Source of the DNA: Kiritimatiellia bacterium
Lineage (GTDB): Bacteria > Verrucomicrobiota > Kiritimatiellia > JAQICX01
Assembly (NCBI GenBank): GCA_027858345.1
Contig: JAQICX010000242.1
Coordinates: 2,787 to 66,786, forward strand
Length of the DNA: 64,000 bases
Direction of reading: 5' to 3'
Part shown: piece by piece, positions 1 through 64,000 of the stretch
How the letters are laid out: each line of letters begins with the position of its first letter
How positions within the stretch are numbered: position 1 is the first letter of the stretch
Translations under genes and position numbers: made by a program
Notes under the pieces: model-generated
Seen by the model: only the letters and a program-made list of their open reading frames with translations
Database searches by the model: none
Told to the model about the DNA's origin: nothing

Positions 1-19
1 TAGATTTTTATTTGGCGGA

Positions 20-230
20 CGGGTCTTTTCGACAAGCAGGACACAGACGGCAAGGTAGCACAACCTTCAAGGTTGTAAGCGGTTTTGACACTTGCAACGA
101 AGATCGTTGCGTTACCCTGTAGCTACGCAGGACACCGTCGTAGTCTTAGAACGGCGACAGTGTCCTGCATAGCTGTGAGCGAAGCATGGACGCAGTCGAA
201 CAAAATAAAACAGATGCCCCACAAAATATT
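20..230. repeat. GC-rich composite palindromic repeat element with GTAG/CTACAG and gtcctgcatagc modules, downstream of the rSAM operon
   Basis: Contains ccctgtagctacgcaggacac and cagtgtcctgcatagctgtgagcgaagcatgg. Homologous blocks recur at 28745-28830 and 58590-58640. Confidence 0.5.
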
Positions 231-288
231 ACGAAGAACCATTTTAATTATTAATTTGTAATTCGTAATTGATTAGCTTGCTTGCAAG

Positions 289-1476
289 CTATCCGTAGGC
301 TCCAAGCCCTAAGAATGCACGTTTTTTTGCTGTTTTGTACATTAAGCTTTTCTCAGGTATTGGTTTTTCAATTGAACTGTGTGATGGATTTTGGGGTAAT
401 TTAGAAAGTTCATCATAAAAGGTGTCTCTTCCTGATGAATCCATACCACCAAGTTCTTTCGATATTTCAGCTAATAGCTGTGGGTTTTCCAGAAGTATGC
501 ATCCATCAGTTTCCTTGAGTGTGGCATCTCGGAGCTCTTTCATAAAAACAGATTGTTCGACAATATTAGCTGTGTCACCTTCTTTTAATGTGTCAACAAA
601 TAGTTGGACAGGTGGGCAGAACTCAAGTTGTCCAAAAGAGTTGACATGATGACTTAAACCTACATTTGCAGGGCATAGAGGTTGTCCTTTGTGATTCCAA
701 TATGAATCTATTATAAGAATTGGAGCTTTCAGCCTTATGTTTACAATAAATTCTCTAAGATTTGTGATCTGTTCCTTAGATAATGCTTTCTCTGGAGAGG
801 GTATTGGTCCGACTGGGCGGTATATATAGTACCACATGTAGTGAACTTTTTTTAAAATAAGAAAATCTATAAATTTCTTATTGACCAGTTCATCATAGTT
901 ACTATTGCAAATGCTCGAAGCAACACCTGTGAATAGTCCTAGTCCAGTGCAGTTTTCTATTCCTTGGATTGCTGTGTTGAAAACATTGTCTCCACCGCGT
1001 CTTTCGTCACTCTCTTCTTCAAGACCTTCAAGACTTATTAAAGGTGTGACGTTGCCGACTGATTTGAGTTTTTGTGCTATATCTTTGGTAAGTAATGTTC
1101 CATTGGTGAACAGTTGAAAATAACAATCAGGATGAGACTCAAATATCTTAAAAAGATCTGGATGTAATAGCGGCTCTCCTCCAAGTATGCCAAAGAAAAA
1201 ACGCCCTCGTTTTTTTGCATCAGTTATAATCTTGTTTATTTGTTCAATGGGCATGTCATTTGGTGGAGAAGGACTGACCCAGCAACCTTTACAATGAAGG
1301 TTGCATCTGTTTGTTATGGATATGAATAAAAAAGCAGGGAAGTAGAACTCTTTTTGTCTCTCTTTTTGAAAACGCTTAATGGTTTTTGCACTTTTCAGAC
1401 AAAAGTTTTTAAACATAATTTTTCGTAGTTTAGGGTCTACTTCTTTTATAATTCTGGTTGTTAGTTTAAATATCAT
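289..1476 (-). CDS. radical SAM enzyme (CxxxCxxC cluster; GGEPLL motif; C-terminal auxiliary-cluster-like region with sparse Cys)
   Basis: Translated ORF has NRCNLHCKGCWVS (C-x3-C-x2-C) and GILGGEPLL, typical of SPASM/twitch-type rSAM. It overlaps the upstream ferredoxin gene by 11 nt. Confidence 0.7.
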   Translation of the reverse strand: MIFKLTTRIIKEVDPKLRKIMFKNFCLKSAKTIKRFQKERQKEFYFPAFLFISITNRCNLHCKGCWVSPSPPNDMPIEQINKIITDAKKRGRFFFGILGGEPLLHPDLFKIFESHPDCYFQLFTNGTLLTKDIAQKLKSVGNVTPLISLEGLEEESDERRGGDNVFNTAIQGIENCTGLGLFTGVASSICNSNYDELVNKKFIDFLILKKVHYMWYYIYRPVGPIPSPEKALSKEQITNLREFIVNIRLKAPILIIDSYWNHKGQPLCPANVGLSHHVNSFGQLEFCPPVQLFVDTLKEGDTANIVEQSVFMKELRDATLKETDGCILLENPQLLAEISKELGGMDSSGRDTFYDELSKLPQNPSHSSIEKPIPEKSLMYKTAKKRAFLGLGAYG

Positions 1477-2128
1477 CTTTGAATATCTTATTTATGTTAC
1501 GGTTAGCAAAAGCCTTGTATATGTCACCATCAAAGATATTGTCAGGTTCAATCGGTTCAGCTGAACCATTGATTGAAGGTTCCGGATGTTTTGGGAAGAC
1601 AATAGCACCTTGTGGACATAGTCTTGCACATGCGGGACAGTTATCTTTGCACGCCGAAGGATTTGTTATACAAATTTCGCCTTTTTCGTTTTTTGAGTAT
1701 ACTTTGAATATGCAGAATTCATAGCACTGTCCACAGTTTGTGCATAAACTTCGTTCTATGAAGGGATTCCATGAATCAGAAGCAGATACTATCTCTTTTG
1801 TGGCATCACCTTGATCAAGGCTGTCAATATATTTTAGAAGTTCTTCTTCTGTTTCAGTGTTCACACCTTTTATATTAATTGATTTTTCAACATTAATATA
1901 GTCAAGTATTGCTTTGATTGCTTTTTCTGAGCAAGCAATAATGCATTCTGAATTTTCAAGTAGAGATTTGCATACTGAAGTATTCGTCACAGCAATGTCA
2001 CAAAAATCTTCCAGTTCAACGATGTGAACGTTTCTGGTCTGCAGTTTGTCAAGAATAGAGTTTATGACAGATTGCTCTGTTCTACCTCTATTCCTGCAAG
2101 TACATAAAATTATTTTACTTTTACACAT
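1466..2128 (-). CDS. iron-sulfur protein with C-terminal 2x[4Fe-4S] ferredoxin domain
   Basis: Motifs CTNCGQCYEFC and CKDNCPACARLCP. The N-terminal Cys-rich domain has unknown function. The gene overlaps both neighbours, suggesting translational coupling. Confidence 0.6.
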   Translation of the reverse strand: MCKSKIILCTCRNRGRTEQSVINSILDKLQTRNVHIVELEDFCDIAVTNTSVCKSLLENSECIIACSEKAIKAILDYINVEKSINIKGVNTETEEELLKYIDSLDQGDATKEIVSASDSWNPFIERSLCTNCGQCYEFCIFKVYSKNEKGEICITNPSACKDNCPACARLCPQGAIVFPKHPEPSINGSAEPIEPDNIFDGDIYKAFANRNINKIFKDDI

Positions 2129-3294
2129 TTAAACTGACCGTTGCTACCTCTTATGTATAACTTGCCATTTGACAGGGATGGTGCTGTCCAGTATTTGCCT
2201 CCACCTTCTATGACTTTTTTAGAACCAAGTTTGTTCATTGTGTTCTTGCTGACATCATAATACGATAGGGTTCCTTTTTCATCAATAGAAACAATTGTTT
2301 CGCCGGCAAGTATGATGCTGCAGAAGTTTGAATTTTCATCTTTCCATACGACTTCACCAGTTTCCGCGGATATTGCCTCCAATTTTCCTCTTCCTGTATT
2401 TCCGTCTGAACCATATATTAGTCCATTGTAATAGATTGGTGATGGAAAGTGAGATCGCATGTTTTTGTTTTGCCAAAGAGGTTTTAGTTCTGTTCCGTTA
2501 AACTCCAGCAATATGCAATTACCACTGTAACCGTATGAAAGAAAAATGTTTTTGCCATCATTGAATACAACAGGGTTAGCGGCATTAACATTCAATTTGG
2601 CTTTCCAATCATAGTTTGCAACCAGCTTTCCTGTCTTCGCTTCTTTAATGTTCAATGTTTCACCGAGGAATGCCACATAGTCTTTGCCCATATATGTGAA
2701 CACGACAGGTGTTGAATATGACGATGTGCCAGGAATTTCGCCCCATAAAATTTTTCCGGTTTTTGCATCAAATGCCATACCGCTTCCACCTGTCTGAACA
2801 AAAAGCATGTTACCATAAATAATAACAGAGCTTGATAGTCCCCACCCTAAACCTTTGATGCCTTTGTCTTTTAGATTGTTTTCCCAGACCAGTTTTCCGT
2901 CCTTCAAATTTACACAGACCAACCTTCCTGATCTACTGAAAGAATATACGGTTTTCCCATCCGTAACAGGTGTTGCCCTTATTCCCTTGTAGTCCTTGCC
3001 GGGTGATTCTGCATATTTGTACTCCCATATAACAGAGCCATCAGATTCTTTTAAGCAGTATATGGTATCGTTTGTTCCATCGTTGCCTGAAGCTAAAACA
3101 AGACCATTATATATCGATGCACCAGAATAGCCTTGCCCTATATTTTTTTCCCATAGGCCTGTAGCTGATTCAATTTTGCCGACTTCTTCCTTGGTGATAC
3201 CGGTGCTGTCTTCACCTCTCCAATATTGCCAGTTACTTGCAAAACCTAATGTGATAATTGCAAGAAATGCAATAGTTGATACTGTTTTTTTCAT
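2110..3294 (-). CDS. secreted PQQ-like (BamB/YVTN-type) beta-propeller repeat protein
   Basis: N-terminal signal peptide (MKKTVSTIAFLAIITLGFA). Repeated G-x-V/L-Y-x-G-S-x-D-G and W motifs are typical of PQQ enzyme repeats. Confidence 0.65.
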   Translation of the reverse strand: MKKTVSTIAFLAIITLGFASNWQYWRGEDSTGITKEEVGKIESATGLWEKNIGQGYSGASIYNGLVLASGNDGTNDTIYCLKESDGSVIWEYKYAESPGKDYKGIRATPVTDGKTVYSFSRSGRLVCVNLKDGKLVWENNLKDKGIKGLGWGLSSSVIIYGNMLFVQTGGSGMAFDAKTGKILWGEIPGTSSYSTPVVFTYMGKDYVAFLGETLNIKEAKTGKLVANYDWKAKLNVNAANPVVFNDGKNIFLSYGYSGNCILLEFNGTELKPLWQNKNMRSHFPSPIYYNGLIYGSDGNTGRGKLEAISAETGEVVWKDENSNFCSIILAGETIVSIDEKGTLSYYDVSKNTMNKLGSKKVIEGGGKYWTAPSLSNGKLYIRGSNGQFKCVKVK

Positions 3295-3384
3295 TTTTTA
3301 CCTTTCGTTTTTACCTGGTTCTGGTCAGAGTTTTTACTCTATTCCAGCCCTATTTAGTTTTAAATCAATGAGATACAGACTATT

Positions 3385-3640
3385 TAGCCTTATCCCCACG
3401 TTTTTTCGTAGGTCACCGCCCGACGCTACAGGCGTTGCTTCCCTATTCAACCTTTTCCCGAGCCGGGGGGCGACTCGGCTACAGGACTTATTCTGCAAGC
3501 TAACCCTAGCCCGCAAAGCTCCTCCCGCTTTTAGGGGAGGTGGCGAGGAGTGACACGACCAAAGGGAAGTGAGGCTGGAGCTTGCGACAGCAATGAAACG
3601 CAGTGTAATGTCCCACCTAGACGGAGGGGTATTCCGTTCA
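3385..3640. repeat. GC-rich mosaic repeat (GTAG-REP family B unit cgcccgacgctacaggcg, ccgagccgggg...ctcggctacagg, ggaggtggcgag, gacggaggggtattc modules)
   Basis: Modules shared with 25560-25700, 26470-26590, 46660-46700 and 49265-49300. Confidence 0.5.
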
Positions 3641-3690
3641 TTGGACATTCCCCTTTTCATATTTTTTCATACAATTTTTGACAGTACCTT

Positions 3691-4470
3691 TTACCTTCCT
3701 GCTTGACATAGACCTCTTGTTGAAGATTCCAGAAACTTCAAAAAGTCTAGGGCAATTTCAGATGTGTATTCTTTTTTTATTTGTTCTTTAGCCTGTGTGA
3801 AATTTAGTCCTGAGTGATATAGCGTGTAATGCAGACTCTTGATCTCTTTACGCTCTTCAGGCGTAAATCCAGAGCGTTTAATTCCAACGGCATTCAACCC
3901 TGCAATAACATTTGGCAAACCAGTCATTGTCATTGAATAGGGGGGCACGTCCTTGGTTACAACAGACATTGCTCCAAGAATGCTGTATGAACCAACTTTT
4001 ACAAACTGATGAACTCCGCTTCCACCACCAAAAAACACATTGTCTCCAACTTCGACGTAGCCTCCAAGCATTGTATTGTTGGCAAGTATGACATTATTGC
4101 CTACTTTGCAGTTGTGTGCAACGTGTGATACTGCCATGAACATGCAATTGTTACCAATTACAGTTGATGTTTCCTCTTTCGTTCCACGGTGAATAGTCAC
4201 GCCTTCACGCATTGTACAATTGTCACCAATTATAACATATGATCGGTTATTGTTGAAATCATGGTCTTGTGGTAAGTCACCAATTACACTGTTTGCATGA
4301 AATGTGCAATTCTCGCCTATTGTTGTGTGACCCAATATTGTGACTCTTGGTCCAATAACTGTTCCTGCACCAATTCTCGAATCTTTCTCAATATATGAAA
4401 AAGCACCTATCTTGACATCTGGAGCAATTATGACTCCATCTTCAATTATCGCAGTTTCGTGTATCATCAA
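3691..4470 (-). CDS. lpxA: acyl-ACP--UDP-N-acetylglucosamine O-acyltransferase
   Basis: 259 aa with hexapeptide repeats throughout and the conserved LpxA C-terminal helical domain (GLN..G..R.GF...E...I...Y). Confidence 0.8.
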   Translation of the reverse strand: MMIHETAIIEDGVIIAPDVKIGAFSYIEKDSRIGAGTVIGPRVTILGHTTIGENCTFHANSVIGDLPQDHDFNNNRSYVIIGDNCTMREGVTIHRGTKEETSTVIGNNCMFMAVSHVAHNCKVGNNVILANNTMLGGYVEVGDNVFFGGGSGVHQFVKVGSYSILGAMSVVTKDVPPYSMTMTGLPNVIAGLNAVGIKRSGFTPEERKEIKSLHYTLYHSGLNFTQAKEQIKKEYTSEIALDFLKFLESSTRGLCQAGR

Positions 4471-5444
4471 TAACTTCTCTTTCTAAATTTAATTGGTGTT
4501 GTACCTGTTGTTTGTTTAAATTGTCGTATAAAGTAACTTTGATCTGAAAATCCCAAGTCGTAAGCAATATCTGTACAAGATAAGTCAGTCTCTAAAAGCA
4601 GTTCTTTTGCCTTTGATATTCTAATCGACTTTATATGTTGCTGTATTGTAAGCCCTGTATGTTCTTTCACCAAATGGGAGACTCTAAATGTGCTAAGTTT
4701 AACCTCTTTTGAAATATCTTGCAAGGAAATTGAACCACTAAAGTTCTTTGAAATATAATTTAGTATCCTTTCTACTTTCTTATTTGCTTTGTTCGAACTT
4801 TTATTATGTATATAATCAATAAGCTCATCTAGTGAGTCTCTCAATGCCGGCCACAAATTTTCCGGCTGATCTCCTGCAACAATAATATTATTTATCCAGT
4901 GCAGGTGCTTTTCCATCAGAGGTTCCAGGACAGGATTGTCCTCTACCGCACAGCGTACGAGATAACCTAACATTTCAATTGCTCGCGCCTGCAGCAATGA
5001 ACCTTTAGGGTTATAGATAAACATATCGGCAAGAATATTGTTGAAGAGCTCTCTAGCTCTTGTTTTGTTTCCTACTCTTATGAATGAAAAAAGCAATTTT
5101 TCTTCCTGGAAAGAATAAAATGATTTAGCAATAACCTTCTTTTTATGAATTTTTTCTGCAATTGAACGTTGTTGGTTTGCATTGGCAAGGTTTGTATCTA
5201 GTATTCCTGACTTCCAACCACTGATGTCATAAAACAGTTCAAATAGGTGCTGTGCGGCACCAGTAGCAATGCTGATGTCATAATATTTCAGAGAATCAAA
5301 ATATTTAGCAGCCTGATTACGTAAAATACCACATGAGGCTAAATGGTTGATGCTCTCATCACGATAATATGTTTCTTGGTTATATATGATTTCACCACCA
5401 GATAAAGCACCTTTTATCTCATTGTCTTTTACAAGTGGAATCAA
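4467..5444 (-). CDS. AraC-family transcriptional regulator
   Basis: C-terminal double HTH (ISLQDISKEVKLSTFRVSHLVKEHTG...IAYDLGFSDQSYFIRQFKQTTGTTP). The stop overlaps the lpxA start (ATGA). Confidence 0.75.
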   Translation of the reverse strand: MIPLVKDNEIKGALSGGEIIYNQETYYRDESINHLASCGILRNQAAKYFDSLKYYDISIATGAAQHLFELFYDISGWKSGILDTNLANANQQRSIAEKIHKKKVIAKSFYSFQEEKLLFSFIRVGNKTRARELFNNILADMFIYNPKGSLLQARAIEMLGYLVRCAVEDNPVLEPLMEKHLHWINNIIVAGDQPENLWPALRDSLDELIDYIHNKSSNKANKKVERILNYISKNFSGSISLQDISKEVKLSTFRVSHLVKEHTGLTIQQHIKSIRISKAKELLLETDLSCTDIAYDLGFSDQSYFIRQFKQTTGTTPIKFRKRSY

Positions 5445-5452
5445 CCAGCTAA

Positions 5453-5695
5453 TTATACCTGGGGCAATAAAAAAACATTTGGCTCACCCCAACGAACACT
5501 TTCTTTTATGGCGTTGAACCGTGCATCTTTGATTGCTGGATGATTTTCGATGGACGAATGTGGCTCAGGGTAAATGACTGCTCCTGATGGATCCAGAAAC
5601 TTTATTTCAAGATTATAGCGCTTCTTGTAATAAGAATTCACCTGTTTAAACATTCTGTCAGATATTATCATCATATACCCTCTTATGATTTGCAA
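5453..5695 (-). CDS. hypothetical protein (80 aa)
   Basis: ORF only; no recognisable motif. Overlaps the yggU-like gene by 13 nt. Confidence 0.3.
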   Translation of the reverse strand: MQIIRGYMMIISDRMFKQVNSYYKKRYNLEIKFLDPSGAVIYPEPHSSIENHPAIKDARFNAIKESVRWGEPNVFLLPQV

Positions 5696-5976
5696 AAAAT
5701 GCTCTCAACCCATTTTGTATCAAAGAAGTCCTTCAAAAGAACATGTTTGTCGCGAGATGTTTGTCCGCTGACAATCTCGCACTTAACCTTTTTTGACTTT
5801 AAAGATGTGTTTAAAAATTTAATTAATTCTTTATTTGCTTTTCCGTCTACAGGTGGTGCCTTTAATCTCAACTTCAAACTATCTCCGTGCATGCCTGATA
5901 TATGTGTTTTAGCTGCGTTTGGAGAAACATGCAGCTTTAAAATGATTCCACGTTTTGTTAACATATAGAAACTCAT
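5683..5976 (-). CDS. DUF167 family protein (YggU-like)
   Basis: LKL.V.PNA.K..I.G..GD.LK..L.APPVDGKAN.ELI.FL...L matches the YggU/DUF167 signature. Confidence 0.65.
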   Translation of the reverse strand: MSFYMLTKRGIILKLHVSPNAAKTHISGMHGDSLKLRLKAPPVDGKANKELIKFLNTSLKSKKVKCEIVSGQTSRDKHVLLKDFFDTKWVESIFCKS

Positions 5977-5981
5977 CTTAA

Positions 5982-6842
5982 CTACCCTAACATATGCATA
6001 AAACTACTTAACAACAAGTTAGCAAGTAATCTATGTAAAATTTGTAGACCAAATATAAAGAGTAGAGGTGTTAAGTCGAAAGGACCAATTTGCAGATGTA
6101 CATTTTTTAATGGACCCATTATGAAATATAACCAACTTCGACTAAAGGCTGCCAAGTTTGGTGAACCTGTAAACAATGAAATCCAGGAAAAAATAATTAA
6201 GACAATACAAAAATTATATAGCATACTCAAAACACCAATCAGCTCATATAGTGTTGATATCAGCATTAAAACAACATTAAACCCTACTTTGTTTTGCATA
6301 TATCCATTTGCACTTTCATATAATGGACTAATAAAATTCATTACAACTAATAATACAAACACAAAAACAAATAAAACAATAGGTCGAGTGTTTCTTGTTA
6401 GGAAACTAAATGGTTTTGCAAGTATGAAAAACACAGTCTCTTCTGATGTGCACTTTTCTTCGGTATCATGGACATAAAGCGTTGCTAAAGCAAAGAATGG
6501 TATCAGAAACTTTATAAACACAACAAAACTAAAAGCAACTGCAATTGGAATGCTGTTAACACTTAGGTTCCACTCTAAAAAGCCGATTGATACCCCTCCA
6601 TGAAAAAGTGGTTTCAAGAAAGCACGAAGTACTAATAACAAAAACATTGCAATTAGTGCTGTATACTTCATGGACAGCTGTCCTGTCAGTGGGCGTAAGT
6701 AGTTGAGGGCTTTAGAGGTGTAACCCATTATGGAGCTTAGGTAGGGATTAAAAAAAATCTTTCTATCTTTGCTGCTCCAGAAATATATCCAAAAAAGCAT
6801 TACCAAAACATTAAAAATTATATTCCATCTATTTAGCATCAA
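5982..6842 (-). CDS. integral membrane protein (multi-TM; possibly YggT-context family)
   Basis: Very hydrophobic 286-aa ORF sitting upstream of the yggU-like gene. Family not confirmed. Confidence 0.45.
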   Translation of the reverse strand: MMLNRWNIIFNVLVMLFWIYFWSSKDRKIFFNPYLSSIMGYTSKALNYLRPLTGQLSMKYTALIAMFLLLVLRAFLKPLFHGGVSIGFLEWNLSVNSIPIAVAFSFVVFIKFLIPFFALATLYVHDTEEKCTSEETVFFILAKPFSFLTRNTRPIVLFVFVFVLLVVMNFISPLYESANGYMQNKVGFNVVLMLISTLYELIGVLSMLYNFCIVLIIFSWISLFTGSPNLAAFSRSWLYFIMGPLKNVHLQIGPFDLTPLLFIFGLQILHRLLANLLLSSFMHMLG

Positions 6843-6927
6843 ATCATTCCTATATTATTGTTAAATCTCAATTATAACAACATGCAGCATTTTTTAAAAG
6901 ACAAAAAAGTTCACCTTCTTTTTTAAC

Positions 6928-7058
6928 CGTAATTTTTCGGTTGGCTACAGCTATGACAACGAGGATCCCGCTCTGCGGGATCGCTCCCAGCATGCAACCA
7001 ACCGTTGTCTTGGAAAAACGGGAGAGATCCCGCAGGGCGGGATCCCCATTGTCATAAG
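6928..7058. repeat. MITE-like element fragment with TTTTTCGGTTG terminus and gatcccgctctgcgggatc palindrome
   Basis: Left end aatttttcggttgg. Internal palindromes gatcccgctctgcgggatc and gatcccgcagggcgggatc. Same module at 31865-31895. Confidence 0.5.
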
Positions 7059-7286
7059 AAATTATTTTTTAACTTTATCACCAAAAACAGCAAAAACTCA
7101 AAGCAAAATCCCTGATTTTATTGACTAAAATCCATGCTTATATTCTCAACCAGAAAAATAGGGTTAAAAAGTTGATTTGGTTCGCACCTGACCATTAATC
7201 ATGATTCGCTTTTAAACATTTTTTCATCTTCATCGCATATGTTACATCACGATTTGCTTCCTTGTTTTGTCTTTTCCAGAAAGCTA

Positions 7287-8492
7287 CTAGTTAGATGAAC
7301 CAAGTTCTTCTATCAAATCAATGATAATGCAGTTGCGTTCGTACTCCATATTAATATTTTGTATGGCACTTTTGAGAAGTTGTTCCCGAATAATCATCTG
7401 GTCACGAAGCTTATCCAGTGGCAAACCATCAAACTGCTTCAGGTCAGATTGCAGTTGCTCCAGTAAGGGGGTAGTGAGACGCTGGTGCTTTTCGATTTGT
7501 TTCGTAAATTTTTCTAATGCAGCAAGCAGGCTTTGAATATGTTCTTTGATGATTCGCCTTTGCAATGCCATTTCTGATTCTGTTAGAGTTTGCTGTTTTC
7601 GATAAACGGCGAGATCCGGGTTGCGGTTTCCCCAGGGAAGCGTAAAGGCAGCTGAAATATTCCAGCTATCCTCTCCGTTGCCTGTTTGGTCAATTTTATA
7701 TTCAGGCTGAATGTATTTGAAGTGGAAGCCGCCTTTTGATCGAGCAATTTTGGTGGCTTCCTTTAGAGATTGAGCTTCCACATCAAGTTGGCGATAATCG
7801 GCTCGATTTTCCAGCGCGTCCTGTATCAAAGAGTCGAGTTCGAGGCGAGTTGGTTGTTCAATAATTGCTTTCTTAGCCAGGTCATTAAGGTCGGCTGAAG
7901 CTCCAAAAATCTGATGCAGCTGAGTCTGTATTGCAAGATGTTTTACTTCAATTTTTTCAAGGGAGTTCAGAAGGTCTAAATATTGCCCATAAAGTTTGGC
8001 TCGGTCTATGGTTGCGAGTTGGTGTTGTTGCACGCTGATGTCAGCCTGTTTCAGGTAGGGGGCAAGAATATCGGCTTCTGCGTTCAATAGAGCAATCTGT
8101 TTGTTGAGCATTCGGTAGGTACAGAAGGTGCGATAGACCTCAATTAGTTCCTTCCACTCTAATGTCGCAACTCGTAGCTCTTCTGATTGGCCAACGAGGT
8201 TGAGTTGATTGCGCAATGCCCCCCGTGTCCAACGATTTGGGAAATAAAACCGCAATGCTAGTTCGCTCTCGTTTTCACTGTAGCTGGGGCGAAACTCCAT
8301 GCTGTAATCAGTATCACTGCTTGCTTTTACGGCGGCCTGCTTGACAGCTGTTGACTCTTCTAAAAGGGTGCGTTCTGTCAGTGGCTGCAAAGCCTCCGAC
8401 AAATCATCCGTCCAAACATTTAAAACTGCCAGAAAAAGACTGGACAATGATATGAAAATTATTTTGTTTTTCATTTTAGTTTTCCTAACCAC
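7287..8492 (-). CDS. TolC-like outer membrane efflux protein (OMF)
   Basis: Signal peptide and long coiled-coil/helical repeats at a size typical of the OEP family. Overlaps the upstream HlyD gene. Confidence 0.5.
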   Translation of the reverse strand: MVRKTKMKNKIIFISLSSLFLAVLNVWTDDLSEALQPLTERTLLEESTAVKQAAVKASSDTDYSMEFRPSYSENESELALRFYFPNRWTRGALRNQLNLVGQSEELRVATLEWKELIEVYRTFCTYRMLNKQIALLNAEADILAPYLKQADISVQQHQLATIDRAKLYGQYLDLLNSLEKIEVKHLAIQTQLHQIFGASADLNDLAKKAIIEQPTRLELDSLIQDALENRADYRQLDVEAQSLKEATKIARSKGGFHFKYIQPEYKIDQTGNGEDSWNISAAFTLPWGNRNPDLAVYRKQQTLTESEMALQRRIIKEHIQSLLAALEKFTKQIEKHQRLTTPLLEQLQSDLKQFDGLPLDKLRDQMIIREQLLKSAIQNINMEYERNCIIIDLIEELGSSN

Positions 8493-9490
8493 TGATCGAT
8501 GATTGAGACATTTGGAACCATAATGACTCTCTCCCCGGGGGGTAATTCTACGCCGTCATCGAGTTCAATCACGATGCGTCGACCTCTCAAAATTTGATCA
8601 CTGAATCCGGTAAATACAGGTAGCTTGCGAATGTCAGCTGTTATGTTTTTAATTGTGCCTATGTGAACTTTGCGAGTGGTTATTGTGATAACCTGGCATT
8701 TTTCGCCCTCGTCAATTACAGTTCGTTGCTTTTCCGGCATGAAGGCTATGATTGTTGAGGTTGATATATTACTGATACGTAACACAGGCTCACCTGTTTT
8801 AATGACATCTCCCGGTTGATGTAATATTTCTGCTACTATTCCGGAGGTGATAGCTTTCAACTGGCACTGTTCTTTGAGCAGTTGTTTCAAGTTGTCAGAG
8901 TTGAATGTTTCGATATTTGTCTGTGCGGATGCAAGTCGCTTTTCAAGGCTGGCAGTGAGTGCCGGATAGAGAGTTAACATTTTTTTTGTGGTTTGGATTT
9001 GTGGACGTAAGTCTTCACTATTTTGTTCGAGCAGCAAGTTTTTCTCCATAAGGTTTTGAGTTCGTTGCCATCTGCTTTCCAAAATCTGTAGTTCTGAGGC
9101 AGTTTGGGCCTCTTCCAGTTTTAGTTTCTCAAGGTCGTATTGTATTGAGTAAATTTTATCCCGTGTTTTCATGAGGGAGGCCTGATCCATTAACATGTCT
9201 GTGGATTTGGAAGCGTTGTCGAGTTCACCGAGTAACTGTCCGGCATGAACTTGCTCGCCCATGTCGACCATCAAAACTTTTAGTCGACCATTCTCCAACG
9301 GAGAAACATATTCATAAGTTCGTTCGGCAACTCCATGGAACTGAACTCGATTCAAACCACCAGGAAGCAATAAAACAACTGCAAGCGCGACACTTAACCA
9401 TATAATCCAAGGCCAACCTCTAAACAGCATTTTCAACAGGTGGTGACGACCATGACGAAGGGGACGTCGTTTGAATTTCTTGTCTATCAT
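8471..9490 (-). CDS. HlyD-family membrane fusion protein (periplasmic adaptor)
   Basis: N-terminal TM anchor, biotinyl/lipoyl-like hairpin (LKVLMVDMGEQVHAGQLLGELD), long coiled coil and a C-terminal beta-barrel region. Confidence 0.7.
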   Translation of the reverse strand: MIDKKFKRRPLRHGRHHLLKMLFRGWPWIIWLSVALAVVLLLPGGLNRVQFHGVAERTYEYVSPLENGRLKVLMVDMGEQVHAGQLLGELDNASKSTDMLMDQASLMKTRDKIYSIQYDLEKLKLEEAQTASELQILESRWQRTQNLMEKNLLLEQNSEDLRPQIQTTKKMLTLYPALTASLEKRLASAQTNIETFNSDNLKQLLKEQCQLKAITSGIVAEILHQPGDVIKTGEPVLRISNISTSTIIAFMPEKQRTVIDEGEKCQVITITTRKVHIGTIKNITADIRKLPVFTGFSDQILRGRRIVIELDDGVELPPGERVIMVPNVSIIDQWLGKLK

Positions 9491-9506
9491 AATAATAAAG
9501 CTCCTG

Positions 9507-10203
9507 TTAAAGTTCCACGGTTGTACGTTGCATAACCAAGCTCACTTCGCTAGTAGAATCAAGTGCTTCGAGTTTTTTAACAATATCTACCTGATAAGAC
9601 GGATCGACTAGCCTTACCTGATAAGAGTATTCAAGAAGATCTCCCTGAACAGCTTCGCGCATGCTAAGAAGCATATAGGCAGAACAACACTCGGTCAAAA
9701 TTGCATCAACTCCCACACGAGCAGTATCGCAATCTGCATTAACTAAAAATCGGAGCATCGCCTCATAGCGACGCCGAGTTGCAAATGGAGCCCAGTGAAG
9801 TAAAACAATAACTGAACTCAACAGAACACAGCCGACAACCGCAACCGAAAACATGCCGGCTCCACAGGCAATACCTAGCCCAAGCGCTGCAAACAGAAAC
9901 ATCATATCACGAGGATCTCGGACGACGGTTCTAAAACGAATCAGAGATAGAGCGCCAAGGACTCCAACACCACGGGCGATGCTGTCCCCCCATTGACATC
10001 ATTACCATACAGGTAATCATCCCTCCCAAAATTAGCGTATGTACAAAAGAGCGCGAATACGAGAGTGACTGAAAAGTAAGCTGATACAACTTTGCAATAA
10101 TTGAGCATAGTACAAAACTCAATAGCATTGCTGCAATCACATGTTGCAGACTCAGACTTTGTGCAGTGCCTACTGAAGATAAAAAACTAGACCAACTATT
10201 CAC
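9507..10203 (-). pseudogene. DUF4956-like membrane protein split by a frameshift at a C6/G6 homopolymer (9986-9991)
   Basis: Two adjacent ORFs (9931-10203 and 9507-9905). The downstream frame stays open back to 9999 and reads ...DSIARGVGVLGALSLIRFRTVVRDPRDMMFLF. A 1-nt shift in the cccccc run joins them into about 230 aa. Confidence 0.4.
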
Positions 10204-10218
10204 TATATATATTCTCCT

Positions 10219-11034
10219 TTATGTTAAAATTAATTGATCATCAAAAGGGGCTTCCCCCACACCTGTTAAAACGTTTTCCATCCATATGGCATTGGAATAT
10301 TTGCAATTGCCTCGACGTACCAGTTCAAATTCCTGCACGAGATCTAAAATCCAGATTGGAACATGTTCTGTACATTTGATTTCCATTACCAGCGATGATT
10401 CTCGACTACCATGAACCATTCCACTGTCCATGGTGATGAACCGACCTCCATCACCCCAGTTATACATATCGCGTGCTGGCTGATAGCAAAGCTTAGAATC
10501 GAAAGTGACTCTTGCATAAAAGTCTGACATACTTACGAATGCTTCGCGACTATAGCGAACATAAACCTGTGGTTCTGCTCCAAGCTCATTAGTAAGTCGT
10601 ACAAATTCACGAAAGGTCTCTCGCTCTTTGACCGTTTTAAGCTCCAATTCATCAACCCGTTTTTTAAGAATTCCTGGTGCCCAAGCATCTGTTGGAATGC
10701 AGGCACGCGATTTAATTACCTTATCGAAATATTTACGTTTGATTTCGAGAAATACAGGTGCTTTGCCTGGCGGATCACCATAAGTTCGCACCCGCAGTTT
10801 AAAGCGCTGTGGAGCTTCCCACTCTTTGGCAAAGTGTAATGAAAGTGCTGAATTGTCAAATTGTAGCGTAGTGATTGTGTAGTGTCCTCCTGCTGCAGCA
10901 CAATGCTTATCTTTCACACAATATGGACGTATAAAGTCTTTGATTGGCTCAACTAAATGACGTGGAATTATGTATTTTGCCTCGAAACGATCCAGCTCCG
11001 TGGAAAAATCAGAACTTCTATTTATACTATTCAT
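10219..11034 (-). CDS. VTC-domain (CYTH-like, polyphosphate polymerase domain) protein
   Basis: About 270 aa, soluble, with an N-terminal FEAKY and basic tunnel-type residues. Assigned partly from size and from its context with DUF4956 and CotH. Moderate confidence. Confidence 0.45.
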   Translation of the reverse strand: MNSINRSSDFSTELDRFEAKYIIPRHLVEPIKDFIRPYCVKDKHCAAAGGHYTITTLQFDNSALSLHFAKEWEAPQRFKLRVRTYGDPPGKAPVFLEIKRKYFDKVIKSRACIPTDAWAPGILKKRVDELELKTVKERETFREFVRLTNELGAEPQVYVRYSREAFVSMSDFYARVTFDSKLCYQPARDMYNWGDGGRFITMDSGMVHGSRESSLVMEIKCTEHVPIWILDLVQEFELVRRGNCKYSNAIWMENVLTGVGEAPFDDQLILT

Positions 11035-11896
11035 TATTTCTCCGAATTAGGGCGAAAGTATATTCCTTAGCATTCAATTTCATGGTGCAGGCTCTATAGA
11101 GCATGCCATTGTATCTTTTTTCTGTATTACCCATAAAGTTTATTTTTTTCATTATTCCACAGTTAGTATACGAATATTTGTAAAAATATTATCAACATAA
11201 AGTGTAAATTTAAGAGGTTTCACAATCCATTTTGACACCAAAGTAAAAATACAGAACCCCCTATATAAAAGCATACTATAATAAAATACTTGGTAATGCA
11301 ATGGCGTAATTTATTGTTAACATAAATAAAACATAAAAAACACAAAAACATAATACTATAATGATATATTAATAAAAAAAAATTTAACAGTGATTTCTCT
11401 TATTATCACTATAAAGATACTTAGAGCGGCAAAGCCAGCTACTATCGTTTATCAACGGCTTGCTCCGCAAGCGGCCGTCCCACTTTCTTAACTCTTATCC
11501 CATAACTCTTACCTGTTACTAACCATATTGTCGTCGTAGAAATGGGGTTGTTTCCTTCAAAATTAAACATGTACAAAGTACAGGCAGGCAACCCGTCTGG
11601 GAATATCATGACGAGGTGACAAAATATCAGCGGGTGCAGCAATGCCCCGCTTCTTTCATGCAGTAAAATATCAAGTCAGTCATAACCGAATGAGAAATCT
11701 TACGATCAGCTAGACATTTTTTAAATCAATTTAATGCAAAAATTACTCAAACGGTCGCAACCTCTGTATCTCTCTATGATGTCTTCGCTAATCCAGCTAC
11801 TTGTTAAGTAGCTGGACGATGACATCGTGGAAATACGACCTTTTTGTACCGCTTTAATTTGAACATGCCGTACCTTTTTAATTTGATCCGCAACGG

Positions 11897-14800
11897 CTAC
11901 GGCTCAAGCTCAAGCCAGACACGACCGCGGAAGAAGTTTCCCGGTGCTTCGTCTATCCGGTTGGTATAGCTGACGGATTGTCCCTCGCCCGCCATCTTGG
12001 ACAGCCCAGTCACCTTCTGCCAGACACCAGTCGTCAGATCGTCCGCCTGCTCTAGTGCATAGTACCGAAGGCCACCCAAGCCGTAGAAACCGCCGGCTGG
12101 CACAGTCGGGAAAGACACCACCGCTGTTCCGTTGCTCATGCCGATCCCGAGCCGGAACACGCTTTGCGAGTTCACTGCGTCTGTTCCCGCCACGTACTCC
12201 TGTGCATTGGGTGCTCCGTCGCCGTCCAAGTCCGCCTGTTCGTGTTCTGCAAACTGATTCGTCCAGGCTGGATTAAGCTGGTTCAGCCACGCCTCCGGTA
12301 TGCCGGAAGCCGTCAGATTGGCCAGAAAATCGGCTGACAGGGCATGTTCGTCCCACACATTCGTAAACGCGACGTTCATCAGAGGCCCTGTTGCAAGCCC
12401 ATCCAACATCACCGAGCCGACTCCATAGAACTGGTCGGGCAGAACCACGATATTGGTCGAAGCCCCCACAGGAACCAACACGTCACCTTCAGGCACAACT
12501 CGTCCATGTGAACCGGACTCAGCCGTAATCTTGCGGTACAGCATTGAGTTGTAGGTATCGACCACAATATCATCGACCTGTCCCTCACCCGAGAAGCCGA
12601 CGCTGCTCAAGTAATTGCGATTCGTATTAGCCGCCGCGTACCATACGGACGGATGCGTCACGGGAATGCGGTTGACCCAGATCCGGAACCCGAAGGCTCC
12701 GTTCAAATCGCGGGCATAGTCCGCCATCAGGGTCAGCCGGTTAAAATCGTTCGACGAGACAACTACATCCGTCAATTCGCTACACCGGTTCGTACTGCCA
12801 GCCTGGCCATGCCATACTATTAATTTCTGGTCGCTGTTAACCCAAAGGGCGATCTGCGCCTCTGGAGTAATTTCGACCGGCACCTCATCCTCACCAGGAT
12901 TGAACGCCATGAGCATATCCACACAGACATTGTCCAGCACATCTGTCTGCTCGAACTGCTGAGTAATGCCTCTGTTGAAGGACAGGCCCTGCTTATGCGA
13001 GCCTGCAATCGGACTGTCACCCGGCTCCGCAGCCGTATACCTGTTGGTTTCAACCACTGCGCACTGAGGATCATAACCCTGCCACCCCCCTATGCCGTTC
13101 AACAACGAACCGAGTTCATAATTTTCAAAGGATTCCTTGTAAGGCAAACTATTTGGTGGGTTTACATCGGTGACAGTCACGGTAACGAAACGATTCGTCA
13201 CCAACTGCCCGTAAATCATCGTCAGCATCAATTCATACGTGCCAAGGTGCGTGAAAAACGCCTCCGCATCGGCCTGCGTTGGATTCTCCAACACGACCGA
13301 AGAGTCTCCTGGAGAAGACCAGATAAAGTGGACGGAATTCGTCATCCCGCTCAAAACCTCCGCCGACGCATGCAGACCAACACGATTTGTAAACGTCAGA
13401 TTGACTGTCGAGTTCACCTGTGCCGTAAAAGCAGGGATGTTCGTGTAAACCATAATCCATACCACCGGCGATAGGGCGTCACCCTCGTCATCAATCAGTC
13501 GTGCCGAGAGTGTTCTAACACCCTCGCGTGCCTCCAATGCAATAGTCGCAGTGTACGGAGCGGATGAATCGCTGGCCACATTCGTCCCATCAATAGCAAA
13601 AACCACCTGACTTACCGTGCCAATGATAAAGGCCGGATCCACTTCCGCCGTCACCGTAATCGAAACAGGCGACAGGAATCCAGTATTAGCCAGAGGAGCT
13701 ATCACAGCAACCTTGGCCGGGCCGTATCCAGGGGTCGGATAAATTCCAGCCACCCAACTCGCCGGGTCATCCCCGCTACTCCGACCAGTAAGATGTGTCA
13801 GTGCTCGCCCCGTACCGTCCGCTTCCGCAGGCCAAGGTGCCGCATCGTAATACGTAACCTGGTCAATCACATGCCAGGAAATGTCTTCGATCGGCGCCGG
13901 CGGATCACCAAATACCGGCCGCTCCAGTCGCACGGCGTCGGTCTTGTTGTTCAGTTGCCCGCTATACGGACCCAGCATGCGAATCTGCCCGTTGGACAGC
14001 CCGTAGGCGTCCAGGAAAGCGGTTCGCTTTGCGATGTTGTTCGAGGGATCAAATGATACTACAACCAACCGCTCGCCTGCCGACAAAACCGTATTGCTGG
14101 GAAACAGATACCCGATGCCACCAGCCAGACGCCAAGCACCCCCCACGTCGTTGACGATGTTCGTCAAAGCGATTGCCTGCGCCGTCGGGTTGTACAACTC
14201 GACGAATTCGTCGTTTTCGTTGTTCTCAGGATTAGCTGTAGTCGGCTTGGGATGGTACATGATCTCGGAGATTACCACGCTGGCGGCGGTCAACCGGTTC
14301 GAGGCGCCGGGCGTCGGGACGCCATAGAACCAGGACGCCGCCCCGTCGGGATACCGGATCAGCGGCACGCCATTCTCCTCGCCCTTGATGGACACGGCGT
14401 CCACCACGCGGTCCGTCGCTCCCGTGCCCATGCCCGGCAGGTAGGACAACAGCACCTGCTCGTCCGCCTTGTTCAGGCCGAACCCGTTGGTGATCGGATT
14501 ATGAAAATCATGGATTTCGTCAAAATAACGCCACTCGTGTGCCGCGAGCGTGTTGGTCGCCGGAATCGCCCACTTGGTCAGTTCCTCCAGATCGTCGCTC
14601 AGATACCACCCGGAACCCAGCGGGATCGGAGCCGCGGTCACGTTGTATAGTTCGATACCGTCGTTGGAGTCGTAGGGCGGGCTGTCGATGTCCGTGTGTG
14701 CCAAAATCTCGTTCAGCACCAGCGATGCGGCGGGCGCAACCGGCTCGGCCTCGCCCGGCGACCCGCCAATGTAGACACTGGCCTTCCAGTTGCCGGGATA

Positions 14801-17800
14801 GTCCAGTTCGCCGTCCGCCTGCGTCACGTCTGACAGCGGTACAAGCGAATGCCCCGCGCCGTCGGCCGCCGGCAGCCACTTGTCATTGTAAGTGAACGAC
14901 ACCACGTTGCGACCGAGCGCGTCTTCGATCTCGATCTTCTCGCCGGCGTTGTCGAGACTGGTTGACGGAAAGACGAACGCGCCGGCGATCTTGCCGACAG
15001 CCACCGTCGGATACCTGTTCGTGAACGCAATGATGTTCTTGACCACCAGCACATACTCGTCGGGATTCAGGACGGTTACGGCGCTCTCCGTGAAATCGAA
15101 CGCCACGCCCTGGGTGAAATGCAGACCGGTTAGACCGATGGGCGCGGTGCCGGCGTTCTGCAACTCGATGAATTCGTCGTCGCCGTCCAGACAGCTTTCG
15201 CCGCCGACCGATACCGGCTGGCGCGGGTGAAACATCAGCTCCGTCACCCGCAGGTCCGGCTTGTCGGCCAGCGTGAACACCGCCTCGGTCAGGGCACTCC
15301 ACTCGCCACCCGCCGAGAGCGCACGGGCCTTGACGTGCACCGTGCGCGTCAACGGCACGGCCGCGGAATACAACGTCCCCGTCGCCGCTCCCGTGCCATA
15401 CTGACGCGGATCGGAGCCGTCCAGCGTGTAGTAAATCGGGTTCCCAGCGGTCACAACCAAATTAAAGCTGTTGTCGAACAGGCCACCAAATTGGCTGAAC
15501 TCTGGTGCGTCCACGGCAGGATAAAGTCCATTAGCTTTCAGCATCTGCATGAATATCGCCGGACGCAGAGGCAAGAACGTATTCAACACGTAGTTGCGCA
15601 TAACGCGCCACTGCTCGACCGTATGAGCAGCCTGACCGTCCTGGTCTCCCCAACGTGCACTCTCTGCAACAATGGCCTGCTCAACCTCTTCCGATAGTGC
15701 CTGATAACGTGCAATTGTGACCTCCGGTGTCAATTGCCCGCCATTAAAAAGATATTTATGCACACGGTCGGCGAACCGCAACTTGTATTCCGCATTCCCA
15801 ACCAACCGACCCTGAATCACGGCTACGCCATTGATATCGCCGATCTTGTCAGTATTGAGTGTGCTCCTGTCCAACCCCAATGCCATTTCGGCATCCCAGA
15901 CACCAAACTTGAATCCTGTACTCGCCGAATCGTTCCTGTCGCGGAATGCCCGCCAGTTATTCCCCGGCCAGTCATCAACCGCTAATGCATACTGCACGAT
16001 CATATAGTCAATGTAATTCCCAACATCCAGATAGATTGGATAAGCCAGATTACGCGTGCCGTCCTCATTGTTGCCCTGCACCTTCTGATATGCCGTGTTG
16101 CTACCCTGACCGTTGGCCAGCTCGTCCAGCATAACGTTCCAAGCCGTACCATTGCCGTCTTCTACTCCATCCTGACTGATCACATCCCACGTATCGTCCC
16201 GTCCGCCGCAATAAGAGGCTGCAAACTCACCAGAAATATGTTCCGTCATATTGTAGAGTCCCCAATACAAACCGTTCAAATAAAGATGGACAAAAGTGCC
16301 GTGCGGAGAAACCCCGCCCATGGTAAGATGCGTACGCCGGACGAACTCATCAACAATATACTGCGTCCTTTCATGCCCACTGCTGTTCCAACCGTCATTG
16401 GCCCCAGAACGCAATACAAGATCGTTGAAAGAGCTGACTGCGTTGCCTGAAAAAAGATTTTCCTTCAGATGACCCTCACCATAGATGCTTCTGAACTGAA
16501 ACGTGAACGACTTCTTTCTTGTGGCACCCATGTCCCTGAAATAGCCGCCCTGAACCCGCAAACCGCAATCAATCTGAAACTTGCTGGTGTTGTCAACCTT
16601 GATAAACTCAACCGAAGCCTCGCGTTCCCAATTGTCGCCAGTTCCGAAGGGATTGACGTAAATGCCGGTCGACGAGTCGAACAAGTTCGCCTGGGGCGTC
16701 ACCACAGATATGGTGGGCAGGGAAGTCAGTGCGTTTGTCAGAGCTGCACTGGAACTCGACACGATAATCTGATCCATGCCGTAGTCAGCCGCGGTGCCGT
16801 TCCAATCTGTCGGCCAACCGGACGGCGTTGCGGACTGGCTCAAAACGTCGTCCAGCACGATATAGCTATGGGTATCAATACCCGAGGGCACCCAATCACT
16901 CTTAAATGCAGCCGCACGGATGATGGCGGTGTTAACAAAATTGAACGGTGACGAATAGAGTGAACTGGTGACCGTCGGTTGCTCGGCATTGGTCGTGTAC
17001 CGGATCTGGACTTCGGACATGTCGCAACTCGCCGTCACCTCCGGCACGGCGGTGGTGTACACGCCTCGCTTCAGAGAAAACTTGACCCCGGCCACCTCGT
17101 TACTGGGACTGGAAAACGCATTACCATCCCCCGGCGTCGGCTCAGCAAAATAGCGATACTCCCCGGTGAGACCGATACCGTAGGACATATCGTCGTATTG
17201 CTGGGGGAATTCCGGCACATACTCCGAGAGCACGGTGACACCGTCCGCCTTCACCAGCGCCAGATACTCGCCGTCGCCGCTCAGTTTGAAGTTGGCGTGC
17301 AACTCGTTGTTGGTCACCGAGTACGACTTGTCGTCGGCCCAGACCAGCAGGTAGCCTTTGCCGGGAATGGTAGACGCCGAACCAGCGGGAAACTGCCACT
17401 TCGTAGGCGTAGCCACCTTGTCCGTCAAATACCAACCGGCCAACGACACGCTGGAAGAATTCGGATTGTACAATTCGACCCAATCCCCATACTTGTCCAG
17501 CGAGTTCTTGATCGTCGTGTCATTGAGTGCCATGAATTCGTTTATGACGATATTGGTCACCACATCGGGCAGCCCGGCAATCAGTTCGGGAAGAATCAGC
17601 ATGTCAGAACTTGAACCGAGATTTAACGAGTGAACTGCTAGCACATTAGTGCCGGTCGTCAACTGTGGAAGGAATGACGTAATGTCGTAATTCTGGAAAA
17701 TCATTGCCTGGCTGTCGTCGTGACTGGCCGATGCTCGCGTATCCCAACTGGCTCCAGCCGGTGCATTGACGCGTGCGACTTCAACGCCGTTCAAATAGGC

Positions 17801-18265
17801 AATAAAACCATCATCGTACTTGACTCGCAACGTCAAGGATAAGTAAGTCTTGCCTGTCGAAACTTCGAACGGGAAACGGGTGTAAATAGCAATTGTGTTG
17901 TTTAACACTGTGGTGCCAAATAGTGCTTTATAGGTCTGATTATTGTCGTACCCCAAACCGCTGTGGCCGAAGTTCCACGTTGAATCGTTGAAGGCAGGTG
18001 CAGTCCAGTTCGTGCCGTCCAAACCATTCGCCGGCACCTGATACTGGCATGCAGCACCGGATGCCACCAGGGGCTCGTCCAGCGCCAACACCGAGCCGGC
18101 AGCAAGCCCAATACCCATCGCAATAAGAAGTGTCAACAAAAGCCCCAGCCGTTTCATACACCTTTGCATCATTGCCGATAGCATCCAATAGCCCGAACAG
18201 AAACGGTCGACCGACTCGTAGTTCTGCGTGCACAGAATTCGTTCCATGTTTGTCATTTCATTCAT
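11897..18265 (-). CDS. giant secreted CotH-family (atypical protein kinase fold) protein with four lamin-tail domains and a C-terminal Ca-binding-like DLDGDG repeat
   Basis: Four LTD signatures: INEFMA...WVELYNPN...LAGWYLTD, VTELMFHP...EFIELQN, VLNEILAH...GIELYN, VISEIMYHP...EFVELYNP. CotH core: LRSGANDGWN...TQYIVDEF...HLYLNGLYWGLYN. Signal peptide MKRLGLLLTLLIAMGIGLAAGSVLA. GC content is far above the flanks. Confidence 0.65.
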   Translation of the reverse strand: MNEMTNMERILCTQNYESVDRFCSGYWMLSAMMQRCMKRLGLLLTLLIAMGIGLAAGSVLALDEPLVASGAACQYQVPANGLDGTNWTAPAFNDSTWNFGHSGLGYDNNQTYKALFGTTVLNNTIAIYTRFPFEVSTGKTYLSLTLRVKYDDGFIAYLNGVEVARVNAPAGASWDTRASASHDDSQAMIFQNYDITSFLPQLTTGTNVLAVHSLNLGSSSDMLILPELIAGLPDVVTNIVINEFMALNDTTIKNSLDKYGDWVELYNPNSSSVSLAGWYLTDKVATPTKWQFPAGSASTIPGKGYLLVWADDKSYSVTNNELHANFKLSGDGEYLALVKADGVTVLSEYVPEFPQQYDDMSYGIGLTGEYRYFAEPTPGDGNAFSSPSNEVAGVKFSLKRGVYTTAVPEVTASCDMSEVQIRYTTNAEQPTVTSSLYSSPFNFVNTAIIRAAAFKSDWVPSGIDTHSYIVLDDVLSQSATPSGWPTDWNGTAADYGMDQIIVSSSSAALTNALTSLPTISVVTPQANLFDSSTGIYVNPFGTGDNWEREASVEFIKVDNTSKFQIDCGLRVQGGYFRDMGATRKKSFTFQFRSIYGEGHLKENLFSGNAVSSFNDLVLRSGANDGWNSSGHERTQYIVDEFVRRTHLTMGGVSPHGTFVHLYLNGLYWGLYNMTEHISGEFAASYCGGRDDTWDVISQDGVEDGNGTAWNVMLDELANGQGSNTAYQKVQGNNEDGTRNLAYPIYLDVGNYIDYMIVQYALAVDDWPGNNWRAFRDRNDSASTGFKFGVWDAEMALGLDRSTLNTDKIGDINGVAVIQGRLVGNAEYKLRFADRVHKYLFNGGQLTPEVTIARYQALSEEVEQAIVAESARWGDQDGQAAHTVEQWRVMRNYVLNTFLPLRPAIFMQMLKANGLYPAVDAPEFSQFGGLFDNSFNLVVTAGNPIYYTLDGSDPRQYGTGAATGTLYSAAVPLTRTVHVKARALSAGGEWSALTEAVFTLADKPDLRVTELMFHPRQPVSVGGESCLDGDDEFIELQNAGTAPIGLTGLHFTQGVAFDFTESAVTVLNPDEYVLVVKNIIAFTNRYPTVAVGKIAGAFVFPSTSLDNAGEKIEIEDALGRNVVSFTYNDKWLPAADGAGHSLVPLSDVTQADGELDYPGNWKASVYIGGSPGEAEPVAPAASLVLNEILAHTDIDSPPYDSNDGIELYNVTAAPIPLGSGWYLSDDLEELTKWAIPATNTLAAHEWRYFDEIHDFHNPITNGFGLNKADEQVLLSYLPGMGTGATDRVVDAVSIKGEENGVPLIRYPDGAASWFYGVPTPGASNRLTAASVVISEIMYHPKPTTANPENNENDEFVELYNPTAQAIALTNIVNDVGGAWRLAGGIGYLFPSNTVLSAGERLVVVSFDPSNNIAKRTAFLDAYGLSNGQIRMLGPYSGQLNNKTDAVRLERPVFGDPPAPIEDISWHVIDQVTYYDAAPWPAEADGTGRALTHLTGRSSGDDPASWVAGIYPTPGYGPAKVAVIAPLANTGFLSPVSITVTAEVDPAFIIGTVSQVVFAIDGTNVASDSSAPYTATIALEAREGVRTLSARLIDDEGDALSPVVWIMVYTNIPAFTAQVNSTVNLTFTNRVGLHASAEVLSGMTNSVHFIWSSPGDSSVVLENPTQADAEAFFTHLGTYELMLTMIYGQLVTNRFVTVTVTDVNPPNSLPYKESFENYELGSLLNGIGGWQGYDPQCAVVETNRYTAAEPGDSPIAGSHKQGLSFNRGITQQFEQTDVLDNVCVDMLMAFNPGEDEVPVEITPEAQIALWVNSDQKLIVWHGQAGSTNRCSELTDVVVSSNDFNRLTLMADYARDLNGAFGFRIWVNRIPVTHPSVWYAAANTNRNYLSSVGFSGEGQVDDIVVDTYNSMLYRKITAESGSHGRVVPEGDVLVPVGASTNIVVLPDQFYGVGSVMLDGLATGPLMNVAFTNVWDEHALSADFLANLTASGIPEAWLNQLNPAWTNQFAEHEQADLDGDGAPNAQEYVAGTDAVNSQSVFRLGIGMSNGTAVVSFPTVPAGGFYGLGGLRYYALEQADDLTTGVWQKVTGLSKMAGEGQSVSYTNRIDEAPGNFFRGRVWLELEP

Positions 18266-18500
18266 AGTGTTTTTTCTTTTTTTTAATTTTACAATCCACC
18301 GTGATGAAAACTTTTTCTAAAAGTTTTTCTCGCTAACGTGTTAAGCTCACGGGCGGCGGTACGCCGTACCGTGAAGCGATTTGTTAAAATTTATTTTCTA
18401 TTTTCGAATACTGATTTACTAAAAACTAATAACTTTTACTCACCAATTAAAACAAATTTTTTAAATCTTTTAAATCTTTTTTTTAACAATTATTATACGA

Positions 18501-18660
18501 CCTTAATTTTTCGGTTGAACACACTTTTTGGCGGGGTCACGGACCCCGACCCTACAGTTGCGGATGCTGCAACCAAAGCTAAATCCTTGATTTGCAAGTA
18601 TTTTGTAGGGTCGGGGTGCTTCACCCCGCCAGCCAAGGCATTCAATCTAAAAATTGAGGT
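18501..18660. repeat. BIME-type MITE: two inverted GTAG-REPs (ggcggggtcacggaccccgaccctacag / tgtagggtcggggtgcttcaccccgcc) flanked by TIR ccttaatttttcggttgaa ... tcaatctaaaaattgagg
   Basis: Read directly from the sequence. An inverted, partly degraded copy lies at 22541-22745. Confidence 0.65.
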
Positions 18661-18699
18661 ATTTATTTGAACTGTACACTTTTTATAGGAGACAAAAAA

Positions 18700-21600
18700 T
18701 TATATTTTTCTGAGGATATCATTAACTTTCTTTGTGAATTTCACAAGAGAGAATGGTTTTTCCAAGAAATGAAACCCTTTTTTGTTTAGAGATGACTTCT
18801 TAATTCTCTCTTCTGAATAGCCACTGCATAATAATATTGGTAGGTTCGGTTTTTGTTTTGCAACGATTTCAGCTAAATCCGGTCCAGAACGACCTGGAAG
18901 AATAACATCGCTTATTAACAAATCAAAATCACCTTTGTTTTCCTTGAAAATTTCTTCTGCTAATTCGGCATCATGGGCAGTTTTAACTCTGTAACCAGCG
19001 TTCTCAAGAGCCGTGGTCATTAATGATAGTATTGATGGGTCATCTTCCACAACTAGAATATGTTCGCCGTTACCAATCTTGTTGACTTCTTTGCTGGTGC
19101 CTTCGACCGTCATACTTTGCACTTTCTTCTCACATGCTGGAATATAAATTTTAAATGTTGTCCCCTTATCAACTTCACTATAAGTGTTTATCCAGCCATT
19201 ATATCTTTGAATTGTAGCATATGTTGAAGCTAATCCAAGTCCAGTTCCTTTAGAACGCCCCTTTGTTGTGAAAAATGGTTCAAAGATATGAGTAATTATT
19301 TCATCTTTCATACCTGTGCCTGTGTCAGTGATTGACATGCATACATAGCTTCCTGCGTGTATTGTTGGGTTGGCTAAAGCATCCCCTGTTGTAAATTCAA
19401 CATTATGTGTCGCAATGTTGATCACTCCACCATTTGGCATGGCATCGCGAGCATTAATAGCCATGTTGATAATTATTCGATCAATTTGCTGCTTGTCTGC
19501 TTTAACAACATATAGTCCTGGGTCGAGTGTTGTGTTTATCTTAATATTCTCGCCAACAGCACTCTTAATAATTTTTTCTGTACCTTTGACAGTTGCGTTT
19601 ATATCAATGTCTGATGTATGCACTTTTTCATCACGGCTGAAAAGTAGAAGTTGTTTTGTCAAATCAAAAGCATGTCCGGCTGCCTTTTGAATTTCATCTA
19701 AACTGCTTTTTGCAACTTCGTCATGATCAATCTCAATCATTAGCAGTTCGCTGAACCCAATAATAACCTGCATGATGTTGTTGAAGTCATGTGCAATTCC
19801 TCCCGCAAGCTGTCCAACTGCTTCCATTTTTTCGGCATGTTGAATTTTTGTTTCATATGCAATCTCATCGGTGATATCACGTTTGATGGCAACAAAATTG
19901 GTTATATACATGTTGGAATCAAGTACTGGAGATATTGTTGCCCACTCTGTATATAGTTCGCCATTTTTACGCTTGTTTATTAAACGACCTTCCCAAGTCT
20001 TTTTGGAGGTGATTACATTCCACATGTTTTCATAGAATTCAGCATCATGTTTGTCACTCTTTAGTACTCTTGGATTTTCTCCAATAGCTTCTTGTTTACT
20101 ATAACCGGTTATTTTTTCAAATGCAGGGTTTACATATTCAATTGTACCTTCACTATCAGTGATAACAACGGTATCCGAAAATTGTTCAATAGCTGCAGAA
20201 AGTCTGCGAAGTTCTTTAGTTCTATTGTTTTCATCTGCAATAAAACGAGCTTGCTGTATGTTTTGAAGTGCTGATGAGGACAGTTGTTTTGTCAGGTCGC
20301 AAAGTGCTTTGTTTATTTTGTGAAGTTGATTTTCGCTTATTACAGGCACTTTTTTGAATTCCTTGAGGAAAGACTCTTCATCAATACCAATGTTTCTCGC
20401 TTTACATAGCATTTGCTCTTCTGTCTGTGCATCATTTCTAATCTGTCCAAATAGCCAGGAAGCAATATGTTTATCTCCTGCATAGATATTTGCACTTAGT
20501 TCCCACAATCCTGTTTTGGGACATATGTAGATGTAAGAATCGTCAGTAAATTCCTCGGGTTGTATTTGAGAAAAATTTATTTTATAGCTCTCAACCAAAC
20601 TTAGTGACTGATGTTCTAGTATCATGGTGCATAGATATGGATAATTACTTGGTTTAGTTATTGGTGTTCCATCTGGTGAAACAATTATTGATGCCAAGTT
20701 CATTGCAGCTGCAAAATTATCCTGTGTTTTCTGTATGTCGGCTATGTTGAACAACTCTTCAAATGTTATGTTATTGATATCTTCTTTTGGACTGGTTAGG
20801 GTTAATATACGATTTTCAATTGTCTGCTGCAGTTCTTTTTGCGTTGTTATGTCGCGAATTATAGAGCATATCAATTGAGAATCTTCAAAATCAAGAAAGT
20901 TTTTGGTAACTTCAGTAGGGAATGTTGTTCCGTCTTTTTTACAGTGAATTCTCTCTAATTTAACATACTTTTTCGTTTTGAGTTCATTCCATATACTATC
21001 CCAGTTTTCATAGTTATTTTCATTGTCTAAATCATAGATATGCATAGAAAGTAGTTCTTGTTTGCTATATCCATATAACTCAGAGACAATATCGTTCACA
21101 TAGACAATTTGTCCTTCAATGTTGCTCCAAATCACAACATCTGCCAGGTTATCAACAGCAAATTGTGTCTGTTTAAGCTGTTTCTCAAGTTGTTTCTGTC
21201 CTGTGATATCACTGAATGTAACCGCAAAGTGATTTGGTGCGGTGCGGAATGCTCTAACTGAATAGTATCTCTTAAGTTCACTTGAGTAGTTGTCGTAAAG
21301 AATTGTTCTGCCCGTGTTTACAACTTTTTCAAATGCTTCAATCCAGTAGTCTTCTGTTCCAGGTAATGCTTCTTTTACCGTTTTTCCAATTAGGCTATCT
21401 GCTTTTAAACCTGTTAAATCCTCAAAAGCTGGATTAACTTGAAGATATCGATAATCCACCGCTTTTCCATTCTCATCATAAATCATTTCGTGCAGAGCAA
21501 ATCCCACAGGAACATTTTCGAAAAGAGTTCGGTATCTTTCTTCACTGTCGGTCAGCAATTTATTTGCATTACGTTCAGCGGTCTGGTCTCCGAATGCCAT

Positions 21601-22128
21601 CACCACCCCGATTGTTTTGCCTTTTTCATCACAGATTGGTGCAGCACTGTCGGCGATAGGTGTTTCTGTTCCATCCTTTGCAATCAAAACCGTGTGATTA
21701 GCTAAGCCAATTATTTTGCCATTTTTCAGAACTTCCGTTACAGGAATCTTGGCAGGTTTTCTTGTGTGCTCATTAATTATCTTAAAAACTTCATCAATTG
21801 GTTTTCCGGCAGCTTCTTTTATGGTCCATCCTGTAAGCTGTTCGGCAATAGGATTCATTAATGTTATTTTGCCATCCACATCGGTTGCAATGACTGCATC
21901 GCCAATAGATTGAAGGATAATATGAAACTGTTCTTCTTTTTCATGAAGATTATGCTCATATCTATAGTTGTCATCTGTAGAATGTTTTGAACCTTGAGAC
22001 GACTGCTGGATATCTTTTAGCTTCTGAGTTGCAGCAGCCTCTGAATCCGTTAACGCTTTCAAGTATTTTTCAAGCTCGTCCTTATCTTCTGTAGATAATT
22101 TTTTTAAAATGTTTTGTATTTCTTCCAT
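18700..22128 (-). CDS. multi-PAS hybrid sensor histidine kinase with C-terminal receiver domain
   Basis: H-box HDFNNIMQVIIGFSELL, G-box GTGLGLASTY, and receiver ILVVEDDPSILSL...DLLISDVILPG. Several PAS/PAC repeats upstream. Confidence 0.85.
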   Translation of the reverse strand: MEEIQNILKKLSTEDKDELEKYLKALTDSEAAATQKLKDIQQSSQGSKHSTDDNYRYEHNLHEKEEQFHIILQSIGDAVIATDVDGKITLMNPIAEQLTGWTIKEAAGKPIDEVFKIINEHTRKPAKIPVTEVLKNGKIIGLANHTVLIAKDGTETPIADSAAPICDEKGKTIGVVMAFGDQTAERNANKLLTDSEERYRTLFENVPVGFALHEMIYDENGKAVDYRYLQVNPAFEDLTGLKADSLIGKTVKEALPGTEDYWIEAFEKVVNTGRTILYDNYSSELKRYYSVRAFRTAPNHFAVTFSDITGQKQLEKQLKQTQFAVDNLADVVIWSNIEGQIVYVNDIVSELYGYSKQELLSMHIYDLDNENNYENWDSIWNELKTKKYVKLERIHCKKDGTTFPTEVTKNFLDFEDSQLICSIIRDITTQKELQQTIENRILTLTSPKEDINNITFEELFNIADIQKTQDNFAAAMNLASIIVSPDGTPITKPSNYPYLCTMILEHQSLSLVESYKINFSQIQPEEFTDDSYIYICPKTGLWELSANIYAGDKHIASWLFGQIRNDAQTEEQMLCKARNIGIDEESFLKEFKKVPVISENQLHKINKALCDLTKQLSSSALQNIQQARFIADENNRTKELRRLSAAIEQFSDTVVITDSEGTIEYVNPAFEKITGYSKQEAIGENPRVLKSDKHDAEFYENMWNVITSKKTWEGRLINKRKNGELYTEWATISPVLDSNMYITNFVAIKRDITDEIAYETKIQHAEKMEAVGQLAGGIAHDFNNIMQVIIGFSELLMIEIDHDEVAKSSLDEIQKAAGHAFDLTKQLLLFSRDEKVHTSDIDINATVKGTEKIIKSAVGENIKINTTLDPGLYVVKADKQQIDRIIINMAINARDAMPNGGVINIATHNVEFTTGDALANPTIHAGSYVCMSITDTGTGMKDEIITHIFEPFFTTKGRSKGTGLGLASTYATIQRYNGWINTYSEVDKGTTFKIYIPACEKKVQSMTVEGTSKEVNKIGNGEHILVVEDDPSILSLMTTALENAGYRVKTAHDAELAEEIFKENKGDFDLLISDVILPGRSGPDLAEIVAKQKPNLPILLCSGYSEERIKKSSLNKKGFHFLEKPFSLVKFTKKVNDILRKI

Positions 22129-22275
22129 TTTAGATAACAGATCCTATTTATGTAAAATTCTAAAAAGATGTACTAATTCTACAATATTGAAGTCAATAAT
22201 AATAAGTAATAGCTTTTAAGTATATTCTAATAGTATTAAAATGTCAAATTATAATGATATATATTCATCTTTTTT

Positions 22276-22445
22276 CTTGATTTTTCGGTTGAGTACCCCT
22301 CAGTCATGCACGCATGACAGCTCCCCTAAAAGAGGGAGCAGTTGTAAAACTTGCAATTCAAACGGTTTGCACAACAACTCACCCACTCCTCCCCTTGAAG
22401 GGGAGGTGCCGAAGGCGGAGGGGTCGTATTGGGCATAATTTATTG
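22276..22445. repeat. MITE-like GC-rich element (gtcatgcacgcatgacagctcccc...gggagcag and cctcccc-ttgaa-ggggagg modules)
   Basis: Left TIR cttgatttttcggttgag. Module homologues at 31968-32015 and 47930-47985. Confidence 0.55.
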
Positions 22446-22540
22446 AATATTAAGCTTTTACACATATTCTTCATATTTATCACCCGTTGTGTGATCCACG
22501 CCTTGCGGGACAAGATAAATCTATAAAAAATATTTAAAAG

Positions 22541-22745
22541 GCGGGGTGATCACTCTTCGCCCAGCTATTAACGATATAATAAATCTTGTTAGTAGCTGGG
22601 CTACGCCTAACACAGAGCACCTTGAAGGAAAACCCTACAAAACACCTGCGAATCAATCTTTTAGCTTTGATTTCAGCATCCGCAACTGTAGGGTCGGGGT
22701 CCGTGACCCCGCCGAAAAGGGCATTCAACCGAAAAATTGAAAGGG
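22541..22745. repeat. inverted copy of the 18501-18660 BIME-type MITE (first REP degraded)
   Basis: About 90% identical to the reverse complement of 18501-18600. Ends tcaaccgaaaaattgaaagg. Confidence 0.6.
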
Positions 22746-22839
22746 AAACTCAAATGTGGCTATTTAAGTATTTACTTTAAGGGTGAAATATGAAACAATT
22801 TGTGCTACCTTTTGTAAATAAAATTTATTAGGAAAAACT

Positions 22840-23745
22840 ATGAATCAATATGTCAAGGGCTACATATCTCTACTTTGCGGAATATTTTTGTTTAGTACGA
22901 TTGAAGTGGCAAGCAAGAAAATAGGTGGAGGAATAGATCCAACACTACTTACATTTATAAGATTTTTTATTACAGGTGTTGTCCTTCTTATAGCATCTAT
23001 ACCTATTTTAAAAAAACGGGAACGACCATTAAACAAGAAAGATTATGGAATTTTTATTCTTAATGGTTTTGTTGGAATCGCAGTAGCTATTTCTCTTTTT
23101 CATTACGCAATTAACACATTTGATAATGCGTCATCGGCTGCTGTTGTTTTTTGCGCCAACCCCATTTTTGTTGTTTTGTTTGCACCCTTAATTAACAAAA
23201 CAAAATTTGCCATATCTTCGATTTTAGTTGTTTTGGTTGGTTTGCTAGGTATATCATTTTTTGTAATGGAAGGAGGAGCATTTCAGCAGTCTTCTTTAAT
23301 AGCAACACTCATAATGTTGGCATCAGCAGCTCTTTTTGGTGTGAGTGTTTGTATTACTAAAAAGTTTGTTAGCAACTATGGTGCAATGGTTTTTATGGGA
23401 TTTTCAGCTCTCTTTGCATCAATGTTTTTGTTGCCGATTGTTTTTATTGTTGGTCCAGTAGAGAGTTGGCAATCCTTTAGTGTCAGCTGGGTTCCAATAA
23501 TTTATGTTACTCTTATGGGTACAACCGCCGCATATTTTCTTTATTATTATGGTTTGAGTCATGCATCTTTAGTCAGTGGAGCAATGACGTTTTTCCTAAA
23601 GCCGATTATTGCCACAATCTTGGCTCTAATCTTTTTACCAAATGAAATTATAAATATATACACAATTATTGGTACATTGTTTATACTGACAGCAGTTGGT
23701 ATTGATATGTGTATGAAATTTAAACATGTAAAACAAGTGAAATGA
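22840..23745 (+). CDS. EamA/DMT-family transporter
   Basis: Ten predicted TM helices in two duplicated EamA halves. Confidence 0.7.
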   Translation: MNQYVKGYISLLCGIFLFSTIEVASKKIGGGIDPTLLTFIRFFITGVVLLIASIPILKKRERPLNKKDYGIFILNGFVGIAVAISLFHYAINTFDNASSAAVVFCANPIFVVLFAPLINKTKFAISSILVVLVGLLGISFFVMEGGAFQQSSLIATLIMLASAALFGVSVCITKKFVSNYGAMVFMGFSALFASMFLLPIVFIVGPVESWQSFSVSWVPIIYVTLMGTTAAYFLYYYGLSHASLVSGAMTFFLKPIIATILALIFLPNEIINIYTIIGTLFILTAVGIDMCMKFKHVKQVK

Positions 23746-23752
23746 GGCAATC

Positions 23753-24430
23753 ATGGCATTAAATATTGTAGAAAAAATTGATAAATCTGTTAAAATAAAT
23801 CATGTCTTGGCAAGCGTATCTGACAAAACCGGATTAGAAAATCTAATTCCAAAATTGGTGGAATTGAATCCCGATGTTAAAATTTATTCAACAGGTGGAA
23901 CATATTCAAGAATTCAGGAAATACTGGGTGAAAAAGCTGATAAAAATCTCGTTGCCGTATCTGACTTTACAGGTCAACCGGAAATGCAGGGTGGTCTTGT
24001 TAAAACATTGGATTTCAAAATATATCTTGGACTTCTTAGTGAAACATATAACCCTGCTCATGTTGAAGATTTGCAACGTCTTGACGCTGTTGCGATCGAT
24101 ATGGTTATTGTTAACCTATATCCATTCAAAGAAACTATTGCACAAGAAGGTGTAACACCTGAAATGGCAAGAACAAACATTGATATTGGTGGACCATGCA
24201 TGGTCAGAGCTTCTGCTAAAAACTACTTGCGTGTTGCATCTGTCACAGATCCACTAGATTACCAGTCAATTCTTGATGAACTAAGTGCTAACAATTGTGA
24301 GATATCACTCGCAAAGCGTTTTGAACTTTCAAAGAAAGCATTCAAACATACAGCAGAGTATGACACAGCCATTGCAAAATATTTTGCAGGCGTTGATATT
24401 AGTGAAATAGAAAATTGCTACAAACTCTAG
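23753..24430 (+). CDS. standalone PurH N-terminal (MGS-like / IMP cyclohydrolase-like) domain protein, divergent
   Basis: LASVSDKTGL, STGGT and VSDFTGQPEMQGGLVKTL, then VIVNLYPF and NIDIGGPCMVRASAKNY, match the IMPCH domain. The KTLHPKVHGG box is degenerate (KTLDFKIYLG). No AICARFT domain follows. Confidence 0.55.
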   Translation: MALNIVEKIDKSVKINHVLASVSDKTGLENLIPKLVELNPDVKIYSTGGTYSRIQEILGEKADKNLVAVSDFTGQPEMQGGLVKTLDFKIYLGLLSETYNPAHVEDLQRLDAVAIDMVIVNLYPFKETIAQEGVTPEMARTNIDIGGPCMVRASAKNYLRVASVTDPLDYQSILDELSANNCEISLAKRFELSKKAFKHTAEYDTAIAKYFAGVDISEIENCYKL

Positions 24431-24443
24431 AGCTTATACTATT

Positions 24444-25331
24444 ATGAAAAAGCCCATTCACATAATTATTTCAACACATACAACAAGGCACCTGGAAACG
24501 GTATTGGCATCAGTTGCAAATCAAACTGTGTTTCCAGCATCCGTTTCGGTTTCCTGTGATGTTGATAACCCTGAGATTAAGGCTATTGTTCAAAAAATTG
24601 CGGATAAGTATCAAAAAGAGTTTTTTTATACTGCCCGCGAAAGCCATGGTGTTATGCGACTGTCTCAAGTGCGTAACAATGCTGTGCGCACTCTAGAAAA
24701 ATTTGGAATCAATGACGGATTGCTTCTCTTTTTTGATGGCGATATTTTTCTTTTACCTAACGTTATTGAACTGTATGAGACTCTAAGTGATAAGCCAAAT
24801 CTTTTTCATGGTAATAGAATTCCGCTTACAGAAGATGAAACAGCATATCTAAAACGTATGAAAGAAGCAACACGATATTTCCCAATATCTCAAAACGATA
24901 AAAGATTTGAAAAACTCACACAAGTTGAAAAAAAATTAAAAAAACACAATCTTTTAAGAAAATTTGGTTTGATCAAAAGTGGCAAGCCCACAATTCTTGG
25001 TGCACATTTTGGTTTCTCTTATGATTTATATAAATCAATTAATGGAAGCGATGAAGAGTATGAAGGGTATGGTTGTGAAGATGATGATCTGGCTAGACGA
25101 GCTCTTAAAAAGTCTGCTATTTCCTGTATTATCTCATCAGATATTTTAGTATATCATCTGTACCATGAAAGTAAGGCTACTGCACAGTGGAAAGATAATC
25201 CGGGGGTTAAAAGATTCCTTAATGAAAAATGGCAACCATACTGCAAACACGGACTGGATAATCCTCTCCCTCAACATGAACTTAAACAACTGAAAATAAA
25301 ACCAAATAGTGCTGGCGAAGCCAGCAGGTAA
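24444..25331 (+). CDS. family 2 glycosyltransferase with GT7-type C-terminal motif
   Basis: DXD-like FFDGD and EYEGYGCEDDDLARR (a beta-4-GalT-like WGxEDDD motif). Confidence 0.6.
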   Translation: MKKPIHIIISTHTTRHLETVLASVANQTVFPASVSVSCDVDNPEIKAIVQKIADKYQKEFFYTARESHGVMRLSQVRNNAVRTLEKFGINDGLLLFFDGDIFLLPNVIELYETLSDKPNLFHGNRIPLTEDETAYLKRMKEATRYFPISQNDKRFEKLTQVEKKLKKHNLLRKFGLIKSGKPTILGAHFGFSYDLYKSINGSDEEYEGYGCEDDDLARRALKKSAISCIISSDILVYHLYHESKATAQWKDNPGVKRFLNEKWQPYCKHGLDNPLPQHELKQLKIKPNSAGEASR

Positions 25332-25960
25332 AGATAAAGATAAAGATTAAGGTTGAGATGCTGGCTGTTTGCCAGCGGAATTAAGGAAATCATATCTTGA
25401 CTTTCTTCGAGGTCTGCTGACCGCGGCTACAGCTGTTCTTCCGCAAATCAAGCTTATCTTTTTGCACCATTCTGTAGGGTCGGGGTCCTTGACCCCGCCA
25501 AATCGTCGGTCATCGCCCGCCGCTATCCGCCTTCGTTCCTACGGCGCGACAGGCAGGTGTTGAGCCTGAAAACCAGCCTTAGTCCGCAAAAGCTCCTCCC
25601 TCTTTTAGGGGAGGTGGCGATCCCGCTACCACTTTGCATTTTTTAAGCAAAGTGGCGGCGGGAGAGACGGAGGGGTGTTCATTCAAAATGGAAGTTGGAC
25701 GTTCTATGTTCTCAACTATAATAAATACCGCCGGCCTGTCACGCCGTAGTCCGCCAAAGCTCCTCCCCGGCTAGCTTTGCTAGTCCCGCTCTGCGGGAGG
25801 AGGTGTCCGAGGAACGAGGACGGAGGGGGTCTTCATTTAATATTGGATGTTGAACGTTATATTCTTGTCTTTTTGCATCAAACTGTAGCTGACCTCCGCA
25901 GAGGTCGGAAAGCTGGCAACGCCAGCCCTCAACCTCAACCTTAATCTTAACTTTTCTGCG
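25323..25960. repeat. composite repeat region with inverted termini (aagataaagattaaggttgagatgctggc ... gccagccctcaacctcaaccttaatctt), containing a GTAG-REP (25482-25509), the gctaccactttg...caaagtgg hairpin and three gacggaggggt modules
   Basis: Read directly from the sequence. Module homologues at 3530-3660, 26470-26590 and 33824-33871. Confidence 0.5.
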
Positions 25961-26411
25961 GAACAACGAGCACAGGACAATGAGCTCTGCGTATTATATG
26001 TTTGATTGCATCGCCAAGAAAAGAACCTTGAAACTTTGATCGTGTTGCTTTTCCAATAATCAACATGTCCATATTGTTTTCTTCTGCAAATTCAATAATG
26101 GACATATAATCCCTGCCAATCTTAACGTTTACATTAAGTGTAAGGTCTGCTGGTAACTTTGATGTATAGCTCTTTTTGATTTTTTCGTCAACATCATGTT
26201 TAGCTTTCAGATCAACATTGTCATCAAGTTCATAGATGTAAGTTTTCCAGTATTGAGCATCCGGCTCTGGGATTGTATGAAGAAGATGTATGGTTCTTAA
26301 ATTAAATGCTTTGGCAATTGATATCGCCACATCAAATGCATTGTTTGCGTCCTCAGCAAAATCCGTGCAGAACAAAATCTTTTGAATATCTGTATTAAAC
26401 TCTGTCTTCAT
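25947..26411 (-). CDS. universal stress protein (UspA family)
   Basis: 154 aa. ATP-binding-type G-x2-G-x9-G-S C-terminal motif (GKATRSKFQGSFLGDAIKHIIRRAHCPVLVV). Confidence 0.7.
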   Translation of the reverse strand: MKTEFNTDIQKILFCTDFAEDANNAFDVAISIAKAFNLRTIHLLHTIPEPDAQYWKTYIYELDDNVDLKAKHDVDEKIKKSYTSKLPADLTLNVNVKIGRDYMSIIEFAEENNMDMLIIGKATRSKFQGSFLGDAIKHIIRRAHCPVLVVPQKS

Positions 26412-26464
26412 TTTTTTTCCTTATTGTTTTTCTACGAAAAGTGTACAGTTTACATTTTTTCTCA

Positions 26465-26660
26465 AACCAACCCAGTCCGCCAAAGCTCCTCCCCGGCTAG
26501 TTTTGCTAGTCCCGCTCTGCGGGAGGAGGTGGCTCGCGAAGCGAGACGGAGGGGTGAATTTCCTTCATCATTGGATATTGTCGTTACGCTACGCTTCACT
26601 GCTGTCGACAGGCTCCACCCCTGCCTTCGGCGGTTCGTGTTGGATATTGGATATTCACCC
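26465..26660. repeat. GC-rich repeat (ctcctccccggctag-ttttgctagtcccgctctgcgggaggag palindrome; gacggaggggtg module)
   Basis: Near-identical to 25750-25830. Shares a block with 49085-49140 and 54515-54575. Confidence 0.55.
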
Positions 26661-26714
26661 TAGTTCTCCTTGCCCTGTCTAACTCTCTAACTCACTAACT
26701 ATCTAACCATCTAA

Positions 26715-28022
26715 CTATTTAACAATCCCCGGCAGCCATGTTGCAATTTGTGGGAACAGCATTAATATTGCAGCAGCAATAATAAGCATTAAAAGAAATG
26801 GCATTGAACCTTTAAATACAGTCTGCAATGATATATCTCTTTCAATACCACTCACAACATATGCATTAACACCAACTGGTGGAGTAATAACCCCCATTTG
26901 TGTAACAAGCACAACCATAACTCCAAACCAAATCATGTCATAGCCCAAACCAGGTATAACATTTTCAAAGATTGGAATTGTCAGCAGTATAAGCGCAAGT
27001 GCGTCAATAAAACAACCTGCAATCAAAAAGAATAAAATTATGCCTGTCATAATACACCAGCTAGGCAGAGTCAGTTGTACAAGCCAATCAGCCATCGAAG
27101 TTGTAACCTCACTGGTTGCAAGAAACCTTGACAGCACACCTGCACCAGCAACAATTGTTAAAACCATACAGGATGTTCGTATTGTCTCAGCAACAGCTTT
27201 TTTAAATGATTTAAACGAGAGTTGTTTTCTAGATAGTGCAATTACTATACTACCAGCGGCTCCAATACCTGCAGCGCTGGTTGGCGAAAAGAAGCCCATG
27301 AACATTCCGCCAAGCACAATAAAAAAAAGTATTAACGTTTCAGTAATATCTTTTAACGATATTAAACGCTGTTTCCATGAAGATTTTTCACATGCAGGTC
27401 CAAGTTCAGGATTTCTCTTGCAGTTAATGAAAATTGATAGACAAAATAGAATTGCAATCATTACGCCAGGGATAATCCCTGCAATAAAAAGCTTGCCGAT
27501 AGATTCTTGAGTCATGATGCCATAGACAATGAAAACAACACTTGGAGGAATTAACATGCCAATACTACCGCCCGCTGCTACAGCTCCACTCGCCAACTCC
27601 ATGCTGTATTTGTAGCGTTTCATTTCAGGTATGGCAACCGATGCCATTGTGGCAGCTGTTGCAGGACCGCTACCGCAGATTGCTCCAAAAATTGTACATG
27701 CTCCAACAGTTGCCATTGCCATTCCACCATGAAGATGGCCAAGCCAACGATACGCCGAATTAAAAAGTCGTTTACTTATACCCGCATGAAAAGATATTTG
27801 TCCCATTAATACAAATAGGGGAATAACAATGAAACTTGGATTTGAGAACGTATCATAAAATTCATTCACACCCATGTATAGAGCACTCTGAAGATTACCG
27901 TTAATAACAGCCATGCCGATGGTGCCGACAATTGCCATAGCAAAGCCAACCGGCATACTGCTGGCAAGTAATACAAGCAATAGAACACATCCAATCACAC
28001 CTGTTAAAACTTCTGGACTCAT
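26715..28022 (-). CDS. dctM: TRAP transporter large permease
   Basis: 435 aa, about 12 TM helices, typical DctM sequence. Overlaps dctQ by 4 nt. Confidence 0.8.
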   Translation of the reverse strand: MSPEVLTGVIGCVLLLVLLASSMPVGFAMAIVGTIGMAVINGNLQSALYMGVNEFYDTFSNPSFIVIPLFVLMGQISFHAGISKRLFNSAYRWLGHLHGGMAMATVGACTIFGAICGSGPATAATMASVAIPEMKRYKYSMELASGAVAAGGSIGMLIPPSVVFIVYGIMTQESIGKLFIAGIIPGVMIAILFCLSIFINCKRNPELGPACEKSSWKQRLISLKDITETLILFFIVLGGMFMGFFSPTSAAGIGAAGSIVIALSRKQLSFKSFKKAVAETIRTSCMVLTIVAGAGVLSRFLATSEVTTSMADWLVQLTLPSWCIMTGIILFFLIAGCFIDALALILLTIPIFENVIPGLGYDMIWFGVMVVLVTQMGVITPPVGVNAYVVSGIERDISLQTVFKGSMPFLLMLIIAAAILMLFPQIATWLPGIVK

Positions 28023-28528
28023 AGCTTAATCAATTCCTTTCTTGGAGGAAGAAGATTATGCAGTATCGTCAGAGCCGTAAGCCCTGTTGATATGCCGACT
28101 ATGTAATAAAGCCAGAAAATTGGTATGTTGCCTGAAAACAGTGTGGAAAAACATTGATGGGTGGCAAAAGCCTTTGTCCCTTTTACAAAAGACCAGTAAG
28201 ATAGAATAAAGAAAAACACTATGGTTGTGGATCTTGTCAAAGTATCAACAATAAGTCGTCCTGTTCTCCACAACTTCTGAAAAAAGTACTCAATTGCAAT
28301 ATGCCCCTTACATGCCGTCACATAGGGTAGGGCAAAAGACATCGAAATACATCCCAATATTTTAATGATATCATTCAGACCTGCAATAGGTTTGTTGAAT
28401 GCTTTGTCAACCAAAACATCATAGCACATCACTACCACTATCAAGACCAGTGCAATACCGGAAATCACAGCCAGACATTCAATTGTTCTCTTTAATATCT
28501 TTGTATAGATATCTATTATTCTATTCAC
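28019..28528 (-). CDS. dctQ: TRAP transporter small permease
   Basis: 169 aa with 4 TM helices, immediately upstream of and overlapping dctM. Confidence 0.6.
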   Translation of the reverse strand: MNRIIDIYTKILKRTIECLAVISGIALVLIVVVMCYDVLVDKAFNKPIAGLNDIIKILGCISMSFALPYVTACKGHIAIEYFFQKLWRTGRLIVDTLTRSTTIVFFFILSYWSFVKGTKAFATHQCFSTLFSGNIPIFWLYYIVGISTGLTALTILHNLLPPRKELIKL

Positions 28529-28602
28529 TTAGTCTCCCCCAAAATTTTGCCCATCATACCATTTCCAACCACCACCCCGCAAGCTAAAAGAAAACAAATG
28601 AA

Positions 28603-28830
28603 GCTTTCTTGATTTTTCGGTTGAGTCATTGCATGACGGCATATCCATCGGTCAACGACCGACGCTACAGGTGTTAAGTTTCGCAATCAACCGTTAAACT
28701 GCACGTTTCATACTGTAGCGGCGGTCGCTGACCGCCGAAAAATATTTTTCACTTTATCACCCACCGTGTCCTGCATAGCTTGCTGTGCCCTGCGTAGCTG
28801 CAAGCGAAGAATGGTAGAGCGATGCATGGA
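28603..28830. repeat. MITE-like element with two inverted GTAG-REP family B units (cggtcaacgaccgacgctacagg / ctgtagcggcggtcgctgaccgccg) and a gtcctgcatagc module
   Basis: Left TIR cttgatttttcggttgag. The REPs are inverted relative to each other (BIME-like). Confidence 0.6.
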
Positions 28831-28941
28831 ATGTGTTATAAAACGATACTTGTTTTGCTAATTCTATTAGCTCAAACGCATATTATCCACTCCAAACGAA
28901 AACCAAGGTCCGTTTACGACTATTATTTATCAATTGTTTCA

Positions 28942-30915
28942 CTATTGTTCAAGAGTGGAAATGGCGGCTTGGACTTGTTTGAAGGGGTAGCTTTCGAGGA
29001 GGGCAAATCCATTTAATTGTCGCGTTTTGCATTTGGTGAATATTGGCGTGTGAATTCCACATAGGAATTTTGTTAAGTTCAGGTCGGTGTAGTCGTCGCC
29101 CAGATTTTCATGGAGAGTTTCTTTGATTTGTTTAAGATCAAATGTGTCTATTGGTTTTAGATGCGATGTGGTTTCCAGAGTTGCAACATTCCCATCGCAT
29201 ACTGAACAGTGGTGACAAGATGCCCCCATGAAATGTTCGCCGAAGTATTCAGCAAGTTTATAGCTCAAGCATGTGTTGCTCTCAAAAAATCTTGTCATGT
29301 TATGTATGCGATTTACTTCGTTGGTCTCTTTATGAATAAACAGGTCATGTATTTTGTCTGTGACTTTATTGATATCAAAATTGTGTGTTGATATGTCAAA
29401 AATCTCAATTGTCTGGTTGCCTTGAAGTTCAGTCCAACCCTTTTCTGTAAAATATTCAAGTGCATTTATTATGCGTTGTCTGTCGGCTCCTTGATGATTA
29501 TTGATGATGTCGTCGATGTTTACCGTATACCAGATGCGTTGTTTTTTTGAGTATTGGAAGAGGGCTTTTACAAATTGTTCTCTCTCTGCTTTAAACCTTC
29601 CACTAATTGATTGTTCGGTCTCACCTTCAGAAATTTTCATTTTGTACTCCGCAAAACGAACTGTTTTTGGTGTTATTATTTTTTCAATACTTAGATATAC
29701 AATTAAAGTTTTTAGTGGTAGTTGACGTACGTTTAGTTCTTGTGACAGGTGGTACAACTTGATGTCAATGGTGTTTGAATTATGATGTTTTATAATTTCA
29801 AGTAATTTGCGGATGCTATCTTTGGTTGGGGTGTCGCCATATATAAAGTTTTCTAAGACGTTAATATTGTCTTTGTTTGCCAGAACTTCACAGAATGAGT
29901 CTTCTCCATCTCGCCCAGCACGACCAATTTCCTGACTATAGCCTTCAATTGATTTTGGCAGGTCATAGTGTATGATTCTGCGTATGTTTTTTTTGTCGAG
30001 TCCCATTCCAAAAGCAATTGTTGCAACAACGCAGCTGATTTTGTTGTTCATAAAGTCATTCTGAACCTGTTCTCGCTCTTCATGTTTCATTCCTGCGTGA
30101 TATGGTGCAACAACTATATTGTTTTCTGCCAGCATGTTTGCGGTGTTCTCTGCTGTTTTCTGCAGTGTCACATAAACAATTGTTGGAGCATCTGGATATT
30201 CTTTGATTCTTTCCAAAAGTTTCTGATTTTTTTCTTCTTGGCAAGTAGGGGATACCTGCAAAAAGAGGTTGGGGCGATAAAAGCCAGTGCTTACAACATT
30301 GTCGCGCGTGAGGCTTAGCTTTTGACACATATCATCAATAACTTCGTCGGTTGCAGTGGCTGTTAAGAGCAGTAGTTGGGGAATTCTAAATTCTGTTACA
30401 TACAACGGTAGTTTTAGGTACTCTGGACGAAAATTGTGTCCCCATTCTGAGATGCAATGTGCCTCGTCCACAACCATTAGTGAAATGTTCATCTGTGCAA
30501 GGTGACTTCTGAATCTTTCATTCTTAAACTTTTCAACAGAAATCATGAGAATTTTAAGTGTGCTGTTTTTTGCTTTTTGGACAGTGTTTTTATATTCCTC
30601 CCAAGTTAATGTTGAATCGAGTTTGGCAGCGGGAATGTTGTGCGATTGCAAAAAGTCGACCTGATCTTTCATCAAAGATATGAGAGGGGATACCACTAGT
30701 GTTAAATGGGGCAACATAAGTGCCGGCAATTGGTAGCATAATGATTTTCCTGAGCCTGTTGGGAAAATTGCTGCTGCAGATTTTCCGTCCAGCACTTTCT
30801 CAATGACTTCTTTCTGTCCTTTTTTAAAGGTGGAAAAGCCAAAATATTGTTTTAAGTTTTGATCCAAACTTTTATCCATAATATGTTTTCTCATAATGTG
30901 TGAACCATTATTCAT
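28942..30915 (-). CDS. RecQ-family ATP-dependent DNA helicase
   Basis: Helicase motifs FPTGSGKSLCYQLPAL, VVDEAHCISEWGHNFRPEY, and the RecQ-like LTATAT/...IVY... pattern. C-terminal extension with a Cys cluster. Confidence 0.75.
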   Translation of the reverse strand: MNNGSHIMRKHIMDKSLDQNLKQYFGFSTFKKGQKEVIEKVLDGKSAAAIFPTGSGKSLCYQLPALMLPHLTLVVSPLISLMKDQVDFLQSHNIPAAKLDSTLTWEEYKNTVQKAKNSTLKILMISVEKFKNERFRSHLAQMNISLMVVDEAHCISEWGHNFRPEYLKLPLYVTEFRIPQLLLLTATATDEVIDDMCQKLSLTRDNVVSTGFYRPNLFLQVSPTCQEEKNQKLLERIKEYPDAPTIVYVTLQKTAENTANMLAENNIVVAPYHAGMKHEEREQVQNDFMNNKISCVVATIAFGMGLDKKNIRRIIHYDLPKSIEGYSQEIGRAGRDGEDSFCEVLANKDNINVLENFIYGDTPTKDSIRKLLEIIKHHNSNTIDIKLYHLSQELNVRQLPLKTLIVYLSIEKIITPKTVRFAEYKMKISEGETEQSISGRFKAEREQFVKALFQYSKKQRIWYTVNIDDIINNHQGADRQRIINALEYFTEKGWTELQGNQTIEIFDISTHNFDINKVTDKIHDLFIHKETNEVNRIHNMTRFFESNTCLSYKLAEYFGEHFMGASCHHCSVCDGNVATLETTSHLKPIDTFDLKQIKETLHENLGDDYTDLNLTKFLCGIHTPIFTKCKTRQLNGFALLESYPFKQVQAAISTLEQ

Positions 30916-31055
30916 TGAATTAATGGTTAAAACGACAAAAAGGACGTAAACGACATAAATCTTAAGGTTTTAGCGTGTTTTTGTCATTTTTGTCTTTTGT
31001 GTTCTTTTTCTGTTTTTCTTTCAATCAACCATTAACCAATAACCATTAATCATTA

Positions 31056-31679
31056 TCAATTAACTATTGATGCAATGTATCCAGCGATGAATGCTGCCTG
31101 TTTTTCTCGGATATGTTCGTGGAAATGAACATGATCACAGTATACATCATCACTCAAGTTGTTTGTAAAAGTGTAAAGGTCAATTGATGGGACGCCAGCT
31201 TCTGCCATTACGGCATCGGCCGCTTCGTTATATGCAATGCAATCTGCTTTGAATCGAAAAAAGTCTGGTTGTATGGCATTGTGAACTTCTTCATCAGCTG
31301 GTGTTGTTCGCATCCAAATGACTTTTAGCCCGGAATCTCTTGAAACTTTAATGATTTTTTGAAGGTTTGCTTTGTATTCAACAATTGGAATTTGTTTTGA
31401 ACCAGTTTTTTTATCGGTTTTAATGTCATGCAGTCCACAGTTGATTAATGTGTAGTCTGTGTCAATTGGCTGTTTCTTTGCTCTAGCTTGTAAGTATTCC
31501 AGGACTCGCTGGGAGTCTCCACCATTTGCTCCATGTGGGATGTCAAGATTTTTTAGTGCTTCGACGGTTCCATCTTTTCTGGAGTATTCTGCAATTCCTG
31601 TTAGATATTTTTCCAGGTATGGTCCATAGTGAACTGATATGCTGTCGCCAATAATAAAAACTTTCATCTTCTTTTGCAT
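31056..31679 (-). CDS. SGNH/GDSL-family hydrolase
   Basis: N-terminal VFIIGDSIS and C-terminal DHVHF block (catalytic Ser and His). Confidence 0.65.
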   Translation of the reverse strand: MQKKMKVFIIGDSISVHYGPYLEKYLTGIAEYSRKDGTVEALKNLDIPHGANGGDSQRVLEYLQARAKKQPIDTDYTLINCGLHDIKTDKKTGSKQIPIVEYKANLQKIIKVSRDSGLKVIWMRTTPADEEVHNAIQPDFFRFKADCIAYNEAADAVMAEAGVPSIDLYTFTNNLSDDVYCDHVHFHEHIREKQAAFIAGYIASIVN

Positions 31680-31761
31680 TCCTTATTAATATATTAATTA
31701 AGGCATTATACATAACCAATAAATAAAGAGCAAGTCTCAAATGGATGATTTGCTGTCGCCT

Positions 31762-32085
31762 TAATTTTTCGGTTGAGACACTTTATGAGAACGTTTTTCA
31801 TGCCGTCACGCAGGTGACCGTTCTCGCTCCCGTTTTTCCAAGACTACGTTTGTTTGTATGCTGGGAGCGATCCCGCAGAGCGGGATCCTCGTTGTCATAT
31901 TAACTTGTTTTGTTTTCAGATATGAAAAGCCATTTGGCGGGGGCACGGTTCCTGACCCTACAGTCGCACCCCTCAGTCACGCAAGCGTGACAGCTCCCCT
32001 TAGCAAGGGGAGCAGTTCTGGTTTGCTTGACGCTTTCGCAGCTCATAACACTAAGGTGAGGAGGGCTCTTTTATAATAAATGCCT
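31762..32085. repeat. MITE-like composite element (TIR-like left end, gagaacg-loop-cgttctc hairpin, gatcccgcagagcgggatc palindrome, degenerate GTAG-REP, gtcacgcaagcgtgacagctcccc...ggggagcag module)
   Basis: Shares cactttatgagaacg with elements at 48910, 51722 and 54405. Confidence 0.55.
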
Positions 32086-32411
32086 GCGTAGCTGTTCCAT
32101 AATTTTTAATTTTTAATTATTAATTTCTAATTGAAAGCTCTTTTCATTGGTGGCGAAAAATATATGTGAGGAATATGTGGGATTGATAAAAAGTGAGTAA
32201 AACATAAAAAAAACGAAAAAATCAAAAAAAGGGGTTGACTTTTTGATTGAATTCCAATATATTTAACCGTTCTTTTTGGGTCATTCCAGAAAGAGCTTTT
32301 GAAACACTGTAAATTATGTCTGAGATTGATGTAGAACAAGTGCATTGAATATGTCGAAACAGAAGAAACATTTTATTATATATAGAATGGTAGTGGTTTT
32401 GAAACGCATGC

Positions 32412-32487
32412 GCCTATGTAGCTCAGTCGGTAGAGCACGTCCTTGGTAAGGACGAGGTCAGCGGTTCAATCCCGCTCATAGGCTCCA
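32412..32487 (+). tRNA. tRNA-Thr (anticodon GGT)
   Basis: Cloverleaf folded by hand. Acceptor GCCTATG/CATAGGC, D-arm GCTCAGTCGGTAGAGC, anticodon stem CGTCC/GGACG with loop TTGGTAA, T-arm AGCGGTTCAATCCCGCT, then CCA. In the classic position upstream of tuf. Confidence 0.85.
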
Positions 32488-32558
32488 TTGAGTAGATGGG
32501 GATTTATTGTTGTAAACTAAATATTATTAAGTAAAACTAAAAACATCGGAGGCTAATA

Positions 32559-33767
32559 ATGGCTAAAGAAACATTCGAACGTTCCAAACCACATGTGAAC
32601 GTAGGTACAATCGGTCACGTTGACCACGGTAAGACTACTCTTACAGCTGCAATAACAACAGTACAGGCTCTTAAAGGTTTGTGCGAAGCTATTAAATATG
32701 ATGAAGTAGCCAAAGCTTCTGAATCTCAAGGTCGTCGTGACTCTACAAAGATTCTTACAATTGCTACATCTCACGTTGAGTATAGTTCTGAAGCTCGTCA
32801 TTACGCTCATGTTGACTGTCCAGGACATGCTGACTATGTTAAAAACATGATCACTGGTGCTGCACAGATGGATGGAGCTATTCTTGTATGTTCAGCTGCT
32901 GACGGTCCAATGCCTCAGACTCGTGAACATATCCTTCTTGCTCGTCAGGTTGGTGTTCCAGCTATCGTAGTTTTCTTGAACAAGGTTGACCTTGTTGATG
33001 ACGAAGAACTACTTGAGCTAGTTGAAATGGAAGTTAGAGAACTTCTTACTAAGTACAATTTCCCGGGAGATGATATTCCTATCGTACGTGGTGATGCTCT
33101 TTCAGCAACACAGGCACAATCAGCTGATGATCCAGCATGTGAATGTATTACTGAACTAATGAACGCACTTGATGAGTACATCCCAGAACCAGTTCGTGAT
33201 ATTGATTTGCCGTTCTTGATGCCAATTGAAGACGTTTTCTCAATTGAAGGTCGTGGTACAGTTGTAACAGGTCGTGTTGAACGTGGTATCGTTAAAGTTG
33301 GTGAAACAATTGAAATCGTTGGTATCCATGACACAAAAACAACAACAGTTACTGGTGTTGAAATGTTCCGTAAGCTTCTTGAACAAGGTCAAGCCGGCGA
33401 TAACATTGGTGTTCTACTTCGTGGTACTAAGAAAAATGAAGTTGAGCGTGGTCAGTGTCTAGCTAAACCAGGTTCAATTAAACCACATACTAAGTTTGAA
33501 GCAGAAGTTTATATCTTAGGTAAAGACGAAGGTGGTCGTCATACTCCATTCTTCAAGGGTTACCGTCCTCAGTTCTACATCAGAACAACAGACGTTACAG
33601 GTGACATCACACTTCCAGAAGGTGTTGAAATGGTTATGCCTGGTGACAATGTTAACATGATTGTTGAACTAATCCAACCATGTGCTATCGAAGAGAAAAT
33701 GCGTTTTGCTATTCGTGAAGGTGGCCGTACAGTTGGTGCTGGTACAATTGCTAAGATTATAGAATAA
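32559..33767 (+). CDS. tuf: elongation factor Tu
   Basis: [24 protein letters not shown] and SAL motifs. 402 aa. Confidence 0.95.
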
Positions 33768-33823
33768 GCAATTTAGGCAAACTAAACGTTGTCGGGGTAT
33801 GGTGCGAATTTATTTGTACCACG

Positions 33824-33871
33824 CCCCGCTACCACTTTGCCCTTTCAAATTGACAAAGTGGTAGCGGGGGG
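33824..33871. terminator. stem-loop (ccccgctaccactttg / caaagtggtagcgggg), likely tuf terminator or processing hairpin; same arms as the repeat module at 25622-25663
   Basis: A 16-bp perfect inverted repeat 57 nt downstream of the tuf stop. No strong U-tract. Confidence 0.45.
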
Positions 33872-33927
33872 AATTATTCCTCGAGTATTAATGTAACAGA
33901 TAAATTTTAAAGTAAAGAAGGTTTATT

Positions 33928-34080
33928 ATGGCAAGAAATCAAGCAGTATTGCAATGCACTGAGTGTAAACGTCGTAACTACGTTAAAACACGTAACAAGA
34001 CTAATACACCTAATAGATTAGAGATGAACAAATTTTGTCCTGCTGAACGCAAAAGAACATTGCACAGAGAGACTAAATAG
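33928..34080 (+). CDS. rpmG: 50S ribosomal protein L33
   Basis: Manual translation gives [50 protein letters not shown], not in the ORF track because it is under 60 aa. RBS aaggttt upstream. Confidence 0.8.
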
Positions 34081-34093
34081 ATAATTTTGACAC

Positions 34094-34169
34094 AGGTCAG
34101 TAGTTCAATTGGCAGAGCACCGGTCTCCAAAACCGGGTGTTGGGGGTTCGACTCCCTCCTGACCTGCCA
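34094..34169 (+). tRNA. tRNA-Trp (anticodon CCA)
   Basis: Acceptor AGGTCAG/CTGACCT, anticodon stem CCGGT/ACCGG with loop CTCCAAA, T-arm GGGGGTTCGACTCCC, then CCA. In the canonical position before secE. Confidence 0.85.
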
Positions 34170-34221
34170 TATTTTGGTGGGGGGAACCTTTGGAGGTTGC
34201 CCTTTACAACGAAAGGCTAAG

Positions 34222-34431
34222 ATGAGCGAAGAAAAGAAAAATATATTTGATAAAACAAAAGGTTTTTTGGGCGATGTTGTTTTGGAATTAAAGAAAACAT
34301 CTTGGCCAACAAAACAGGAATTAACAGAGTCAACAGGACTTGTGATTGTATTTATTTTAATGCTCGCAGCATTTGTTGGTGCATCTGATTGGTTCTTCCA
34401 GAAGCTTATAAAACTACTAATCTCATTGTAA
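34222..34431 (+). CDS. secE: preprotein translocase subunit SecE
   Basis: Start chosen at MSEEKKN after RBS gaaagg. Single C-terminal TM helix. Position between tRNA-Trp and nusG. Confidence 0.75.
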   Translation: MSEEKKNIFDKTKGFLGDVVLELKKTSWPTKQELTESTGLVIVFILMLAAFVGASDWFFQKLIKLLISL

Positions 34432-34441
34432 GGATATATTA

Positions 34442-34990
34442 ATGAAAAAACAATGGTTTGTATTACACTCTTTAACAGGTCAAGAGATGAAGGCTCGCGA
34501 TACTATCATTAAAACGGCAGCAATCGAAGAACTTGATGAGTTTATTGAAGAAGTTATCGTTCCGGTAGAAAAAGTCTACGAAAAGAAAAAAGGTAAAACC
34601 AGTACAATTACTCGTAAGTTTTTCCCAGGGTATATCCTCATAAATGTCGCCTTATATAATGAAGAAGGTGAAATGAATGAGAATGTCTGGCATTTTCTTC
34701 GTGGTATACAGGGAGTTATCGGATTCCTTGGTGGTGAAAAGCCAGCTCCGTTAAGACAGTCTGAAGTTGATGACATCTTGAATCAATCTGAAGAAGAAGA
34801 GGTTGCTAAACCAAAAATTGAATTTGAAATTGGGGAAACTGTTAAGATCAACGATGGTGCTTTCATGAACTTCAACGGTGTTGTTGAAGGTATTGACCCT
34901 GAAAGAGGCAAGTTGAAAGTTACGGTTGCAATTTTTGGCAGAAATGCTCCAGTGGAACTGGAATATTGGCAGGCTGAACGAGTTGAGTAG
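34442..34990 (+). CDS. nusG: transcription termination/antitermination factor NusG
   Basis: NGN domain WFVLHSLTGQE...PGYILI, then a KOW motif. Confidence 0.9.
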   Translation: MKKQWFVLHSLTGQEMKARDTIIKTAAIEELDEFIEEVIVPVEKVYEKKKGKTSTITRKFFPGYILINVALYNEEGEMNENVWHFLRGIQGVIGFLGGEKPAPLRQSEVDDILNQSEEEEVAKPKIEFEIGETVKINDGAFMNFNGVVEGIDPERGKLKVTVAIFGRNAPVELEYWQAERVE

Positions 34991-35139
34991 TAATCAACTT
35001 ATATTAAGAAATTAGAATTTATTGGAGTTCTTTAATTAGAACATATAACTTGGATTGCAATGTTGCAATCCTTTAACATATAATAGAAAACTACGACTTT
35101 TACTGATTAGTCGAAGAATATAATTCAGGAGTAGTTTAT

Positions 35140-35565
35140 ATGGCAAAGAAAATTACCGGCACAATAAAATTGCAAATTCCAGCCGGCCAAGCAAATCCGG
35201 CACCACCGGTGGGACCTGCACTAGGTCAGCAAGGCGTGAATATTATGGAATTTTGTAAAGCATTTAATGCCGCCACACAAGATAAGGCTGGTTTAGTCGT
35301 ACCTGTGGTAATTTCAGTGTATGAGGATAGATCATTCACTTTTATTACTAAGAGTGCACCTGCGGCTGTGTTGCTTAAGAAAGCAGCTGGCTTAGCTAAA
35401 GGTTCAGCGGTACCAAATCGCGATAAAGTTGGAACTGTCACACAAGATCAAGTTCGCGAGATCTATGAGATAAAGAAGGAAGATTTGAATGCTCGTTCAG
35501 AAGAAGGTGGCATGAAAATTATTGAAGGAACAGCCCGTAGCATGGGAATAACAGTAGAAGATTAA
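35140..35565 (+). CDS. rplK: 50S ribosomal protein L11
   Basis: [43 protein letters not shown]. Confidence 0.95.
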
Positions 35566-35579
35566 GAGGGTTTAGGTTT

Positions 35580-36263
35580 ATGCCAAAACATGGAAAAAAA
35601 TATAATCAGGTAAAACAAGCAGCTCCAAAAGGTGTTGTTTCGCTTGAAGAAGCTCTTAACTTTATCAAAGCTAATCCTGTTGCTAAGTTTGATGAAACAA
35701 TTGAAATTGCTTTTCATCTTGGAGTTGATGCACGTAAATCAGATCAGATTGTTCGTGGTTCAGTAAGTCTTCCAAATGGTACAGGTAAAGATGTAACAGT
35801 CTTAGTTTTCGCAGAAGGCGATGCAATTGAAACAGCTCTAGCAGCTGGTGCGGCATTTGCTGGTGGTGAAGAGATGATTGAAAAAGTTAAAGGTGGATTT
35901 GTTGGTTTTGATGTTGCAGTTTCTACTACATCAATGATGAAGGAAGTTAGAAAACTTGGTAGAGTATTGGGTCCTCGTGGCTTAATGCCAAATCCAAAGA
36001 CTGGTACAGTTACAGATGATGTTGCTGCAGCAGTTACCGCAAGTAAAACTGGTAAAGTTGACTTCCGTATGGATAGAAACGCAAATGTATCTGTTCCTGT
36101 AGGCAAGATGTCTTTTGATGCTGATAAGCTTAAAGAAAACATCATGGCTATATTTAAAGTAGTTATGGCTGAAAGGCCGGTAGCTGCTAAGGGTATATAT
36201 ATAAAGAAAAGCGTTGTATCATCTACTATGGGTGTTGGAATCGCAATAAATTTAAAGGACTAG
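35580..36263 (+). CDS. rplA: 50S ribosomal protein L1
   Basis: Conserved L1 sequence, canonical position. Confidence 0.95.
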   Translation: MPKHGKKYNQVKQAAPKGVVSLEEALNFIKANPVAKFDETIEIAFHLGVDARKSDQIVRGSVSLPNGTGKDVTVLVFAEGDAIETALAAGAAFAGGEEMIEKVKGGFVGFDVAVSTTSMMKEVRKLGRVLGPRGLMPNPKTGTVTDDVAAAVTASKTGKVDFRMDRNANVSVPVGKMSFDADKLKENIMAIFKVVMAERPVAAKGIYIKKSVVSSTMGVGIAINLKD

Positions 36264-36270
36264 AGATAAA

Positions 36271-36789
36271 ATGAGACCAGAAAAAATCTCTATATTCAAT
36301 GAAGTTTATGAAGATATAAACTCATCAGAATATGTATATATAGTTGATTTCAGCGGTTCAAGTGTTGAACTTCTTTCAAGCCTCAGAGAGAAACTATCAG
36401 ACACTGACAGCCAAATTAAGGTTGTAAAGAACTCGTTGTTAAAAAAGACTGCAGAGAAACTTGGTTGGGATAGCTCAACTAATGATTACTTTGTTGGTCC
36501 TACAGCAATTGTGACAGGTAATGGCGAAGCCACTACTGTTGCAAAAGAACTCGTTAGCTTTGCTAAAGCAAACAAGAAACCTGTTATGAAGGGTGGAGTT
36601 CTTGGTATTAAGGTATTTGATGCAAGCGGTGTTGACACACTTGCTAAGATTCCACCAAGAGAAATTGTCCTTTCACAGGTTGTTGGAACAATCGCAGCTC
36701 CAATGAGCGGATTGGTTGGAGTTTTCAGCCAAAAAGTTGCAACGTTGTTGTATGTTCTCAAAGCAATAGAAGAGAAAAAGGCAAGTTAA
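36271..36789 (+). CDS. rplJ: 50S ribosomal protein L10
   Basis: L10 family sequence, between rplA and rplL. Confidence 0.9.
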   Translation: MRPEKISIFNEVYEDINSSEYVYIVDFSGSSVELLSSLREKLSDTDSQIKVVKNSLLKKTAEKLGWDSSTNDYFVGPTAIVTGNGEATTVAKELVSFAKANKKPVMKGGVLGIKVFDASGVDTLAKIPPREIVLSQVVGTIAAPMSGLVGVFSQKVATLLYVLKAIEEKKAS

Positions 36790-36933
36790 TTAGTAATATA
36801 ATCCCTTTAGGTGATAATTTAAAAATTGCCTGAAGGTTTAAGATAAATTAGTAAACAATCATTTTATGTTAGTAACATAAATTTTAAAACTTATAAATAT
36901 ATTGTGTAACAATTACACTTTGGGAGATTAAAA

Positions 36934-37332
36934 ATGACAGAAGAAGTTAAAGCAGAAGGAAAGATGGCTGAGTTCGTTGAATGGATCAAAGGAATCAGTG
37001 TTATTGAACTATCAGAATTGGTAAAAGTACTAGAAGATGAACTAGGTGTTTCAGCAGCAGCTCCAATGGCAGTTGCAGCAGCTCCTGCAGCTGGCGGCGA
37101 AGCCGAAGAAGCTGAAGAACAAACAGAATTTGACGTAATCCTAGCTTCTGCTGGTGCAAAGAAAATTGCTGTTATCAAGGAAGTTCGTGCTATCACAGGT
37201 TTGGGTCTTAAAGATTCAAAAGACCTTGTAGAAGCTGCACCAAAGCCAGTTAAGGAAGGCGTATCTAAAGATGAAGCTGCAGAGCTTAAAGCTAAGCTAG
37301 AAGAAGCTGGTGCTACTGTTGAAGTAAAGTAA
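36934..37332 (+). CDS. rplL: 50S ribosomal protein L7/L12
   Basis: Ala/Glu-rich hinge and a conserved CTD ([28 protein letters not shown]). Confidence 0.95.
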
Positions 37333-37583
37333 TTTACTTTTCACAATTTATTTTCTGAATTCTGTATTCACCATGATTTTTAAGTGTGTAGGATACAGAA
37401 CTCAGTTCACATTACCCGTATAGAGTTTGATTCTCTTTCTCTGTGTTTTTGCACAGAAAAAGTTAAAATTCACTATGCGGGTTTGTTTGTTTATAGACTG
37501 CATCCATACGCAGCCTATAAATTTTATTTTTCAAGACTTGATTAAGGTAAATTAAGTCAACAGAACATAATTACGAGGTAATA

Positions 37584-40500
37584 ATGGCTCAAAGAAAAAG
37601 TTTTGGTAAGTTACAAGCGGTTATTGAACCGCCGGATTTGATTGAGTTACAAGCACAATCATATAAGGATTTCTTGCAGGAAGATTGCAAGCCTGAAAAG
37701 AGAAAAACAGAAGGATTGCAGTCTGTTTTTAAAGAAGTGTTCCCAATTGAAAGCTATGACGGCAAATATCTACTTGACTTTGTTAAGTACGAACTTACAA
37801 TGCCGAAGAATTCATACATAGACGTTTTGAGAGATGGCGGAACATATTCAATTGCTCTTAATGTCACATTTCGCCTACAAGATGGCGATGAACTCAGAGA
37901 AGATAAAGTTTATATGGGCGAGATTCCATTGATGACTCCAACAGGCTCATTTGTTGTAAATGGTGCAGAACGTGTTGTTGTTAGTCAGTTGCATCGTTCT
38001 CCTGGCATCTGCTCTGAAAAATCAATTCACCAAAATGGTGACCCGCTTTATTCAATGCGTGTTATCCCTGACAGAGGTTCATGGATTGAAATTCAATTTG
38101 ACACATCTAACTTAATTTGGATATATGTCGACAGAAGACGTCGTAGAAGAAAATTCTTAGCTACAACATTCCTTCGTGCTCTTGGTTATGGTTCTGATGA
38201 AGAATTGTTGAATCTTTACTACGAGTTTGCTGATTTGGATGTTAAAGGCGATTACGAAGAAGAAGAATTGGCTGATTTCGTTTTCTGTGATGATGTTCTT
38301 GACATCGACTCACAAAACGTTATTGCTCGTAAATATGAAATTTTGACACCAGTTTCAATTCAACAACTTAGAGATGCTGGATTCGAAAGCGTAAAAGTTG
38401 TTGACATCTCATGGGATGGCGGACTGATTCTTGAAAGTATCAAAGCTGATTCAGCAAACACTACAGACGATGCTCTAAAAGATATCTATCAAAAATTGCG
38501 TCCTGGTGATCCTGCAACAGTTTCAAATGCACGTCAATTGTTGAAAAGACAGTTCTTTGATGCAAAACGCTATGACTTAGGTGTTGTTGGTCGTCATAAA
38601 ATCAACAAGAAACTTGGTCTTGAAGGCAAAATTCCAAACACACAAAGAGTTTTGGATGTTGAAGATGTTATTGAGACGTTGAGAATGCTTGTTGATATCC
38701 GCAAGGGTGACTTGAATGTTGACGATATTGACCATTTGGGTAGTCGTCGTGTTCGTACAGTTGGTGAACTTGTTGAAAATCAATGCAGAGTTGGTCTGGC
38801 TAGAACAGAACGTCTAGTTCGTGAACGTATGACTCTTTATGATGCAGATAAGGGTGCTGCTCTTACACCTGCAAAACTTGTGAACTCAAAATCACTTTCA
38901 GCTGTTGTGCAGGATTTCTTCGCACGAAGCCAACTAAGTCAGTTCATGGATCAAACAAATCCTCTATCAGAACTTGCTCACAAAAGACGTTTAAGTGCTT
39001 TGGGACCAGGTGGATTGAGTAGAGATCGTGCTGGTTTTGAAGTTCGAGACGTTCATTTGAGTCATTATGGCAGAATTTGTCCAATTGAAACACCTGAAGG
39101 TCCAAACATTGGCCTGATCTCTTCTCTTGCTACATATGCAAGAAGAAATGAATTTGGCTTCATCGAAACACCATATTTAAAGGTGAAAAAAGGCGTTGTA
39201 TCAAAAGATGTTGATTATTTGTCGGCTGATGAAGAAGAAAAATTCATCATTGCTCAGGCAAACGCTCCAATGGATGAAAGCAGAAAATTTGTAAACAAAA
39301 TGGTTGCATGTCGTTACCAAACAGAAATGCTTGAAATTGAAGCAAAAAAAGTTCAGTATATGGACGTTTCGCCAAAACAGATTACTTCTGTTGCTGCCGG
39401 CTTGATTCCTTTCTTGGAACATGATGATGCAAACCGTGCGTTGATGGGTGCGAATATGATGCGTCAGGCTGTTCCGTTGATCAAAACAGAACGTCCTTAT
39501 GTAGCGACTGGTATGGAATCTCTTGTTGCAAAAGACTCTCGTGCAATTGTTACAGCTACGGCAGCTGGTAAAGTTGCATACGTTGATTCAAATAAGATTG
39601 TTATATCTAAAGATGGCAAGGTTCCAGCTGATGAAGCCTCAAAAGCATGTCAGGTTTATGACTTGCAGAAATTCCGTCGTTCAAATGCTGCCACATGTAT
39701 CAACCAAAAACCAATTGTTTGGTTTGGTGATGAAGTTAAAGTAGGTGACCCTCTTGCAGATGGTCCTGCTACTGATCAAGGTGAACTTGCCATTGGTAAG
39801 AACCTTCTTGTTGCATTTATGCCTTGGGATGGTTATAACTTTGAAGATGCTATTCTTATCAGTGAAAGAATTCTAAAGGATGATGTATTCACATCTGTTC
39901 ATATCACTAACTTCGAGTGTGGTGCAAGAGATACAAAACTTGGACCGGAAGAAATAACTCGTGACATTCCTAATGTTGGTGAGAATGCTCTTAAGAATCT
40001 AAGTGAAGAAGGTATTATCTATTCTGGTGCAAGAGTTGTTCCAGGTGATATCCTTGTTGGTAAGATTACTCCAAAAAGCGAAACTGAACTTGCTCCTGAA
40101 GAGAGACTTCTAAGAGCTATCTTCGGTGAAAAAGCTGCTGAAGTTCGTGACACATCTCTAACAGTGCCAAGTGGTACTAATGGTGTGGTTATGGACGTAA
40201 GAGTTACTACTCATCTGAAAGAACTTGTAAAAGAAGATCTTGCTGAAAAGAAAACCCACGTTAAAAACCTGAAAGATGACTACAAAACAGCTCGTCAAGA
40301 TCTTATGAATGATCTTACAGACGCTCTAAGTAACATCCTGTTAGGTGAAAAAATTCCTTTGGAAGTGGTTAATGCTCTGAATGGTGAAATCATCATACCT
40401 TCTAATCGTAAAATTACTAAAACATTGCTGCGTAAACTGGCTAATGCATATGAACACATTCAAATCGAAAGTAGTCCTATCCAGGAAAAAATCGATGATA

Positions 40501-41351
40501 TCATCGCTGAGTTCTCTCCAAGATTTGAAGAACTTGATGAGAAACATGTTGCATCAGTTGATAAGGTTGAGAGCGGTGACGATGTTGATTCAGGTATCGT
40601 TAAGCAGGTAAAAGTTTATATTGCTGATAAAAAGAAATTATCTGTTGGTGACAAACTTTCAGGTCGTCATGGTAACAAAGGTGTTGTTTCTAAGATTGTT
40701 TCAGAATGCGACATGCCTTACATGCCTGATGGAACTCCTGTGGATATCGTATTGAATCCTCTTGGTGTGCCTTCTCGTATGAACCTTGGACAGGTTTTTG
40801 AAACTCATCTTGGCATGGCTTGTGACATTCTTGGTTTACATGCCGGAACACCTATCTTTGATGGTATTAAAGAAGCAACAATTTCTGATTTACTTGAAGA
40901 AGCTGGTTGTGATAGAGATGGCAAAACATACCTTTATGATGGTAGAACTGGTGAACGCTTTGACCAAAGAGTTGTTGTTGGGCAAATTTATATGCTTAAA
41001 CTTCATCACTTGGTATCTGACAAACTACACTCAAGGTCTGTTGGTCCATACTCATTGGTTACACAACAACCTCTTGGTGGTAAAGCTCAGCATGGTGGTC
41101 AGAGAATGGGTGAAATGGAAGTTTGGGCTCTTGAAGCCTACGGTGTTGCCTATGCTCTGCAAGAGTTGCTTACGGTTAAGAGTGACGATGTTGTCGGTAG
41201 AACAAAGATATATGAATCTATTGTTAAGGGCGAGAACGTTCTAGACGCAGGTATGCCTGAGTCATTCAGTGTTCTTATTAGTGAACTTCGAGGATTGTGC
41301 TTGAATATTGAGCCGCATTCTAAAGACGAAGATAAATTGGACCTTATATAA
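37584..41351 (+). CDS. rpoB: DNA-directed RNA polymerase subunit beta
   Basis: 1255 aa with conserved beta-subunit blocks throughout. Confidence 0.97.
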   Translation: MAQRKSFGKLQAVIEPPDLIELQAQSYKDFLQEDCKPEKRKTEGLQSVFKEVFPIESYDGKYLLDFVKYELTMPKNSYIDVLRDGGTYSIALNVTFRLQDGDELREDKVYMGEIPLMTPTGSFVVNGAERVVVSQLHRSPGICSEKSIHQNGDPLYSMRVIPDRGSWIEIQFDTSNLIWIYVDRRRRRRKFLATTFLRALGYGSDEELLNLYYEFADLDVKGDYEEEELADFVFCDDVLDIDSQNVIARKYEILTPVSIQQLRDAGFESVKVVDISWDGGLILESIKADSANTTDDALKDIYQKLRPGDPATVSNARQLLKRQFFDAKRYDLGVVGRHKINKKLGLEGKIPNTQRVLDVEDVIETLRMLVDIRKGDLNVDDIDHLGSRRVRTVGELVENQCRVGLARTERLVRERMTLYDADKGAALTPAKLVNSKSLSAVVQDFFARSQLSQFMDQTNPLSELAHKRRLSALGPGGLSRDRAGFEVRDVHLSHYGRICPIETPEGPNIGLISSLATYARRNEFGFIETPYLKVKKGVVSKDVDYLSADEEEKFIIAQANAPMDESRKFVNKMVACRYQTEMLEIEAKKVQYMDVSPKQITSVAAGLIPFLEHDDANRALMGANMMRQAVPLIKTERPYVATGMESLVAKDSRAIVTATAAGKVAYVDSNKIVISKDGKVPADEASKACQVYDLQKFRRSNAATCINQKPIVWFGDEVKVGDPLADGPATDQGELAIGKNLLVAFMPWDGYNFEDAILISERILKDDVFTSVHITNFECGARDTKLGPEEITRDIPNVGENALKNLSEEGIIYSGARVVPGDILVGKITPKSETELAPEERLLRAIFGEKAAEVRDTSLTVPSGTNGVVMDVRVTTHLKELVKEDLAEKKTHVKNLKDDYKTARQDLMNDLTDALSNILLGEKIPLEVVNALNGEIIIPSNRKITKTLLRKLANAYEHIQIESSPIQEKIDDIIAEFSPRFEELDEKHVASVDKVESGDDVDSGIVKQVKVYIADKKKLSVGDKLSGRHGNKGVVSKIVSECDMPYMPDGTPVDIVLNPLGVPSRMNLGQVFETHLGMACDILGLHAGTPIFDGIKEATISDLLEEAGCDRDGKTYLYDGRTGERFDQRVVVGQIYMLKLHHLVSDKLHSRSVGPYSLVTQQPLGGKAQHGGQRMGEMEVWALEAYGVAYALQELLTVKSDDVVGRTKIYESIVKGENVLDAGMPESFSVLISELRGLCLNIEPHSKDEDKLDLI

Positions 41352-41367
41352 CCCCTTGGAGAATTAA

Positions 41368-44300
41368 ATGAATCAATACTTAACAAGAGAAATGGTCACA
41401 GTGCCGGGATTTGATGGTGACTTTGATTCCGTAGGAATCAAACTCGCAGCATCTGATGCAATTCGCGACTGGAGTTATGGGGAAGTTAAAAACCCTGAAA
41501 CCATTAATTATAGAACATATAAGCCAGAACGTGGAGGTCTATTCTGTGAAAGAATTTTTGGACCGACAAAAGACTGGGAATGTTCTTGCGGGAAATACAA
41601 AAGAATTAAACATAAAGGTGTTACTTGTGACCGTTGCGGTGTAGAAGTAACGCTTTCAAAAGTAAGACGTCAGAGAATGGGACATATTGAACTTGTAGTT
41701 CCGGTGTCACACATCTGGTTCTTCAAATGTACACCAAGTCGTATGGGGCTTATGCTTGATATGACTGCAACAAATCTGGAACGTGTTCTTTATTATGAAG
41801 ATTACTTAGTTACAGATCCAGGTGATACTCCTTTGAAGAAGAAGCAATTGCTTACTGAATTGGAATATAGAGAGGCTCTTGAAAGCTTTGGCGATGAGTC
41901 ATTTGAAGCTGGTATGGGTGCAAAGGTTGTTCAAGAACTTTTGGCTGGTATCGAATTGGATGAAGAAACCATCATTCTTGATGAGCAACTTGCCAAAACT
42001 AAAAGTAAGCAGACTCGTAAGAAGCTTGCAAAGAAAATGAGCATTATTGAAGGTTTTAGAGTCAGTGGAACTCGTCCTGAATGGATGGTTCTTAATGTGC
42101 TGCCGGTTATTCCGCCAGAACTAAGACCTCTTGTACCATTGGAAGGTGGGCGCTTTGCTACATCGGACTTGAATGATTTATACAGAAGAGTTATCAACAG
42201 AAACAATCGTTTGAAAAATCTATTGTCTCTTAAGACTCCTGATGTGATTATCAGAAACGAAAAACGTATGCTTCAAGAAGCTGTTGATGCTGTATTTGAT
42301 AATGGTCGTCATGGTCGTGCGGTAACTGGTCCTGGTAATAGACCTCTAAAATCTCTTAGTGAAATGCTAAAAGGTAAGACTGGTCGTTTCCGTCAGAACT
42401 TGCTTGGTAAACGTGTTGACTATTCTGGTCGTTCGGTTATAGTTGTTGGACCTAAGATGAAGATTCATCAATGTGGTCTGCCAAAGAAAATGGCATTGAC
42501 TCTGTTTGAACCATTTATCATCAGAAGACTTAAAGAACTAGGTATAACTCATACTGTTCGTAGTGCTAAAAAATTGATTGAAAGCAAAGATGACGTTGTA
42601 TGGAATATTCTTGAAGAAGTAATCACAGGTAAAACAGTTATGTTGAACCGTGCTCCAACTCTTCATAGATTGAGTATTCAGTCATTTGAGCCAATCCTTG
42701 TAGAAGGCGACGCAATTCATTTGCATCCATTGGTATGTACAGCTTTTAATGCTGACTTTGATGGTGACCAGATGGCTGTTCACGTTCCTCTTTCAGTGGA
42801 AGCTCAGATGGAATCTCGTTTGATGATGCTTTCATCAAATAGTATTTTCTCTCCTTCAAGTGGTCAGTCAATTATGACTCCTACTCAGGATATTGCACTA
42901 GGTGTATATTACCTAACAACTCTTACCCAAAAAGATAAAATGGCTGAGTTGGCTAGTGATGGACATGAAGAAAATCCAAAACTACCAATATTTGGTGATT
43001 GTTCTGAGGTTTTCATTGCATACGAAGACGGAGCTCTGAGAACTCGTTCCCAGATCTATTTCCGTAATCCGGACTATGGAAGAAAAACCATTTTTGGCGA
43101 TTCTGAAACAAAAATTTTGAAGACAACTGTTGGTCGTGTTTTCTTTAATGAAATCTGGCCTGAACAAATTGGTTTTATTAACAAAAAAGTTGATAAATCT
43201 TTGATGGGCAAGATGATCTGGCATACACATAACGATGCAGGTCACAAACGTACGGTTGAATTGCTTGATGAATTGAAAGCTCTTGGATACAAGTTTGCTA
43301 CAATCGCAGGTGTTTCTGTAGGTATTACTGACACAATTATTCCTCCTGAAAAGCAGGGAATTATTGATGAAGGTACCGCCGCTGTTTCCGAAGTTGAAAA
43401 ACAATATAAACTTGGTGTTATTACTGATGGTGAACGTCATAATAAGATCCAGGATATTTGGACTCATGCTACTGAAAGAATTGCTAACGTGATGATTTCT
43501 GCAATCGAGGAAAACAATGATATTGATGAAACAAACTCTGTTTTCATGATGTTTGACTCAAAAGCTCGTGGTAGTAAACTTCAGATCAGACAGCTTGCTG
43601 GTATGCGTGGTTTGATGGCTAAGCCATCTGGTGAGATTATTGAAACTCCAATTACATCAAACTTCCGTGAAGGATTGAGTGTGTTGGAATACTTCAGTAG
43701 TACTCATGGTGCTCGTAAAGGTTTGGCTGATACAGCCCTTAAAACTGCTGATGCCGGTTACTTGACTAGAAAACTTGTTGATGTGTCGCAGGACGTTATC
43801 ATCGTTGAACAGGATTGTAACACTCTTAATGGTATCACTGTTGCACCTATGATGCAGGCTGACGAAGAAAAAATTCCTTTGGAAGTTCGTATTCTTGGTA
43901 GAACATGTGCTGAAGACATCAGAAACCCAATCACAAACGAAATTGCTGTACCAATGGGTACTCCGATTAACGAAGCTATTGCTGCAAAAATCAAAGCAAC
44001 TGGCGTGACACGTGTTAAGATTCGAAGCGTGCTGACTTGTGAAGCCGAATATGGCGTATGTGCAAAATGCTACGGTCGTGACCTGGCAACAGGTAAGGGC
44101 GTAGAGATTGGCACAGCTGTTGGTATTATCGCTGCTCAGTCAATTGGTGAACCAGGCACACAGCTTACTATGCGTACTTTCCATATTGGTGGTACAGCAA
44201 GTTCTGTATTTAAGCAACCTGAAGTTAAGGTTAAGACCACTGGCCGTGCTGTTTATCATGATCTACGTATTGTGAAAAACAGAGATGGCGAACTTGTTGT

Positions 44301-45525
44301 TCTGAACAAAAATGGTTCAGTCAGTGTACATGATGAGCATGGTAGAGAACTTGACAGATATGTTATTGAAATGGGTGCAACAATTTATGTTGAAGAACAT
44401 GGATTAATCAAAGAAGGTAGTATTCTTGCGGCATGGGATCCATACAGTATTCCTATTATTTCCGACCAGGAAGGTTCAATTGAATTCCATGAATTCGTTG
44501 AAGGCGTTTCTGTTAAGAAAGAAAAAGATGCTGCAACAGGTCGTATTGGCACAGTTGTTCTGGAAACTAGAGAAAACTTACATCCTCAGATTGTTATCAA
44601 AGACAAAGAGGGTAACAATAGTGCTCTATATACTATTCCAGCTGGTGCCCACGTTATGGTTAAAGAAGGCGAATCAATCTTCTCTGGGCAGGTTATTGCT
44701 AAGACTCCTCGTAAGGAATCAAAAACAAAAGATATTACAGGTGGTCTACCACGGGTGTCTGAATTGTTTGAAGCTAGATCTCCTAAAGATGCTGCTGAAA
44801 TCGCTAAAATTGATGGTATCGTTGACTTTGGTCCTAACCAAAGAGGTAAACGTTGCTTGATCATTCGTGATGAGAACACAAAAGATGAAGAAGAACACTT
44901 GATCGCTATGGGTAAACACATCGTTGTTTTCAAAAATGACCGTGTGAAAAAAGGCCAACAGCTTACTGAAGGCCCTGTAGTTCCTCAAGAAATCTTGGAA
45001 GTTTGTGGACCACAAGAGTTGCAGGAGTATCTTGTTAATGAAGTTCAAATGATTTACTGCGTACAAGGCGTGGAAATTAATGACAAGCATATTGAAATTA
45101 TTGTTCGTCAGATGTTGCGTAAGGTTCGTATTACGGATCCGGGTGACACTGAATTCCTTTGGGGTGAACAAATTTCAAGAGCACGTTTTGAAGAAATCAA
45201 TAAGAGCGTTATGGAAGAAGGTCGTAGACCAGCTCAAGCCAGCCCAGCTCTGCTTGGTATCACAAAAGCATCTCTTGAAACTGATAGTTTCATTTCTGCT
45301 GCTTCATTCCAGGACACAACACGTGTTCTTACAGATGCAGCAAGTCTTGGTAGACAAGATGTGCTTCGTGGTTTCAAAGAAAATGTTATTATGGGGCATC
45401 TTATTCCTGGTGGTACCGGATTCCATATCCATAAGAACATTAAACTTGTTCCATTGGTGGATCCTATCTACGAAGAAAAGGAAGAAGAACCTCTGCGTTC
45501 AGTTGAAGAAACCTCTGAATTCTAA
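41368..45525 (+). CDS. rpoC: DNA-directed RNA polymerase subunit beta'
   Basis: 1385 aa with a Zn-binding CxxC...CxxC N-terminus and the NADFDGD catalytic motif. Confidence 0.97.
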
Positions 45526-45545
45526 AAAATTAGAACTTACAACAA

Positions 45546-45575
45546 AAAGCCCGGCTAACCCCGGGCTTTTTTTTG
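45546..45575 (+). terminator. rho-independent terminator of the rpoBC operon
   Basis: aaaaagcccggctaaccccgggcttttttttg: a GC stem with a T-run. Confidence 0.75.
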
Positions 45576-45584
45576 CCCTGACAA

Positions 45585-45775
45585 AATTCTGAGACACAAA
45601 AATTAGGACGGTCTCCTTGATCCCGCCAACTGTAGCGTCGGGCGTTGACCGACGAACTAACCAAATTGTACTTTCTCGTTATTCCCCTTGGAACGCCGAG
45701 GTTGAGGAAAAACTCGGCACTAATCTGGCGACGTAGTCGCCACATCCGTCCCATAGGTCTCATTTGTCCCATTCT
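45585..45775. repeat. GC-rich repeat with GTAG-REP family B unit (caactgtagcgtcgggcgttgaccgacg) and gacgcagtcgtcacatccgtccca module
   Basis: The second module recurs at 59585-59650. Confidence 0.5.
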
Positions 45776-45807
45776 TCATTTTTCACCACCAAATCACCAA
45801 TCACCAC

Positions 45808-46269
45808 CTATTTCTCCATGAAGTCAGGATCCTTCTCAAACAGTCCAACAACAAAGTTTGGAAAACCATAACTTAGCATTCTTTCCGGAAAAGTCATATG
45901 CTGTTCGCTCATTGACATAACAACAATGTCAAAATTAAGTAATTTTTTGTACAGCTCTGATATTTCAGGGTCATTCTTGTTTATTTTGATCTTTGATTTT
46001 GGTTTGTCTTTGTAATGAGTTATAATACTACTGTTGTAATAAACAAGCTGGACATCTGAAAAGACTTCAGAGTATATCGCGGCATAAGCTAGAAGGTGAC
46101 ATGCACTGTCGCCAATAAATAGTATTGATGGCTTTTTATCTCCTTTGAAATTTGCAGAGGAGTCAATAGGGTACTTAAGTTCGGGTCCCATAAAAACTTG
46201 TGGAGTCCATATGTTCATTAAATCAACCAGATCAGTATCCATGAAGTGTCTTGAGCTGACTTTTATCAA
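45808..46269 (-). CDS. hypothetical protein with GDS(L)-like motif (ILFIGDSACH), possibly truncated
   Basis: ORF only. Its N-terminus abuts the transposase remnant. Confidence 0.3.
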   Translation of the reverse strand: MIKVSSRHFMDTDLVDLMNIWTPQVFMGPELKYPIDSSANFKGDKKPSILFIGDSACHLLAYAAIYSEVFSDVQLVYYNSSIITHYKDKPKSKIKINKNDPEISELYKKLLNFDIVVMSMSEQHMTFPERMLSYGFPNFVVGLFEKDPDFMEK

Positions 46270-46440
46270 CCACTCTTGACAGAAGTTTTTGCATTGATGC
46301 AGTAAAAGAAACCTTGCAAAGATACGGCACTCCTGATATCTTTAACACTTATCAAGGATCTCAGTATACTAATGAATAATTCACAGATTTACTGAAAGAG
46401 CTCAATGTTAAGATAAGCATTGCAAGCATTTATGTTGCAA
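46263..46440 (+). mobile_element. IS3-family transposase (OrfB DDE domain) remnant with in-frame stop
   Basis: Manual + strand translation gives ...SFCIDAVKETLQRYGTPDIFNTYQGSQYTNE*FTDLLKELNVKISIAS, resembling the IS3 ...HSDQGSQYTS..F..LL...GI..S motif. Only about 60 codons remain. Confidence 0.45.
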
Positions 46441-46494
46441 AAGCTAGCGATGCTAACAGTGATAAGTAATAGGTCGGAAGTGATAAGTAAGAAA

Positions 46495-46740
46495 ATGTAA
46501 ATGGCTTGTGTTGCTCTGCATAACATGTTTTTCCTTGCCCAAGGGACGCAGCTTCCACCTTCACCGTTTCGGTCTCCGGCGCGACAAGAGGAGTGGACTT
46601 TGCAGATTAACCTTTGATTGGTGAAGGAGCCCTGCTTGTCGCGCCGGAGGAACGTAGGCGGATAGCCGAGTCGCTCCGGCTCGGAAAACAAAGACTCACG
46701 CAGTGAGTGATGTTGAAATCATGTAGGGGCGAGATGCATA
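46495..46740. repeat. GC-rich palindromic repeat (ccaccttcaccg...ggtgaaggag; ccggcgcgacaag...cttgtcgcgccgg; atagccgagtcgctccggctcgg)
   Basis: Long inverted repeats read in the sequence. The gccgagtc/ctcgg module is shared with 3470-3490 and 49270-49300. Confidence 0.5.
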
Positions 46741-46768
46741 TCGCCAGAACTAATGGAGAAAAACAAAA

Positions 46769-47815
46769 ATGGATATAGCAAATAGAAATGAAAAGAACCC
46801 GATAATTGTGCCGGCTGATGTTGTGCCCAGTGTAGAAGGTGCAGTAGTTGAATGTGTATTGAATGCCGGGGCATTTAAATTTAATGGACGTATAGGACTT
46901 CTTATGCGTGTTGCTGAACGTATGGAGCAAGTTGAGGGAGAGCTTTCAACTTTAGTTGCCGACGAGAATTCGGAATTAGGCGTAAAGGTTGTTTCATTTA
47001 AACTGGATGATCCTAAGCTTGACTATACAGATCCAAGGGTGTTCAGCTATGAAGGAGTGCCATATCTCACGACTATAAGTCATTTGCGTCTTGCCTGGAG
47101 TGATGATGGAGTCAATTTTGAGATTGAGGAACGTCCTCTTCTGACAGGTAGTGGTAAAATGGAAACCTTTGGTATTGAAGATTGCCGGGTTACACAGATT
47201 GATGACACATATTATCTTACATATAGTGCTGTTTCTGAAAATGGAGTTGGCGTGGCCCTTCAGACGACCAAGGACTGGAAAACATTTGAGAAGTATGGAT
47301 TGATTTTCCCTCCACATAACAAAGATTGCACTTTTTTTGAAGAGAAGATTAATGGCAAGTTTGTTGCACTTCACAGACCTGTAGGTGCGGATGTTGGCGG
47401 ACCATATATGTGGTGTTCAGAATCTCCAGATTTGATTCATTGGGGAAATCATGATTGTATTGCTCGAACTCGCATTAGGCAATGGGATTGTCAACGCCTT
47501 GGGGCAGGGGCTGCACCAATAAAGACAGACAAGGGTTGGTTAGAGATATATCATGGTTGCAATGATGAATCTCGATATTGCCTAGGAGCTATGCTTCTCG
47601 ATATTAATAACCCGACAAAAGTGATTGCTCGTTCCGATGAACCTATTATGGAGCCAATTGCTGAATATGAGCAAAAGGGCTTCTTTGGTAATGTTGTTTT
47701 TACCAACGGGCATATTATCGATGGTGATAAGGTAACAATTTATTATGGTGCATCAGATACAGTTATCTGTATGGCAACCATGTCAATTTCTGAAATTCTA
47801 GGCACATTAGTATAG
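46769..47815 (+). CDS. GH130-family glycoside phosphorylase/hydrolase (beta-mannoside phosphorylase-like)
   Basis: N-terminal NPIIVP..., DCRVTQIDDTYYLTYSA, and a 5-bladed propeller-like size of 348 aa. Confidence 0.55.
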   Translation: MDIANRNEKNPIIVPADVVPSVEGAVVECVLNAGAFKFNGRIGLLMRVAERMEQVEGELSTLVADENSELGVKVVSFKLDDPKLDYTDPRVFSYEGVPYLTTISHLRLAWSDDGVNFEIEERPLLTGSGKMETFGIEDCRVTQIDDTYYLTYSAVSENGVGVALQTTKDWKTFEKYGLIFPPHNKDCTFFEEKINGKFVALHRPVGADVGGPYMWCSESPDLIHWGNHDCIARTRIRQWDCQRLGAGAAPIKTDKGWLEIYHGCNDESRYCLGAMLLDINNPTKVIARSDEPIMEPIAEYEQKGFFGNVVFTNGHIIDGDKVTIYYGASDTVICMATMSISEILGTLV

Positions 47816-47819
47816 TTTT

Positions 47820-48030
47820 GAATTCCGTCCGTCGTTCTAAGAGCTATGGCGGACACAGGCAGGGCTGATAGGTTGTTTATCTATAATATATAAATCGCCT
47901 TCTCCAGCCAGCCCTCGTCCGCCAAAACTGCTCCCCTTGCTAAGGAGGAGCTGTCGAGCTTGCTCGACTGAGGGGTGTTTCCCACTTCCCGCCTAACACT
48001 TATCTTCCTGCTGGCAACGCCAGCCTCTAA
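47820..48030. repeat. GC-rich repeat (gctcccc-ttgctaa-ggaggagc, gtcgagcttgctcgac, gctggcaacgccagc hairpins)
   Basis: Inverted version of the 22300-22340 and 31985-32015 module. Terminal hairpin immediately downstream of the 48027 gene end. Confidence 0.5.
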
Positions 48031-48440
48031 TCATCCTCATCGTCATAGAAATCTTTAGTGAAATCATCAACGTAATTGTCATCAAAATCCTCATCGACCT
48101 CATCATCCTCGTCATCCTCGTCATCGTTCTCATAGTCCTCAGCGGGGACCCAATCGATTACCGAGCCGCCACCCTCAAAATAATACGGACTAACTAAAAA
48201 ATCCATATTGCCTTCACGGGTAACCAAGAACTCTTTGACTAAAAATTTCTTGCCAGTATGAAGATCGACCATCTCCTCATGTAATGATGGAATATCCTCA
48301 AATGGGTATAACTCTTTTAATACAGCTGTTTTTTTATTCTCAGGAATTATGTATACTTCAATATAATTATCTGATGTTCCAACTTTTCTTGTCGGAAAAG
48401 GTAACCTGTTACTATCTTCATCTTTTAAAGAGTAGCTCAT
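48027..48440 (-). CDS. hypothetical protein with poly-acidic C-terminal tail (DDEDDEDDEVDEDFDD...)
   Basis: ORF only. Confidence 0.4.
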   Translation of the reverse strand: MSYSLKDEDSNRLPFPTRKVGTSDNYIEVYIIPENKKTAVLKELYPFEDIPSLHEEMVDLHTGKKFLVKEFLVTREGNMDFLVSPYYFEGGGSVIDWVPAEDYENDDEDDEDDEVDEDFDDNYVDDFTKDFYDDEDD

Positions 48441-48689
48441 TTGAGTCCTTTCTTATTGCTGAAAGTTTTATTTTTTTATTTTGTTAATAATTAATAGGGA
48501 TTACTGTTTAATGCAAGATTACACTTCTATTGTGTTTGACATAATATAACACATTACCCAAACAGTGTTTATGAATTGAACAGGATGCCCTAAATATGAT
48601 TTTCGAAATTATATTATTAGTCATTAATAAAATCAAGAATAATTATAAATTTCGCTTTAGGTATATCACAAATGGCTATTTGATTGGAC

Positions 48690-48840
48690 GTTTTCCGTTT
48701 CGAAGGTCACCTCGGGGCTTGCCCCCGTGGAGCCATGATTGGTTGGGCTGGAACATACAGCACTGCCAGCCCCAGCCCCGACAAATCACCCAAACTCCTC
48801 CTGGGAACGCCGAGCTCCAGCTTGGCATATTCCTCGCTAT
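48690..48840. repeat. GC-rich repeat (cacctcggggcttgcccccgtggagccatgattggtt module)
   Basis: Homologous to 49995-50035 (gatcaccgcggggcttgcccccgtgtagccatgagtggtt). Confidence 0.5.
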
Positions 48841-48893
48841 TAATTCATAATTGGACGTTGAAATAAACAAAAAAGTTGGATTGCACGCTTACC

Positions 48894-49265
48894 CCTTGAT
48901 TTTTCGGTTGAGTCACTTTATGAGAACGAGGACGACTGTAGGCCATTCACTACGTTCATTGCTTCACCCTATTGTTTATCTGTAATGGTTAAAGCCTCTC
49001 TCGCAGGCTCGAGTCTCGCTCCCAAACTTGCAGATTAATATTGTCTTGCAGGAATGGGAACCCACCCCTCCGTTCTCGTTCCTCGAACACCTCCTCCCGC
49101 AGAGCGGGACTAGCAAAACGCTAGCCGGGGAGGAGCTAATACGTCCTCATCGTCATAATAATTTGTTTTTCCCATTTATCACCAAAAACCGAGGAAATTT
49201 AAGATTCATTCCTTGATCTTATTGGCTCAAACGAACATTTTTATCTCCAACCGAAAAACTAAGGG
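48894..49265. mobile_element. MITE-like element (372 bp) with 16-bp TIRs ccttgatttttcggtt / aaccgaaaaactaagg
   Basis: Both termini read directly. The internal 150-bp block is about 95% identical to 54447-54590. Confidence 0.65.
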
Positions 49266-49500
49266 CTTACCGCCTGTAGCCGAGTCCCGTGGGCTCGGAG
49301 GAATTTGCAAACAACGCTGATATTGCTGCAGAACGCCTGTAGCGGCGGGCGTTGACCGCCTGTAGTAGACCTCCACAGAGGTCTGGAAAATTGCAACCCA
49401 AAGAAAGCCCCAGAGGGCGACATCTTAGTAGCCTCAGGTTTTAACCTGAGGAAAGATAAACAAATGAACAAAGAGTCCCATAGGAACGGCACCTCCTAGA
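49266..49500. repeat. cluster of GTAG-REP units (cctgtagccgagtcccgtgggctcgg; cgcctgtagcggcgggcgttgaccgcctgtagtagacctccacagaggtct)
   Basis: Three consecutive GTAG-plus-palindrome units read in the sequence. Confidence 0.55.
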
Positions 49501-49514
49501 GCGATGCCGACCCC

Positions 49515-49844
49515 CTAATTTAATGAAGAGCGATCCATAACATACCAAGCTGCGACCAGCGGATCTTCGACCGAGCTCCTGGTATGATGATCTTCACCCG
49601 CTGCCACTATGAAAACATCGCCTGCCTGGACGGGATATTCTTTACCATCGATAGGGAGGATGCCGGTCCCCTGCAGAAAGATAAAAACCTCGTCTACCTC
49701 GTGCACATGACGTGGTTCAGGGTGAGCGGTCTCTCCCCGTTTGAAAACATAGACTCCACCGCCCGTGATCTTGGCTTCTCCAAGTATGTCAGGCACGAGC
49801 AGTGTGCCGCCGATTTTGAGATCATGAATTGTCAATTTTATCAT
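49515..49844 (-). CDS. cupin-domain protein
   Basis: Cupin motifs G(X)5HXH-like HVHEVDEVFIFLQGTG and GDVFIVAAGEDHH. GC-rich. Confidence 0.5.
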   Translation of the reverse strand: MIKLTIHDLKIGGTLLVPDILGEAKITGGGVYVFKRGETAHPEPRHVHEVDEVFIFLQGTGILPIDGKEYPVQAGDVFIVAAGEDHHTRSSVEDPLVAAWYVMDRSSLN

Positions 49845-49864
49845 CTTATCCTCTTTTCTTCAGT

Positions 49865-50045
49865 ACGTTAACCTCACGGGCGACGATATGCCGACCGTGA
49901 AGCGATTTGTCAAAATTAATGTTTTTCAAATGAAGAGATCCATGTTTGGCAATTTGTAGACCTGTCGCGCCGTAGACAGGAACTGCGAAGGCAGATCACC
50001 GCGGGGCTTGCCCCCGTGTAGCCATGAGTGGTTAGAGCATTTCGC
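49865..50045. repeat. GC-rich repeat (ctcacgggcgacgatatgccgaccgtgaagcgatttgtcaaaatt; gcgccgtagacagg; ggggcttgcccccgtg)
   Basis: First block homologous to 18345-18395, last to 48715-48745. Confidence 0.5.
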
Positions 50046-50152
50046 TCATGAAACGCTGTAAATCTTTGTCCTGCGGCTTCTATTGAATCTTTCAAAAAAA
50101 CAGGCAATAGGCTTGCTATTACCTGATTTCTTTTTAAACGCCCAAGGTCGTC

Positions 50153-50413
50153 CTATTCCCAGTACTTCGGACGACCATAGAAGTCGTATAAGCGTACATC
50201 ATACTCACGGTTCACCAGATCAGAAGGGTCATATTCAGGACTGTCCTTGATCTTCTCTCTAGGTAGATCAACTTTCACCTTCTTTTCCGCCCAGTCTATC
50301 GAATCTATCCAAGTTGGTGATATCAGCACCTTCTTACCTGACAACCAATTGTGGGTATTAACTACTATTTTATAACAAACTTGAAGAATCTTTTCAATCT
50401 TTTTCTTAAACAT
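50153..50413 (-). CDS. possible small protein (about 87 aa, start MFKKKIEK)
   Basis: AT-rich distal part of the 345-aa ORF, downstream of the MITE. Could be an independent small gene or non-coding. Confidence 0.25.
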   Translation of the reverse strand: MFKKKIEKILQVCYKIVVNTHNWLSGKKVLISPTWIDSIDWAEKKVKVDLPREKIKDSPEYDPSDLVNREYDVRLYDFYGRPKYWE

Positions 50414-50424
50414 TCTTCGTTTAC

Positions 50425-50640
50425 CTTGATTTTTCGGTTGTAGATTTTTCCCCGTTAAGTTTAGAAAACATAGGCCTCTCTCCCGCCTTGCGGGATTCTT
50501 GCTCCTTTCTATTTTTCTTATTAGAGAAAGAAGCGTTAGACAGTGTCTACGGCTCGGCAAGATGCGGACAGGCGCACGAAAAAAGAAAAAAATTAGCAGC
50601 ACAAAGACACGAAAACCCAAAGCATGGAGTTTTTGAACCT
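50425..50640. mobile_element. MITE-like element (left TIR ccttgatttttcggttg) lying inside the read-through ORF
   Basis: The TIR motif and ctctcccgccttgcgggat palindrome. The right end is less clear. Confidence 0.45.
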
Positions 50641-50699
50641 TGGTCCGAGGCAACCGGCGAAGTCGGGTAGCCTCAAACCGCTGGTTAAGGTGTAAGGTT

Positions 50700-51472
50700 T
50701 CTAGTTTTTCACTGTCCTCCCGGAAAGGCCATGGGTAAACAGTGGCTGTCTTCAAGTAGATTGAATTGACGCCACCGTAGTGGATGCCCACAACAAAGGC
50801 GTGCGACATATCAGTAGGGACCGTCGTGCTTGTCCAGTAGTCATAATCTTGTACGCCGGTGAAAGGATGCCCCGTCGGTAAGGAGGGGAAGCTGTTCTGG
50901 AAATCCAACAGCCTGAAAAGCTCTCTCACTGTGGGCAGTCGCCAATCGGAGTAGTCTCCATAGGTCAAGTTCTTGCACATGGCAATGGCGTTGTTCCGGT
51001 TCTGCTTGCCAAAGAGATTTGCATTTCTTGTCCACATCAGGCCAGTCAGATTGTCCAGTACCACGTTGGTGTTGGATTGAACGGAGAACCGAGGAACTGG
51101 CGATGAAACGCCCGTCTTCAGATCCCCATCATCACTTGATGCGTACGAAGTCGTCTGTCCGGTCTTGGCTGGAGGTGACGGATACACCAACCGATTGCTG
51201 CTGCCTCAAACCCGGTAGAACATGGGCACGGATGAAGTGACGATGGAATCCGACGAACGAATGTCCGTCAGAGCGAAGTAGTTGGACTGCCAAGCATCCG
51301 GGACGGTCAACGATGATGCCCATTCAACTCGGTAGTACAGATTCGTATCGCTGTTTATCCATGTCAGTATCCCGTTTACACTAAACGACGTAATATCCGG
51401 CGACTGCGCCAAAGCCGTTCCTGCGATTACCAACCACGCAGCACAAGCACTTCTCAACCAGTTGCTTATCAT
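50700..51472 (-). pseudogene. secreted DUF1566 (Lcl C-terminal domain) protein interrupted by an in-frame TGA at 51206-51208
   Basis: Signal peptide ORF (51206-51472) and DUF1566 ORF (DWRLPTVRELFRLL) are in the same frame, separated only by TGA: ...MFYRV*GSSNRLVYPSPP. Confidence 0.5.
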
Positions 51473-51705
51473 AAGTTCCGATTCCTTTCTTATTCGTGCC
51501 CGAACAATTATTATACGAAGGCTCGTAAATAATTTCAGTATTTAAATAATATCAAAGGCAAAAATTGTCTTTGAGTGGTTGGCTTGTTGTTAAACCCAGC
51601 ATAAAAAGAGCTGTTTATAACAATTATTCTTCTAAAGTTAGCAGTGTTATATGGTTTTCTAAGAAAAATGCAACTTTTATTTTGGTCGTCATAAATAAAA
51701 AGCGT

Positions 51706-51965
51706 CAATTTTTCGGTTGAGACACTTTATGAGAACGAAAATCCCGCCCTGCGGGACTACCAAACTTGCAAATTAATATTGTCTTGTAGGAATTGGATCA
51801 TCCTTTGCTCTTCCCGCTTCGTTCTGCGAACTACGCAGGACACGGTCGAGTCTACGGCGGACAAGCCGACGATGGTCACCTGCGTGACGGAATAAAAAGA
51901 AAATTCACTCCCTTATTTTGTTGACTCAAATGCACGAATTTACCTCTAACCGAAAAACTAAGGAC
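51706..51965. mobile_element. MITE-like element (260 bp) with TIRs caatttttcggttga / aaccgaaaaactaagg
   Basis: Termini read directly. Internal blocks shared with 48894-49265 and 54389-54730. Confidence 0.65.
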
Positions 51966-52020
51966 AAAGATTTCCTGCGTTTCATGAGCGAAATTCTCTA
52001 GCCCGTTCCGAAGCAGGTTG

Positions 52021-53742
52021 TCACTGCGGATCGATGATTATGACTGCGGAAGCCCCCTTGTGGGGGAAGCGGATCGTAAGTCCCTTTTCGAGCAATTCTT
52101 CTCCGGCGACAACTTGGTCTGCCCCGTATCCCTCTGGCATGCTAAGATGATAAGACCGATCAGGATTCACCCCGCGCAGGACAAGGGTGTGCCCCAGCGA
52201 AGGATCTCCGCCATGGAAAACAAACAGCAGCGCCTCGCTGCTTTGGGGGTTTGCATAGAGCGCCGCCTGCATGGAGCACGGTTCTAAGACATTGATTTGC
52301 GGCGTCAGATGGAAAACGTCTGCGTTACGGATTCGTTCGCGGATCTTCTTGAACAATGTGATACGTTCCGCCGCCACCTTGAGCGTTTGGGCGTCCCACT
52401 CGCAGATTTTTCCCGATAGTCCAAAATGCCCGAGTAGGTTTGCCGTAAACGACGTTTCCCTGTCTATGGGGCTTTCCGAATGTGCAGTCGGTGAGACCGT
52501 CCAGTGACTGCAAATCTCAGGTGGAAAAAGGTAGGTTGCGCCGTGGTTCATTGCTAGGTTCACGGGATTATCAACATTGTCCGAGACCCAATGCGTGTCG
52601 GTAAGAGCCACGGTCATTGCGTCCTGCCGTAAGGAACCGCTTGAGCAGTTCTCGACAATCAGTTTCGGGTATGATGTCCGGATATGCTTCAACAGTTCAA
52701 CAAGTCCTCGGTAGTGGCGGTAAAGTGGGTCGGTTTCCGGGGTAAGGCGTTCGCCGTCCACGGGCAGGTCGGTGTTGAAGTCCATTTTGATGTAGTCGAG
52801 CGCATAAGTCGTTACGAGGTGATCTATCACCGACTTCGCCCAGGCAACGACATCGGGATTCTTGAAATCGAGAGCGGTTCTGTCGGATAGTTGCCTGTCA
52901 CCGTGTTTCAATATCCATTCGGGATGCTCCATTACCACCTGAGAATTCGGCGAGGCACACTCGATCTCGATCCAGAGCCCTAACTTCATTCCCAACCGTC
53001 GGACTTCCTTCGCAATGGGCTCAAGGCCGCAAGGAAAACGTTGCAGGTTCACCTCCCAGTTCCCTAATTCTCCGCTCCAGTCTGCTTTCGCCCCCGCACC
53101 ATACCAGCCGGCATCGATCGTGAACTGTTCGCAGCCGATCCCGGCGGCAACACGAGCCGCATCAAAGAGTTGTTTATCATTGATCTTTTCGTAGGCGTCA
53201 TACCATGTGTTGTATTGAACAGGTGGCCAATCTGGACCCATGTCGCGGAGCAGTTTTGAACGAATGAAGCGAACAATCGCCTGGGATCCATCATCCCAGT
53301 GGTCGGCAAAAGTCGCCACCAACGCACCGGGGATAGGCATTCCTCCGAACTCAGCGAATGGTTTGAGGCCTGACGGAAAGGTTTCAACACGCAAAACAGT
53401 CCGCCCATTTAGGGGTTTGATCTCAATAACCCAGTTTCCACTGTATGCGATGAGCACAGCGATCCCTTGGCCTGTTTTCGTGTTCCTAACGGCCACCCAT
53501 GGCTTGAGCGTCGTCGCGCTGCGGCCTTTTTTCTGTACAAAACGAAAACCAGTGGCGGGTATGCGACGGGTCTTAAGGAGATACTCTCTCATTGCGTCGC
53601 CGCTGAACGTCAGCATCTCATAGTCCACCACAGAGCCATGAAGTTCCTTTTCGAATGGTAACGTCACCGGCTCTGCCAATCGAGCTGCTTCCGTGGATGC
53701 GTTCGCTTGTTGCGAAGCTGTTTCGTGAAACGATTTATCCAT
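52021..53742 (-). CDS. glycoside hydrolase, alpha-galactosidase/melibiase-like (GH36/GH27 clan)
   Basis: TIM-barrel-type FTIDAGWYG (D-x-GW) and large catalytic-domain size. GC-rich relative to the genome. Family assignment tentative. Confidence 0.45.
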   Translation of the reverse strand: MDKSFHETASQQANASTEAARLAEPVTLPFEKELHGSVVDYEMLTFSGDAMREYLLKTRRIPATGFRFVQKKGRSATTLKPWVAVRNTKTGQGIAVLIAYSGNWVIEIKPLNGRTVLRVETFPSGLKPFAEFGGMPIPGALVATFADHWDDGSQAIVRFIRSKLLRDMGPDWPPVQYNTWYDAYEKINDKQLFDAARVAAGIGCEQFTIDAGWYGAGAKADWSGELGNWEVNLQRFPCGLEPIAKEVRRLGMKLGLWIEIECASPNSQVVMEHPEWILKHGDRQLSDRTALDFKNPDVVAWAKSVIDHLVTTYALDYIKMDFNTDLPVDGERLTPETDPLYRHYRGLVELLKHIRTSYPKLIVENCSSGSLRQDAMTVALTDTHWVSDNVDNPVNLAMNHGATYLFPPEICSHWTVSPTAHSESPIDRETSFTANLLGHFGLSGKICEWDAQTLKVAAERITLFKKIRERIRNADVFHLTPQINVLEPCSMQAALYANPQSSEALLFVFHGGDPSLGHTLVLRGVNPDRSYHLSMPEGYGADQVVAGEELLEKGLTIRFPHKGASAVIIIDPQ

Positions 53743-54388
53743 TTAATTTCTCTTTCATGTTGTCGAATTTTAACACCTCTGACTGTGTGAAATGGCAACC
53801 AGCCGGTGCATGCTGGTTGCTACCATCGTCGGCATATATCGCATGCTGCGATACTGCGCCAGCGTCGGTGTCAACGCCTTTGATTTTCCAGACTATAGAG
53901 GCATGGTACTCCAAGGAGTATTCAACATGTCCAGGCCGAGAGATCGGCTTGCAATTTACACTGTCCATTCTTAATGCTCTACTCATACACCATCACCTAT
54001 TCATTTTTTCATTTTCTTCCTAACAACTAACTGACCCTTGTCAACTAATAGTTAATAACAGTTTTATTTCCTTTTATCACTGCTGGCAAAGTCAGCTAGG
54101 ACACTCTGTGGGCAGGTTGGCGAGATATTATTTGTTAATATACTAGGATTGCACTGCGTTCACTCTAGGCTTCTCATGAAATATGCCGTTGGCACATTTT
54201 TACAATGATTTTTTTAAGCCCACCGTCGTACTCGAATAAAATCTTTACAGCCTTTCATTTTGTCAATGCTCTAAAAACTAATACTTTACCAGATTAAAAC
54301 AAAGTTTTAAATTTTTTTTTCACCCTTTTTTTGCTTTTTCATAAATTATCCTTAATTTTCATCTTTTTTCATAGAATTCTTGACAGAA

Positions 54389-54730
54389 CCTTTTCGGTTA
54401 TTTCACTTTATGAGAACGTTTTTCATGCCGTCACGCAGGTGACCGTTCTCGCTCCCAAACTTGCACATCATATTGTCTTGCAGGAATGGGAGCCCCACCC
54501 CTCCGTTCTCGTTCCTCGAACACCTCCTCCCGCAGAGCGGGACTAGCAAAACGCTAGCCGGGGAGGAGCTAATACGTCCTCATCGTCATTAAAAATTATT
54601 TTTCATTTTGTCACCCAATTGTGTCGTGCGAAGCTTGCAAAGCAAAGAATGAAATGGGCAAAAACAAGCTGTCAATCACTAGTTTTGTTGGTCGAAATGC
54701 ATGTTTTTTATCCTAGCCGAAAAATTAAGG
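54389..54730. mobile_element. MITE-like element (342 bp) with TIRs ccttttcggtta... / agccgaaaaattaagg
   Basis: Shares the gagaacg-hairpin, the 150-bp block with 49001-49160, and gtgtcgtgcgaagcttgcaa with 58755-58780. Confidence 0.6.
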
Positions 54731-54759
54731 AGAAAAATATAATAATTGTCAGGTTGACT

Positions 54760-55749
54760 TTAGATCAATAATGTGTTGATTTGTTCCTGCTGCATAGGCA
54801 TAACAGAAACAAGATTTTCATCTTCCAGAAATTTTACACGGATTATAGTTGCCTCATTTTCTTGTGAATCGCTATATCTAGCGCATATGGAACAGGCAAG
54901 TTCAAGACTTTCTGGTGAAGATTTTTTGGGAAGAATTGCAAATGGACCCTTAACGTTTGCAGCGTGTAGGATATAGTTTTCAGCTTTGTTAACATTGGCA
55001 ATTATATATTCATTATCGCTGTGGTTACGTCCAACAATAAGCTTTGTCCCATCAATAAACCTGAAATGTCTGCCAATCTTAAGAAAGTCAATGTTCTTGA
55101 GGTTATTGATACCTTCATGTTCTTTCAGATCTTTCATACGTTTTGCGAAACTTGGTTCAGTCAATTTGCATCCGCCAGCTGGACTTGGATATGATGTCAA
55201 ACCAAAATCCTTTGCCATAGCCATCTGTCTTTTTCTTCCACGACCCTGAAGGTCTTCCAGTTGTTCTCTGTCGACAATGCCATCAATTTCCATTTGGGTA
55301 GGGGGGAGAATCTTGGCACTTAATGGACGCAAAAGGTAATCTCCGAAACTTGATGTTTCTGCAACTACCCGCAAACTTTTTTTATTTTGTGACATTGGTC
55401 TTTCATTCAGGACTTCTCCTGTGCATAGGAAATCATAACCATTCTCCTTCATATATTCCCCGGCTCTTTTAAACATTAGAGCATGGCAGTCTATGCATGG
55501 ATTGATTCCTTTACCAAAACCATGTGGCGGATCTTTGATTAGTCCAATAATATCTGTGGTGAAATCTTTCTGGATCAAGTTTATACCAAGTTGTTTTGCA
55601 CTTTTCAGAGCAGTTGTTAGATCATAGAATGTACTTGTAAATACAATTCCATCCACGGCTATTCCCTGCTTCTTCATAAGGCATACTGCCAGCATGCTGT
55701 CCAATCCGCCTGAAAAAAGGCATAGAGCTCTTACTTTTTTTTCTGTCAT
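54760..55749 (-). CDS. PP-loop ATP pyrophosphatase, ThiI/Ncs6-like thiolation enzyme lacking THUMP domain
   Basis: SGGLDS PP-loop at the N-terminus and C.C..M...A...A...G...I.TGE.L pattern, as in the ThiI adenylation domain. Confidence 0.5.
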   Translation of the reverse strand: MTEKKVRALCLFSGGLDSMLAVCLMKKQGIAVDGIVFTSTFYDLTTALKSAKQLGINLIQKDFTTDIIGLIKDPPHGFGKGINPCIDCHALMFKRAGEYMKENGYDFLCTGEVLNERPMSQNKKSLRVVAETSSFGDYLLRPLSAKILPPTQMEIDGIVDREQLEDLQGRGRKRQMAMAKDFGLTSYPSPAGGCKLTEPSFAKRMKDLKEHEGINNLKNIDFLKIGRHFRFIDGTKLIVGRNHSDNEYIIANVNKAENYILHAANVKGPFAILPKKSSPESLELACSICARYSDSQENEATIIRVKFLEDENLVSVMPMQQEQINTLLI

Positions 55750-55769
55750 CTTAACTTGTATCCTTTATA

Positions 55770-55990
55770 AAATCATATTGAGCTGGCGAAGCCAGCATTA
55801 CTAAGGTTGAGGTTAAGATAAAGGTACAGGAGCCAAGCCAATGCTTGGCGTTCCTCGAAAACTATCCAAAGGACTAACTAATAAAGACTTGCGTAATACG
55901 GGTCGCTATGTGAGTCCCGGCATTTCTTAATCTCAACCTTAATCTTAAACTGCTGACATCGTCAGCTCTTTATCTTAACCTTAATCTTAA
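55770..55990. repeat. repeat with gctggcgaagccagc hairpin and inverted arrays of TAAGGTT/TTAAGAT short tandem units
   Basis: aaggttgaggttaagataaagg ... cttaatctcaaccttaatcttaaac ... cttaaccttaatcttaaac. Confidence 0.5.
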
Positions 55991-55992
55991 AC

Positions 55993-57474
55993 TCAGTCGA
56001 CCAGCATCTCATTAATTGCTGCGGCAGCTTTACGACCTTCACCCATGGCAAGAATTACAGTTGCAGCTCCAAGAACAATATCACCGCCTGCGTAGACTTT
56101 GTCAAGAGATGTCTTGCCATCTTCATCGGCAACAATGTTGCCCCACTTATTTATTTCAAGACCTTCTGTTGTATGAGGGATGAGTGGGTTGGATTTGTTA
56201 CCAATTGCAACAATCACAGTGTCAAGCTCTATGACAAATTCACTGTTTTCAATAGCTATTGGACGTCTTCTGCCTGAGTCATCAGGTTCACCTAGTTCAT
56301 AACGCAAACATTCAACACCTGTGACCATGCCGTCATCGTTGCCAAGGATTCGTTTAACATTTTCTAAAACATGAAAAATTACACCTTCTTCCTTGGCATG
56401 CTCAACTTCTTCAATTCTTGCCGGCATTTCAGCTTCAGATCTTCTGTAAATCAGATATACTTCGTCAGCACCAAGTCTTACCGCTGTTCTTGCGGCATCC
56501 ATTGCCACATTGCCACCACCAAGTATTGCAACCTTCTTGCTTCTAGCTATTGGTGTTGCAGCTTTTTCTTCAAAAGCTCTCATGAGGTTTGAACGTGTAA
56601 GGTACTCATTTGCCGAGAAAACTCCAACGAGATTTTCACCTTCAATGTTCATAAATGTTGGTAGTCCTGCACCGCTTCCGATAAATGCAGCATCAAAGCC
56701 TTCTTCGTCAAGTAGTTGAGGAAGAGTCAGAGTTCTGCCAACCACAAAGTTTGTTTCAATTTTTACGCCCATTTTCTTCAGTTGAGTGATTTCTCGTTGA
56801 ACAATTTCTTTTGGCAGACGAAATTCAGGGATACCATACATAAGTACGCCGCCTGGTTTATGAAATGCTTCAAAAACTGTAACTTCGTGACCTTCGCGTC
56901 TAACGTCGGCCGCAACAGTAATACCAGCAGGACCTGAACCGATTATTGCAACTTTTTTGCCTGTTTCGGGTTTGATTTCAATAGGAACATCGGTAGCATT
57001 CTGGGCATCCCTGTCGGCAACAAATCTTTCAAGGCGGCCAATTGATACTGATTGTTCAACATCTTTAAGTGCTTTGCCTAGCGTGCAATAAAGCTGGCAT
57101 TGCGTTTCCTGCGGGCATACTCTACCGCATACAGCGGGAAGAAGACTGCTCACTTTGATTGTGTCAATTGAATCTTGATATTTTTCTTCTGCAATCTCTT
57201 GTATGAATTTTGGAATGTCAATATTAACTGGACATCCTTTCATGCATGGAGCATTTTTGCATTGTAGACATCTTAAGGCTTCAACCTTTGCCTGTTCAGG
57301 AGTATACCCAATGGCAACTTCTTCCATGTTGTTTCTGCGGATGGCAGGGTCTTGTGAAGGCATTTCCTGTAGGGGAATCTGCATTCTATCTTTTGGCTTT
57401 AAATTTTCGCAATCTAGATTTTTTAGAATTTCACAAGCACTTTGCTGTAATTCTTTCTTTGAAATATAAGACAT
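55993..57474 (-). CDS. NADPH-dependent glutamate synthase beta-chain-like oxidoreductase (NfnB/SudA-type)
   Basis: N-terminal 2x[4Fe-4S] Cys motifs, two Rossmann GxGxxG motifs (IIGSGPAG, ILGGGNVAMD), 493 aa. Confidence 0.75.
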   Translation of the reverse strand: MSYISKKELQQSACEILKNLDCENLKPKDRMQIPLQEMPSQDPAIRRNNMEEVAIGYTPEQAKVEALRCLQCKNAPCMKGCPVNIDIPKFIQEIAEEKYQDSIDTIKVSSLLPAVCGRVCPQETQCQLYCTLGKALKDVEQSVSIGRLERFVADRDAQNATDVPIEIKPETGKKVAIIGSGPAGITVAADVRREGHEVTVFEAFHKPGGVLMYGIPEFRLPKEIVQREITQLKKMGVKIETNFVVGRTLTLPQLLDEEGFDAAFIGSGAGLPTFMNIEGENLVGVFSANEYLTRSNLMRAFEEKAATPIARSKKVAILGGGNVAMDAARTAVRLGADEVYLIYRRSEAEMPARIEEVEHAKEEGVIFHVLENVKRILGNDDGMVTGVECLRYELGEPDDSGRRRPIAIENSEFVIELDTVIVAIGNKSNPLIPHTTEGLEINKWGNIVADEDGKTSLDKVYAGGDIVLGAATVILAMGEGRKAAAAINEMLVD

Positions 57475-58356
57475 TTATTTATCTCCTTGTTTTGCCACAA
57501 GTTCATCAGCTTGTTTTTCAGCTTTGCATTCATGGTCGTGATATTTATCATGATTTACCTGTTCCTGCTTTTTATATGCACCAAGTCTTTTCATCATGTT
57601 ATCAAAATCTACTTTGTGACCATCAAATTCCGGTCCATCAACGCATACAAATTTGGTTTCACCACCCACTGTTACACGGCAGCCACCGCACATACCTGTT
57701 CCATCGATCATAATTGTATTCAATGAAACTGTTGTTGGAACTTCACATTCTTTAGTTGTCAAGCTACAAAACTTCATCATGATAGGGGGACCAATTGCAA
57801 CAACTTCATCAGGCTGTTGTTCTCTTTGGCAACACTCTTTTAGAGGTTCAGTAACCAGACATTTTCTTCCGTATGATCCATCGTCAGTACAAACGATGAG
57901 TTCATCAGCAATTGCTTTCATATCTTCTTCAAGAATAAGCAAATCTTTGTTTCTTGCACCCATTATTACTGTAAGTTTTGCACCAGATTCTTTAAATGCT
58001 TTTGCGATTGGATACATTGGTGCAACACCTATTCCACCTCCAACGCATACTACCCAGTCAACGTCTTTAACATGAGTTGGTTGTCCAAGTGGACCTAAAA
58101 CATTTTCAATGTAGTCGCCAACGTTTTTGTCAGATAGTTTGTGTGTGGTTGCTCCGACTGATTGAAAAACAATTGTGATTGTTCCTGCTTCGGCATCGCC
58201 ATTGGCAATTGTCAGGGGAATTCTTTCTCCAAAATCTGTGTCGATCTGAAGTAAAATAAATTGTCCGGCTTTTCTTGAACGTGCGATTAGTGGTGCTTCG
58301 ATGCACATCTGAAATACATCATCAGATAGTTGTTTTTTCTCAATTATTTTATTCAT
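57475..58356 (-). CDS. FAD/NAD(P)-binding ferredoxin-reductase-like subunit with C-terminal [2Fe-2S] (NfnA/SudB-type)
   Basis: PyrK-like fold and CGGCRVTVGGETKFVCVDGPEF cluster. Translationally abutting the downstream gene. Confidence 0.7.
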   Translation of the reverse strand: MNKIIEKKQLSDDVFQMCIEAPLIARSRKAGQFILLQIDTDFGERIPLTIANGDAEAGTITIVFQSVGATTHKLSDKNVGDYIENVLGPLGQPTHVKDVDWVVCVGGGIGVAPMYPIAKAFKESGAKLTVIMGARNKDLLILEEDMKAIADELIVCTDDGSYGRKCLVTEPLKECCQREQQPDEVVAIGPPIMMKFCSLTTKECEVPTTVSLNTIMIDGTGMCGGCRVTVGGETKFVCVDGPEFDGHKVDFDNMMKRLGAYKKQEQVNHDKYHDHECKAEKQADELVAKQGDK

Positions 58357-58486
58357 GTTTTTCTCTAAGTTTGATTATAATATAAAGTAGTTAGTGTGTT
58401 TCAGAGGAGATAAAAGTACCCCTAAAACAGTTCAACAGTATATGCAATTTTTATATATTAAGCAAGATAAAATGTATTGTTTTTCT

Positions 58487-58870
58487 GATACCTTGATTTT
58501 TCGGTTGAATTATTTTTTTGTTGAAATTTTGGAAAGCCATTCTTTCAAATAGTTTATAGTTGATAGTAAATAGTAAATAGTTCTCTACGAGGTTAGGAAG
58601 TCGCTTTGCTATGCAGGACACAGTAGCGGGTTAGAAAGAGCACTGCCGTGGGCAGGAGGATTCTACTTTGCAGAAAACTTCAAAAGAAAATGTGACGCAG
58701 GACTCATGACGCACGACGCATGGTTTCATAAAAAAACTTATAGTCACATAAGTACTGTGTCGTGCGAAGCTTGCAAGAAGGATGAACAAACAATATGGAA
58801 TATTGTTCGCTGTCTCTTCATCTCAACATGAGCGGAAGCGGATTCCAACATTTACCATTTACCGTTTACT
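58487..58870. repeat. MITE-like composite repeat (left TIR ccttgatttttcggttgaa; aaatagtaaatag direct repeats; gtcctgcatagc-type and gtgtcgtgcgaagcttgcaag modules)
   Basis: Read directly from the sequence. Modules shared with 100-200 and 54625-54650. Confidence 0.5.
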
Positions 58871-58890
58871 ATTTAGTTTTTTTCTTCACT

Positions 58891-59430
58891 TTATCTCTCA
58901 AGTAATTCCAATATTCTTGGATCTTTTTTGGCAATCTCTTCTTTTGTCAAACCTTCAAGCTCGTGAGGAAAAACAATCCATTTATCTGTTTTTTCCAGAT
59001 AGAAGTCGGGTGTCACATCAGTTATATTGTTATCAGGCTTGTAAAGGATTGTTGCAAGTATTACCTGTTTTACATATGGTGTCAGCATTTTTTTTATTTT
59101 AGCCAGTGTTGAACCGGTATCAAAAACATCATCAACAATTAGCAAAGTCATCTCAGGTTTTAATACCTTGTCCACTAGTGGTTGTATTGATTCAATAATA
59201 GGCTCGTGTAGAACTTTTTCAAGAGCACTGTATGATGATGCTTTGATTGCAGTATGAAATGTCGGATTTCCTAGTTCGTTCAGAATTTCATGGACTGCAA
59301 CACCAACAGGGGTGCCGCCACGCCATATTGCAATTAGTCCATCAGGTCTGATACCTGAATCATAGATTTTACGTCCAAGTTTGAATGATTTGTAGATTAA
59401 GTCAGTTCCTGATATGTATAGTTTTTCCAT
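58891..59430 (-). CDS. purine phosphoribosyltransferase (hypoxanthine/xanthine-type)
   Basis: PRPP-binding motif MTLLIVDDVFDTGSTL. 179 aa. Confidence 0.65.
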   Translation of the reverse strand: MEKLYISGTDLIYKSFKLGRKIYDSGIRPDGLIAIWRGGTPVGVAVHEILNELGNPTFHTAIKASSYSALEKVLHEPIIESIQPLVDKVLKPEMTLLIVDDVFDTGSTLAKIKKMLTPYVKQVILATILYKPDNNITDVTPDFYLEKTDKWIVFPHELEGLTKEEIAKKDPRILELLER

Positions 59431-59499
59431 TGCAGTTCCTATGATTAAGATATGTAGCTTTGTTTGTAAAATTTAATGTCTGACAATGGTATATTATTT

Positions 59500-59700
59500 G
59501 AGATTGAAAGTCCAACAATATTTTAAGGTTAAGGTTAAGGTAAAGGTTAAGAGCTGAGTTTTCTCAACCTCGGCGTTTTTTTTTGCGACGCAGTCGTCAC
59601 ATCCGTCCCATTGGTCTCATCCGTCCCATGAGAAGGAATGGGAGGTATGGGACTGATGTGGTGACTACGTCACCTAAAAGTCGGTGATTTTTTTTGCTAA
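59500..59700. repeat. repeat: (aaggtta)n array plus gacgcagtcgtcacatccgtccca...tgtggtgactacgtcacc palindromic module
   Basis: Homologous to 45720-45775. Confidence 0.5.
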
Positions 59701-59736
59701 ACGAGTAACGAACAACGTAATACTGTCTGCTGTAAA

Positions 59737-60303
59737 CTAGACAGACATGTTCTTAAGCCATAGTTCGTGGATTCTAGTGTCGCTGGTTAGTTCAGGGTGG
59801 AAACTTGAAAGAAGTATGTTTTTGTATTGAAGAAGTATTGGTTCTCCATTTAAAGAAGATAGAATTTCAACGGAGCTATCAATGTCTGTAAACTTTGGAG
59901 CTCTAATAAATACCGCCGGAAAGTCTGATTCAAAACCTTTAATACATATGTTTTCCTTAAATGACTCAACTTGTCTTCCATAGGCATTACGTCTTGTTGA
60001 AACAGGAATCTTACCAAAGGTATCAATTTGAGAATCGTTTGCATCAACAGATAGCAATATTGCTCCAGCACATGTTCCAAAGATTGGCTTGTCAAAGTTT
60101 TTGATTGGCTCAAATAATTCCATCTGACGAATGAGCTTTGTCATTGTTGTGGATTCGCCACCAGGAATAATGAGTCCATCGCACTGTTTAATTTGTTCCG
60201 GGTACCTGATGATAGCGGTTCCTACTGAAAGCCTTTCCAAAAGCTGTTGATGCTTATGAAATGCTCCCTGTAAACCTAAAATTCCAATGGTGATTTTGTT
60301 CAT
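59737..60303 (-). CDS. pdxT: pyridoxal 5'-phosphate synthase glutaminase subunit
   Basis: Class I glutamine amidotransferase with GILGLQG, PGGEST and GTCAG. Start trimmed to the internal ATG (MNKITIGILG) to match family length. Confidence 0.75.
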   Translation of the reverse strand: MNKITIGILGLQGAFHKHQQLLERLSVGTAIIRYPEQIKQCDGLIIPGGESTTMTKLIRQMELFEPIKNFDKPIFGTCAGAILLSVDANDSQIDTFGKIPVSTRRNAYGRQVESFKENICIKGFESDFPAVFIRAPKFTDIDSSVEILSSLNGEPILLQYKNILLSSFHPELTSDTRIHELWLKNMSV

Positions 60304-60338
60304 ATTTATTAGGGATGATGTGATTGTTGTTTCATGCT

Positions 60339-60415
60339 CGGGCGAAAAATTCTTCGCCCAAGCAATTTGCGCACTCACGAATTTACGCACTTACGCACTT
60401 ACGCACTTACGAACT
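60339..60415. repeat. hairpin (gggcgaaaaattcttcgccc) followed by a tandem octamer TTACGCAC x4.5 in the pdxS-pdxT spacer
   Basis: cacgaatttacgcacttacgcacttacgcacttacgaactt. Confidence 0.7.
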
Positions 60416-60421
60416 TGTATA

Positions 60422-61303
60422 TTACCAGCCGCGATTTGCAAGTCTCTGATCTTCTGGAATTTCGCTCATGTTAATTCCCTTCATTGCATCCTGAAGTGTT
60501 GCTGAAATTTCAGCAAGTTTTTTTGGATTGTCATAGTATGTAACAGCCATAACAATTGCTTTTGCTCTTGCAGCAGGATCTTCTGATTTGAAAATTCCAG
60601 AGCCAACAAAAACAGTTTCAGCACCGAGCTGCATCATCAGTGCAGCATCGGCTGGTGTGGCAATTCCGCCAGCAGCAAAGTTTGGAACAGGCAGTTTGCC
60701 TTCTTTTGAGACTTGTTTAACCAGTTCAAATGGAGCTCCAAGATCTTTTGCAACCGCCATGATTTCATCATCTTTCAGTGTTGTTAGAAATTTGATATCT
60801 GACTGAACTGTTCTCATATGAGTTACAGCTTCAACGATGTTGCCTGAGCCAGCCTCACCCTTTGTTCTGATCATTGCCGCACCTTCACCAATTCGTCTTA
60901 GTGCCTCACCAATGTTTCTGCATCCGCAGACAAATGGAACTTTGAAATCGTGTTTCCAGACATGGTTAACTTCATCGGCAGGTGTAAGAACTTCACTCTC
61001 ATCAATAAAATCAATTTCCAGAGCTTCTAGGATTTGTGCTTCAGCAAAGTGACCTATTCTACATTTTGCCATTACTGGAATTGAGACAGTCCTTTGAATC
61101 TCCTGTATCATTTTTGGGTTTGACATACGTGCAACACCACCGTCTGCTCTGATGTCTGATGGTATTCTTTCTAAAGCCATAACAGCGACAGCGCCTGCGT
61201 CTTCAGCAATCTTTGCTTGCTCTGCATTTGTTACATCCATGATTACGCCGCCTTTAAGCATTTCTGCGAGACCAACTTTTATTCCAAAACTATTTTTCTG
61301 CAT
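60422..61303 (-). CDS. pdxS: pyridoxal 5'-phosphate synthase lyase subunit
   Basis: Highly conserved PdxS/SNZ sequence (GVIMDV..AEQA.IAE.AGA.AVMALER.P.D.R..GGVARM). Confidence 0.9.
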
Positions 61304-61645
61304 TATATTTCTCCTTTATTAGGGGGGCTTTTTAATTAACCTGCATGCCCTTGTATATTTTGATTGGCGAGGAATGATATGGTTTTAGGCTAGATTTGTC
61401 AAGTATTATAATATTTCTGTTTGAAGAAACTTGATTTTCAATTAAAAATTAACTATTGGAAGGATCCGTCAGATCGGACAGATCAGCTGGATATTGTTTT
61501 GCACCAATGAAAACAGAAAAAATTGCAATTTTCACATGGCACGTATTACTTAGCACTTATCACGTAGTACAGCTGGTGGTTGAGCCAGTTCCTTCCCACT
61601 TCCCCCCCTAGCACTTATCACATCACAACCGCTGGCTCTGCCGGC

Positions 61646-63331
61646 TTAGACTAGTCTCAGTACTTCCTGGGTTGTTGTGTTGTGTTTGAGTACTTCCAGC
61701 CAGGCACTGTCTTCAAGTGAATTTTGTCCAGCGGCCTTCATATAGTCTCTGATGGTTTGCTCAGGTAGTACGCCTGATATCATTTTTGAAACTAATTTTT
61801 CTACTTTTAGAATTTCAAAGATTGGTTTTCTACCTTTGTAGCCGGTGAATTTACACGCTGGGCAACCAACTGCATTTAGAATTGTCAAATCTTCTTTTGG
61901 GTCATAATCCTGATTTTCAATTTTACTCATAAGTTCAGGAGGAAATGGTATTTCCGTTGCACATGCTTGACAAACTTTTCTGATTAATCGCTGTGCGACA
62001 ACGGCTCTTAGTGAACCAGCAATGAGAAATGGTTCAATGCCCATGTCAACAAGGCGTGATACTGCTGAAATTGAGTCGTTTGTATGAAGCGTACTGAACA
62101 CTTGGTGTCCTGTCATTGAAGCACTAATTGCAATCCTAGCCGTTTCTATATCGCGAATTTCACCAACTAAAATGACGTCTGGGTCATGTCTTAGAATTGA
62201 TCTTAGTCCTTCTGCAAATGAGAATCCTATTGATTCATTTACCTGCATTTGTGTTATGCCATCAATTTTATATTCAATCGGATCTTCTATGGTAATGATT
62301 TTTGTGTCATCGGACTTCTTATAGTCTAGAGCTGCATAGAGACTTGTTGTTTTACCTGAACCGGTAGGACCGGTGAATAGTGTGATTCCAGTGGATGCAT
62401 TTAGAATACCTTCCAGTTTTCCACGTGCATCTTTTGAAACTTCCAGATCTTTAAGGTTCATGAATGATGATTGGGAGTTGAGCAATCTCAGGTTTATTGT
62501 CTCACCAAAGTTTGATGGCAGCACTGAAACTCGAATATCGATTGGAGAACCTTCAAAATCAATTGAAAAACGTCCATCTTGTGGTACTCTTTTTTCGGCA
62601 ATGTTTAACTGAGCCATCACTTTAATTGAAGAAATTATTGATTTCGTGTATGAGTCTGAACCTGTTGGGGTAGGTATGGTATGAAGTATTCCATCGATTC
62701 TATAGCGAAGTCGCATAGAATTTTTTGTTGGTTCAATATGCACGTCTGATGCATTACTATATATTGCATCTGAGATTATTGAGTCAACAAATTTGGTTAC
62801 ATATGTCTGGCTCTCAGTGCTGACTGCTTTATTGATTGAAAAGCTTTTGAATGCCACTCCAAAGTAATGTTTAATGCACTCTCTTAGTTCTTCTGTTGAG
62901 CAAAGGTACCAAGCCGTCTTTTTGTTTAGGAGAACATCTAGTTCTTCCAGATTCCCTTGTGATAAAATTCTGTCTGAAGCAAATATAACCATATTATCAT
63001 TGATTTGCACTGGCATTATGTCAAAATGAGCGACGATTGAGGTGTCAAAGGTTTTGAGTTGTTCTTTATCAATTTGTATTCTGCTTAGGGATATAATTGG
63101 AATACCTGTGATTTCTGAAACATGGTTAAGTAGTTTTTCGTTTGGATAGGCTGCATTTTCTTCAAGTATTGAAAATACATTTTCATCCAGCCACGTTACC
63201 TTGTGCTCAATTGTTTCAATATGGCTGGGTTGAAATAGTTGTTCTTTTTTTATTCTCTTCAGTAGAGCATCATTAAGACTCTCTCTGCCTGCCATTGGTC
63301 TTGGTGAATATCTTTTTGTTGAATCACTCAT
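61646..63331 (-). CDS. type II secretion / type IV pilus assembly ATPase (GspE/PilB family)
   Basis: N-terminal T2SSE_N domain, Walker A GPTGSGKTT, and Asp/His boxes. A tetra-Cys motif is likely (CQAC...CPAC). Confidence 0.8.
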   Translation of the reverse strand: MSDSTKRYSPRPMAGRESLNDALLKRIKKEQLFQPSHIETIEHKVTWLDENVFSILEENAAYPNEKLLNHVSEITGIPIISLSRIQIDKEQLKTFDTSIVAHFDIMPVQINDNMVIFASDRILSQGNLEELDVLLNKKTAWYLCSTEELRECIKHYFGVAFKSFSINKAVSTESQTYVTKFVDSIISDAIYSNASDVHIEPTKNSMRLRYRIDGILHTIPTPTGSDSYTKSIISSIKVMAQLNIAEKRVPQDGRFSIDFEGSPIDIRVSVLPSNFGETINLRLLNSQSSFMNLKDLEVSKDARGKLEGILNASTGITLFTGPTGSGKTTSLYAALDYKKSDDTKIITIEDPIEYKIDGITQMQVNESIGFSFAEGLRSILRHDPDVILVGEIRDIETARIAISASMTGHQVFSTLHTNDSISAVSRLVDMGIEPFLIAGSLRAVVAQRLIRKVCQACATEIPFPPELMSKIENQDYDPKEDLTILNAVGCPACKFTGYKGRKPIFEILKVEKLVSKMISGVLPEQTIRDYMKAAGQNSLEDSAWLEVLKHNTTTQEVLRLV

Positions 63332-63966
63332 TATGTTTCCAATAAAATAATGTTTCCACGTTTGATGACATATATCTTGTCATCTTTAATTAATTCAAGT
63401 TTTTCCTTATCAAAAGAATTTACTTTGTATGTCTCGATTGTTTCATCCTTAGTGATATAATGAATTTTTTTGTTTTCGAGAACTTCAATTAAGATTAGTT
63501 CCTGTCCATTTACAAGAGTGTGTCCAATATATCTAAATTGTTTATTCTGTTTGGGTTTAGGGTTGGTTTTTGGCTGTTCTGCAACATTATTATTTGGTTG
63601 GTTCTGGGCTTGCAGTTTCTTTTCTTCTTCAGCTTTGAGTCTTGCAGCCTCTTTTTCTTGAGCAAGACGTTCTTCCTTAGCTTTTCGTTTCCGTTCTTCT
63701 TCCAGTCTTTTTGCATCTGCAATTTTTTTTGCTTCAGCTTCCGCTTCCAAGCGTTTTTTTTCTTCGATTGCTTTTTCTCTTAGCCATGATGATAGAAATG
63801 GATTTGGAATGTTACTATCGATTTCAACAGGAGTTAGGTTGAATAAAGGTTCATGAATGTTTTCAGTTTTGTTTGAAGGGACGACTTGTATTATGCTGAC
63901 ACTTATATTGTTTTTTTGTTCTTCTACAGATTCAAAGGTTGTATATGTAAAATATAGGCATAGCAC
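63331..63966 (-). CDS. hypothetical Lys/Glu-rich coiled-coil protein, probably 5'-truncated at the window edge
   Basis: The frame remains open upstream of the annotated Met to the window end. Shares a start/stop overlap with the ATPase gene. Confidence 0.35.
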   Translation of the reverse strand: MLCLYFTYTTFESVEEQKNNISVSIIQVVPSNKTENIHEPLFNLTPVEIDSNIPNPFLSSWLREKAIEEKKRLEAEAEAKKIADAKRLEEERKRKAKEERLAQEKEAARLKAEEEKKLQAQNQPNNNVAEQPKTNPKPKQNKQFRYIGHTLVNGQELILIEVLENKKIHYITKDETIETYKVNSFDKEKLELIKDDKIYVIKRGNIILLET

Positions 63967-64000
63967 CAGTATTAGTAGAATAATATATTTGTTTGACAGA

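Follow-up and report, generated by a model that had tools for sequence, protein, structure and literature searches.

An exported propeller, an Fe-S protein and a radical SAM enzyme form a conserved module in Kiritimatiellia, with a possible role in isoprenoid lipid chemistry

Three minus-strand genes in a 64,000 nucleotide stretch of DNA from a Kiritimatiellia bacterium (GCA_027858345.1, JAQICX010000242.1:2787-66786; hereafter the window) form a conserved, uncharacterised module comprising an exported propeller, an Fe-S electron donor (FER) and a radical SAM enzyme (rSAM). Since FER and rSAM head a cyclic-isoprenoid gene cluster in hundreds of anaerobic bacterial species, rSAM probably works on a lipid and not on the propeller. 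We give roughly even chances to the reading that rSAM and its reductase FER act on an isoprenoid lipid, with the propeller as their periplasmic partner.

The propeller ORF (2110–3294, minus strand; 394 aa, exported, BamB/PQQ_2 type) shares 19 nt (2110–2128, minus strand) with the ORF of FER (1466–2128, minus strand; a 220 aa Fe-S protein), which in turn shares 11 nt (1466–1476, minus strand) with the 395 aa rSAM ORF (289–1476, minus strand; PF04055, family length approx. 397 aa). Thus, ORF listing and junction sequences agree with the initial annotation, which had described three minus-strand genes with overlaps of these lengths. The ATG of FER is located 19 nt inside the propeller gene (the junction reads ..AAATGTGTAAAAGTAAAATAA) and that of rSAM 11 nt inside the FER gene (..GATGATATTTAA). 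The overlaps are not start-codon artefacts, since both start codons match the N-termini of homologues. A −19 junction of the propeller-FER type recurs in three other loci among the relatives; their FER-rSAM junctions mostly range from −4 to +10 nt with a modal gap of −4 nt, so tight or overlapping junctions are the rule. The trio's gene order is repeated at 45–80% identity in several phyla; synteny, which had been proposed as a test of the trio, is therefore found in relatives, and chance is far from explaining the arrangement. As the earlier claim of co-translation had it, the trio is transcribed together and translationally coupled. Between lpxA and the propeller gene lies a 396 nt leader (3295–3690, minus strand) which holds a strain-specific GC-rich insert of approx. 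250 nt. An Rfam scan of this leader gave no match and its fold z-score is weak (−1.56). As relatives do not conserve the insert, it is unlikely to act as a regulatory RNA for the module. None of the three proteins falls into a curated family, and our literature search found no paper describing a system of rSAM, FER and propeller, in keeping with the initial annotation, which had not recognised the trio as a described system.

Hallmarks of the radical SAM superfamily are CxxxCxxC, a SAM-binding GGE motif and a partial TIM-barrel core. Membership of rSAM is clear from Pfam (PF04055 Radical_SAM, 74 bits versus a cut-off of 29.5). The cluster motif C58-x3-C62-x2-C65 (1282–1305, minus strand) is invariant in 63 sequences, and G99-G-E-P-L-L is present and invariant in the family. 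The AF2 model (pLDDT 93.6) has an alternating beta/alpha core which matches radical SAM structures. Cysteines are sparse in the C-terminal part (C268, C287 and C326; further Cys are C118 and C190), and the alignments bear out the earlier description of canonical CxxxCxxC and GGEPLL motifs combined with a sparse C-terminal Cys set. SPASM domains of the PF13186/TIGR04085 type are defined by the C-terminal 7-Cys motif Cx9-15Gx4C ... Cx2Cx5Cx3C ... C and bind two auxiliary clusters; twitch domains (BtrN/SkfB type) are truncated SPASM domains with a Cys-flanked beta-hairpin and one auxiliary cluster. A full SPASM domain is absent from rSAM, as neither Cx2Cx5Cx3C nor a PF13186 hit was detected. The enzyme contains a twitch-like half-SPASM (499–675, minus strand), namely C268-x13-G282-x4-C287 on a beta-hairpin (strands 275–278 and 283–287 in the model) and C326, with all four residues invariant. 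Motif and hairpin are twitch features and SkfB is the best solved match; a fourth ligand is not evident from sequence, and the twitch model NF033640 is absent from the best 25 of 57 NCBIfam matches. We assign rSAM to the SPASM/twitch structural group, and it probably binds one auxiliary Fe-S cluster.

The regions flanking the core are specific to the family. An N-terminal extension (aa 1–45; 1342–1476, minus strand) consists of two basic amphipathic helices (residues 2–12 and 15–40 in the model) with the family consensus RLLWKFxYNFGWK. It shows the highest hydrophobic moment of the protein and contains 14 K/R and 6 aromatic residues. No TM segment was found in rSAM, nor any domain N-terminal to the core beyond the two helices. 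The cytoplasmic rSAM is probably attached peripherally to the membrane, where the extension may bind the interface; that composition is the one argument for such binding counts against a lipid substrate. The conserved aromatic/basic C-terminal tail IPEKSxxY..AKK..F.G.GAYG (292–360, minus strand; model helices 378–390) may be a further contact to the membrane or to a partner. A C-terminal Pfam domain of any kind was not detected in rSAM.

The family comprises 621 representatives at 50% clustering (E ≤ 1e-30), and relatives occur in PVC bacteria, Bacteroidales and further groups, covering at least 594 species genomes. No NCBIfam model reaches its cut-off with rSAM, the best being NirJ1 with 79 bits versus 650. 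Since none even comes near its cut-off, the possibility raised by the initial annotation, that rSAM belongs to a housekeeping family of tRNA or cofactor enzymes, is dismissed. An identity as NirJ, AhbC or AhbD was rejected (79, 78, 72 and 57 bits in the core only, cut-offs 500–650, no tetrapyrrole context). Foldseek retrieved SuiB, SkfB, BlsE, anSME and MoaA as nearest solved structures (TM 0.5–0.6). Closest are SkfB, BtrN and SuiB (SkfB profile E 2e-20; SuiB/SkfB Foldseek E ~7e-14, TM ~0.6), in all of which, as in rSAM, a Cx(9-15)Gx4C hairpin element follows the core. However, these matches are restricted to the core, and rSAM has no peptide-recognition domain, no second SPASM half and no co-encoded precursor peptide; both of its terminal extensions are peculiar to its own family. 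Two observations on the family count against a lipid substrate: neither an experiment nor a characterised homologue ties it to any substrate, and its nearest solved relatives SuiB and SkfB are peptide maturases, though only the core fold is shared.

Gene context was evaluated in a synteny set of 83 non-duplicate related loci from several phyla. FER is located directly upstream of rSAM in 69/76 loci, and a fusion protein of both exists (P0137, 675 aa). The earlier proposal that the Fe-S protein is a dedicated partner of rSAM is thereby strongly supported. FER begins with an alpha/beta domain (1784–2128, minus strand), in which four Cys (C9, C11, C43 and C66) are conserved in the alignment and which shows beta-alpha-beta secondary structure in the AF2 model (pLDDT 81). 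The search for a solved homologue of this domain returned nothing specific, only generic Rossmann-like matches; the four Cys may form a metal or cluster site. A 2x[4Fe-4S] bacterial-type ferredoxin domain follows (1589–1771, minus strand), recognised by two Cys clusters of CxxCxxCxxxC(P) type within approx. 55 residues and by ferredoxin-domain matches. Its motifs C129-x2-C132-x2-C135-x3-C139 and C160-x3-C164-x2-C167-x3-C171-P, the second being a CxxxC variant, are (nearly) invariant in homologues. Pfam Fer4 models match FER of the window only below their cut-offs, which are passed by the orthologue from Prevotella (L070). Structurally, the domain matches the ferredoxin domains of PAPS/APS reductase beta, PorD, HdrA and HgcB (rmsd 1.5–2.1 Å). 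A protein at NCBI with 100% identity to FER is named just [quoted passage not shown]. In the proposed mechanism, FER would re-reduce the rSAM cluster, upon which SAM would be cleaved to the 5′-deoxyadenosyl radical.

In most lineages, FER and rSAM appear as the first genes of a larger operon. A DUF116-fused trans-polyprenyl-diphosphate synthase follows directly downstream of rSAM in 66 of 71 loci, and next come a small alpha/alpha-toroid protein and then an “SHC-like” class II cyclase with DxDD; this series from rSAM to cyclase runs without a break in 50/61 loci and with interruptions in five more. Both neighbouring enzymes look active by their motifs: D.DD[TS] (VPDxDDT) is kept in 59 of the 60 cyclases, and 70 of the 71 synthases retain the first Asp-rich motif with KASL[IV]H in front of it. 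Small residues ahead of this motif point to a product beyond C20 in length. MAG labels of hosts with full clusters include Prevotella, Alistipes, Parabacteroides and Akkermansia sp. An “SHC-like” cyclase clade with unassigned function is known from the PVC and FCB groups and other phyla, and its Planctomycetes members retain the catalytic residues, while their gene neighbourhood points to a non-squalene precursor (Santana-Molina et al., 2020, PMC7306690; McShea et al., 2025, PMC12324236). Neither main text refers to a radical SAM gene. The cyclases of our loci are likewise approx. 590 aa long, carry DxDD and occur in PVC/FCB bacteria; their putative assignment to this clade is by taxonomy, length and sub-threshold SHC HMM scores. 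Further, in a Bipolaricaulota strain DUF116 adjoins ispH, shc and hpnH (10.1101/2025.11.21.689855, Fig. S12).

A known parallel is HpnH (adenosylhopane synthase), likewise a radical SAM enzyme beside a class II triterpene cyclase, which acts directly on the lipid product. HpnH adenosylates hopene, is encoded next to shc and needs an external reductant. In HpnH, too, CxxxCxxC is preceded by a short N-terminal extension, and its HMM alignment to rSAM of the window begins at residue 39. rSAM departs from HpnH in its C-terminal half, which bears the twitch-like Cys set and an FGFGAYG tail, and in having a dedicated, co-encoded ferredoxin-like partner; and the cyclase of the relatives belongs to the SHC-like group and lies beside a head-to-tail polyprenyl synthase instead of squalene synthesis genes. 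An identity as HpnH itself (TIGR03470) was discarded, with 51 bits versus a cut-off of 225 over residues 39–208 only and no C-terminal Pfam domain. The archaeal tetraether synthase Tes (GDGT-MAS) is a radical SAM enzyme at the membrane which couples isoprenoid lipid tails. It gives a weak core match to rSAM (7tol, E 1e-7; NF045702, 38 bits versus a cut-off of 450), but is much larger and differs in architecture and gene context. rSAM resembles other SPASM-group enzymes at least as well as it does HpnH and Tes, an observation that weighs against a lipid substrate. We nevertheless regard radical chemistry on an isoprenoid lipid, made or cyclised by the neighbouring enzymes, as the likeliest role of rSAM; candidate reactions would be adenosylation, C-C coupling or generation of the cyclase substrate.

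The third member of the trio is a propeller (PF13360 PQQ_2, 97 bits versus a cut-off of 27.6). By sequence profile its nearest solved relatives are BamB/YfgL (E ~9e-21), ahead of PQQ dehydrogenases, and it has the same fold and size as BamB and PQQ_2 propellers, BamB being its best PDB sequence match. It thus resembles BamB, which has no cofactor, more than the larger PQQ dehydrogenases, a point in favour of a lipid substrate. However, all NCBIfam models for BamB and PQQ dehydrogenases remain far below their cut-offs: the BamB equivalog TIGR03300 scores 63 bits versus 285, so it is not classed as BamB, and the PQQ-dependent dehydrogenase model TIGR03075 scores 42 bits versus 480, so it is not one of these enzymes either. 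PF01011 exceeds its whole-protein cut-off (36.3 versus 26.7 bits), but no single matched stretch passes alone and the best one spans only the last 54 of 595 profile positions. PQQ-dependent dehydrogenases have approx. 570 aa or more, with PQQ and metal-binding insertions. The N-terminus, more hydrophobic than any other 19-residue stretch of the protein, looks like a cleavable signal peptide (3235–3294, minus strand; MKKTVSTIAFLAIITLGFA, with putative cleavage before SN). It contains no lipobox Cys, which distinguishes the exported trio propeller from BamB, a lipoprotein of the BAM complex, as does its being encoded with Fe-S and radical SAM genes. In orthologues, an equivalent N-terminus precedes W..WRG. 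Exported by Sec, this BamB-like propeller would be placed on the periplasmic side, where it may bind the product, pass it along or assist in its processing.

The initial annotation had seen the propeller as the candidate substrate of rSAM, following the anSME/sulfatase and QhpD/QhpC systems. In this case, the propeller would receive a crosslink or a protein-derived cofactor from rSAM, with FER as reductant, while still in the cytoplasm and prior to export by Sec. anSME and QhpD fall into the same fold group (anSME 4k39, E 4e-10, TM ~0.5), which includes many protein and peptide maturases, the enzymes are paired with a secreted protein as in the trio, and modification before export is conceivable. 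The substrates of anSME and QhpD are modified before export, and the sulfatase partner of anSME bears the motif C/S-x-P-x-R. In contrast, the trio propeller has no conserved Cys, Ser or Lys target motif, its invariant residues being mostly structural W and G; the sole striking motif, W..WRG, is not family-specific and occurs equally in propellers without a linked rSAM. Nor is the propeller consistently adjacent to rSAM, which itself offers only the half-SPASM set and a two-helix N-terminal extension. anSME itself (TIGR03942) was dismissed as an identity for rSAM: the model is not among the best 25 of 57 NCBIfam matches, the 7-Cys SPASM is missing and the operon contains no sulfatase.

Synteny likewise argues against the propeller as substrate. 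It is a frequent accessory of movable position: of 64 loci, 20 have it upstream of FER and 27 immediately downstream of the cyclase. Among 39 fully flanked loci, 14 show no propeller within 8 kb or more, and copy number also varies. The FER-rSAM pair is locked to synthase, toroid and cyclase, i.e., its invariant partners are isoprenoid enzymes, and fusions of cyclase, TM helix and propeller in two loci (L003 and L004) tie the propeller to the cyclase. Seen from the propeller, the linkage is strong, which favours its being the substrate and counts against a lipid: FER adjoins in 9/9 metagenome loci which have a propeller of at least 40% identity and enough sequence for this check, and rSAM is present in all six that reach far enough. 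The propeller as substrate is thus less supported than an isoprenoid, and we consider it unlikely; it is most conceivable for the clade of the window, in which only these three translationally coupled genes are conserved, under purifying selection.

Some lineages add further periplasmic propellers, and 12/39 fully flanked loci contain a NapG/NapH-like electron module (a Tat-signal ferredoxin and a NapH/NosR-like membrane protein). As this module could feed electrons to periplasmic redox proteins, and as the best HMM matches of rSAM are NirJ1, NirJ2 and AhbC, one might suppose that rSAM makes a small-molecule prosthetic group (e.g., of tetrapyrrole type, as NirJ and AhbC/D do), which is exported into the propeller and serves anaerobes as an O2-independent substitute for PQQ. 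Heme d1 and the NirF/NirN/NirS propellers are a parallel. This appears highly improbable to us: the matches cover the core only and are far below the cut-offs (for NirJ2, 78 versus 500 bits), no tetrapyrrole genes were found near any locus examined, the propeller is BamB-sized and lacks the insertions of cofactor-binding quinoproteins, and the electron module is limited to the minority of loci given above and absent from the window.

The window differs from the full clusters, and from the SHC-like context, in having no such cyclase. FER is directly upstream of rSAM, but homologues of synthase, toroid and cyclase were found neither in the 62.5 kb of the window on the propeller side, nor in approx. 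7 kb past rSAM on a contig of the same organism (L119), nor past rSAM in relatives of the clade; the three genes do not adjoin the trio in the window, L001, L006, L086 or L116–L119. Consequently, the trio may act without these enzymes or on another substrate. With the clade forming a long branch nested within full-cluster lineages in the family tree, the trio could also be a leftover cluster fragment which is re-used for an unrelated purpose or being lost. We rate this as very unlikely. All family-invariant rSAM residues are kept in the clade, dN/dS is 0.07–0.2 for all three genes (0.09–0.16 for the propeller) at saturated dS, pointing to purifying selection, and the trio with its upstream neighbours AraC and lpxA is conserved in at least six distinct contigs at 68–91% rSAM identity. 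Together, these findings exclude decay of the trio. In the Victivallales/Kiritimatiellae clade, we take the module to have been separated from the synthase and cyclase genes, and selection still maintains it.

Returning to a role in isoprenoid chemistry, a wider proposal can be put forward, though only tentatively and with some doubt. The FER-rSAM pair plus propeller may be the signature of an uncharacterised, O2-independent, non-squalene pathway to cyclic polyprenoids, which would stand in for hopanoids or sterols; the pathway would be common among anaerobic gut and sediment members of the PVC bacteria and Bacteroidales, rSAM would carry out new radical chemistry on the isoprenoid, and the propellers would deliver the product to the periplasm or carry it across. 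Cyclases of the SHC-like kind share a fixed operon with a fused polyprenyl synthase, a dedicated rSAM and the Fe-S reductase belonging to it; periplasmic propellers and a quinol-linked electron module often join this set. The cluster is, therefore, a concrete and testable gene set for new bacterial cyclic isoprenoids made without oxygen. The trio-only version in the window represents a natural experiment on the role of rSAM, reductase and propeller without adjoining cyclase genes. If such lipids are indeed made, they would matter for membrane biology, for how terpane biomarkers are interpreted and for the known range of radical SAM chemistry.

All three genes lie on the minus strand. The ORF listing places the exported propeller of the BamB/PQQ_2 type at 2110-3294 (394 aa), FER, which combines a Cys4 alpha/beta domain with 2x[4Fe-4S], at 1466-2128 (220 aa), and the radical SAM enzyme (rSAM) at 289-1476 (395 aa). 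According to the junction sequences, the ATG of FER is located 19 nt within the propeller gene and that of rSAM 11 nt within FER. Since both start codons agree with the N-termini of homologues, the overlaps are considered real, and the initial annotation, which had proposed an operon of three minus-strand genes with overlaps of 19 and 11 nt, was exact in its coordinates and correct in its operon reading. The window itself is ordinary chromosome, with EF-Tu, rpoB- and rpoC-sized ORFs and two tRNAs. Pfam and NCBIfam scans named none of the three proteins past the superfamily level; a hypothetical protein deposited from a Kiritimatiellae MAG (PF692_14625) is 100% identical to FER, and the nearest genome locus is found in a Victivallales MAG. 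FER begins with a beta-alpha-beta domain in which C9, C11, C43 and C66 are conserved, and a 2x[4Fe-4S] domain that holds two conserved ferredoxin-type Cys motifs comes next; Fer4 of Pfam stays below threshold on the window protein but exceeds it on one orthologue.

The rSAM protein carries the cluster motif C58-x3-C62-x2-C65 and GGEPLL. No curated NCBIfam cut-off was reached: the top matches, among those listed, were NirJ1/2, AhbC and assorted SPASM maturases, with scores of 50-79 bits vs. cut-offs of 225-650 and only residues ~50-220 aligned. Likewise, a profile search of PDB sequences returned core-only matches, the best being SkfB (E 2e-20). A confident AlphaFold2 model (pLDDT 93.6) was compared using Foldseek and has SuiB, SkfB, BlsE, anSME, MoaA and PqqE as neighbours, yet at a TM of only 0.5-0.6, so rSAM is without a close solved relative. 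Behind the core, the invariant residues C268-x13-G282-x4-C287 lie on a beta-hairpin in the model, and one more invariant Cys, C326, comes after them. The set corresponds to the first half of a SPASM domain in the style of a twitch domain and has no Cx2Cx5Cx3C, in agreement with the earlier description of a sparse, non-canonical C-terminal Cys set. Two further elements are specific to the family, namely a basic, aromatic N-terminal pair of amphipathic helices (14 K/R and 6 aromatic among 45 residues), where the hydrophobic moment of the protein peaks, and the conserved tail IPEKSxxYRFAKKxxFFGFGAYG; both may serve as membrane-interface or partner-contact elements. The nearest other family consists of ~460-aa proteins with rSAM and SPASM domains (the protein P0171 and relatives; loci L120 and L121), which match the rSAM profile at positions ~4-350 with 190-270 bits and occur in DPANN archaea, CPR bacteria, Hydrothermae and Bacteroidales. 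No NCBIfam model covers this family, and little could be learned from its gene context. A Pacearchaeota contig carries tandem paralogues of this family, and in L120 its gene adjoins an ICMT/PEMT-like membrane methyltransferase.

rSAM belongs to a large, well-conserved family. Its full-length relatives of ~397 aa with 45-54% identity were found in Labilibaculum, Marinifilum, Kiritimatiellales, Chloroflexia and others, and relatives are present in at least 594 GTDB species genomes; a library clustered at 50% identity holds 621 representatives at E<=1e-30. Carriers include Victivallales, Lentisphaeria, Verrucomicrobiota, Planctomycetota, Riflebacteria, Nitrospirales and numerous Bacteroidales; some of the carriers are MAGs with the label Prevotella, Alistipes, Parabacteroides, Bacteroides, Tannerella or Akkermansia sp. 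The full cluster is also present in cultured bacteria such as Labilibaculum, Marinifilum flexuosum and Oligosphaera ethanolica DSM 24202. ORFs were called in 85 loci and clustered annotation-free, and gene order was counted over 83 non-duplicate loci; the identities of the cluster neighbours were confirmed by Pfam and NCBIfam. FER is directly upstream of rSAM in 69/76 loci, and a fusion of DUF116 with a polyprenyl-diphosphate synthase (polyprenyl_synt, ~530 aa) directly downstream in 66/71. In 50 of 61 loci, rSAM, this synthase, an alpha/alpha-toroid protein (~294 aa) and a DxDD class II 'SHC-like' cyclase (~590 aa) are contiguous, with five more loci interrupted. The motif D.DD[TS] is retained in 59/60 cyclases and the first Asp-rich motif in 70/71 synthases, where small residues precede it (KASL[IV]HDD). 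By established chain-length rules, the synthase products would probably be longer than C20. Some clusters continue into a gene for a Tat-signal NHL-like protein, and many of these add a Tat-signal ferredoxin and a NapH/NosR-like membrane polyferredoxin (12/39 fully flanked loci). The set, observed beyond the cyclase and propellers at 16589-19444 of L070 (a Prevotella MAG) and in 11 other fully flanked loci, comprises the NHL-like protein, a 2x[4Fe-4S] ferredoxin of NapG/HybA-like type and a NapH/MauN/NosR-like polyferredoxin with 6-8 TM helices, and looks like a quinol-to-periplasm electron module joined to the terpenoid cluster.

The window belongs to a clade with a reduced arrangement. The order AraC-lpxA-propeller-FER-rSAM is common to the window and to the relatives' loci L001/L116, L006 (CAYTUX01), L086, L117, L118 and L119, so that the trio is indeed syntenic in relatives; the genes past rSAM are unrelated, variable and mostly on the opposite strand (a GH2 glycosidase in the window's own organism). 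No synthase, toroid protein or cyclase was detected anywhere in the 64-kb window with HMMs derived from the loci. In a neighbour-joining tree the clade is nested among full-cluster lineages. Since it keeps all family-invariant rSAM residues and dN/dS is 0.07-0.2 for all three genes, the trio is, judged from its sequences, a maintained and functional unit; that it represents a re-used remnant is a weaker explanation. The upstream lpxA is bona fide (312 bits vs. 231). It overlaps the upstream AraC-family regulator gene by 4 nt (3691-5444, minus strand), a pair found directly upstream of the trio clade-wide, and AraC plus trio is an unusual context for lpxA.

The 396-nt leader between lpxA and the propeller contains a GC-rich insert of ~250 nt with several hairpins (3380-3660, minus strand). 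A regulatory role of the insert in the module was rejected, since no riboswitch or other RNA in the leader matched Rfam even at E<=1, the corresponding spacers of L116, L117 and L118 lack the insert, and its fold is weak (z-score -1.56); there is also no second copy in the window. Promoter and terminator scans returned sites no more commonly than in shuffled sequence. Elsewhere, a ~42-nt motif with the core TTTTTCGGTTGAGACACTTTATGAGAACG has six intergenic copies (6920, 28600, 31752, 48887, 51696 and 54377) and may be a promoter, an operator or a small repeat element. A 111-nt intergenic pair shares 96% identity (49061-49171 and 54494-54604), and further intergenic repeats occur at 25748/26474, 18604/22687 and 48704/49993. 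Several of the latter are GC-rich hairpin repeats of the REP type, and a similar long inverted repeat lies directly downstream of the rSAM gene (~120-160). Raised GC was also observed in two minus-strand genes: a 2122-aa ORF at 11897-18265 (55-59% vs. ~38% for the genome) with lamin-tail, CHB_HEX_C, CotH-kinase and Ig-like domains, apparently a surface protein gained by horizontal transfer, and a GH36 alpha-galactosidase (Melibiase) gene at 52021-53742 (~53%).

The propeller carries a signal peptide at its N-terminus and contains a PQQ_2 domain (97 bits). In size it corresponds to BamB, which is also its best match (E 9e-21), with PQQ dehydrogenases behind, and it fails the BamB and quinoprotein equivalogs of NCBIfam; a cofactor made for it by rSAM is one of the weaker alternatives. 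The initial annotation had instead proposed the propeller itself as the rSAM substrate, by analogy to anSME/sulfatase and QhpD/QhpC. Conservation limited to the trio in the window clade speaks for such a relationship, as does the constant linkage of close orthologues: when metagenome contigs were scanned with an alignment of upstream-type propellers, those with at least 40% identity and enough sequence were adjoined by FER in 9/9 loci, with rSAM present in all six of these that extend far enough and the synthase next in 5/6, while propellers of at most 37% identity with enough flank were mostly unlinked. However, a search of the propeller for a target motif yielded W..WRG alone, and this N-terminal motif is ruled out as an rSAM target signature because propellers without a linked rSAM carry it equally often. 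Moreover, the position of the propeller is variable: it immediately precedes FER in 20/64 loci, the arrangement seen in the window, follows the cyclase directly in 27 loci (one to three copies), and is absent within at least 8 kb in 14 of the 39 fully flanked loci. In L003 (8901-12200) and L004 (6611-9910) it is even fused to the SHC-like cyclase in a 1099-aa protein. One TM helix is predicted between the two parts (approx. residue 656 of a longer, 1132-aa ORF starting at L003 8802), which implies a cytoplasmic cyclase and a periplasmic propeller. A second natural fusion, the metagenomic P0137 (675 aa), joins FER (1 to ~230) to rSAM (270-661); together, the fusions tie the parts of the system to each other. 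As FER-rSAM is associated more tightly with isoprenoid enzymes than with the propeller, we regard the propeller as a less likely substrate than an isoprenoid lipid. In six Marinifilaceae loci (L005, L008, L012, L016, L024 and L035) an ABC ATPase, a ~1095-aa FtsX-type permease and an extra propeller adjoin propeller-FER-rSAM upstream; the three may together act as the system's export component.

Since the tightest and most widespread gene associations of FER-rSAM are with isoprenoid enzymes and the propeller fits an accessory role, we favour, at about even confidence, an rSAM that acts on a lipid and has a reductase of its own. FER would be this reductase and the propeller a periplasmic accessory in the same isoprenoid pathway, a role consistent with its shifting position, its BamB-like character and the fusion that joins it to the cyclase across the membrane. 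The logic would be analogous to that of HpnH beside shc and of Tes on isoprenoid tails, although by the tests made rSAM belongs to neither family. A clade of 'SHC-like' cyclases without a known function has been described from PVC, FCB and a few other phyla, and for those of Planctomycetes conserved catalytic residues and a genomic context suggestive of a non-squalene precursor are reported (PMC7306690, PMC12324236). The cyclases of our loci fit this description by taxonomy, length and motif and are candidate members of the clade. An isoprenoid role of DUF116 fits the neighbourhood of a Bipolaricaulota strain, where a preprint figure shows that ispH, shc, hpnH and a polyprenyl synthase are neighbours of a DUF116 gene (10.1101/2025.11.21.689855). 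In the library covered by a full-text literature search, no paper links these cyclases to FER, the propellers or a radical SAM enzyme; within this scope the FER-rSAM-propeller system is undescribed, in line with the initial annotation, which did not recognise the trio. Its genomic context speaks for chemistry on isoprenoid lipids more than for maturation of a protein, and rSAM is rated a putative tailoring or biosynthetic enzyme within a terpenoid cluster.

Follow-up and report, generated by a model that had tools for sequence, protein, structure and literature searches.

A conserved VTC–DUF4956–adaptor–TolC-type channel operon in Kiritimatiellia, Lentisphaerae and Verrucomicrobia and its possible role in polyphosphate export

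We found that the genes for a VTC-type triphosphate-tunnel enzyme, a DUF4956 membrane protein, a periplasmic adaptor (MFP) and a TolC-family channel (OMF) form an operon that is conserved across Kiritimatiellia, Lentisphaerae and Verrucomicrobia, a combination absent from the literature searched. Reasoning by analogy, we see about an even chance that the four genes act as one unit that couples the synthesis of polyphosphate to its export by way of an EmrA/TolC-like duct. The window, that is, the whole stretch of 64,000 nucleotides analysed, comes from a Kiritimatiellia bacterium and carries the following features.

11897..18265, minus strand: giant CotH/LTD gene, from its Pfam domains
11035..11896, no strand: AT-rich spacer separating the CotH and VTC genes, from sequence and GC
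10219..11034, minus strand: gene for the VTC-type triphosphate-tunnel enzyme, from PF09359
9507..10203, minus strand: DUF4956 gene, frameshifted, from PF16316 after repair
9986..9991, no strand: G6 run with an extra base (C6 on the plus strand), the frameshift site
8471..9490, minus strand: MFP (periplasmic adaptor) gene, from HlyD_D23 and HlyD_3
7287..8492, minus strand: TolC-family OMF gene, from family-profile matches
7023..7047, minus strand: terminator-like hairpin and T-run, a consensus match only

A check of the ORF positions confirmed the co-oriented minus-strand block of five genes described, with its coordinates, in an earlier sequence-only reading, as well as the 860-bp spacer, which measures 862 nt (GC 0.346). 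The 4–22 nt overlaps proposed in the same reading hold for the MFP/OMF pair, the only overlapping genes (by 22 nt if translation starts at the GTG at 8492, or by 4 nt if it starts at the ATG at 8474, the start chosen in the JGI gene call), whereas VTC and DUF4956 are separated by 15 nt and DUF4956 and the adaptor gene by 16 nt. The promoter of the four-gene operon is probably located in the spacer, which contains an inverted repeat (CCAGCTACT..AGTAGCTGG) after the stop codon of CotH; promoter-like matches in a scan of positions 6700–18800 were not above chance, and the spacer showed no trace of a former CotH gene. An indel variant of the spacer is present in assembly L087. The GC-rich terminator-like hairpin, followed by the T-run, lies some 240 nt past the OMF stop, in overlap with the end of a dispersed repeat of 76 nt.

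The four-gene linkage extends far beyond the window, as testified by a neighbourhood survey of 84 related loci, nearly all with a PVC label. The gene order is VTC-DUF-MFP-OMF in 62 loci, VTC-DUF-MFP in 11, VTC-DUF in 7 and MFP-OMF-VTC-DUF in 3, and VTC lies directly upstream of DUF4956 in 83 of the 84. Among the 66 loci whose downstream flank measures 3.2 kb or more, 62 carry the MFP and 56 the OMF; four lack both and another six lack the OMF, and the duct is therefore not obligatory. The genes are tightly packed (median gaps of 12 nt from VTC to DUF and 13 nt from DUF to MFP), and the block is kept despite differing flanking genes and permuted internal order. The VTC-DUF-MFP-OMF order is repeated in dozens of species-level genomes, among them that of the cultured species Pontiella desulfatans, and in metagenome contigs with a VTC of no more than 44–49% identity. 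In more distant loci, the specific MFP family follows DUF4956 in three of four cases, with 86–119 bits against 25 bits for an RND adaptor used as a control of the profile, and an Hc1-bearing, chlamydia-like contig carries DUF4956-MFP-OMF with no VTC gene alongside; these distant loci favour DUF4956 as the component with which the adaptor works. The recurrence of the gene order exceeds chance.

Clustering of all flank ORFs returned the four operon families and the LTD/CotH giants as the only recurrent families, with no recurrent ABC, RND or MFS gene within 10 kb and no transporter among the next commonest neighbours examined. The lack of a pump gene reported for the window is thereby generalised, and the objection that a conventional transporter is the real partner of the adaptor and channel genes therefore does not overturn the linkage. 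It is also highly improbable that the adjacency is functionally meaningless and that the MFP and OMF work with an unlinked pump elsewhere in the genome. TolC-family genes are indeed frequently unlinked from their pumps, but the present linkage recurs across three PVC classes, with genes about 12 nt apart, even where their order is permuted and the flanks differ, and in all the contexts examined this MFP family was seen only beside DUF4956.

The window VTC is a soluble protein of 271 aa that matches PF09359 at 111.2 bits (cut-off 23 bits). When its AF2 model (pLDDT 84.7) is compared with the PDB by Foldseek, the top 13 matches are all yeast VTC tunnel domains, from Vtc4, Vtc3 and Vtc2 (E about 4e-13 to 2e-10, TM 0.57–0.69), whereas non-VTC tunnel enzymes follow at E 3e-7 or worse; the modelled fold is thus closest to yeast Vtc4, far ahead of other tunnel enzymes. 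In the family alignment K20, Y161, R163 and E218 are invariant and conservation reaches 90% or more at R81, R83, K99 and K245, and together these residues match the spacing of Vtc4 K200, R264, R266, K281, Y359, R361, E426 and K458, a correspondence drawn from motif spacing rather than from residue-level structural alignment. K458 is the residue that distinguishes active Vtc4 from inactive Vtc2/3 (10.1101/2023.01.27.525886). The window VTC is predicted to be a polyphosphate polymerase; a literature search turned up no biochemical evidence for polyphosphate synthesis by any bacterial VTC-domain protein.

In the window DUF4956 is split into two ORFs, 9931–10203 (90 aa) and 9507–9905 (132 aa), neither of which matches DUF4956 in a Pfam search. 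The split results from a +1 frameshift, an extra G in the G6 run; deletion of one G yields a 231-aa protein that matches PF16316 at 43.5 bits (cut-off 30.6 bits). The split ORFs are repeated in three other JGI assemblies of the same population, 99.9% identical. Since 73 of 75 orthologues have only 2–3 G at this site, the run does not represent a recoding site conserved in the family. One population variant also bears a deletion within the MFP gene. On the basis of the frameshift and this deletion, the window copy of the four-gene system may be inactive or decaying.

The repaired DUF4956 is an inner-membrane protein with five helices and a C-terminal ACT-like domain, and the family carries the invariant arginine motifs SYSRS, IRFRTxxRDPRD and RRR. 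A solved or characterised relative of its membrane part was sought and none was found. Its helical membrane domain, ACT-like C-terminus, weak PF02308 match and JGI name 'YhiD' liken it to MgtC/YhiD/SapB, from which it differs in belonging to a separate Pfam family (PF16316), in its particular set of invariant arginine-rich loops and in being paired with VTC, usually along with the adaptor. MgtC-family proteins are known as regulators, not channels, a point against the export reading. This kinship leaves room for an unlikely alternative in which the four genes form one unit with a cargo other than polyphosphate: DUF4956, MFP and OMF would move another ion or metabolite in an MgtC/YhiD-like physiology (Mg2+, acid or phosphate stress), and VTC, acting as a triphosphatase or a sensor, would regulate the unit or supply it with energy. 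Tunnel enzymes do include triphosphatases and cyclases, and the distant chlamydia-like locus manages without an adjacent VTC. Against it stand the near-constant position of VTC directly upstream of DUF4956, a fold much nearer to Vtc4 than to triphosphatases, and the retention of the lysine that marks active polymerases.

The window MFP (339 aa) passes the thresholds of both HlyD_D23 (39.8 bits) and HlyD_3 (40.6 bits). It is composed of a basic N-terminal tail, one TM helix and lipoyl, hairpin and barrel domains, a layout of the EmrA/HlyD class, and its family profile best matches EmrA (PDB 4TKO, E 1.9e-25), followed by MexJ, type-I-secretion adaptors, MacA and HlyD. Adaptors of this type pair with inner-membrane proteins of little periplasmic bulk. 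The OMF is 401 aa long when read from the GTG and 395 aa when read from the ATG at 8474. Alone it reaches 18.7 bits against OEP, under the 22-bit cut-off, whereas a profile of 45 orthologues, window copy included, matches OprJ, CusC, SilC, VceC, TolC and OprM over nearly the full length (E 4e-19 to 1e-10), and precomputed PF02321 matches exist for more distant orthologues. Among the domain calls proposed from the letters, those for CotH, LTD, VTC and HlyD are upheld by Pfam, that for DUF4956 only after repair, and OEP fails on the single sequence. The gene families of the operon, their folds and their conserved linkage are established.

EmrAB-TolC and HlyBD-TolC, in MFS- or ABC-driven efflux and type I secretion, likewise combine a TM-anchored adaptor and a TolC-family channel encoded with an inner-membrane component; here VTC and DUF4956 replace the MFS, ABC or RND transporter, and the substance exported is presumed to be a polymer synthesised locally. 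We regard it as rather improbable that polyphosphate is placed only in the periplasm or envelope, for storage or cation buffering, with a structural or venting role of MFP/OMF instead of bulk secretion. Transfer across the cytoplasmic membrane is evidently of use by itself, as VTC-DUF4956 occurs without outer-membrane parts in four PVC loci (L032, L035, L048 and L050) and in the Gram-positive sets discussed below. Yet most well-flanked loci keep a full adaptor and TolC-type channel, and a pair of this kind normally builds an unbroken passage out of the cell.

The giant CotH product (2122 aa) contains four LTD domains (138.7 bits), a CotH domain (71.1 bits, residues 570–893), two CHB_HEX_C_1/Fn3_assoc domains and Big_7, and is predicted to be exported, since its N-terminus bears a hydrophobic signal-like segment, MKRLGLLLTLLIAMGIGLAAGSVLA. 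Its family profile matches B. cereus CotH (PDB 5JD9, E 3e-5), with N770 and D791 invariant and D765 near-invariant in the catalytic-loop and metal-binding motifs. The gene has a GC of 0.556 and a GC3 of 0.66, compared with 0.37–0.45 in its neighbours, and its product shares 69% identity with L030 across 1754 aa and 70% with L037, both high-GC Verrucomicrobiota MAGs, compared with about 37% with the copies of the close relatives Pontiella and Tichowtungia. By its composition and these identities, the gene is a high-GC xenolog, a replacement acquired horizontally.

Of 32 loci with full flanks, 15 have a giant LTD/CotH gene near the block and 17 have none, and the side and strand of the gene vary. 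The giant gene is a loosely linked accessory with its own transcription unit; the proposed fusion of the CotH/VTC/DUF4956 trio with MFP and OMF in one operon thus stands for VTC and DUF4956 and not for CotH. Its presence near almost half of the blocks is what favours the earlier suggestion that MFP/OMF secrete or anchor the CotH kinase in the manner of type I secretion. We consider this very unlikely, because the signal-like segment indicates export by Sec, which sets the protein apart from type I substrates, the block has no linked ABC exporter gene, and many blocks lack CotH; moreover, its placement varies and L032 has CotH beside VTC-DUF4956 without MFP/OMF.

That the trio recurs with no assigned function, as stated in the sequence-only reading, is documented: these genes (with or without DUF4832) accompany Gram-positive pel operons (10.1101/768473; 10.1101/2024.04.20.589940), and the trio lies in NELoc-2 of C. 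perfringens (PMC2879425). The same three families occur together there, but in monoderm hosts without MFP/OMF; neither pel genes nor DUF4832 were found near the window locus, where CotH is a multi-LTD giant dispensable for the conserved block.

In the preferred reading, polyphosphate export, we infer that the proteins form a physical complex, that the product is polyphosphate and that it leaves the cell. VTC, DUF4956, MFP and OMF would make up one apparatus across the envelope, driven at the inner membrane by a polymer synthase with a small membrane protein in place of an ABC, RND or MFS pump. Soluble VTC would make polyphosphate from ATP in the cytoplasm, like yeast Vtc4, and dock onto a DUF4956 oligomer whose cytoplasmic loops carry the invariant arginines; the chain would be threaded through the inner membrane, aided by polymerisation and the inside-negative membrane potential, with the ACT domain as a putative regulatory sensor. 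The adaptor and channel would then take the chain past the periplasm and outer membrane, and the Sec-exported CotH/LTD protein, a frequent but separable accessory, may act at the cell surface, either on the exported product or together with it.

Yeast VTC (Vtc4/Vtc3/Vtc1), which shares the catalytic family and the closest fold, couples synthesis to translocation via a channel lined with basic residues, a cytoplasmic tunnel polymerase on a membrane channel feeding a polyanion towards the electropositive side (PMC9911596). The bacterial enzyme differs in being a free protein with neither SPX nor a fused Vtc1-type (3-TM) membrane domain, its five-helix membrane partner is unrelated, and two added genes span the periplasm and outer membrane. 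In synthase-dependent exopolysaccharide secretion (cellulose Bcs, alginate and Pel), inner-membrane polymerisation is likewise coupled to dedicated periplasmic and outer-membrane parts with no separate pump; the presumed polymer here is inorganic, and the exit is an adaptor and TolC duct instead of a TPR/β-barrel porin. If the proposal is true, the Kiritimatiellia, Lentisphaerae and Verrucomicrobia that carry this operon would make polyphosphate and expel it from the cell.

The cluster at 7287-18265 of the window consists of five genes, all on the minus strand and in the same orientation. The sequence-only reading had described it as a CotH kinase gene followed by VTC, DUF4956, HlyD-type adaptor and TolC-type outer-membrane channel (OMF) genes joined by overlaps of 4-22 nt. 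This gene content is largely correct, except that the DUF4956 gene is frameshifted, most of the overlaps are wrong and the OMF scores weakly as a single sequence.

Features of the gene cluster, in the order of transcription
11897-18265, minus strand: CotH giant, 2122 aa, with four LTD stretches, two CHB_HEX_C_1/Fn3_assoc pairs, a CotH domain and Big_7
862 nt: AT-rich spacer after the giant, GC 0.35
Minus strand: VTC protein, 271 aa, PF09359 at 111.2 bits
9931-10203 and 9507-9905, minus strand: the two ORFs of the split DUF4956 gene, between VTC and the adaptor
Minus strand: HlyD-type adaptor, 339 aa, HlyD_D23 and HlyD_3 above cut-off
Minus strand: OMF, 401 aa, OEP at 18.7 bits, below the cut-off of 22

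The adaptor and OMF genes are the sole overlapping pair (22 nt, or 4 nt with an ATG start), while the remaining junctions of the VTC-DUF4956-adaptor-OMF block are gaps of 15-16 nt. Promoter and terminator scans of the locus gave no matches above chance. By Pfam, the flanks of the block encode a PAS/PocR histidine kinase, EamA, YggT/YggU-like, AraC, LpxA and BamB proteins. The kinase is a 1142-aa hybrid (18700-22128) that directly precedes the CotH gene on its strand and combines several PAS domains with a PocR sensor and a receiver domain; histidine kinases are found near the block again in a few other loci. Dispersed, partly palindromic intergenic repeats of 55-107 nt (76-93% identity) flank the cluster and other genes, with copies at 18505-18611 and 22632-22738, at 6952-7027 and 31824-31899, and at 25443-25502, 49867-49923 and 50370-50440; the copy downstream of the OMF gene overlaps a terminator-like hairpin. 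The window is probably core chromosome rather than a mobile element, because the sizes and order of the ORFs at 32412-45525, together with the tRNA-Thr and tRNA-Trp that flank and precede them, fit a tuf-secE-nusG-rplKAJL-rpoBC cluster.

The linkage of the four genes extends across PVC as a conserved operon. Querying one genome per GTDB species with a DUF4956 alignment yielded 214 relatives. Among the best 80 of these 214 loci, a few are labelled only 'bacterium' and all those assigned to a phylum belong to PVC (Kiritimatiellia, Lentisphaerae/Victivallales, Verrucomicrobiales and Limisphaerales), bar one labelled Pseudomonadota. When all locus ORFs were scored with HMMs built from the first five examples, the order VTC-DUF4956-adaptor-OMF was found in 62 of 84 loci, VTC-DUF4956-adaptor in 11, VTC-DUF4956 in 7 and adaptor-OMF-VTC-DUF4956 in 3. 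The neighbourhood survey thus bears out the suggested association: where at least 3.2 kb of downstream sequence is available, the adaptor is present in 62/66 loci and the OMF in 56/66. Median gaps are short, 12 nt from VTC to DUF4956 and 13 nt from DUF4956 to the adaptor, and the genes flanking the block vary between loci. All five genes are present in the cultured Pontiella desulfatans (locus L001), where PDESU_03016 encodes VTC and PDESU_03014 the adaptor, and in a second related locus, L003; the genome scan also recovered the locus of Pontiella sulfatireligans (L021). The window VTC is 100% identical to a protein recorded for a Kiritimatiellae MAG, and the Pontiella proteins are 73-75% identical to it. 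Three further loci (L004, L005 and L089) carry the four-gene block without CotH, and their VTC proteins are only 44-49% identical.

Four loci truly do not have the adaptor and OMF, and MurNAc-recycling genes or YchF come next instead. Others have an adaptor but no OMF call, the next gene being unrelated in both of the two loci checked. In two loci without adaptor and OMF (L032:10623-13857 and L035:10756-13948), VTC-DUF4956 is followed by convergent genes for an AmgK-MurU-like fused sugar-kinase/nucleotidyltransferase and a NamZ exo-muramidase. In six loci, VTC is immediately preceded on its own strand by a member of an ORF family of about 500 aa that has no Pfam match (L045:7563-9167, with counterparts in L047, L048, L050, L067 and L074); the family may be a lineage-specific extra component.

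Conventional tripartite or type I ducts have an ABC, RND or MFS gene encoded alongside, whereas here an adaptor and an OMF occur without such a gene: none was found in the window block, and none recurs within 10 kb of the 84 loci. The absence of a pump gene, as first noticed in the window, therefore holds across the survey, and no conventional transporter emerges as the true partner of the adaptor and channel. When about 1,000 flank ORFs from 85 loci were clustered all against all, only six large families emerged, namely the four operon genes, the LTD/CotH giants and one artefact, a recurrent 'family' in 36 loci that corresponded to antisense shadow ORFs of high-GC genomes and was set aside. 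The clusters ranking below these reach 7 loci at most; those scanned were BamB-like, a histidine kinase, a dehydrogenase, DUF6807, a PPIase, TPR proteins or unknowns, with no transporter among them.

Sampling of the representative search added four DUF4956 loci from more distant lineages. Three of these have a member of the same adaptor family right after DUF4956 (86-119 bits, versus 25 bits for an RND adaptor that served as control and shares a contig with a distant locus); in the fourth, a weak adaptor-like gene lies upstream. The occurrence of this adaptor family next to DUF4956 in distant loci, together with the low score of the RND control, ties the adaptor specifically to DUF4956. At 9001-12041 of L093, a contig carrying a chlamydial Hc1 gene, DUF4956 is followed by the same adaptor family and then by a weak OMF match, and no VTC gene is adjacent to these three genes. 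A distinct RND pump, equipped with an adaptor of its own, lies 5 kb away on this contig. A homologue search for the adaptor returned only close Pontiella-clade relatives.

The HlyD assignment of the adaptor is borne out by HMM, and its family profile matches EmrA best (4TKO, E 1.9e-25), followed by MexJ, type-I-secretion adaptors, MacA and HlyD. The N-terminal tail of the protein is basic, and its single TM helix contains the invariant W26, P27 and W31. The proposed TolC-like nature of the OMF, which the OEP model fails to support on the single protein, is recovered with a 45-orthologue profile (window protein included): it matches 28 TolC-family structures over nearly the full length, with a best E of 4e-19, among them OprJ, CusC, SilC, VceC, TolC, OprM, OprN, MtrE and CmeC.

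The VTC protein matches its domain model far above the cut-off of 23 bits, over 230 of 235 model positions. As a single sequence it finds nothing meaningful in the PDB, and a profile is needed. The top 13 PDB fold matches of its AF2 model (pLDDT 84.7) are all tunnel domains of yeast VTC (Vtc4, Vtc3 and Vtc2), with E values of 4e-13 to 2e-10 and TM scores of 0.57-0.69; Vtc4 comes first (3G3R/3G3Q/3G3T, also 8I6V and 7YTJ, E about 4e-13). CYTH-type triphosphatases and cyclases of archaeal, plant and bacterial origin follow at E 3e-7 or worse and TM 0.47 or lower. The modelled tunnel fold is thus closest to Vtc4 among tunnel enzymes. Vtc4 needs K200, R264, R266, K281, Y359, R361, E426, S457 and K458, and K458 alone separates active Vtc4 from inactive Vtc2/3 (10.1101/2023.01.27.525886). 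Across 27 bacterial homologues, K20, Y161, R163 and E218 do not vary, and conservation is at least 90% for R81, R83, K99 and K245; these residues fit the Vtc4 spacing, the mapping being by motif and spacing, not by structural superposition. The R81/R83 motif was aligned with Vtc2 LRLRW by profile comparison, and the position equivalent to S457 would be C244. Unlike eukaryotic Vtc subunits, which carry an SPX domain and a fused C-terminal 3-TM domain, the 271-aa protein consists of the VTC domain only; judged by this domain content, it is not of the eukaryotic Vtc2/3/4 subunit type.

The DUF4956 gene is broken by a +1 frameshift in a G6 run at 9986-9991, and its reading frame is not intact in the window. 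Neither raw ORF matches PF16316, whereas deletion of one G restores a 231-aa protein that supports the assignment (43.5 bits, cut-off 30.6) and also matches MgtC weakly. The split gene recurs in L086-L088, three near-identical JGI assemblies (samples 3300051638-40; 99.9-100% identical to the window, with few SNPs). Programmed frameshifting was considered and rejected: 73 of 75 orthologues have GGC/GGA at the site, with 2-3 G and no G-run, and there is no conserved recoding signal. A systematic homopolymer error at the G6 run is a less probable explanation. Both halves are still 87-88% identical to intact orthologues, and in L087 the absence of 151 nt (window 8631-8781) splits the adaptor gene as well. 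We read the frameshift, from these comparisons, as a recent inactivating slip accompanied by further signs of decay in the population, and the window copy of the system is probably defective. L087 (JGI 3300051638) also shows a 50-to-160-nt replacement in the spacer, at window 11448-11497, and a shorter CotH N-terminus (2091 aa; window 18251-18360 region); its changes suggest ongoing decay or variation of the locus.

DUF4956 is otherwise very strongly conserved, with 87% identity to Pontiella and 45-60% across PVC. It has no sequence relative in the PDB, and DUF4956-like proteins give 6,294 matches (E ≤ 0.001) among representatives of 50%-identity clusters. By the positive-inside rule, the invariant segments SYSRS, IRFRTxxRDPRD and RRR would face the cytoplasm and form a dense arginine surface.

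The CotH giant behaves differently from the block. Its CotH domain (PF08757, residues 570-893) scores 71.1 bits against a cut-off of 23.8, which upholds the initial assignment. The single sequence gives nothing meaningful against the PDB, and a profile is needed to reach B. cereus CotH (5JD9, E 3e-5). In the alignment to 'NFDGFVHN' and 'WDYD', which we take to be the CotH catalytic motifs, N770 and D791 are invariant and D765 is at least 90% conserved. Where at least 6 kb is available on both sides, LTD/CotH giants are present in 15/32 loci, upstream or downstream of the block and on either strand. This variable placement and presence, together with the hydrophobic signal-like segment at the N-terminus, indicate that CotH is a separable and probably Sec-exported accessory, which stands outside the operon core and is unlikely to travel through the duct. 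The earlier suggestion that the duct secretes or anchors the giant is unlikely for the same N-terminal segment, which speaks against a type I substrate, for want of a linked ABC gene and since CotH is often absent. The spore-coat context of CotH does not apply either: the window has lpxA and bamB-like genes as in diderms, the giant has its signal-like N-terminus and the window VTC is labelled Kiritimatiellae. To our knowledge, PVC bacteria do not form spores.

The CotH gene is a compositional outlier (GC 0.556, GC3 0.66, versus 0.37-0.45 in its neighbours). The window giant is 69% identical over 1754 aa to that of L030 and 70% to that of L037, both from high-GC Verrucomicrobiota MAGs, and only about 37% identical to the Pontiella/Tichowtungia giants, even though VTC and DUF4956 of the latter are 75-89% identical to those of the window. 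These identities indicate that a distant xenolog has taken over the position of the native giant; the spacers contain no remains of an earlier CotH gene. That CotH was exchanged for such a xenolog without a change of position points to a functional tie with the operon, even though the two are separable. A second GC outlier lies at 52021-53742 (GC 0.53 across 52-54 kb, versus about 0.39 for the whole window); its ORF, for a GH36 alpha-galactosidase (Melibiase, 192 bits), may have been acquired horizontally too.

The trio of CotH, polyphosphate polymerase and DUF4956 is on record, with no assigned role, as accessory genes that accompany Gram-positive pel operons and occur in C. perfringens NELoc-2. 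The pel-associated module is contiguous with pelDEA(DA)FG and DUF4832, whereas the window block has neither, pel genes and DUF4832 being absent among the Pfam-scanned flanking genes. The literature searched describes no link of DUF4956 to an adaptor or TolC channel and holds nothing relevant on a bacterial polyphosphate exporter or a VTC-adaptor system; a paper on CotH in a Zetaproteobacteria stalk cluster was unrelated. DUF2490, which we take to be an outer-membrane beta-barrel family, would, if so, be a lead to an alternative outer-membrane partner in Bacteroidota. The B. thetaiotaomicron genes BT3498-BT3499, one entry of an iron-response table, are a neighbouring pair of DUF4956 and DUF2490 genes (PMC10434189).

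With the linkage conserved, the core of the original proposal stands: VTC and DUF4956 would stand in for the pump of an adaptor/TolC system. We know of no machinery for placing polyphosphate outside the bacterial cytoplasm, and of no polymerase-translocase described other than the eukaryotic VTC complex. In yeast VTC, the tunnel polymerase feeds its product straight into a basic-lined membrane channel (PMC9911596). Synthase-coupled export of polyphosphate is the most likely reading of the bacterial operon, and we give it about an even chance, since both product and complex are inferred. A more far-reaching version, which we regard as improbable, is that this is the first dedicated bacterial machine making polyphosphate and exporting it across both membranes, the exported polymer serving as phosphoryl donor (or scaffold) for extracytoplasmic CotH kinases. 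If true, CotH kinases would work where ATP is lacking, fed by exported polyphosphate; this would account for the joint occurrence of CotH, VTC and DUF4956 in monoderms and diderms alike, and for the addition of an adaptor and a TolC channel in diderm PVC bacteria.

The window instance is probably defective, yet it reveals a system whose combination of parts is new and which can readily be tested in cultured Pontiella desulfatans and P. sulfatireligans. An operon joining a VTC-type polymerase to an outer-membrane duct is a concrete candidate for extracytoplasmic placement of polyphosphate. It widens the possible drivers of adaptor/TolC systems to a polymer synthase and a small MgtC-like protein instead of a pump, and provides an entry point to the function of three large uncharacterised families.

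What the first reader, a model, noticed from the sequence alone, without database searches (positions are those of the whole stretch)
18501..18660. Genome is saturated with GTAG-type REP/BIME palindromic units (two sequence families)
A recurring unit is a GTAG tetranucleotide followed by an imperfect GC-rich palindrome, exactly the architecture of enterobacterial and pseudomonad REPs that are mobilised by RAYT (TnpA-REP) transposases. No RAYT-like HUH gene is visible in this window.
- Family A is CTGTAGGGTCGGGGTCcNtGACCCCGCC: 18530-18557 (rev), 18603-18630, 22686-22713, 25482-25509, and a degenerate copy at 31936-31963.
- Family B is GTAGCG(G/T)CGG-N-CCG(A/C)CG: 3418-3440, 28650-28680, 28722-28750, 45629-45660, and 49327-49375 (tandem).
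- Units often occur as inverted pairs separated by a linker (BIME-like), e.g. 18530-18630 and 28650-28750.
Basis: partly seen in the sequence, partly recalled or inferred. Interest (0 to 1): 0.6.

Follow-up and report, generated by a model that had tools for sequence, protein, structure and literature searches.

The report
Hairpin-cored mini-transposons parked upstream of promoters
The GC-rich GTAG hairpins are real and REP-like, but at the flagged site they form the core of a small non-coding transposon with inverted ends and target duplications. It almost always sits about 27 bases upstream of a gene's promoter, in one orientation, a placement I did not find described for bacterial mobile elements in the papers I searched.

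Summary
Observation confirmed. GTAG-tagged GC-rich hairpins are massively enriched in the intergenic DNA of this roughly 39% GC genome from the PVC superphylum: 16 were found against 0.23 expected. There are at least five stem families, not two.

Interpretation partly supported.
- The units match the GTAG-REP architecture.
- A syntenic relative carries a RayT-like Y1 transposase flanked by GTAG-hairpin arrays.
- No RAYT was found in the window or in 258 kb of a repeat-sharing MAG.
- The flagged inverted pair (18530/18603) is not a free BIME or REPIN. It is the palindromic core of a 159-bp element (18501-18659) bounded by the 18-nt inverted repeat CCTTRATTTTTCGGTTGA.

The same backbone carries different hairpin pairs at about 10 window sites. 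At least 47 copies occur in a Victivallales-labelled MAG.
- 7 of 22 complete copies keep perfect 7-9 bp target duplications.
- All 13 junctions between adjacent elements lie 5-8 nt tip-to-tip.
- It therefore moves as a MITE through a transposase that makes target duplications. That transposase was not found.

New finding. The L end lies 24-30 nt (mode 27-28) upstream of a sigma70-type -35 hexamer in 44 of 55 copies, against 14% in shuffled flanks, and always in one orientation. One such promoter is conserved in a relative that lacks the element. Targeting of insertion to promoters is inferred, not shown.

The parts
18501..18659 (+). The flagged element is a 159-bp symmetric MITE. It runs L-TIR 18501-18518, REP-A(-) 18530-18557, conserved linker 18558-18602, REP-A(+) 18603-18630, then an inverted L-type TIR at 18642-18659.
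   Evidence: Arms 18500-18556 and 18604-18660 are 77% complementary. It folds as one long hairpin at -44.5 kcal/mol, z = -7.1. It is 72-90% identical to 47 copies in MAG CAYTUX01.
18446..18474 (-). Candidate promoter of the 2122-aa gene (start codon at 18265). The -35 TTTAAA is at 18474-18469 and the -10 TTTAAT at 18451-18446. The -35 begins 27 nt outside the L tip.
   Evidence: It is a weak match, so this is an inference.
22632..22742 (-). Truncated family-A element in reverse orientation, with its L-TIR at 22725-22742 and REP-A at 22686-22713. The L tip faces the start of gene 22840(+).
   Evidence: A 107-nt inverted match to 18505-18611 at 89%.
22275..22500 (+). Element with L-TIR 22275-22292, untagged hairpins and the tail motif TTTATCACC at 22476. 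The host promoter TTGACA-N17-TATACT lies at 22247-22219, 28 nt from the tip.
   Evidence: It is the top promoter hit of the independent scan.
25410..25580 (-). Degenerate family-A element with nested units: another GTAG hairpin at 25410-25431(-), REP-A at 25472-25499(+) and a B-like unit at 25508-25533(-).
28607..28908 (+). MITE with the same backbone and a family-B inverted pair. It runs L-TIR 28607-28624, REP-B(-) 28647-28670, REP-B(+) 28713-28736, tail TTTATCACC at 28753, and a degenerate R-TIR at 28890-28908. The DctQ promoter (-35 at 28582-28577, -10 at 28558-28553) lies 25 nt from the tip.
   Evidence: The promoter is conserved in the MITE-free relative L164.
6927..7163 (+). MITE with the same TIRs and tail, but an untagged hairpin pair (GATCCCGC-nnn-GCGGGATC) as its core.
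   Evidence: (I7). The promoter TTTAAA-N16-TATAAT lies 29 nt from the tip.
31759..32060 (+). Composite element with L-TIR 31759-31776. It contains the degenerate REP-A at 31936-31963(-). The promoter TTGCTC-N17-TATAAT (31733-31705) of the GDSL gene lies 26 nt from the tip.
48894..49264 (+). Complete 371-bp MITE flanked by the 7-bp target duplication GCTTACC.
49274..49385 (+). Three head-to-tail GTAG units of different stem families (C, B and D), each preceded by CGCC.
51703..51963 (+). MITE of 261 bp with the same TIRs.
54389..54730 (+). MITE with a degenerate L-TIR at 54389-54406 and an R-TIR at 54713-54730. Its core is 96% identical to 49061-49171.
   Evidence: (D3).
58491..58508 (+). L-TIR of an AT-rich subfamily. 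The promoter TTGCTT-N17-TATACT (58465-58437) lies 26 nt from the tip.
50424..50441 (+). A further L-TIR. The promoter TTGAAA-N17-TATAAA (50397-50369) lies 27 nt from the tip.
3408..3483 (-). Solo GTAG units outside any recognisable TIR element: B-type at 3408-3431 and C-type at 3457-3483.
45630..45653 (+). Solo family-B unit downstream of rpoC.
55..76 (+). A GTAG unit, GTAGCACAACCTTCAAGGTTGT. It belongs to the class that flanks the RayT-like gene in the syntenic relative L164.

Best explanation
**What it is.** The flagged sequence is a non-autonomous transposon (MITE) whose core is an inverted pair of REP-like, GTAG-tagged GC hairpins. One backbone carries interchangeable hairpin pairs as its core. 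The backbone consists of an L-TIR (CCTTRATTTTTCGGTTGA or CCCTGTTTTTCTGGTTGA), an AT-rich tail (TTTATCACCC...ATTTTATTGG...) and an R-TIR. The cores are GTAG families A and B, or untagged hairpins.

**Shown**
- The whole unit, including the linker, is what is repeated. The 26-nt hairpin alone is not.
- Copies are bounded by 18-nt inverted repeats and by 7-9 bp target duplications.
- Adjacent copies abut tip to tip at one duplication length.
- The L end lies about 27 nt upstream of the -35 hexamer of host promoters, which puts the tip at about -63. It is always L-end-proximal.
- About 11 of roughly 27 promoter-bearing intergenic regions in the window carry such an element.

**Inferred**
- Movement is by a trans-acting DDE-type transposase making staggered cuts 7-9 bp apart. 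It has not been located.
- Target choice is coupled to promoter architecture, either to the -35 hexamer or RNA polymerase holoenzyme, or to the upstream edge of the UP region.
- The GTAG hairpins themselves most likely descend from RAYT-type REPs that were captured in the element core or inserted into it. A RayT-like gene with GTAG arrays exists in a relative.
- Once in place, the elements sit between an upstream stop codon and the next promoter. There, like other REPs, they may stabilise upstream mRNA 3' ends or insulate the promoter.
For: **The unit of repetition is the whole element**
- BLAST of the window against MAG loci aligns 18500-18630 and 22632-22738, not just the REP.
- There are 47 MAG copies, and 44 include the L-TIR. 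The alignment shows the conserved linker and tail.

**Terminal repeats and target duplications**
- TIRs: 16 hits in the window against 0-1 in shuffles.
- 7 of 22 complete elements have perfect 7-9 bp direct repeats abutting the TIRs: GCTTACC, ATGAATAT, TTTTAAGT, CCAAAAA, ATTATGAAA, CCTCTCA(C) twice. The cross-pair null gives 3 of 462 at 7 bp or more.
- Tip-to-tip spacing is 5-8 nt in 13 of 13 junctions, and 7 nt in 8 of them.

**Promoter phasing**
- The best -35/-10 match starts 24-30 nt from the L tip in 44 of 55 flanks. Shuffled flanks give 14% and R-end flanks give 2 of 12.
- The flanks are otherwise unrelated.
- The promoters are followed by a ribosome-binding site plus ATG, or by tRNA genes.
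- Seven more cases come from independent metagenome contigs.

**The promoter predates the element**
- The DctQ -35 and -10 are conserved in L164, which has no TIR element. Homology ends just upstream of the -35.
- Target duplications abut the TIR, so the promoter lies outside the mobile unit.

**REP-like nature**
- The GTAG tag plus GC stem is enriched about 70-fold in intergenic DNA.
- There is a compensatory closing-pair allele.
- The 5' CT-GTAG matches the GTAG-binding and CT-cleavage requirements of E. coli TnpA-REP (PMC3479197).
- A RayT-like gene is flanked by GTAG arrays in L164.
Against: - No transposase gene with these TIRs was found in the window, in 258 kb of MAG loci, or among the roughly 12 true relatives from the metagenome scan. 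The enzyme family is therefore unknown.
- Only about a third of complete copies keep an intact target duplication, and the flagged copy itself has none.
- Promoters are predicted from consensus only. No transcription start sites are available. The generic promoter scan is not enriched over shuffles in this AT-rich DNA, so the evidence is positional.
- Fixed spacing could also arise if the TIR is a functional upstream site and only correctly phased insertions survive.
- Only one orthologous site without the element was examined, in a relative whose genes are 72-85% identical, so it is not a true pre-insertion allele.
- The MAG sample was selected by presence of family A, so genome-wide frequencies are not known.
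Confidence: 0.7

Rival explanations
1. This is a classical REP/BIME or REPIN system. The hairpin pairs would be mobilised as single-stranded hairpins by a single-copy RAYT (Y1/HUH) encoded elsewhere in the genome. The outer inverted repeats would be only extended REPIN arms.
For: - The GTAG tag, GC stem and inverted (tail-to-tail) dimers fold into one long hairpin.
- CT precedes GTAG, as at E. coli RAYT cleavage sites (PMC3479197).
- A RayT-like gene flanked by GTAG arrays occurs in syntenic relative L164, and one such unit is in the window.
- RayT-like proteins are common in PVC genomes.
- GTAG dimers embedded in long palindromes are known in Anabaena variabilis (PMC3733652).
Against: - The 7-9 bp target duplications and the tip-to-tip junctions one duplication length apart are not produced by HUH/Y1 transposition.
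- The same TIR backbone carries untagged hairpin cores and AT-rich cores, so the TIRs define the mobile unit, not the GTAG hairpins.
- No Y1 ORF was found in 464 kb with a family-specific profile, apart from L164.
- The L164 RAYT is flanked by a different REP class. L164 has no TIR elements.
Confidence: 0.15
2. The 'TIR' is primarily a cis-regulatory site. It would be an upstream activator or nucleoid-protein site centred near -71, with the hairpins acting as a terminator or insulator. The fixed spacing would reflect selection for function, not insertion targeting.
For: - The position from -63 to -80 is where class I activator sites lie (general knowledge).
- The elements occupy about 40% of promoter-bearing intergenic regions in the window.
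- The elements lie between an upstream stop codon and the next promoter.
Against: - The motif is not palindromic.
- It also occurs at the distal R end and in tip-to-tip arrays, where no promoter follows.
- Copies that still have intact target duplications (recent insertions) are already at the fixed distance in 4 of 6 cases.
- The orthologous DctQ promoter exists without the motif in L164.
- The hairpins are not followed by T-runs in the sense direction, and terminator-like sites are not enriched.
Confidence: 0.12
3. The promoter is part of the mobile element. On this reading the element is a mobile promoter cassette and its true left end lies beyond the -10.
For: The spacing between the TIR and the -35/-10 is constant.
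Against: - Target duplications abut the TIR, inside the promoter.
- Flanks share nothing but the two hexamers.
- The DctQ promoter is orthologous in a genome without the element.
Confidence: 0.03

Closest known systems
GTAG-tagged REPs and their RAYT transposases (Di Nocera et al. 2013, PMC3733652; Messing et al. 2012, PMC3479197)
   Same: - There is an unpaired 5' GTAG (usually CTGTAG), a 6-9 bp GC stem and a 3-nt loop.
- The units are extragenic.
- Several stem families occur in one genome.
- There are inverted dimers and head-to-tail clusters.
- GTAG REPs are already reported in PVC bacteria (Opitutus terrae, Rhodopirellula baltica).
- A RayT-like gene with flanking GTAG arrays exists in a relative.
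   Different: - Families A and B here are amplified inside a unit bounded by TIRs and flanked by target duplications.
- No RAYT was found next to them.
- The GC-rich hairpins sit in an AT-rich (39% GC) genome.
REPINs (Bertels & Rainey 2011, PMC3116915)
   Same: Two inverted REPs plus a spacer replicate as one unit and fold into a long hairpin.
   Different: - REPINs have no terminal repeats beyond the REPs and no target duplications, and they depend on a RAYT.
- This element has an asymmetric AT-rich tail, 18-nt TIRs and 7-9 bp duplications.
E. coli BIMEs
   Same: They are mosaics of inverted REPs separated by conserved linkers.
   Different: - BIMEs are defined by specific enterobacterial Y/Z REPs and by L/S linker motifs (IHF and gyrase sites). 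None of these can be matched here.
- BIMEs lack TIRs and target duplications.
Anabaena variabilis GTAG-15 dimers embedded in long palindromes (PMC3733652, section 'Association ... to other repeats')
   Same: GTAG dimers are regularly enclosed by a longer conserved inverted repeat that is never found empty.
   Different: No target duplications or promoter phasing were reported there, and the sequences are unrelated.
Bacterial MITEs such as Correia/NEMIS, ERIC, RUP and Chunjie (review PMC10969869)
   Same: They are about 100-400 bp, non-coding, intergenic and high in copy number, with TIRs and target duplications. They fold into long hairpins and exist in modular variants.
   Different: - The review describes intergenic or 3'-UTR preference only. 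It does not describe a fixed distance and orientation relative to the -35 hexamer.
- The cores here are REP-like GTAG hairpins.
- No parent IS is known.
Promoter-proximal targeting by eukaryotic retrotransposons (Ty3, Dictyostelium TRE5-A; my own knowledge, not checked here)
   Same: Insertion occurs at a fixed short distance upstream of a transcription unit, with an orientation bias. This is a 'safe haven' strategy.
   Different: Those are RNA-mediated elements targeted through Pol III factors. Here the resemblance is functional only, and targeting is inferred.

Membership tests
GTAG-tagged REP superfamily | A 20-40 bp GC-rich imperfect palindrome with an unpaired GTAG at one end | tested here: met
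   16 units in the window carry [CT]TGTAG followed by a 6-9 bp stem and a 3-8 nt loop. In family A, T2 G3 T4 A5 are invariant and G6 is at least 90% conserved across 33 variants.
GTAG-tagged REP superfamily | High copy number and an extragenic location | tested here: met
   16 units lie in 13.2 kb of intergenic DNA and 1 in 50.8 kb of coding DNA, against 0.23 in shuffles. There are 76 family-A units in the window plus 258 kb of MAG loci.
GTAG-tagged REP superfamily | The stem is maintained by complementary changes | tested here: met
   The closing pair is C-G in 19 variants and G-C in 10, and 92.8% of cells are paired. In copies, GTC..GAC occurs 31 times and GTG..CAC 25 times, with no GTC..CAC or GTG..GAC hybrid among the 12 commonest centre 9-mers, which cover 71 of the 76 units. 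This is essentially one inherited event, so the covariation evidence is weak.
REP/RAYT system (REPtron) | A RAYT (PF01797, HUH plus Tyr) gene in the same genome, flanked by the same REP class | tested here: inconclusive
   None was found in the window, in 258 kb of the MAG, or in relatives using a 120-sequence profile. A RayT-like gene flanked by a different GTAG class is present in syntenic relative L164. The complete genomes could not be searched.
REPIN | Two inverted REPs plus a spacer replicate as one unit | tested here: met
   The pair and its linker are conserved across 47 MAG copies.
REPIN | No target-site duplication and no TIRs other than the REPs themselves (Y1 mechanism) | tested here: not met
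   There are 18-nt TIRs outside the REPs, and 7-9 bp duplications in 7 of 22 copies.
BIME (enterobacterial) | Y/Z REP types with defined L, S, l, r or s linker motifs, and IHF or gyrase binding | not testable with these tools
   The sequences are unrelated to E. coli REPs, and binding cannot be tested. The resemblance is architectural only.
MITE | Short (<~500 bp) and non-coding | tested here: met
   Elements are 159-508 bp. Their only long ORFs are spurious read-throughs.
MITE | Terminal inverted repeats | tested here: met
   CCTTRATTTTTCGGTTGA or CCCTGTTTTTCTGGTTGA occurs at both ends. There are 16 hits in the window against 0-1 in shuffles.
MITE | Target-site duplications | tested here: met
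   7 of 22 copies are perfect at 7-9 bp, against 3 of 462 in the null. Tip-to-tip junctions are 5-8 nt in 13 of 13 cases.
MITE | A parent IS with the same TIRs encoding the transposase | tested here: not met
   None was found in the window, the MAG loci or the metagenome relatives. Only a fraction of each genome was sampled.

The most novel reading that the evidence does not exclude
A bacterial MITE family whose transposition machinery selects its target relative to promoter architecture. It would insert 19-27 bp upstream of the -35 hexamer in a fixed orientation, for example by reading the -35 element, RNA polymerase holoenzyme or the upstream edge of the UP region. It would therefore colonise a large share of the genome's promoters without destroying them. 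This would be a prokaryotic counterpart of the Pol III-promoter targeting of Ty3 and TRE5-A.
Probability: 0.4. Interest if true: 0.85.

Novelty: new variant of a known kind. Interest (0 to 1): 0.62.

Why it matters
**If the spacing reflects target selection.** This would be a rare bacterial case of transposon integration guided by promoter architecture. It would offer a natural system for studying how a transposase reads a transcription complex. It could also be a route to tools that insert DNA next to promoters.

**If the spacing reflects selection instead.** The elements would be a mobile upstream promoter module used at about 40% of promoters in this window.

**In either case**
- What look like REPs or BIMEs can be the cargo of a TIR transposon. 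Copy counts of GTAG hairpins therefore cannot be read as RAYT activity.
- These elements fragment MAG assemblies, because many contigs end in them.

**As a REP finding alone it is ordinary.** GTAG REPs and RayT-like genes are already known in the PVC superphylum.

Tried and rejected
- **Metagenome scan with the TIR.** It returned 119 stretches. Most are single chance hits in unrelated genomes with 28-64% GC. About 12 are true relatives, and none contains an autonomous IS or a Y1 gene.
- **Multi-copy ORF search in MAG loci.** It found no repeated transposase.
- **Search with E. coli RayT.** It returned only enterobacterial proteins, which are useless as a distant profile. The query sequence was verified as identical to PDB 4ER8.
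- **Context of a Victivallales RayT-like protein (P0141).** The gene sits inside a cobalamin operon with no flanking repeats, so it is uninformative.
- **Other contigs carrying the identical EF-Tu.** They break about 385 nt upstream of tuf, so no empty site could be seen there.
- **Rfam.** There is no family at gathering threshold apart from two tRNAs. There is nothing relevant at E≤1 in 18200-32400.
- **Intrinsic-terminator reading of the hairpins.** Terminator-like sites are not enriched (9 found against 11 expected). The REP hairpins are not followed by T-runs in the sense direction.
- **The L-TIR itself as the -35.** This was considered for 18501, where TATAAT lies 3 nt from the tip. It was rejected because the other copies place the -35 27 nt away.
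- **The three CCTCTCA repeats in L010.** They are best read as two successive insertions into the same 7-bp target.

Full report
**Context**

The window is bacterial chromosome with about 39% GC. It carries tRNA-Thr, tuf, rpmG, tRNA-Trp, secE, nusG, rplKAJL and rpoBC at 32.4-45.5 kb. Its proteins are deposited as a 'Kiritimatiellae bacterium' MAG on a contig of 104,834 nt. The only genome among 185,579 species representatives that shares the family-A repeat is an 'uncultured Victivallales' MAG, CAYTUX01. It accounts for 40 of the 41 stretches hit. Both labels place the organism in the PVC superphylum.

- Family A occurs at 18530-18557(-), 18603-18630(+), 22686-22713(+) and 25472-25499(+). A degenerate copy lies at 31936-31963(-). 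None is expected by chance.
- Family B occurs five times, again with none expected.
- A systematic scan finds 16 GTAG-headed GC hairpins in 13.2 kb of intergenic DNA, against 0.23 in shuffles, and one in 50.8 kb of coding DNA.
- These units fall into at least five stem families. Several abundant untagged hairpin families exist as well, so 'two families' is an undercount.
- Family A has two linked alleles, GTC-CGT-GAC and GTG-CTT-CAC. They differ by a compensatory change of the closing pair, and 92.8% of cells are paired. This is one inherited event, so it is only weak covariation evidence.

**What the flagged locus is**

The repeated unit is not the 26-nt hairpin.
- BLAST of the window against the MAG loci aligns 18500-18630 and 22632-22738 as a whole at 72-90% identity.
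- Of 47 MAG copies, 44 include the same left terminal sequence. The 45-nt linker between the two hairpins is conserved.
- The full MAG element is about 240 bp. It runs L-TIR (CCCTGTTTTTCTGGTTGA), REP(-), linker, REP(+), an AT-rich tail (TTTATCACCCAAAA...ATTTTATTGG...) and R-TIR (TCAACCAGAAATTTAAGG).
- The window copy at 18501-18659 is a symmetric short form with two L-type ends. It folds into one long hairpin at -44.5 kcal/mol, z = -7.1.
- The same backbone recurs in the window with other cores:
  - a family-B pair at 28607-28908;
  - an untagged GATCCCGC pair at 6927-7163;
  - other cores at 48894-49264, 51703-51963, 54389-54730, 31759- and 22275-;
  - AT-rich forms at 58491 and 50424.

**It moves as a MITE**

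- Of 22 complete elements, 7 are flanked by perfect 7-9 bp direct repeats that abut the TIRs. One is GCTTACC around 48894-49264. In the cross-pair null, only 3 of 462 reach 7 bp.
- Where two elements are adjacent, their tips are 5-8 nt apart in 13 of 13 junctions, and 7 nt apart in 8 of them. That is one duplication length.
- L010 shows two elements sharing three copies of CCTCTCA.
- These are signatures of a staggered-cut (DDE-type) transposase, not of HUH/Y1 chemistry.
- No transposase gene carrying these TIRs was found.

**The RAYT question**

- No Y1 ORF exists in the window or in 258 kb of MAG sequence around at least 76 family-A units.
  - Verified seeds found none.
  - An HUH/Tyr motif scan found none.
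  - A 120-member profile of PVC RayT-like proteins found none.
- A syntenic relative does carry one. This is L164, whose genes are 72-85% identical in nucleotide sequence and share the Usp-DctMQ-RecQ-GDSL-tuf order.
  - It encodes a 209-aa Y1_Tnp between RecQ and GDSL.
  - Pfam gives PF01797 at E = 1.7e-9.
  - The best NCBIfam model is REP_Tyr_transpos at 63 bits, below its cut-off of 80.
  - The best PDB match is TnpA-REP, 4ER8.
  - The HVH motif and the YIANNP tyrosine are present.
- This gene is flanked on both sides by arrays of a GTAG hairpin, GTAGCACAACCTTCnAGGTTGT. One such unit is in the window at 55-76. The window has only 140 bp at the orthologous site.
- Homologues are numerous (2713 at E ≤ 1e-10). 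The few hits that carry organism names are mostly PVC MAGs, and JGI labels many of them RayT.
- REP/RAYT biology is therefore present in the lineage and is the most likely origin of the GTAG hairpins. The CT-GTAG head matches what E. coli TnpA-REP binds and cleaves (PMC3479197). No RAYT has been linked to families A or B. L164 has no TIR elements at all.

**The unexpected part: promoter phasing**

- Every L-TIR in the window points at the start of the neighbouring gene.
- Across 55 non-redundant L-end flanks from the window and the MAG, the best sigma70-type match (TTGACA-N16-18-TATAAT) has its -35 hexamer starting 24-30 nt from the tip in 44 cases. The mode is 27-28. Shuffled flanks give 14% and R-end flanks give 2 of 12.
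- The flanks share nothing else. There is no consensus in the duplicated target.
- The predicted promoters are followed by a ribosome-binding site plus ATG, or by tRNA genes.
- Seven further cases at 27-29 nt come from independent metagenome contigs.
- The strongest hit of the independent promoter scan, 22247-22219, is one of them.
- Target duplications lie between the TIR and the promoter, so the promoter is outside the mobile unit.
- The DctQ promoter (-35 TTGCGG, -10 TATGAT) is conserved in L164, which lacks the element. Homology stops just upstream of the -35.
- In the window, 11 of roughly 27 promoter-bearing intergenic regions carry an element.

**Mechanism**

*Shown:* TIRs, target duplications, one-duplication-length junctions, fixed orientation and fixed spacing to promoters.

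*Inferred:* a trans-acting transposase inserts the element with its L end at about -63. This is either because target capture reads the -35/RNA polymerase complex or the upstream edge of the UP region, or because only such insertions survive. Copies that still have intact duplications are already at the fixed distance in 4 of 6 cases, which favours targeting. I rate targeting at about 0.4.

The hairpins are not followed by T-runs in the sense direction, and terminator-like sites are not enriched. A simple terminator role is therefore not supported. REP-like mRNA 3'-end stabilisation or insulation remains possible.

**Comparison with known systems**

- GTAG REPs are already described in PVC bacteria, and GTAG dimers enclosed in long palindromes are known in Anabaena variabilis (PMC3733652). 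The hairpins are therefore new members of a known kind.
- The composite element passes the MITE tests, apart from a known parent IS. It fails the REPIN test of having no duplications and no TIRs.
- The 2024 review of prokaryotic MITEs lists intergenic and 3'-UTR preferences only, and nothing like a fixed distance to the -35 (PMC10969869). My literature searches found nothing on such elements in Victivallales or Lentisphaerae.
- I therefore classify the whole as a new variant of a known kind.

**Limits**

- Promoters are predicted, not mapped.
- The MAG sample was chosen by presence of family A.
- Complete genomes could not be searched.
- The mobilising enzyme is unknown.

Noticed in passing
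window 11897-18265 (-): This is a 2122-aa ORF with 52-59% GC in a roughly 39% GC genome. It carries Lamin-tail, CotH kinase, CHB_HEX_C, Fn3_assoc and Big_7 domains. It looks horizontally acquired. The melibiase gene at 52021-53742 also has raised GC (about 53%).
   Followed up: partly
window 18338-18380 and 49865-49910: A conserved motif of about 45 nt lies upstream of two unrelated minus-strand genes, the CotH protein and a cupin. It reads ACGTTAAsCTCACGGGCGrCGrTAyGCCG.CCGTGAAGCGATTTGTyAAAATT and contains an internal inverted repeat (TCACGG/CCGTGA). It is 85% identical between the two sites (D9). The first copy has no Rfam match. It could be a shared leader or an operator.
   Followed up: no
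window 22563-22601; L004, L011 and L019: A second mini-palindromic element, CCCAGCTAyTA...(about 40-60 nt, AT-rich)...TAGTAGCTGGG, is inserted inside the family-A hairpin in several MAG copies. It also occurs next to a hairpin remnant in the window, so these small elements nest within one another.
   Followed up: no
window 25332-25376, 25912-25946, 48010-48024, 55782-55990, 59520-59560: GCTGGC-nnn-GCCAGC hairpins at gene 3' ends are flanked by runs of a TAAGGTTGAGG / TTAAGATAAAGG-like AT-rich repeat (D4, 9, 21). This looks like a separate terminator-associated repeat family.
   Followed up: no
window 46270-46420 (+): This appears to be a fragment of an IS3-family (rve) transposase. It reads ...LDRSFCIDAVKETLQRYGTPDIFNTYQGSQYTNE*FTDLLKELNVKISI, with an in-frame stop. 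I read it by eye, and it is not related to the TIR elements.
   Followed up: no
L002-L042 (MAG CAYTUX01): About a third of the family-A matches lie within 200 nt of a contig end. These elements are evidently where the MAG assembly breaks. Contigs carrying the identical EF-Tu in other samples also stop about 385 nt upstream of tuf, at the repeat-rich region.
   Followed up: partly
L164 5930-7120: The RayT-like gene in the relative is flanked by arrays in which all four exact GTAG units have the same orientation, rather than the inverted arrangement of textbook REPtrons. Its right flank contains a stretch homologous to the interior of the window MITE at 48936-49010.
   Followed up: partly
window 50153-51190 (-): This 345-aa ORF is probably not one gene. 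Only residues 43-157 match Lcl_C. The rest reads through a TIR element (L-TIR at 50424) and its promoter.
   Followed up: no

Follow-up and report, generated by a model that had tools for sequence, protein, structure and literature searches.

A probable family of promoter-proximal MITEs with unlike ends in uncultured PVC-group bacteria

Correia repeat-enclosed elements, the MITEs of Neisseria, are abundant in intergenic DNA, lie mostly just upstream of genes and presumably affect promoter activity (PMC10969869). The BOX, RUP and SPRITE repeats of pneumococci form clusters in which one repeat family is nested in another (PMC10969869). The repeats that we describe here, from a 64-kb stretch of bacterial chromosome (the window) and from related loci (numbered L031 to L216), have features of both. 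Like Correia elements, they are short, non-coding, bounded by terminal inverted repeats, intergenic and situated upstream of genes. Like the BIMEs of E. coli and the pneumococcal clusters, they are intergenic mosaics of mutually inserted repeat families, with REP-like GTAG-headed hairpins and a fixed orientation to genes.

The differences from each of these systems are also clear. Correia elements duplicate TA at the target, whereas the duplications here are 8 bp long and varied; the Correia sequence, with its termini of about 26 bp, is unrelated to that of the present family, and the host belongs to a different phylum. Neither the TA duplication nor the ~26-bp termini that define a Correia element were found in our repeats. 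Moreover, Correia elements carry their own outward promoters, whereas the promoters associated with this family lie outside it, some 25 nt past the terminus in host DNA that is non-homologous. Unlike BIMEs and BOX clusters, the family is bounded by true terminal inverted repeats, is flanked by 8-bp duplications and is cleanly present or absent at orthologous sites.

We conclude, with a probability of about 85%, that these repeats are a MITE family: they are short and dispersed, lack a transposase ORF, have inverted termini and 8-bp duplications, and are polymorphic for presence and absence. An earlier note on the window had proposed this reading, and paired termini elsewhere, 8-bp duplications and orthologous empty sites now bear it out. 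The family is new and previously undescribed, its kind is well known and its lineage has been little studied; in that sense it is ordinary biology. The asymmetry of its ends, its fixed orientation to genes and its phasing to promoters are additions to the earlier note.

Termini, copies and mosaic interiors

The 16-mer CCTTRRTTTTTCGGTT matches the 64-kb window 13 times with at most two mismatches, against 0.29 matches expected, and none of 100 shuffled windows attains 13 matches; the repetition of the motif claimed earlier is therefore real. The match at 63675, which has two mismatches and lies in coding DNA, is probably due to chance. Altogether the window contains 12 termini with at most two mismatches and about seven degenerate ones. 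The 16-mer bounds non-coding segments of 160–470 bp. The 17 bounded units, of which 16 are single copies and one is a composite, measure 159–471 bp, and their longest internal ATG-initiated ORF encodes 8–47 aa in the single copies and 70 aa in the composite. Pairs of inverted termini are mostly close together (206–476 bp). The terminal inverted repeats are imperfect and 16–19 bp long, 5'-CCTTRRTTTTTCGGTTGA ... TCAACCGAAAAAYYAAGG-3', with the reverse complement at the opposite end.

The two ends of the element are unlike. The B end consists of the terminus and an AT-rich module, about 100 nt long, that is conserved across loci and genomes and contains an ATCACCC...GGGTGAT palindrome. Its consensus reads ...ATCACCCAA..GGTGAT...CCCTnATTTTATTGATyTAAATGCATGTTTTTCCTCTC, abutting the terminus AACCGAAAAAYTAAGG. 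By contrast, the A end consists of the terminus followed by variable GC-rich hairpins of at least four unrelated types, several of which have the GTAG/CTAC head typical of REP sequences; in the L178 copy they form an inverted doublet (CGGCGGTCACCGCC...CTACAG / CTGTAGCGACGGGCGTTGACCGTCG). When the B ends are read inward, 16 of 21 show a Shine-Dalgarno-like sequence of the GAGAGG type, with an ATG or GTG some 28 nt in from the terminus. In the majority of them a mini-ORF of 3–7 codons runs to a conserved stop, often as M-x-F/L-N/D-Q-stop; examples are at 49220-49264 and 54690-54730 of the window, L132 930-975 and L080 2592-2640. This mini-ORF might represent a leader peptide or what is left of the start of a transposase gene.

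The copy at 48894..49264 (371 bp, + strand) is non-coding (longest ATG-ORF 21 aa) and has two perfect termini: the A-end repeat CCTTGATTTTTCGGTTGAG on the left (48894..48912, + strand) and the B-end repeat on the right (49249..49264, - strand; AACCGAAAAACTAAGG on the + strand). The 7-bp sequence GCTTACC, read directly on both sides (48887..48893 and 49265..49271), is a putative target-site duplication. The 261-bp copy at 51703..51963 (+ strand) likewise has its A end left and its B end right, with two mismatches in the left terminus, and lies between the 3' end of a GH36 gene and the promoter region of an Lcl_C gene. In the 342-bp copy at 54389..54730 (+ strand), the B end falls 30 nt past the stop codon of a ThiI-like gene and the A terminus is truncated or split: the left terminus is shortened to CCTTTTCGGTT, and a fragment, CCTTAATTTT, lies 29 nt farther out, near 54350. 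The order at 54350-54399—CCTTAATTTT, 29 unrelated nucleotides, CCTTTTCGGTT—looks like that of a terminus interrupted by a small insertion or a partial duplication.

Two copies that the earlier note took for left ends only, at 6928 and 28603, turn out to be complete; their right termini, at 7163 and 28908, are degenerate. The one at 6927..7163 (237 bp, + strand) has the degenerate B terminus AACCAGAAAAATAGGG. The other, at 28607..28908 (302 bp, + strand), lies between the stop codon of a recQ-like gene and the dctQ promoter, with 24 nt from the A terminus to the -35 hexamer TTGCGG. The 159-bp copy at 18501..18659 (+ strand) has two ends of the A type, the right one degenerate, and a GGGGTC...GACCCC hairpin after each terminus extends its inverted repeats to about 55 nt. 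The divergent intergenic region between the HK and EamA genes holds a composite with two outward-facing A termini (22275..22744, no strand assigned). The inverted copy previously placed at 22541-22745 is more likely to be the right half of this composite.

Several copies have one recognizable terminus and no recognizable partner. Single A termini, all on the + strand, lie at 31759..31774, upstream of a GDSL-lipase gene and with a -35 hexamer beginning 25 nt outside; at 50424..50439; and at 58491..58506, upstream of an nfnA-like gene. They correspond to the partial copies noted near 31766, 50425 and 58487. The copy positions of the earlier note thus stand as sites and needed small corrections to their coordinates.

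The terminus at 50424..50439 lies within a long ORF on the - strand (50153-51190), and its AAGG stands 10 nt upstream of an ATG, at 50413, that is in frame. This ORF is uninterrupted, and JGI contigs also call a single 344-aa gene there. It comprises an Lcl_C domain, then repeat DNA with the MITE terminus, then an 86-aa segment with its own ATG (50413), and is either a fusion made by the repeat or two genes that are in frame by chance. We rejected a PRC-barrel assignment of the 86-aa ORF (50153-50413), which has no Pfam support.

The interiors are mosaics of REP-like hairpins, as was recognized earlier, and the copies are 67–94% alike internally. The interior of 48894-49264 has modules in common with 54447-54618 (92%), 51757-51797, 25758-25828 and 26484-26563, and its right-hand 120 nt are 68–74% like the right ends at 7043-7163 and 51887-51963. 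Folded as single-stranded DNA, this copy pairs its termini (-51 kcal/mol, z = -3.7); the termini pair in a second single-strand fold also (z = -10.8). The 16-mer is an island of conservation, with 90% pairwise identity against 34–36% on each side, and because related loci were fetched by an exact 18-mer this is partly a selection effect.

A search of Rfam at gathering and E-value thresholds found two tRNAs in the window and nothing at 48.4-55 kb. Intrinsic terminators were predicted at 10 sites between 48.4 and 55 kb, with 7.7 expected, which gives no support for an element-borne terminator in the window. By eye, the B-module palindrome with its T-rich tail is terminator-like in some copies at related loci only.

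GC-rich palindromes with GTAG/CTAC heads (for example CTGTAGCGGCGGGCGTTGACCGCC and GGGTCGGGGTCCGTGACCCCGCC) occur singly or as inverted doublets within MITEs, at 49265-49400, 25400-25500 and 28640-28740 of the window and at L078 8700-9116; upstream of thyA in L078 they form a long tandem array. They look like classical REP/REPIN sequences, and this likeness implies a RAYT gene elsewhere in these genomes.

Distribution, target duplications and empty sites

We scanned one genome per species for an exact 18-mer of the terminus and repeated the scan on metagenome contigs. Among the genomes there are isolated matches in many phyla, at the level of chance. The Victivallales MAG CAYTUX01, however, stands above this chance level, with at least nine termini on at least eight contigs, and its repeats are 85–93% identical to modules of the window. 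Three metagenome sample groups (Ga0307987, Ga0209414 and JGI1221J) have multi-contig clusters comprising at least the matches listed, and window modules are present in them too. Short inverted pairs number at least 15 across the window, CAYTUX01 and these three groups, so that paired inverted termini, on whose recurrence elsewhere the MITE reading had been made to depend, occur at many loci and in other genomes. Viral contigs yielded three isolated matches. A blastn search of 72,556 plasmids with the B-end consensus gave no match covering the terminus, and a short nhmmer model of the terminus recovered almost no additional ends.

The hosts are uncultured PVC-group bacteria: two proteins encoded in the window have identical counterparts in the source MAG, which is classed under Kiritimatiellae at NCBI, and CAYTUX01, a species-representative MAG with the same repeats, is labelled 'uncultured Victivallales'. 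The family marks this bacterial clade. It also breaks metagenome assemblies; contigs from JGI samples 3300051638-40 are near-identical to the window, and their ends tend to fall within the repeats.

Evidence of mobility comes from the flanks of the copies. At zero offset, the 8-bp flanks are identical in at least seven of eight positions in 4 of 15 complete copies, compared with 2 of 210 mismatched flank pairs (p ~1e-5). Two of the four match fully (TCATTCAT at L080 and TTAAAAAA at L178) and two match in seven positions (ACCTATAA / ATCTATAA at L078 and TAACTTTT / TAACTTTC at L210). Target-site duplications, suggested earlier as a check, are thus present and 8 bp long in these four copies, with the 7-bp GCTTACC at the 48894 copy. 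A recognizable duplication is kept in only about one third of complete copies, and the other flanks are decayed or unclear.

Empty sites were sought at syntenic loci in related species, reached through homologues of two window proteins. L210 has a 293-bp copy, in the order B..A, upstream of dctQ. When this copy and one duplication are removed, its flanks are collinear with L207 and L208, both of which are without the element. The window copy at 28607-28908 is a different, independent one, at the same orthologous dctQ promoter and in the same orientation as the L210 copy. The divergent HK/EamA region is 711 nt long in the window, composite included, and 160–190 nt long in L215 and L216, which have no element there. 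Upstream of nfnA, the window is homologous to an orthologous locus of 93% identity (L200) through the promoter and spacer, and this homology stops within 3 nt of the terminus at 58491. Clean empty sites were not found for 58491 or for 54389-54730, where relatives have other sequence or other repeats.

No autonomous partner came to light in the DNA searched. Pfam finds no transposase domain in the window ORFs scanned, in agreement with the earlier statement that the window holds no cognate transposase, and the ORFs at 46232-46930, where an IS3 remnant had been proposed (46263-46440), are all short and without a Pfam match. Neither in the window nor in about 400 kb of related loci does an inverted pair enclose a transposase. 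When all fetched loci were scanned for inverted pairs 600–4000 bp apart, the only low-mismatch pairs were those at L031 and L047, which fall within a chemoreceptor gene and the operon of an ATP synthase and are chance occurrences. An inverted pair at L057 982..4945 (3.96 kb), at first sight a candidate autonomous element, encloses pnp and a membrane protein; we therefore take it for two separate copies. We also discarded a pair at L119 107..1583, which spans fusA and whose second match is coding DNA.

Orientation and spacing relative to promoters

The A end faces the 5' end of a gene in all 16 complete copies examined, after three doubtful ORF calls had been corrected by the promoter and start codon in the flanks. 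Tandem genes flank 14 of these copies, every one of which is arranged B then A along transcription (two-sided p ~1e-4), so that B points toward the 3' end of the upstream gene and A toward the downstream promoter. The other two are in divergent regions, and none is in a convergent region. B termini often fall 3–76 nt past a stop codon.

The distance from the A end to the promoter is also constrained. We scored the best match to TTGACA-N16-18-TATAAT within 80 nt of each A-end flank. In 16 of 26 flanks the -35 hexamer of this match begins 24–28 nt out from the terminus (binomial p ~1e-13 under a uniform null), whereas 5 of 166 chance occurrences of the 18-mer in unrelated genomes have it in that interval. 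Among 25 non-redundant flanks, 14 have a TTG starting at positions 26–28, where the background is about one per position, and a G peak at position 48 coincides with the expected place of the 'TG' of an extended -10. B ends directed toward 3' ends show no peak of spacing; in L055, where the B end faces a promoter, TTGACT is found at 26. Of five ends that played no part in discovering the pattern, two clearly follow it (27 and 24) and two depart from it (40 and 10), the fifth being ambiguous. Neither so strict an orientation nor a spacing phase-locked to promoters is what random transposition predicts, and both are statistically solid.

The promoters belong to the host. Those of nfnA, dctQ, EamA and thyA have orthologues in relatives without an element at that spot, and the spacers, which are AT-rich, are non-homologous (0.337 mean pairwise identity; 0.329 after shuffling); we therefore assign the promoter to host DNA outside the element. 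The thyA promoter is about 90% conserved between two species (L057 4945-5054 and L078 8620-8720), and immediately upstream of it stands a MITE A terminus in L057 and a REP array with an ATCACC box at its end in L078. The site just upstream of promoters seems to draw repeats from different families.

If the -35 hexamer is placed at about -36, the terminus falls near -62, which for sigma-70 promoters is the upstream edge of the UP-element/RNA-polymerase footprint. We suggest, tentatively, that the element is placed relative to sigma-70 promoters, either by oriented targeting at about -62 or as a promoter or insulator module that the host has adopted and that works in a phase-dependent way. The sharp peak and the two independent insertions in the same orientation at the dctQ promoter favour targeting. 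Later selection or remodelling is favoured by the scattered distances in copies with intact duplications, where the -35 hexamer lies at 14 nt (L080), 27 nt (L178) and 40 nt (L210); L078 has no clear promoter and the 48894 copy a weak one only. It is favoured too by the HK/EamA region, where the spacers are 26–27 nt on each side while the -35 hexamers of both relatives are 14 nt apart, an arrangement that a simple insertion duplicating 8 bp cannot produce. So few copies do not discriminate between targeting and later selection.

Fixed orientation and a spacing of about 25 nt thus raise the question of whether a bacterial DDE transposon can read promoters as landmarks for integration or whether transposon ends become upstream promoter elements. 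If the host had adopted the ends, only copies in phase would persist; targeting would make the family a bacterial counterpart of the Ty3 type. Ty3, TRE5-A and Tf1 integrate at a narrow, fixed distance from a landmark of transcription initiation and in a preferred orientation, and they are retrotransposons tethered by known transcription factors. The analogy with them is functional only; what our repeats display is the end state. A 2024 review of prokaryotic MITEs describes intergenic, gene-proximal locations and no fixed distance to promoters (PMC10969869). If the placement proposed here is true, this would, going by that review, be the first bacterial MITE phased to promoters at the nucleotide level. 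Targeting and recruitment alike would bear on how mobile DNA shapes regulation in compact genomes, and the family would be usable as promoter annotation in organisms that lack transcriptomic data.

Alternative readings, a putative transposase and the host setting

Could the 16-mer be a host cis-regulatory or protein-binding site—an operator, a UP-like A-tract, a roadblock or insulator—that is selected upstream of promoters, with the repeats around it incidental? The -35 spacing of 24–28 nt (16 of 26 A-end flanks; 5 of 166 controls), the TTG at positions 26–28 in 14 of 25 flanks, the direction of the A end toward gene 5' ends in essentially all complete copies and the 90% identity island amid 34–36% are all as such a site would have them. 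Yet the same 16-mer also occurs inverted beside gene 3' ends, where it bounds the homologous ~100-nt module; 8-bp duplications adjoin it; the whole bounded segment, and not the motif only, is missing at orthologous empty sites; the motif is non-palindromic; and the conservation island owes something to the way loci were selected. We consider this explanation improbable, although the host may make use of the terminus after insertion.

It is still less probable that the repeats are of the REP/REPIN type, moved by a RAYT (a Y1 tyrosine transposase) and not by a DDE enzyme. The interior modules do fit that description, with GC-rich GTAG/CTAC-headed palindromes and, as in L178, inverted doublets in some copies, but the bounded unit does not: it ends in AT-rich inverted termini of 16–19 bp and not in hairpins, it has 8-bp flanking duplications, its hairpin families vary among copies with identical termini, and no Y1 transposase domain was detected in the scanned window ORFs. 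To our knowledge, Y1 transposition (IS200/IS605, RAYT) makes no 8-bp duplications. The least probable account is that the copies arose in place by decay of full-length insertion sequences, as solo ends and internally deleted relics, without transposition of a short unit. Many single termini, mosaic interiors and the Shine-Dalgarno-like sequence with an ATG about 28 nt into the B end, placed like the start of a transposase gene, agree with decay; however, copies of 206–339 bp have intact 8-bp duplications at both ends and hence were inserted as short units, the B module is common to different loci and genomes, and no copy holds a remnant of a transposase-like ORF.

The preferred reading, a MITE family, would have a transposase encoded elsewhere bind both termini and cut the target with an 8-bp stagger, leaving the 8-bp duplication. 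We infer from that duplication, by known transposition chemistry, that the enzyme would be of the DDE type. On this reading the family has spread across the intergenic regions of this uncultured PVC clade, and GC-rich REP-like hairpins appear to have colonised the interior of the element. In the ISfinder family table, the IS1595 subgroup of the IS1595 family has 8-bp repeats and ends that read CcTGATT. We take these ends to be close to the CCTTGATT of our family, from which they differ by one base. The 8-bp target duplication is thus a common feature, whereas no IS1595-type transposase was found linked to the repeats and the termini differ by that one base.

The window itself is an ordinary piece of bacterial chromosome of about 39% GC. 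Its 32.4-45.5 kb interval carries tRNA-Thr, tuf, tRNA-Trp, (rpmG), secE, nusG, rplKAJL and rpoBC, and the gene content on both sides of this block is usual for a free-living anaerobe. A 2122-aa ORF on the - strand (11897-18265), with LTD, CotH, CHB_HEX_C and Big_7 domains, has 52–59% GC, which, against about 39% for the genome, suggests recent foreign origin or strong compositional constraint. The region of the GH36 gene at 52-54 kb is likewise GC-rich (0.53). Intergenic regions of the clade are partly filled by another kind of repeat, short tandem oligonucleotides (ATAGTAAATAGT, TCCGTCCATTCCGTCCATCC and CTTAGAACTTAGACCATAGAAC), which we observed at 58540-58590 of the window, at L201 2340-2380 and 6580-6620 and at L204 6540-6680.
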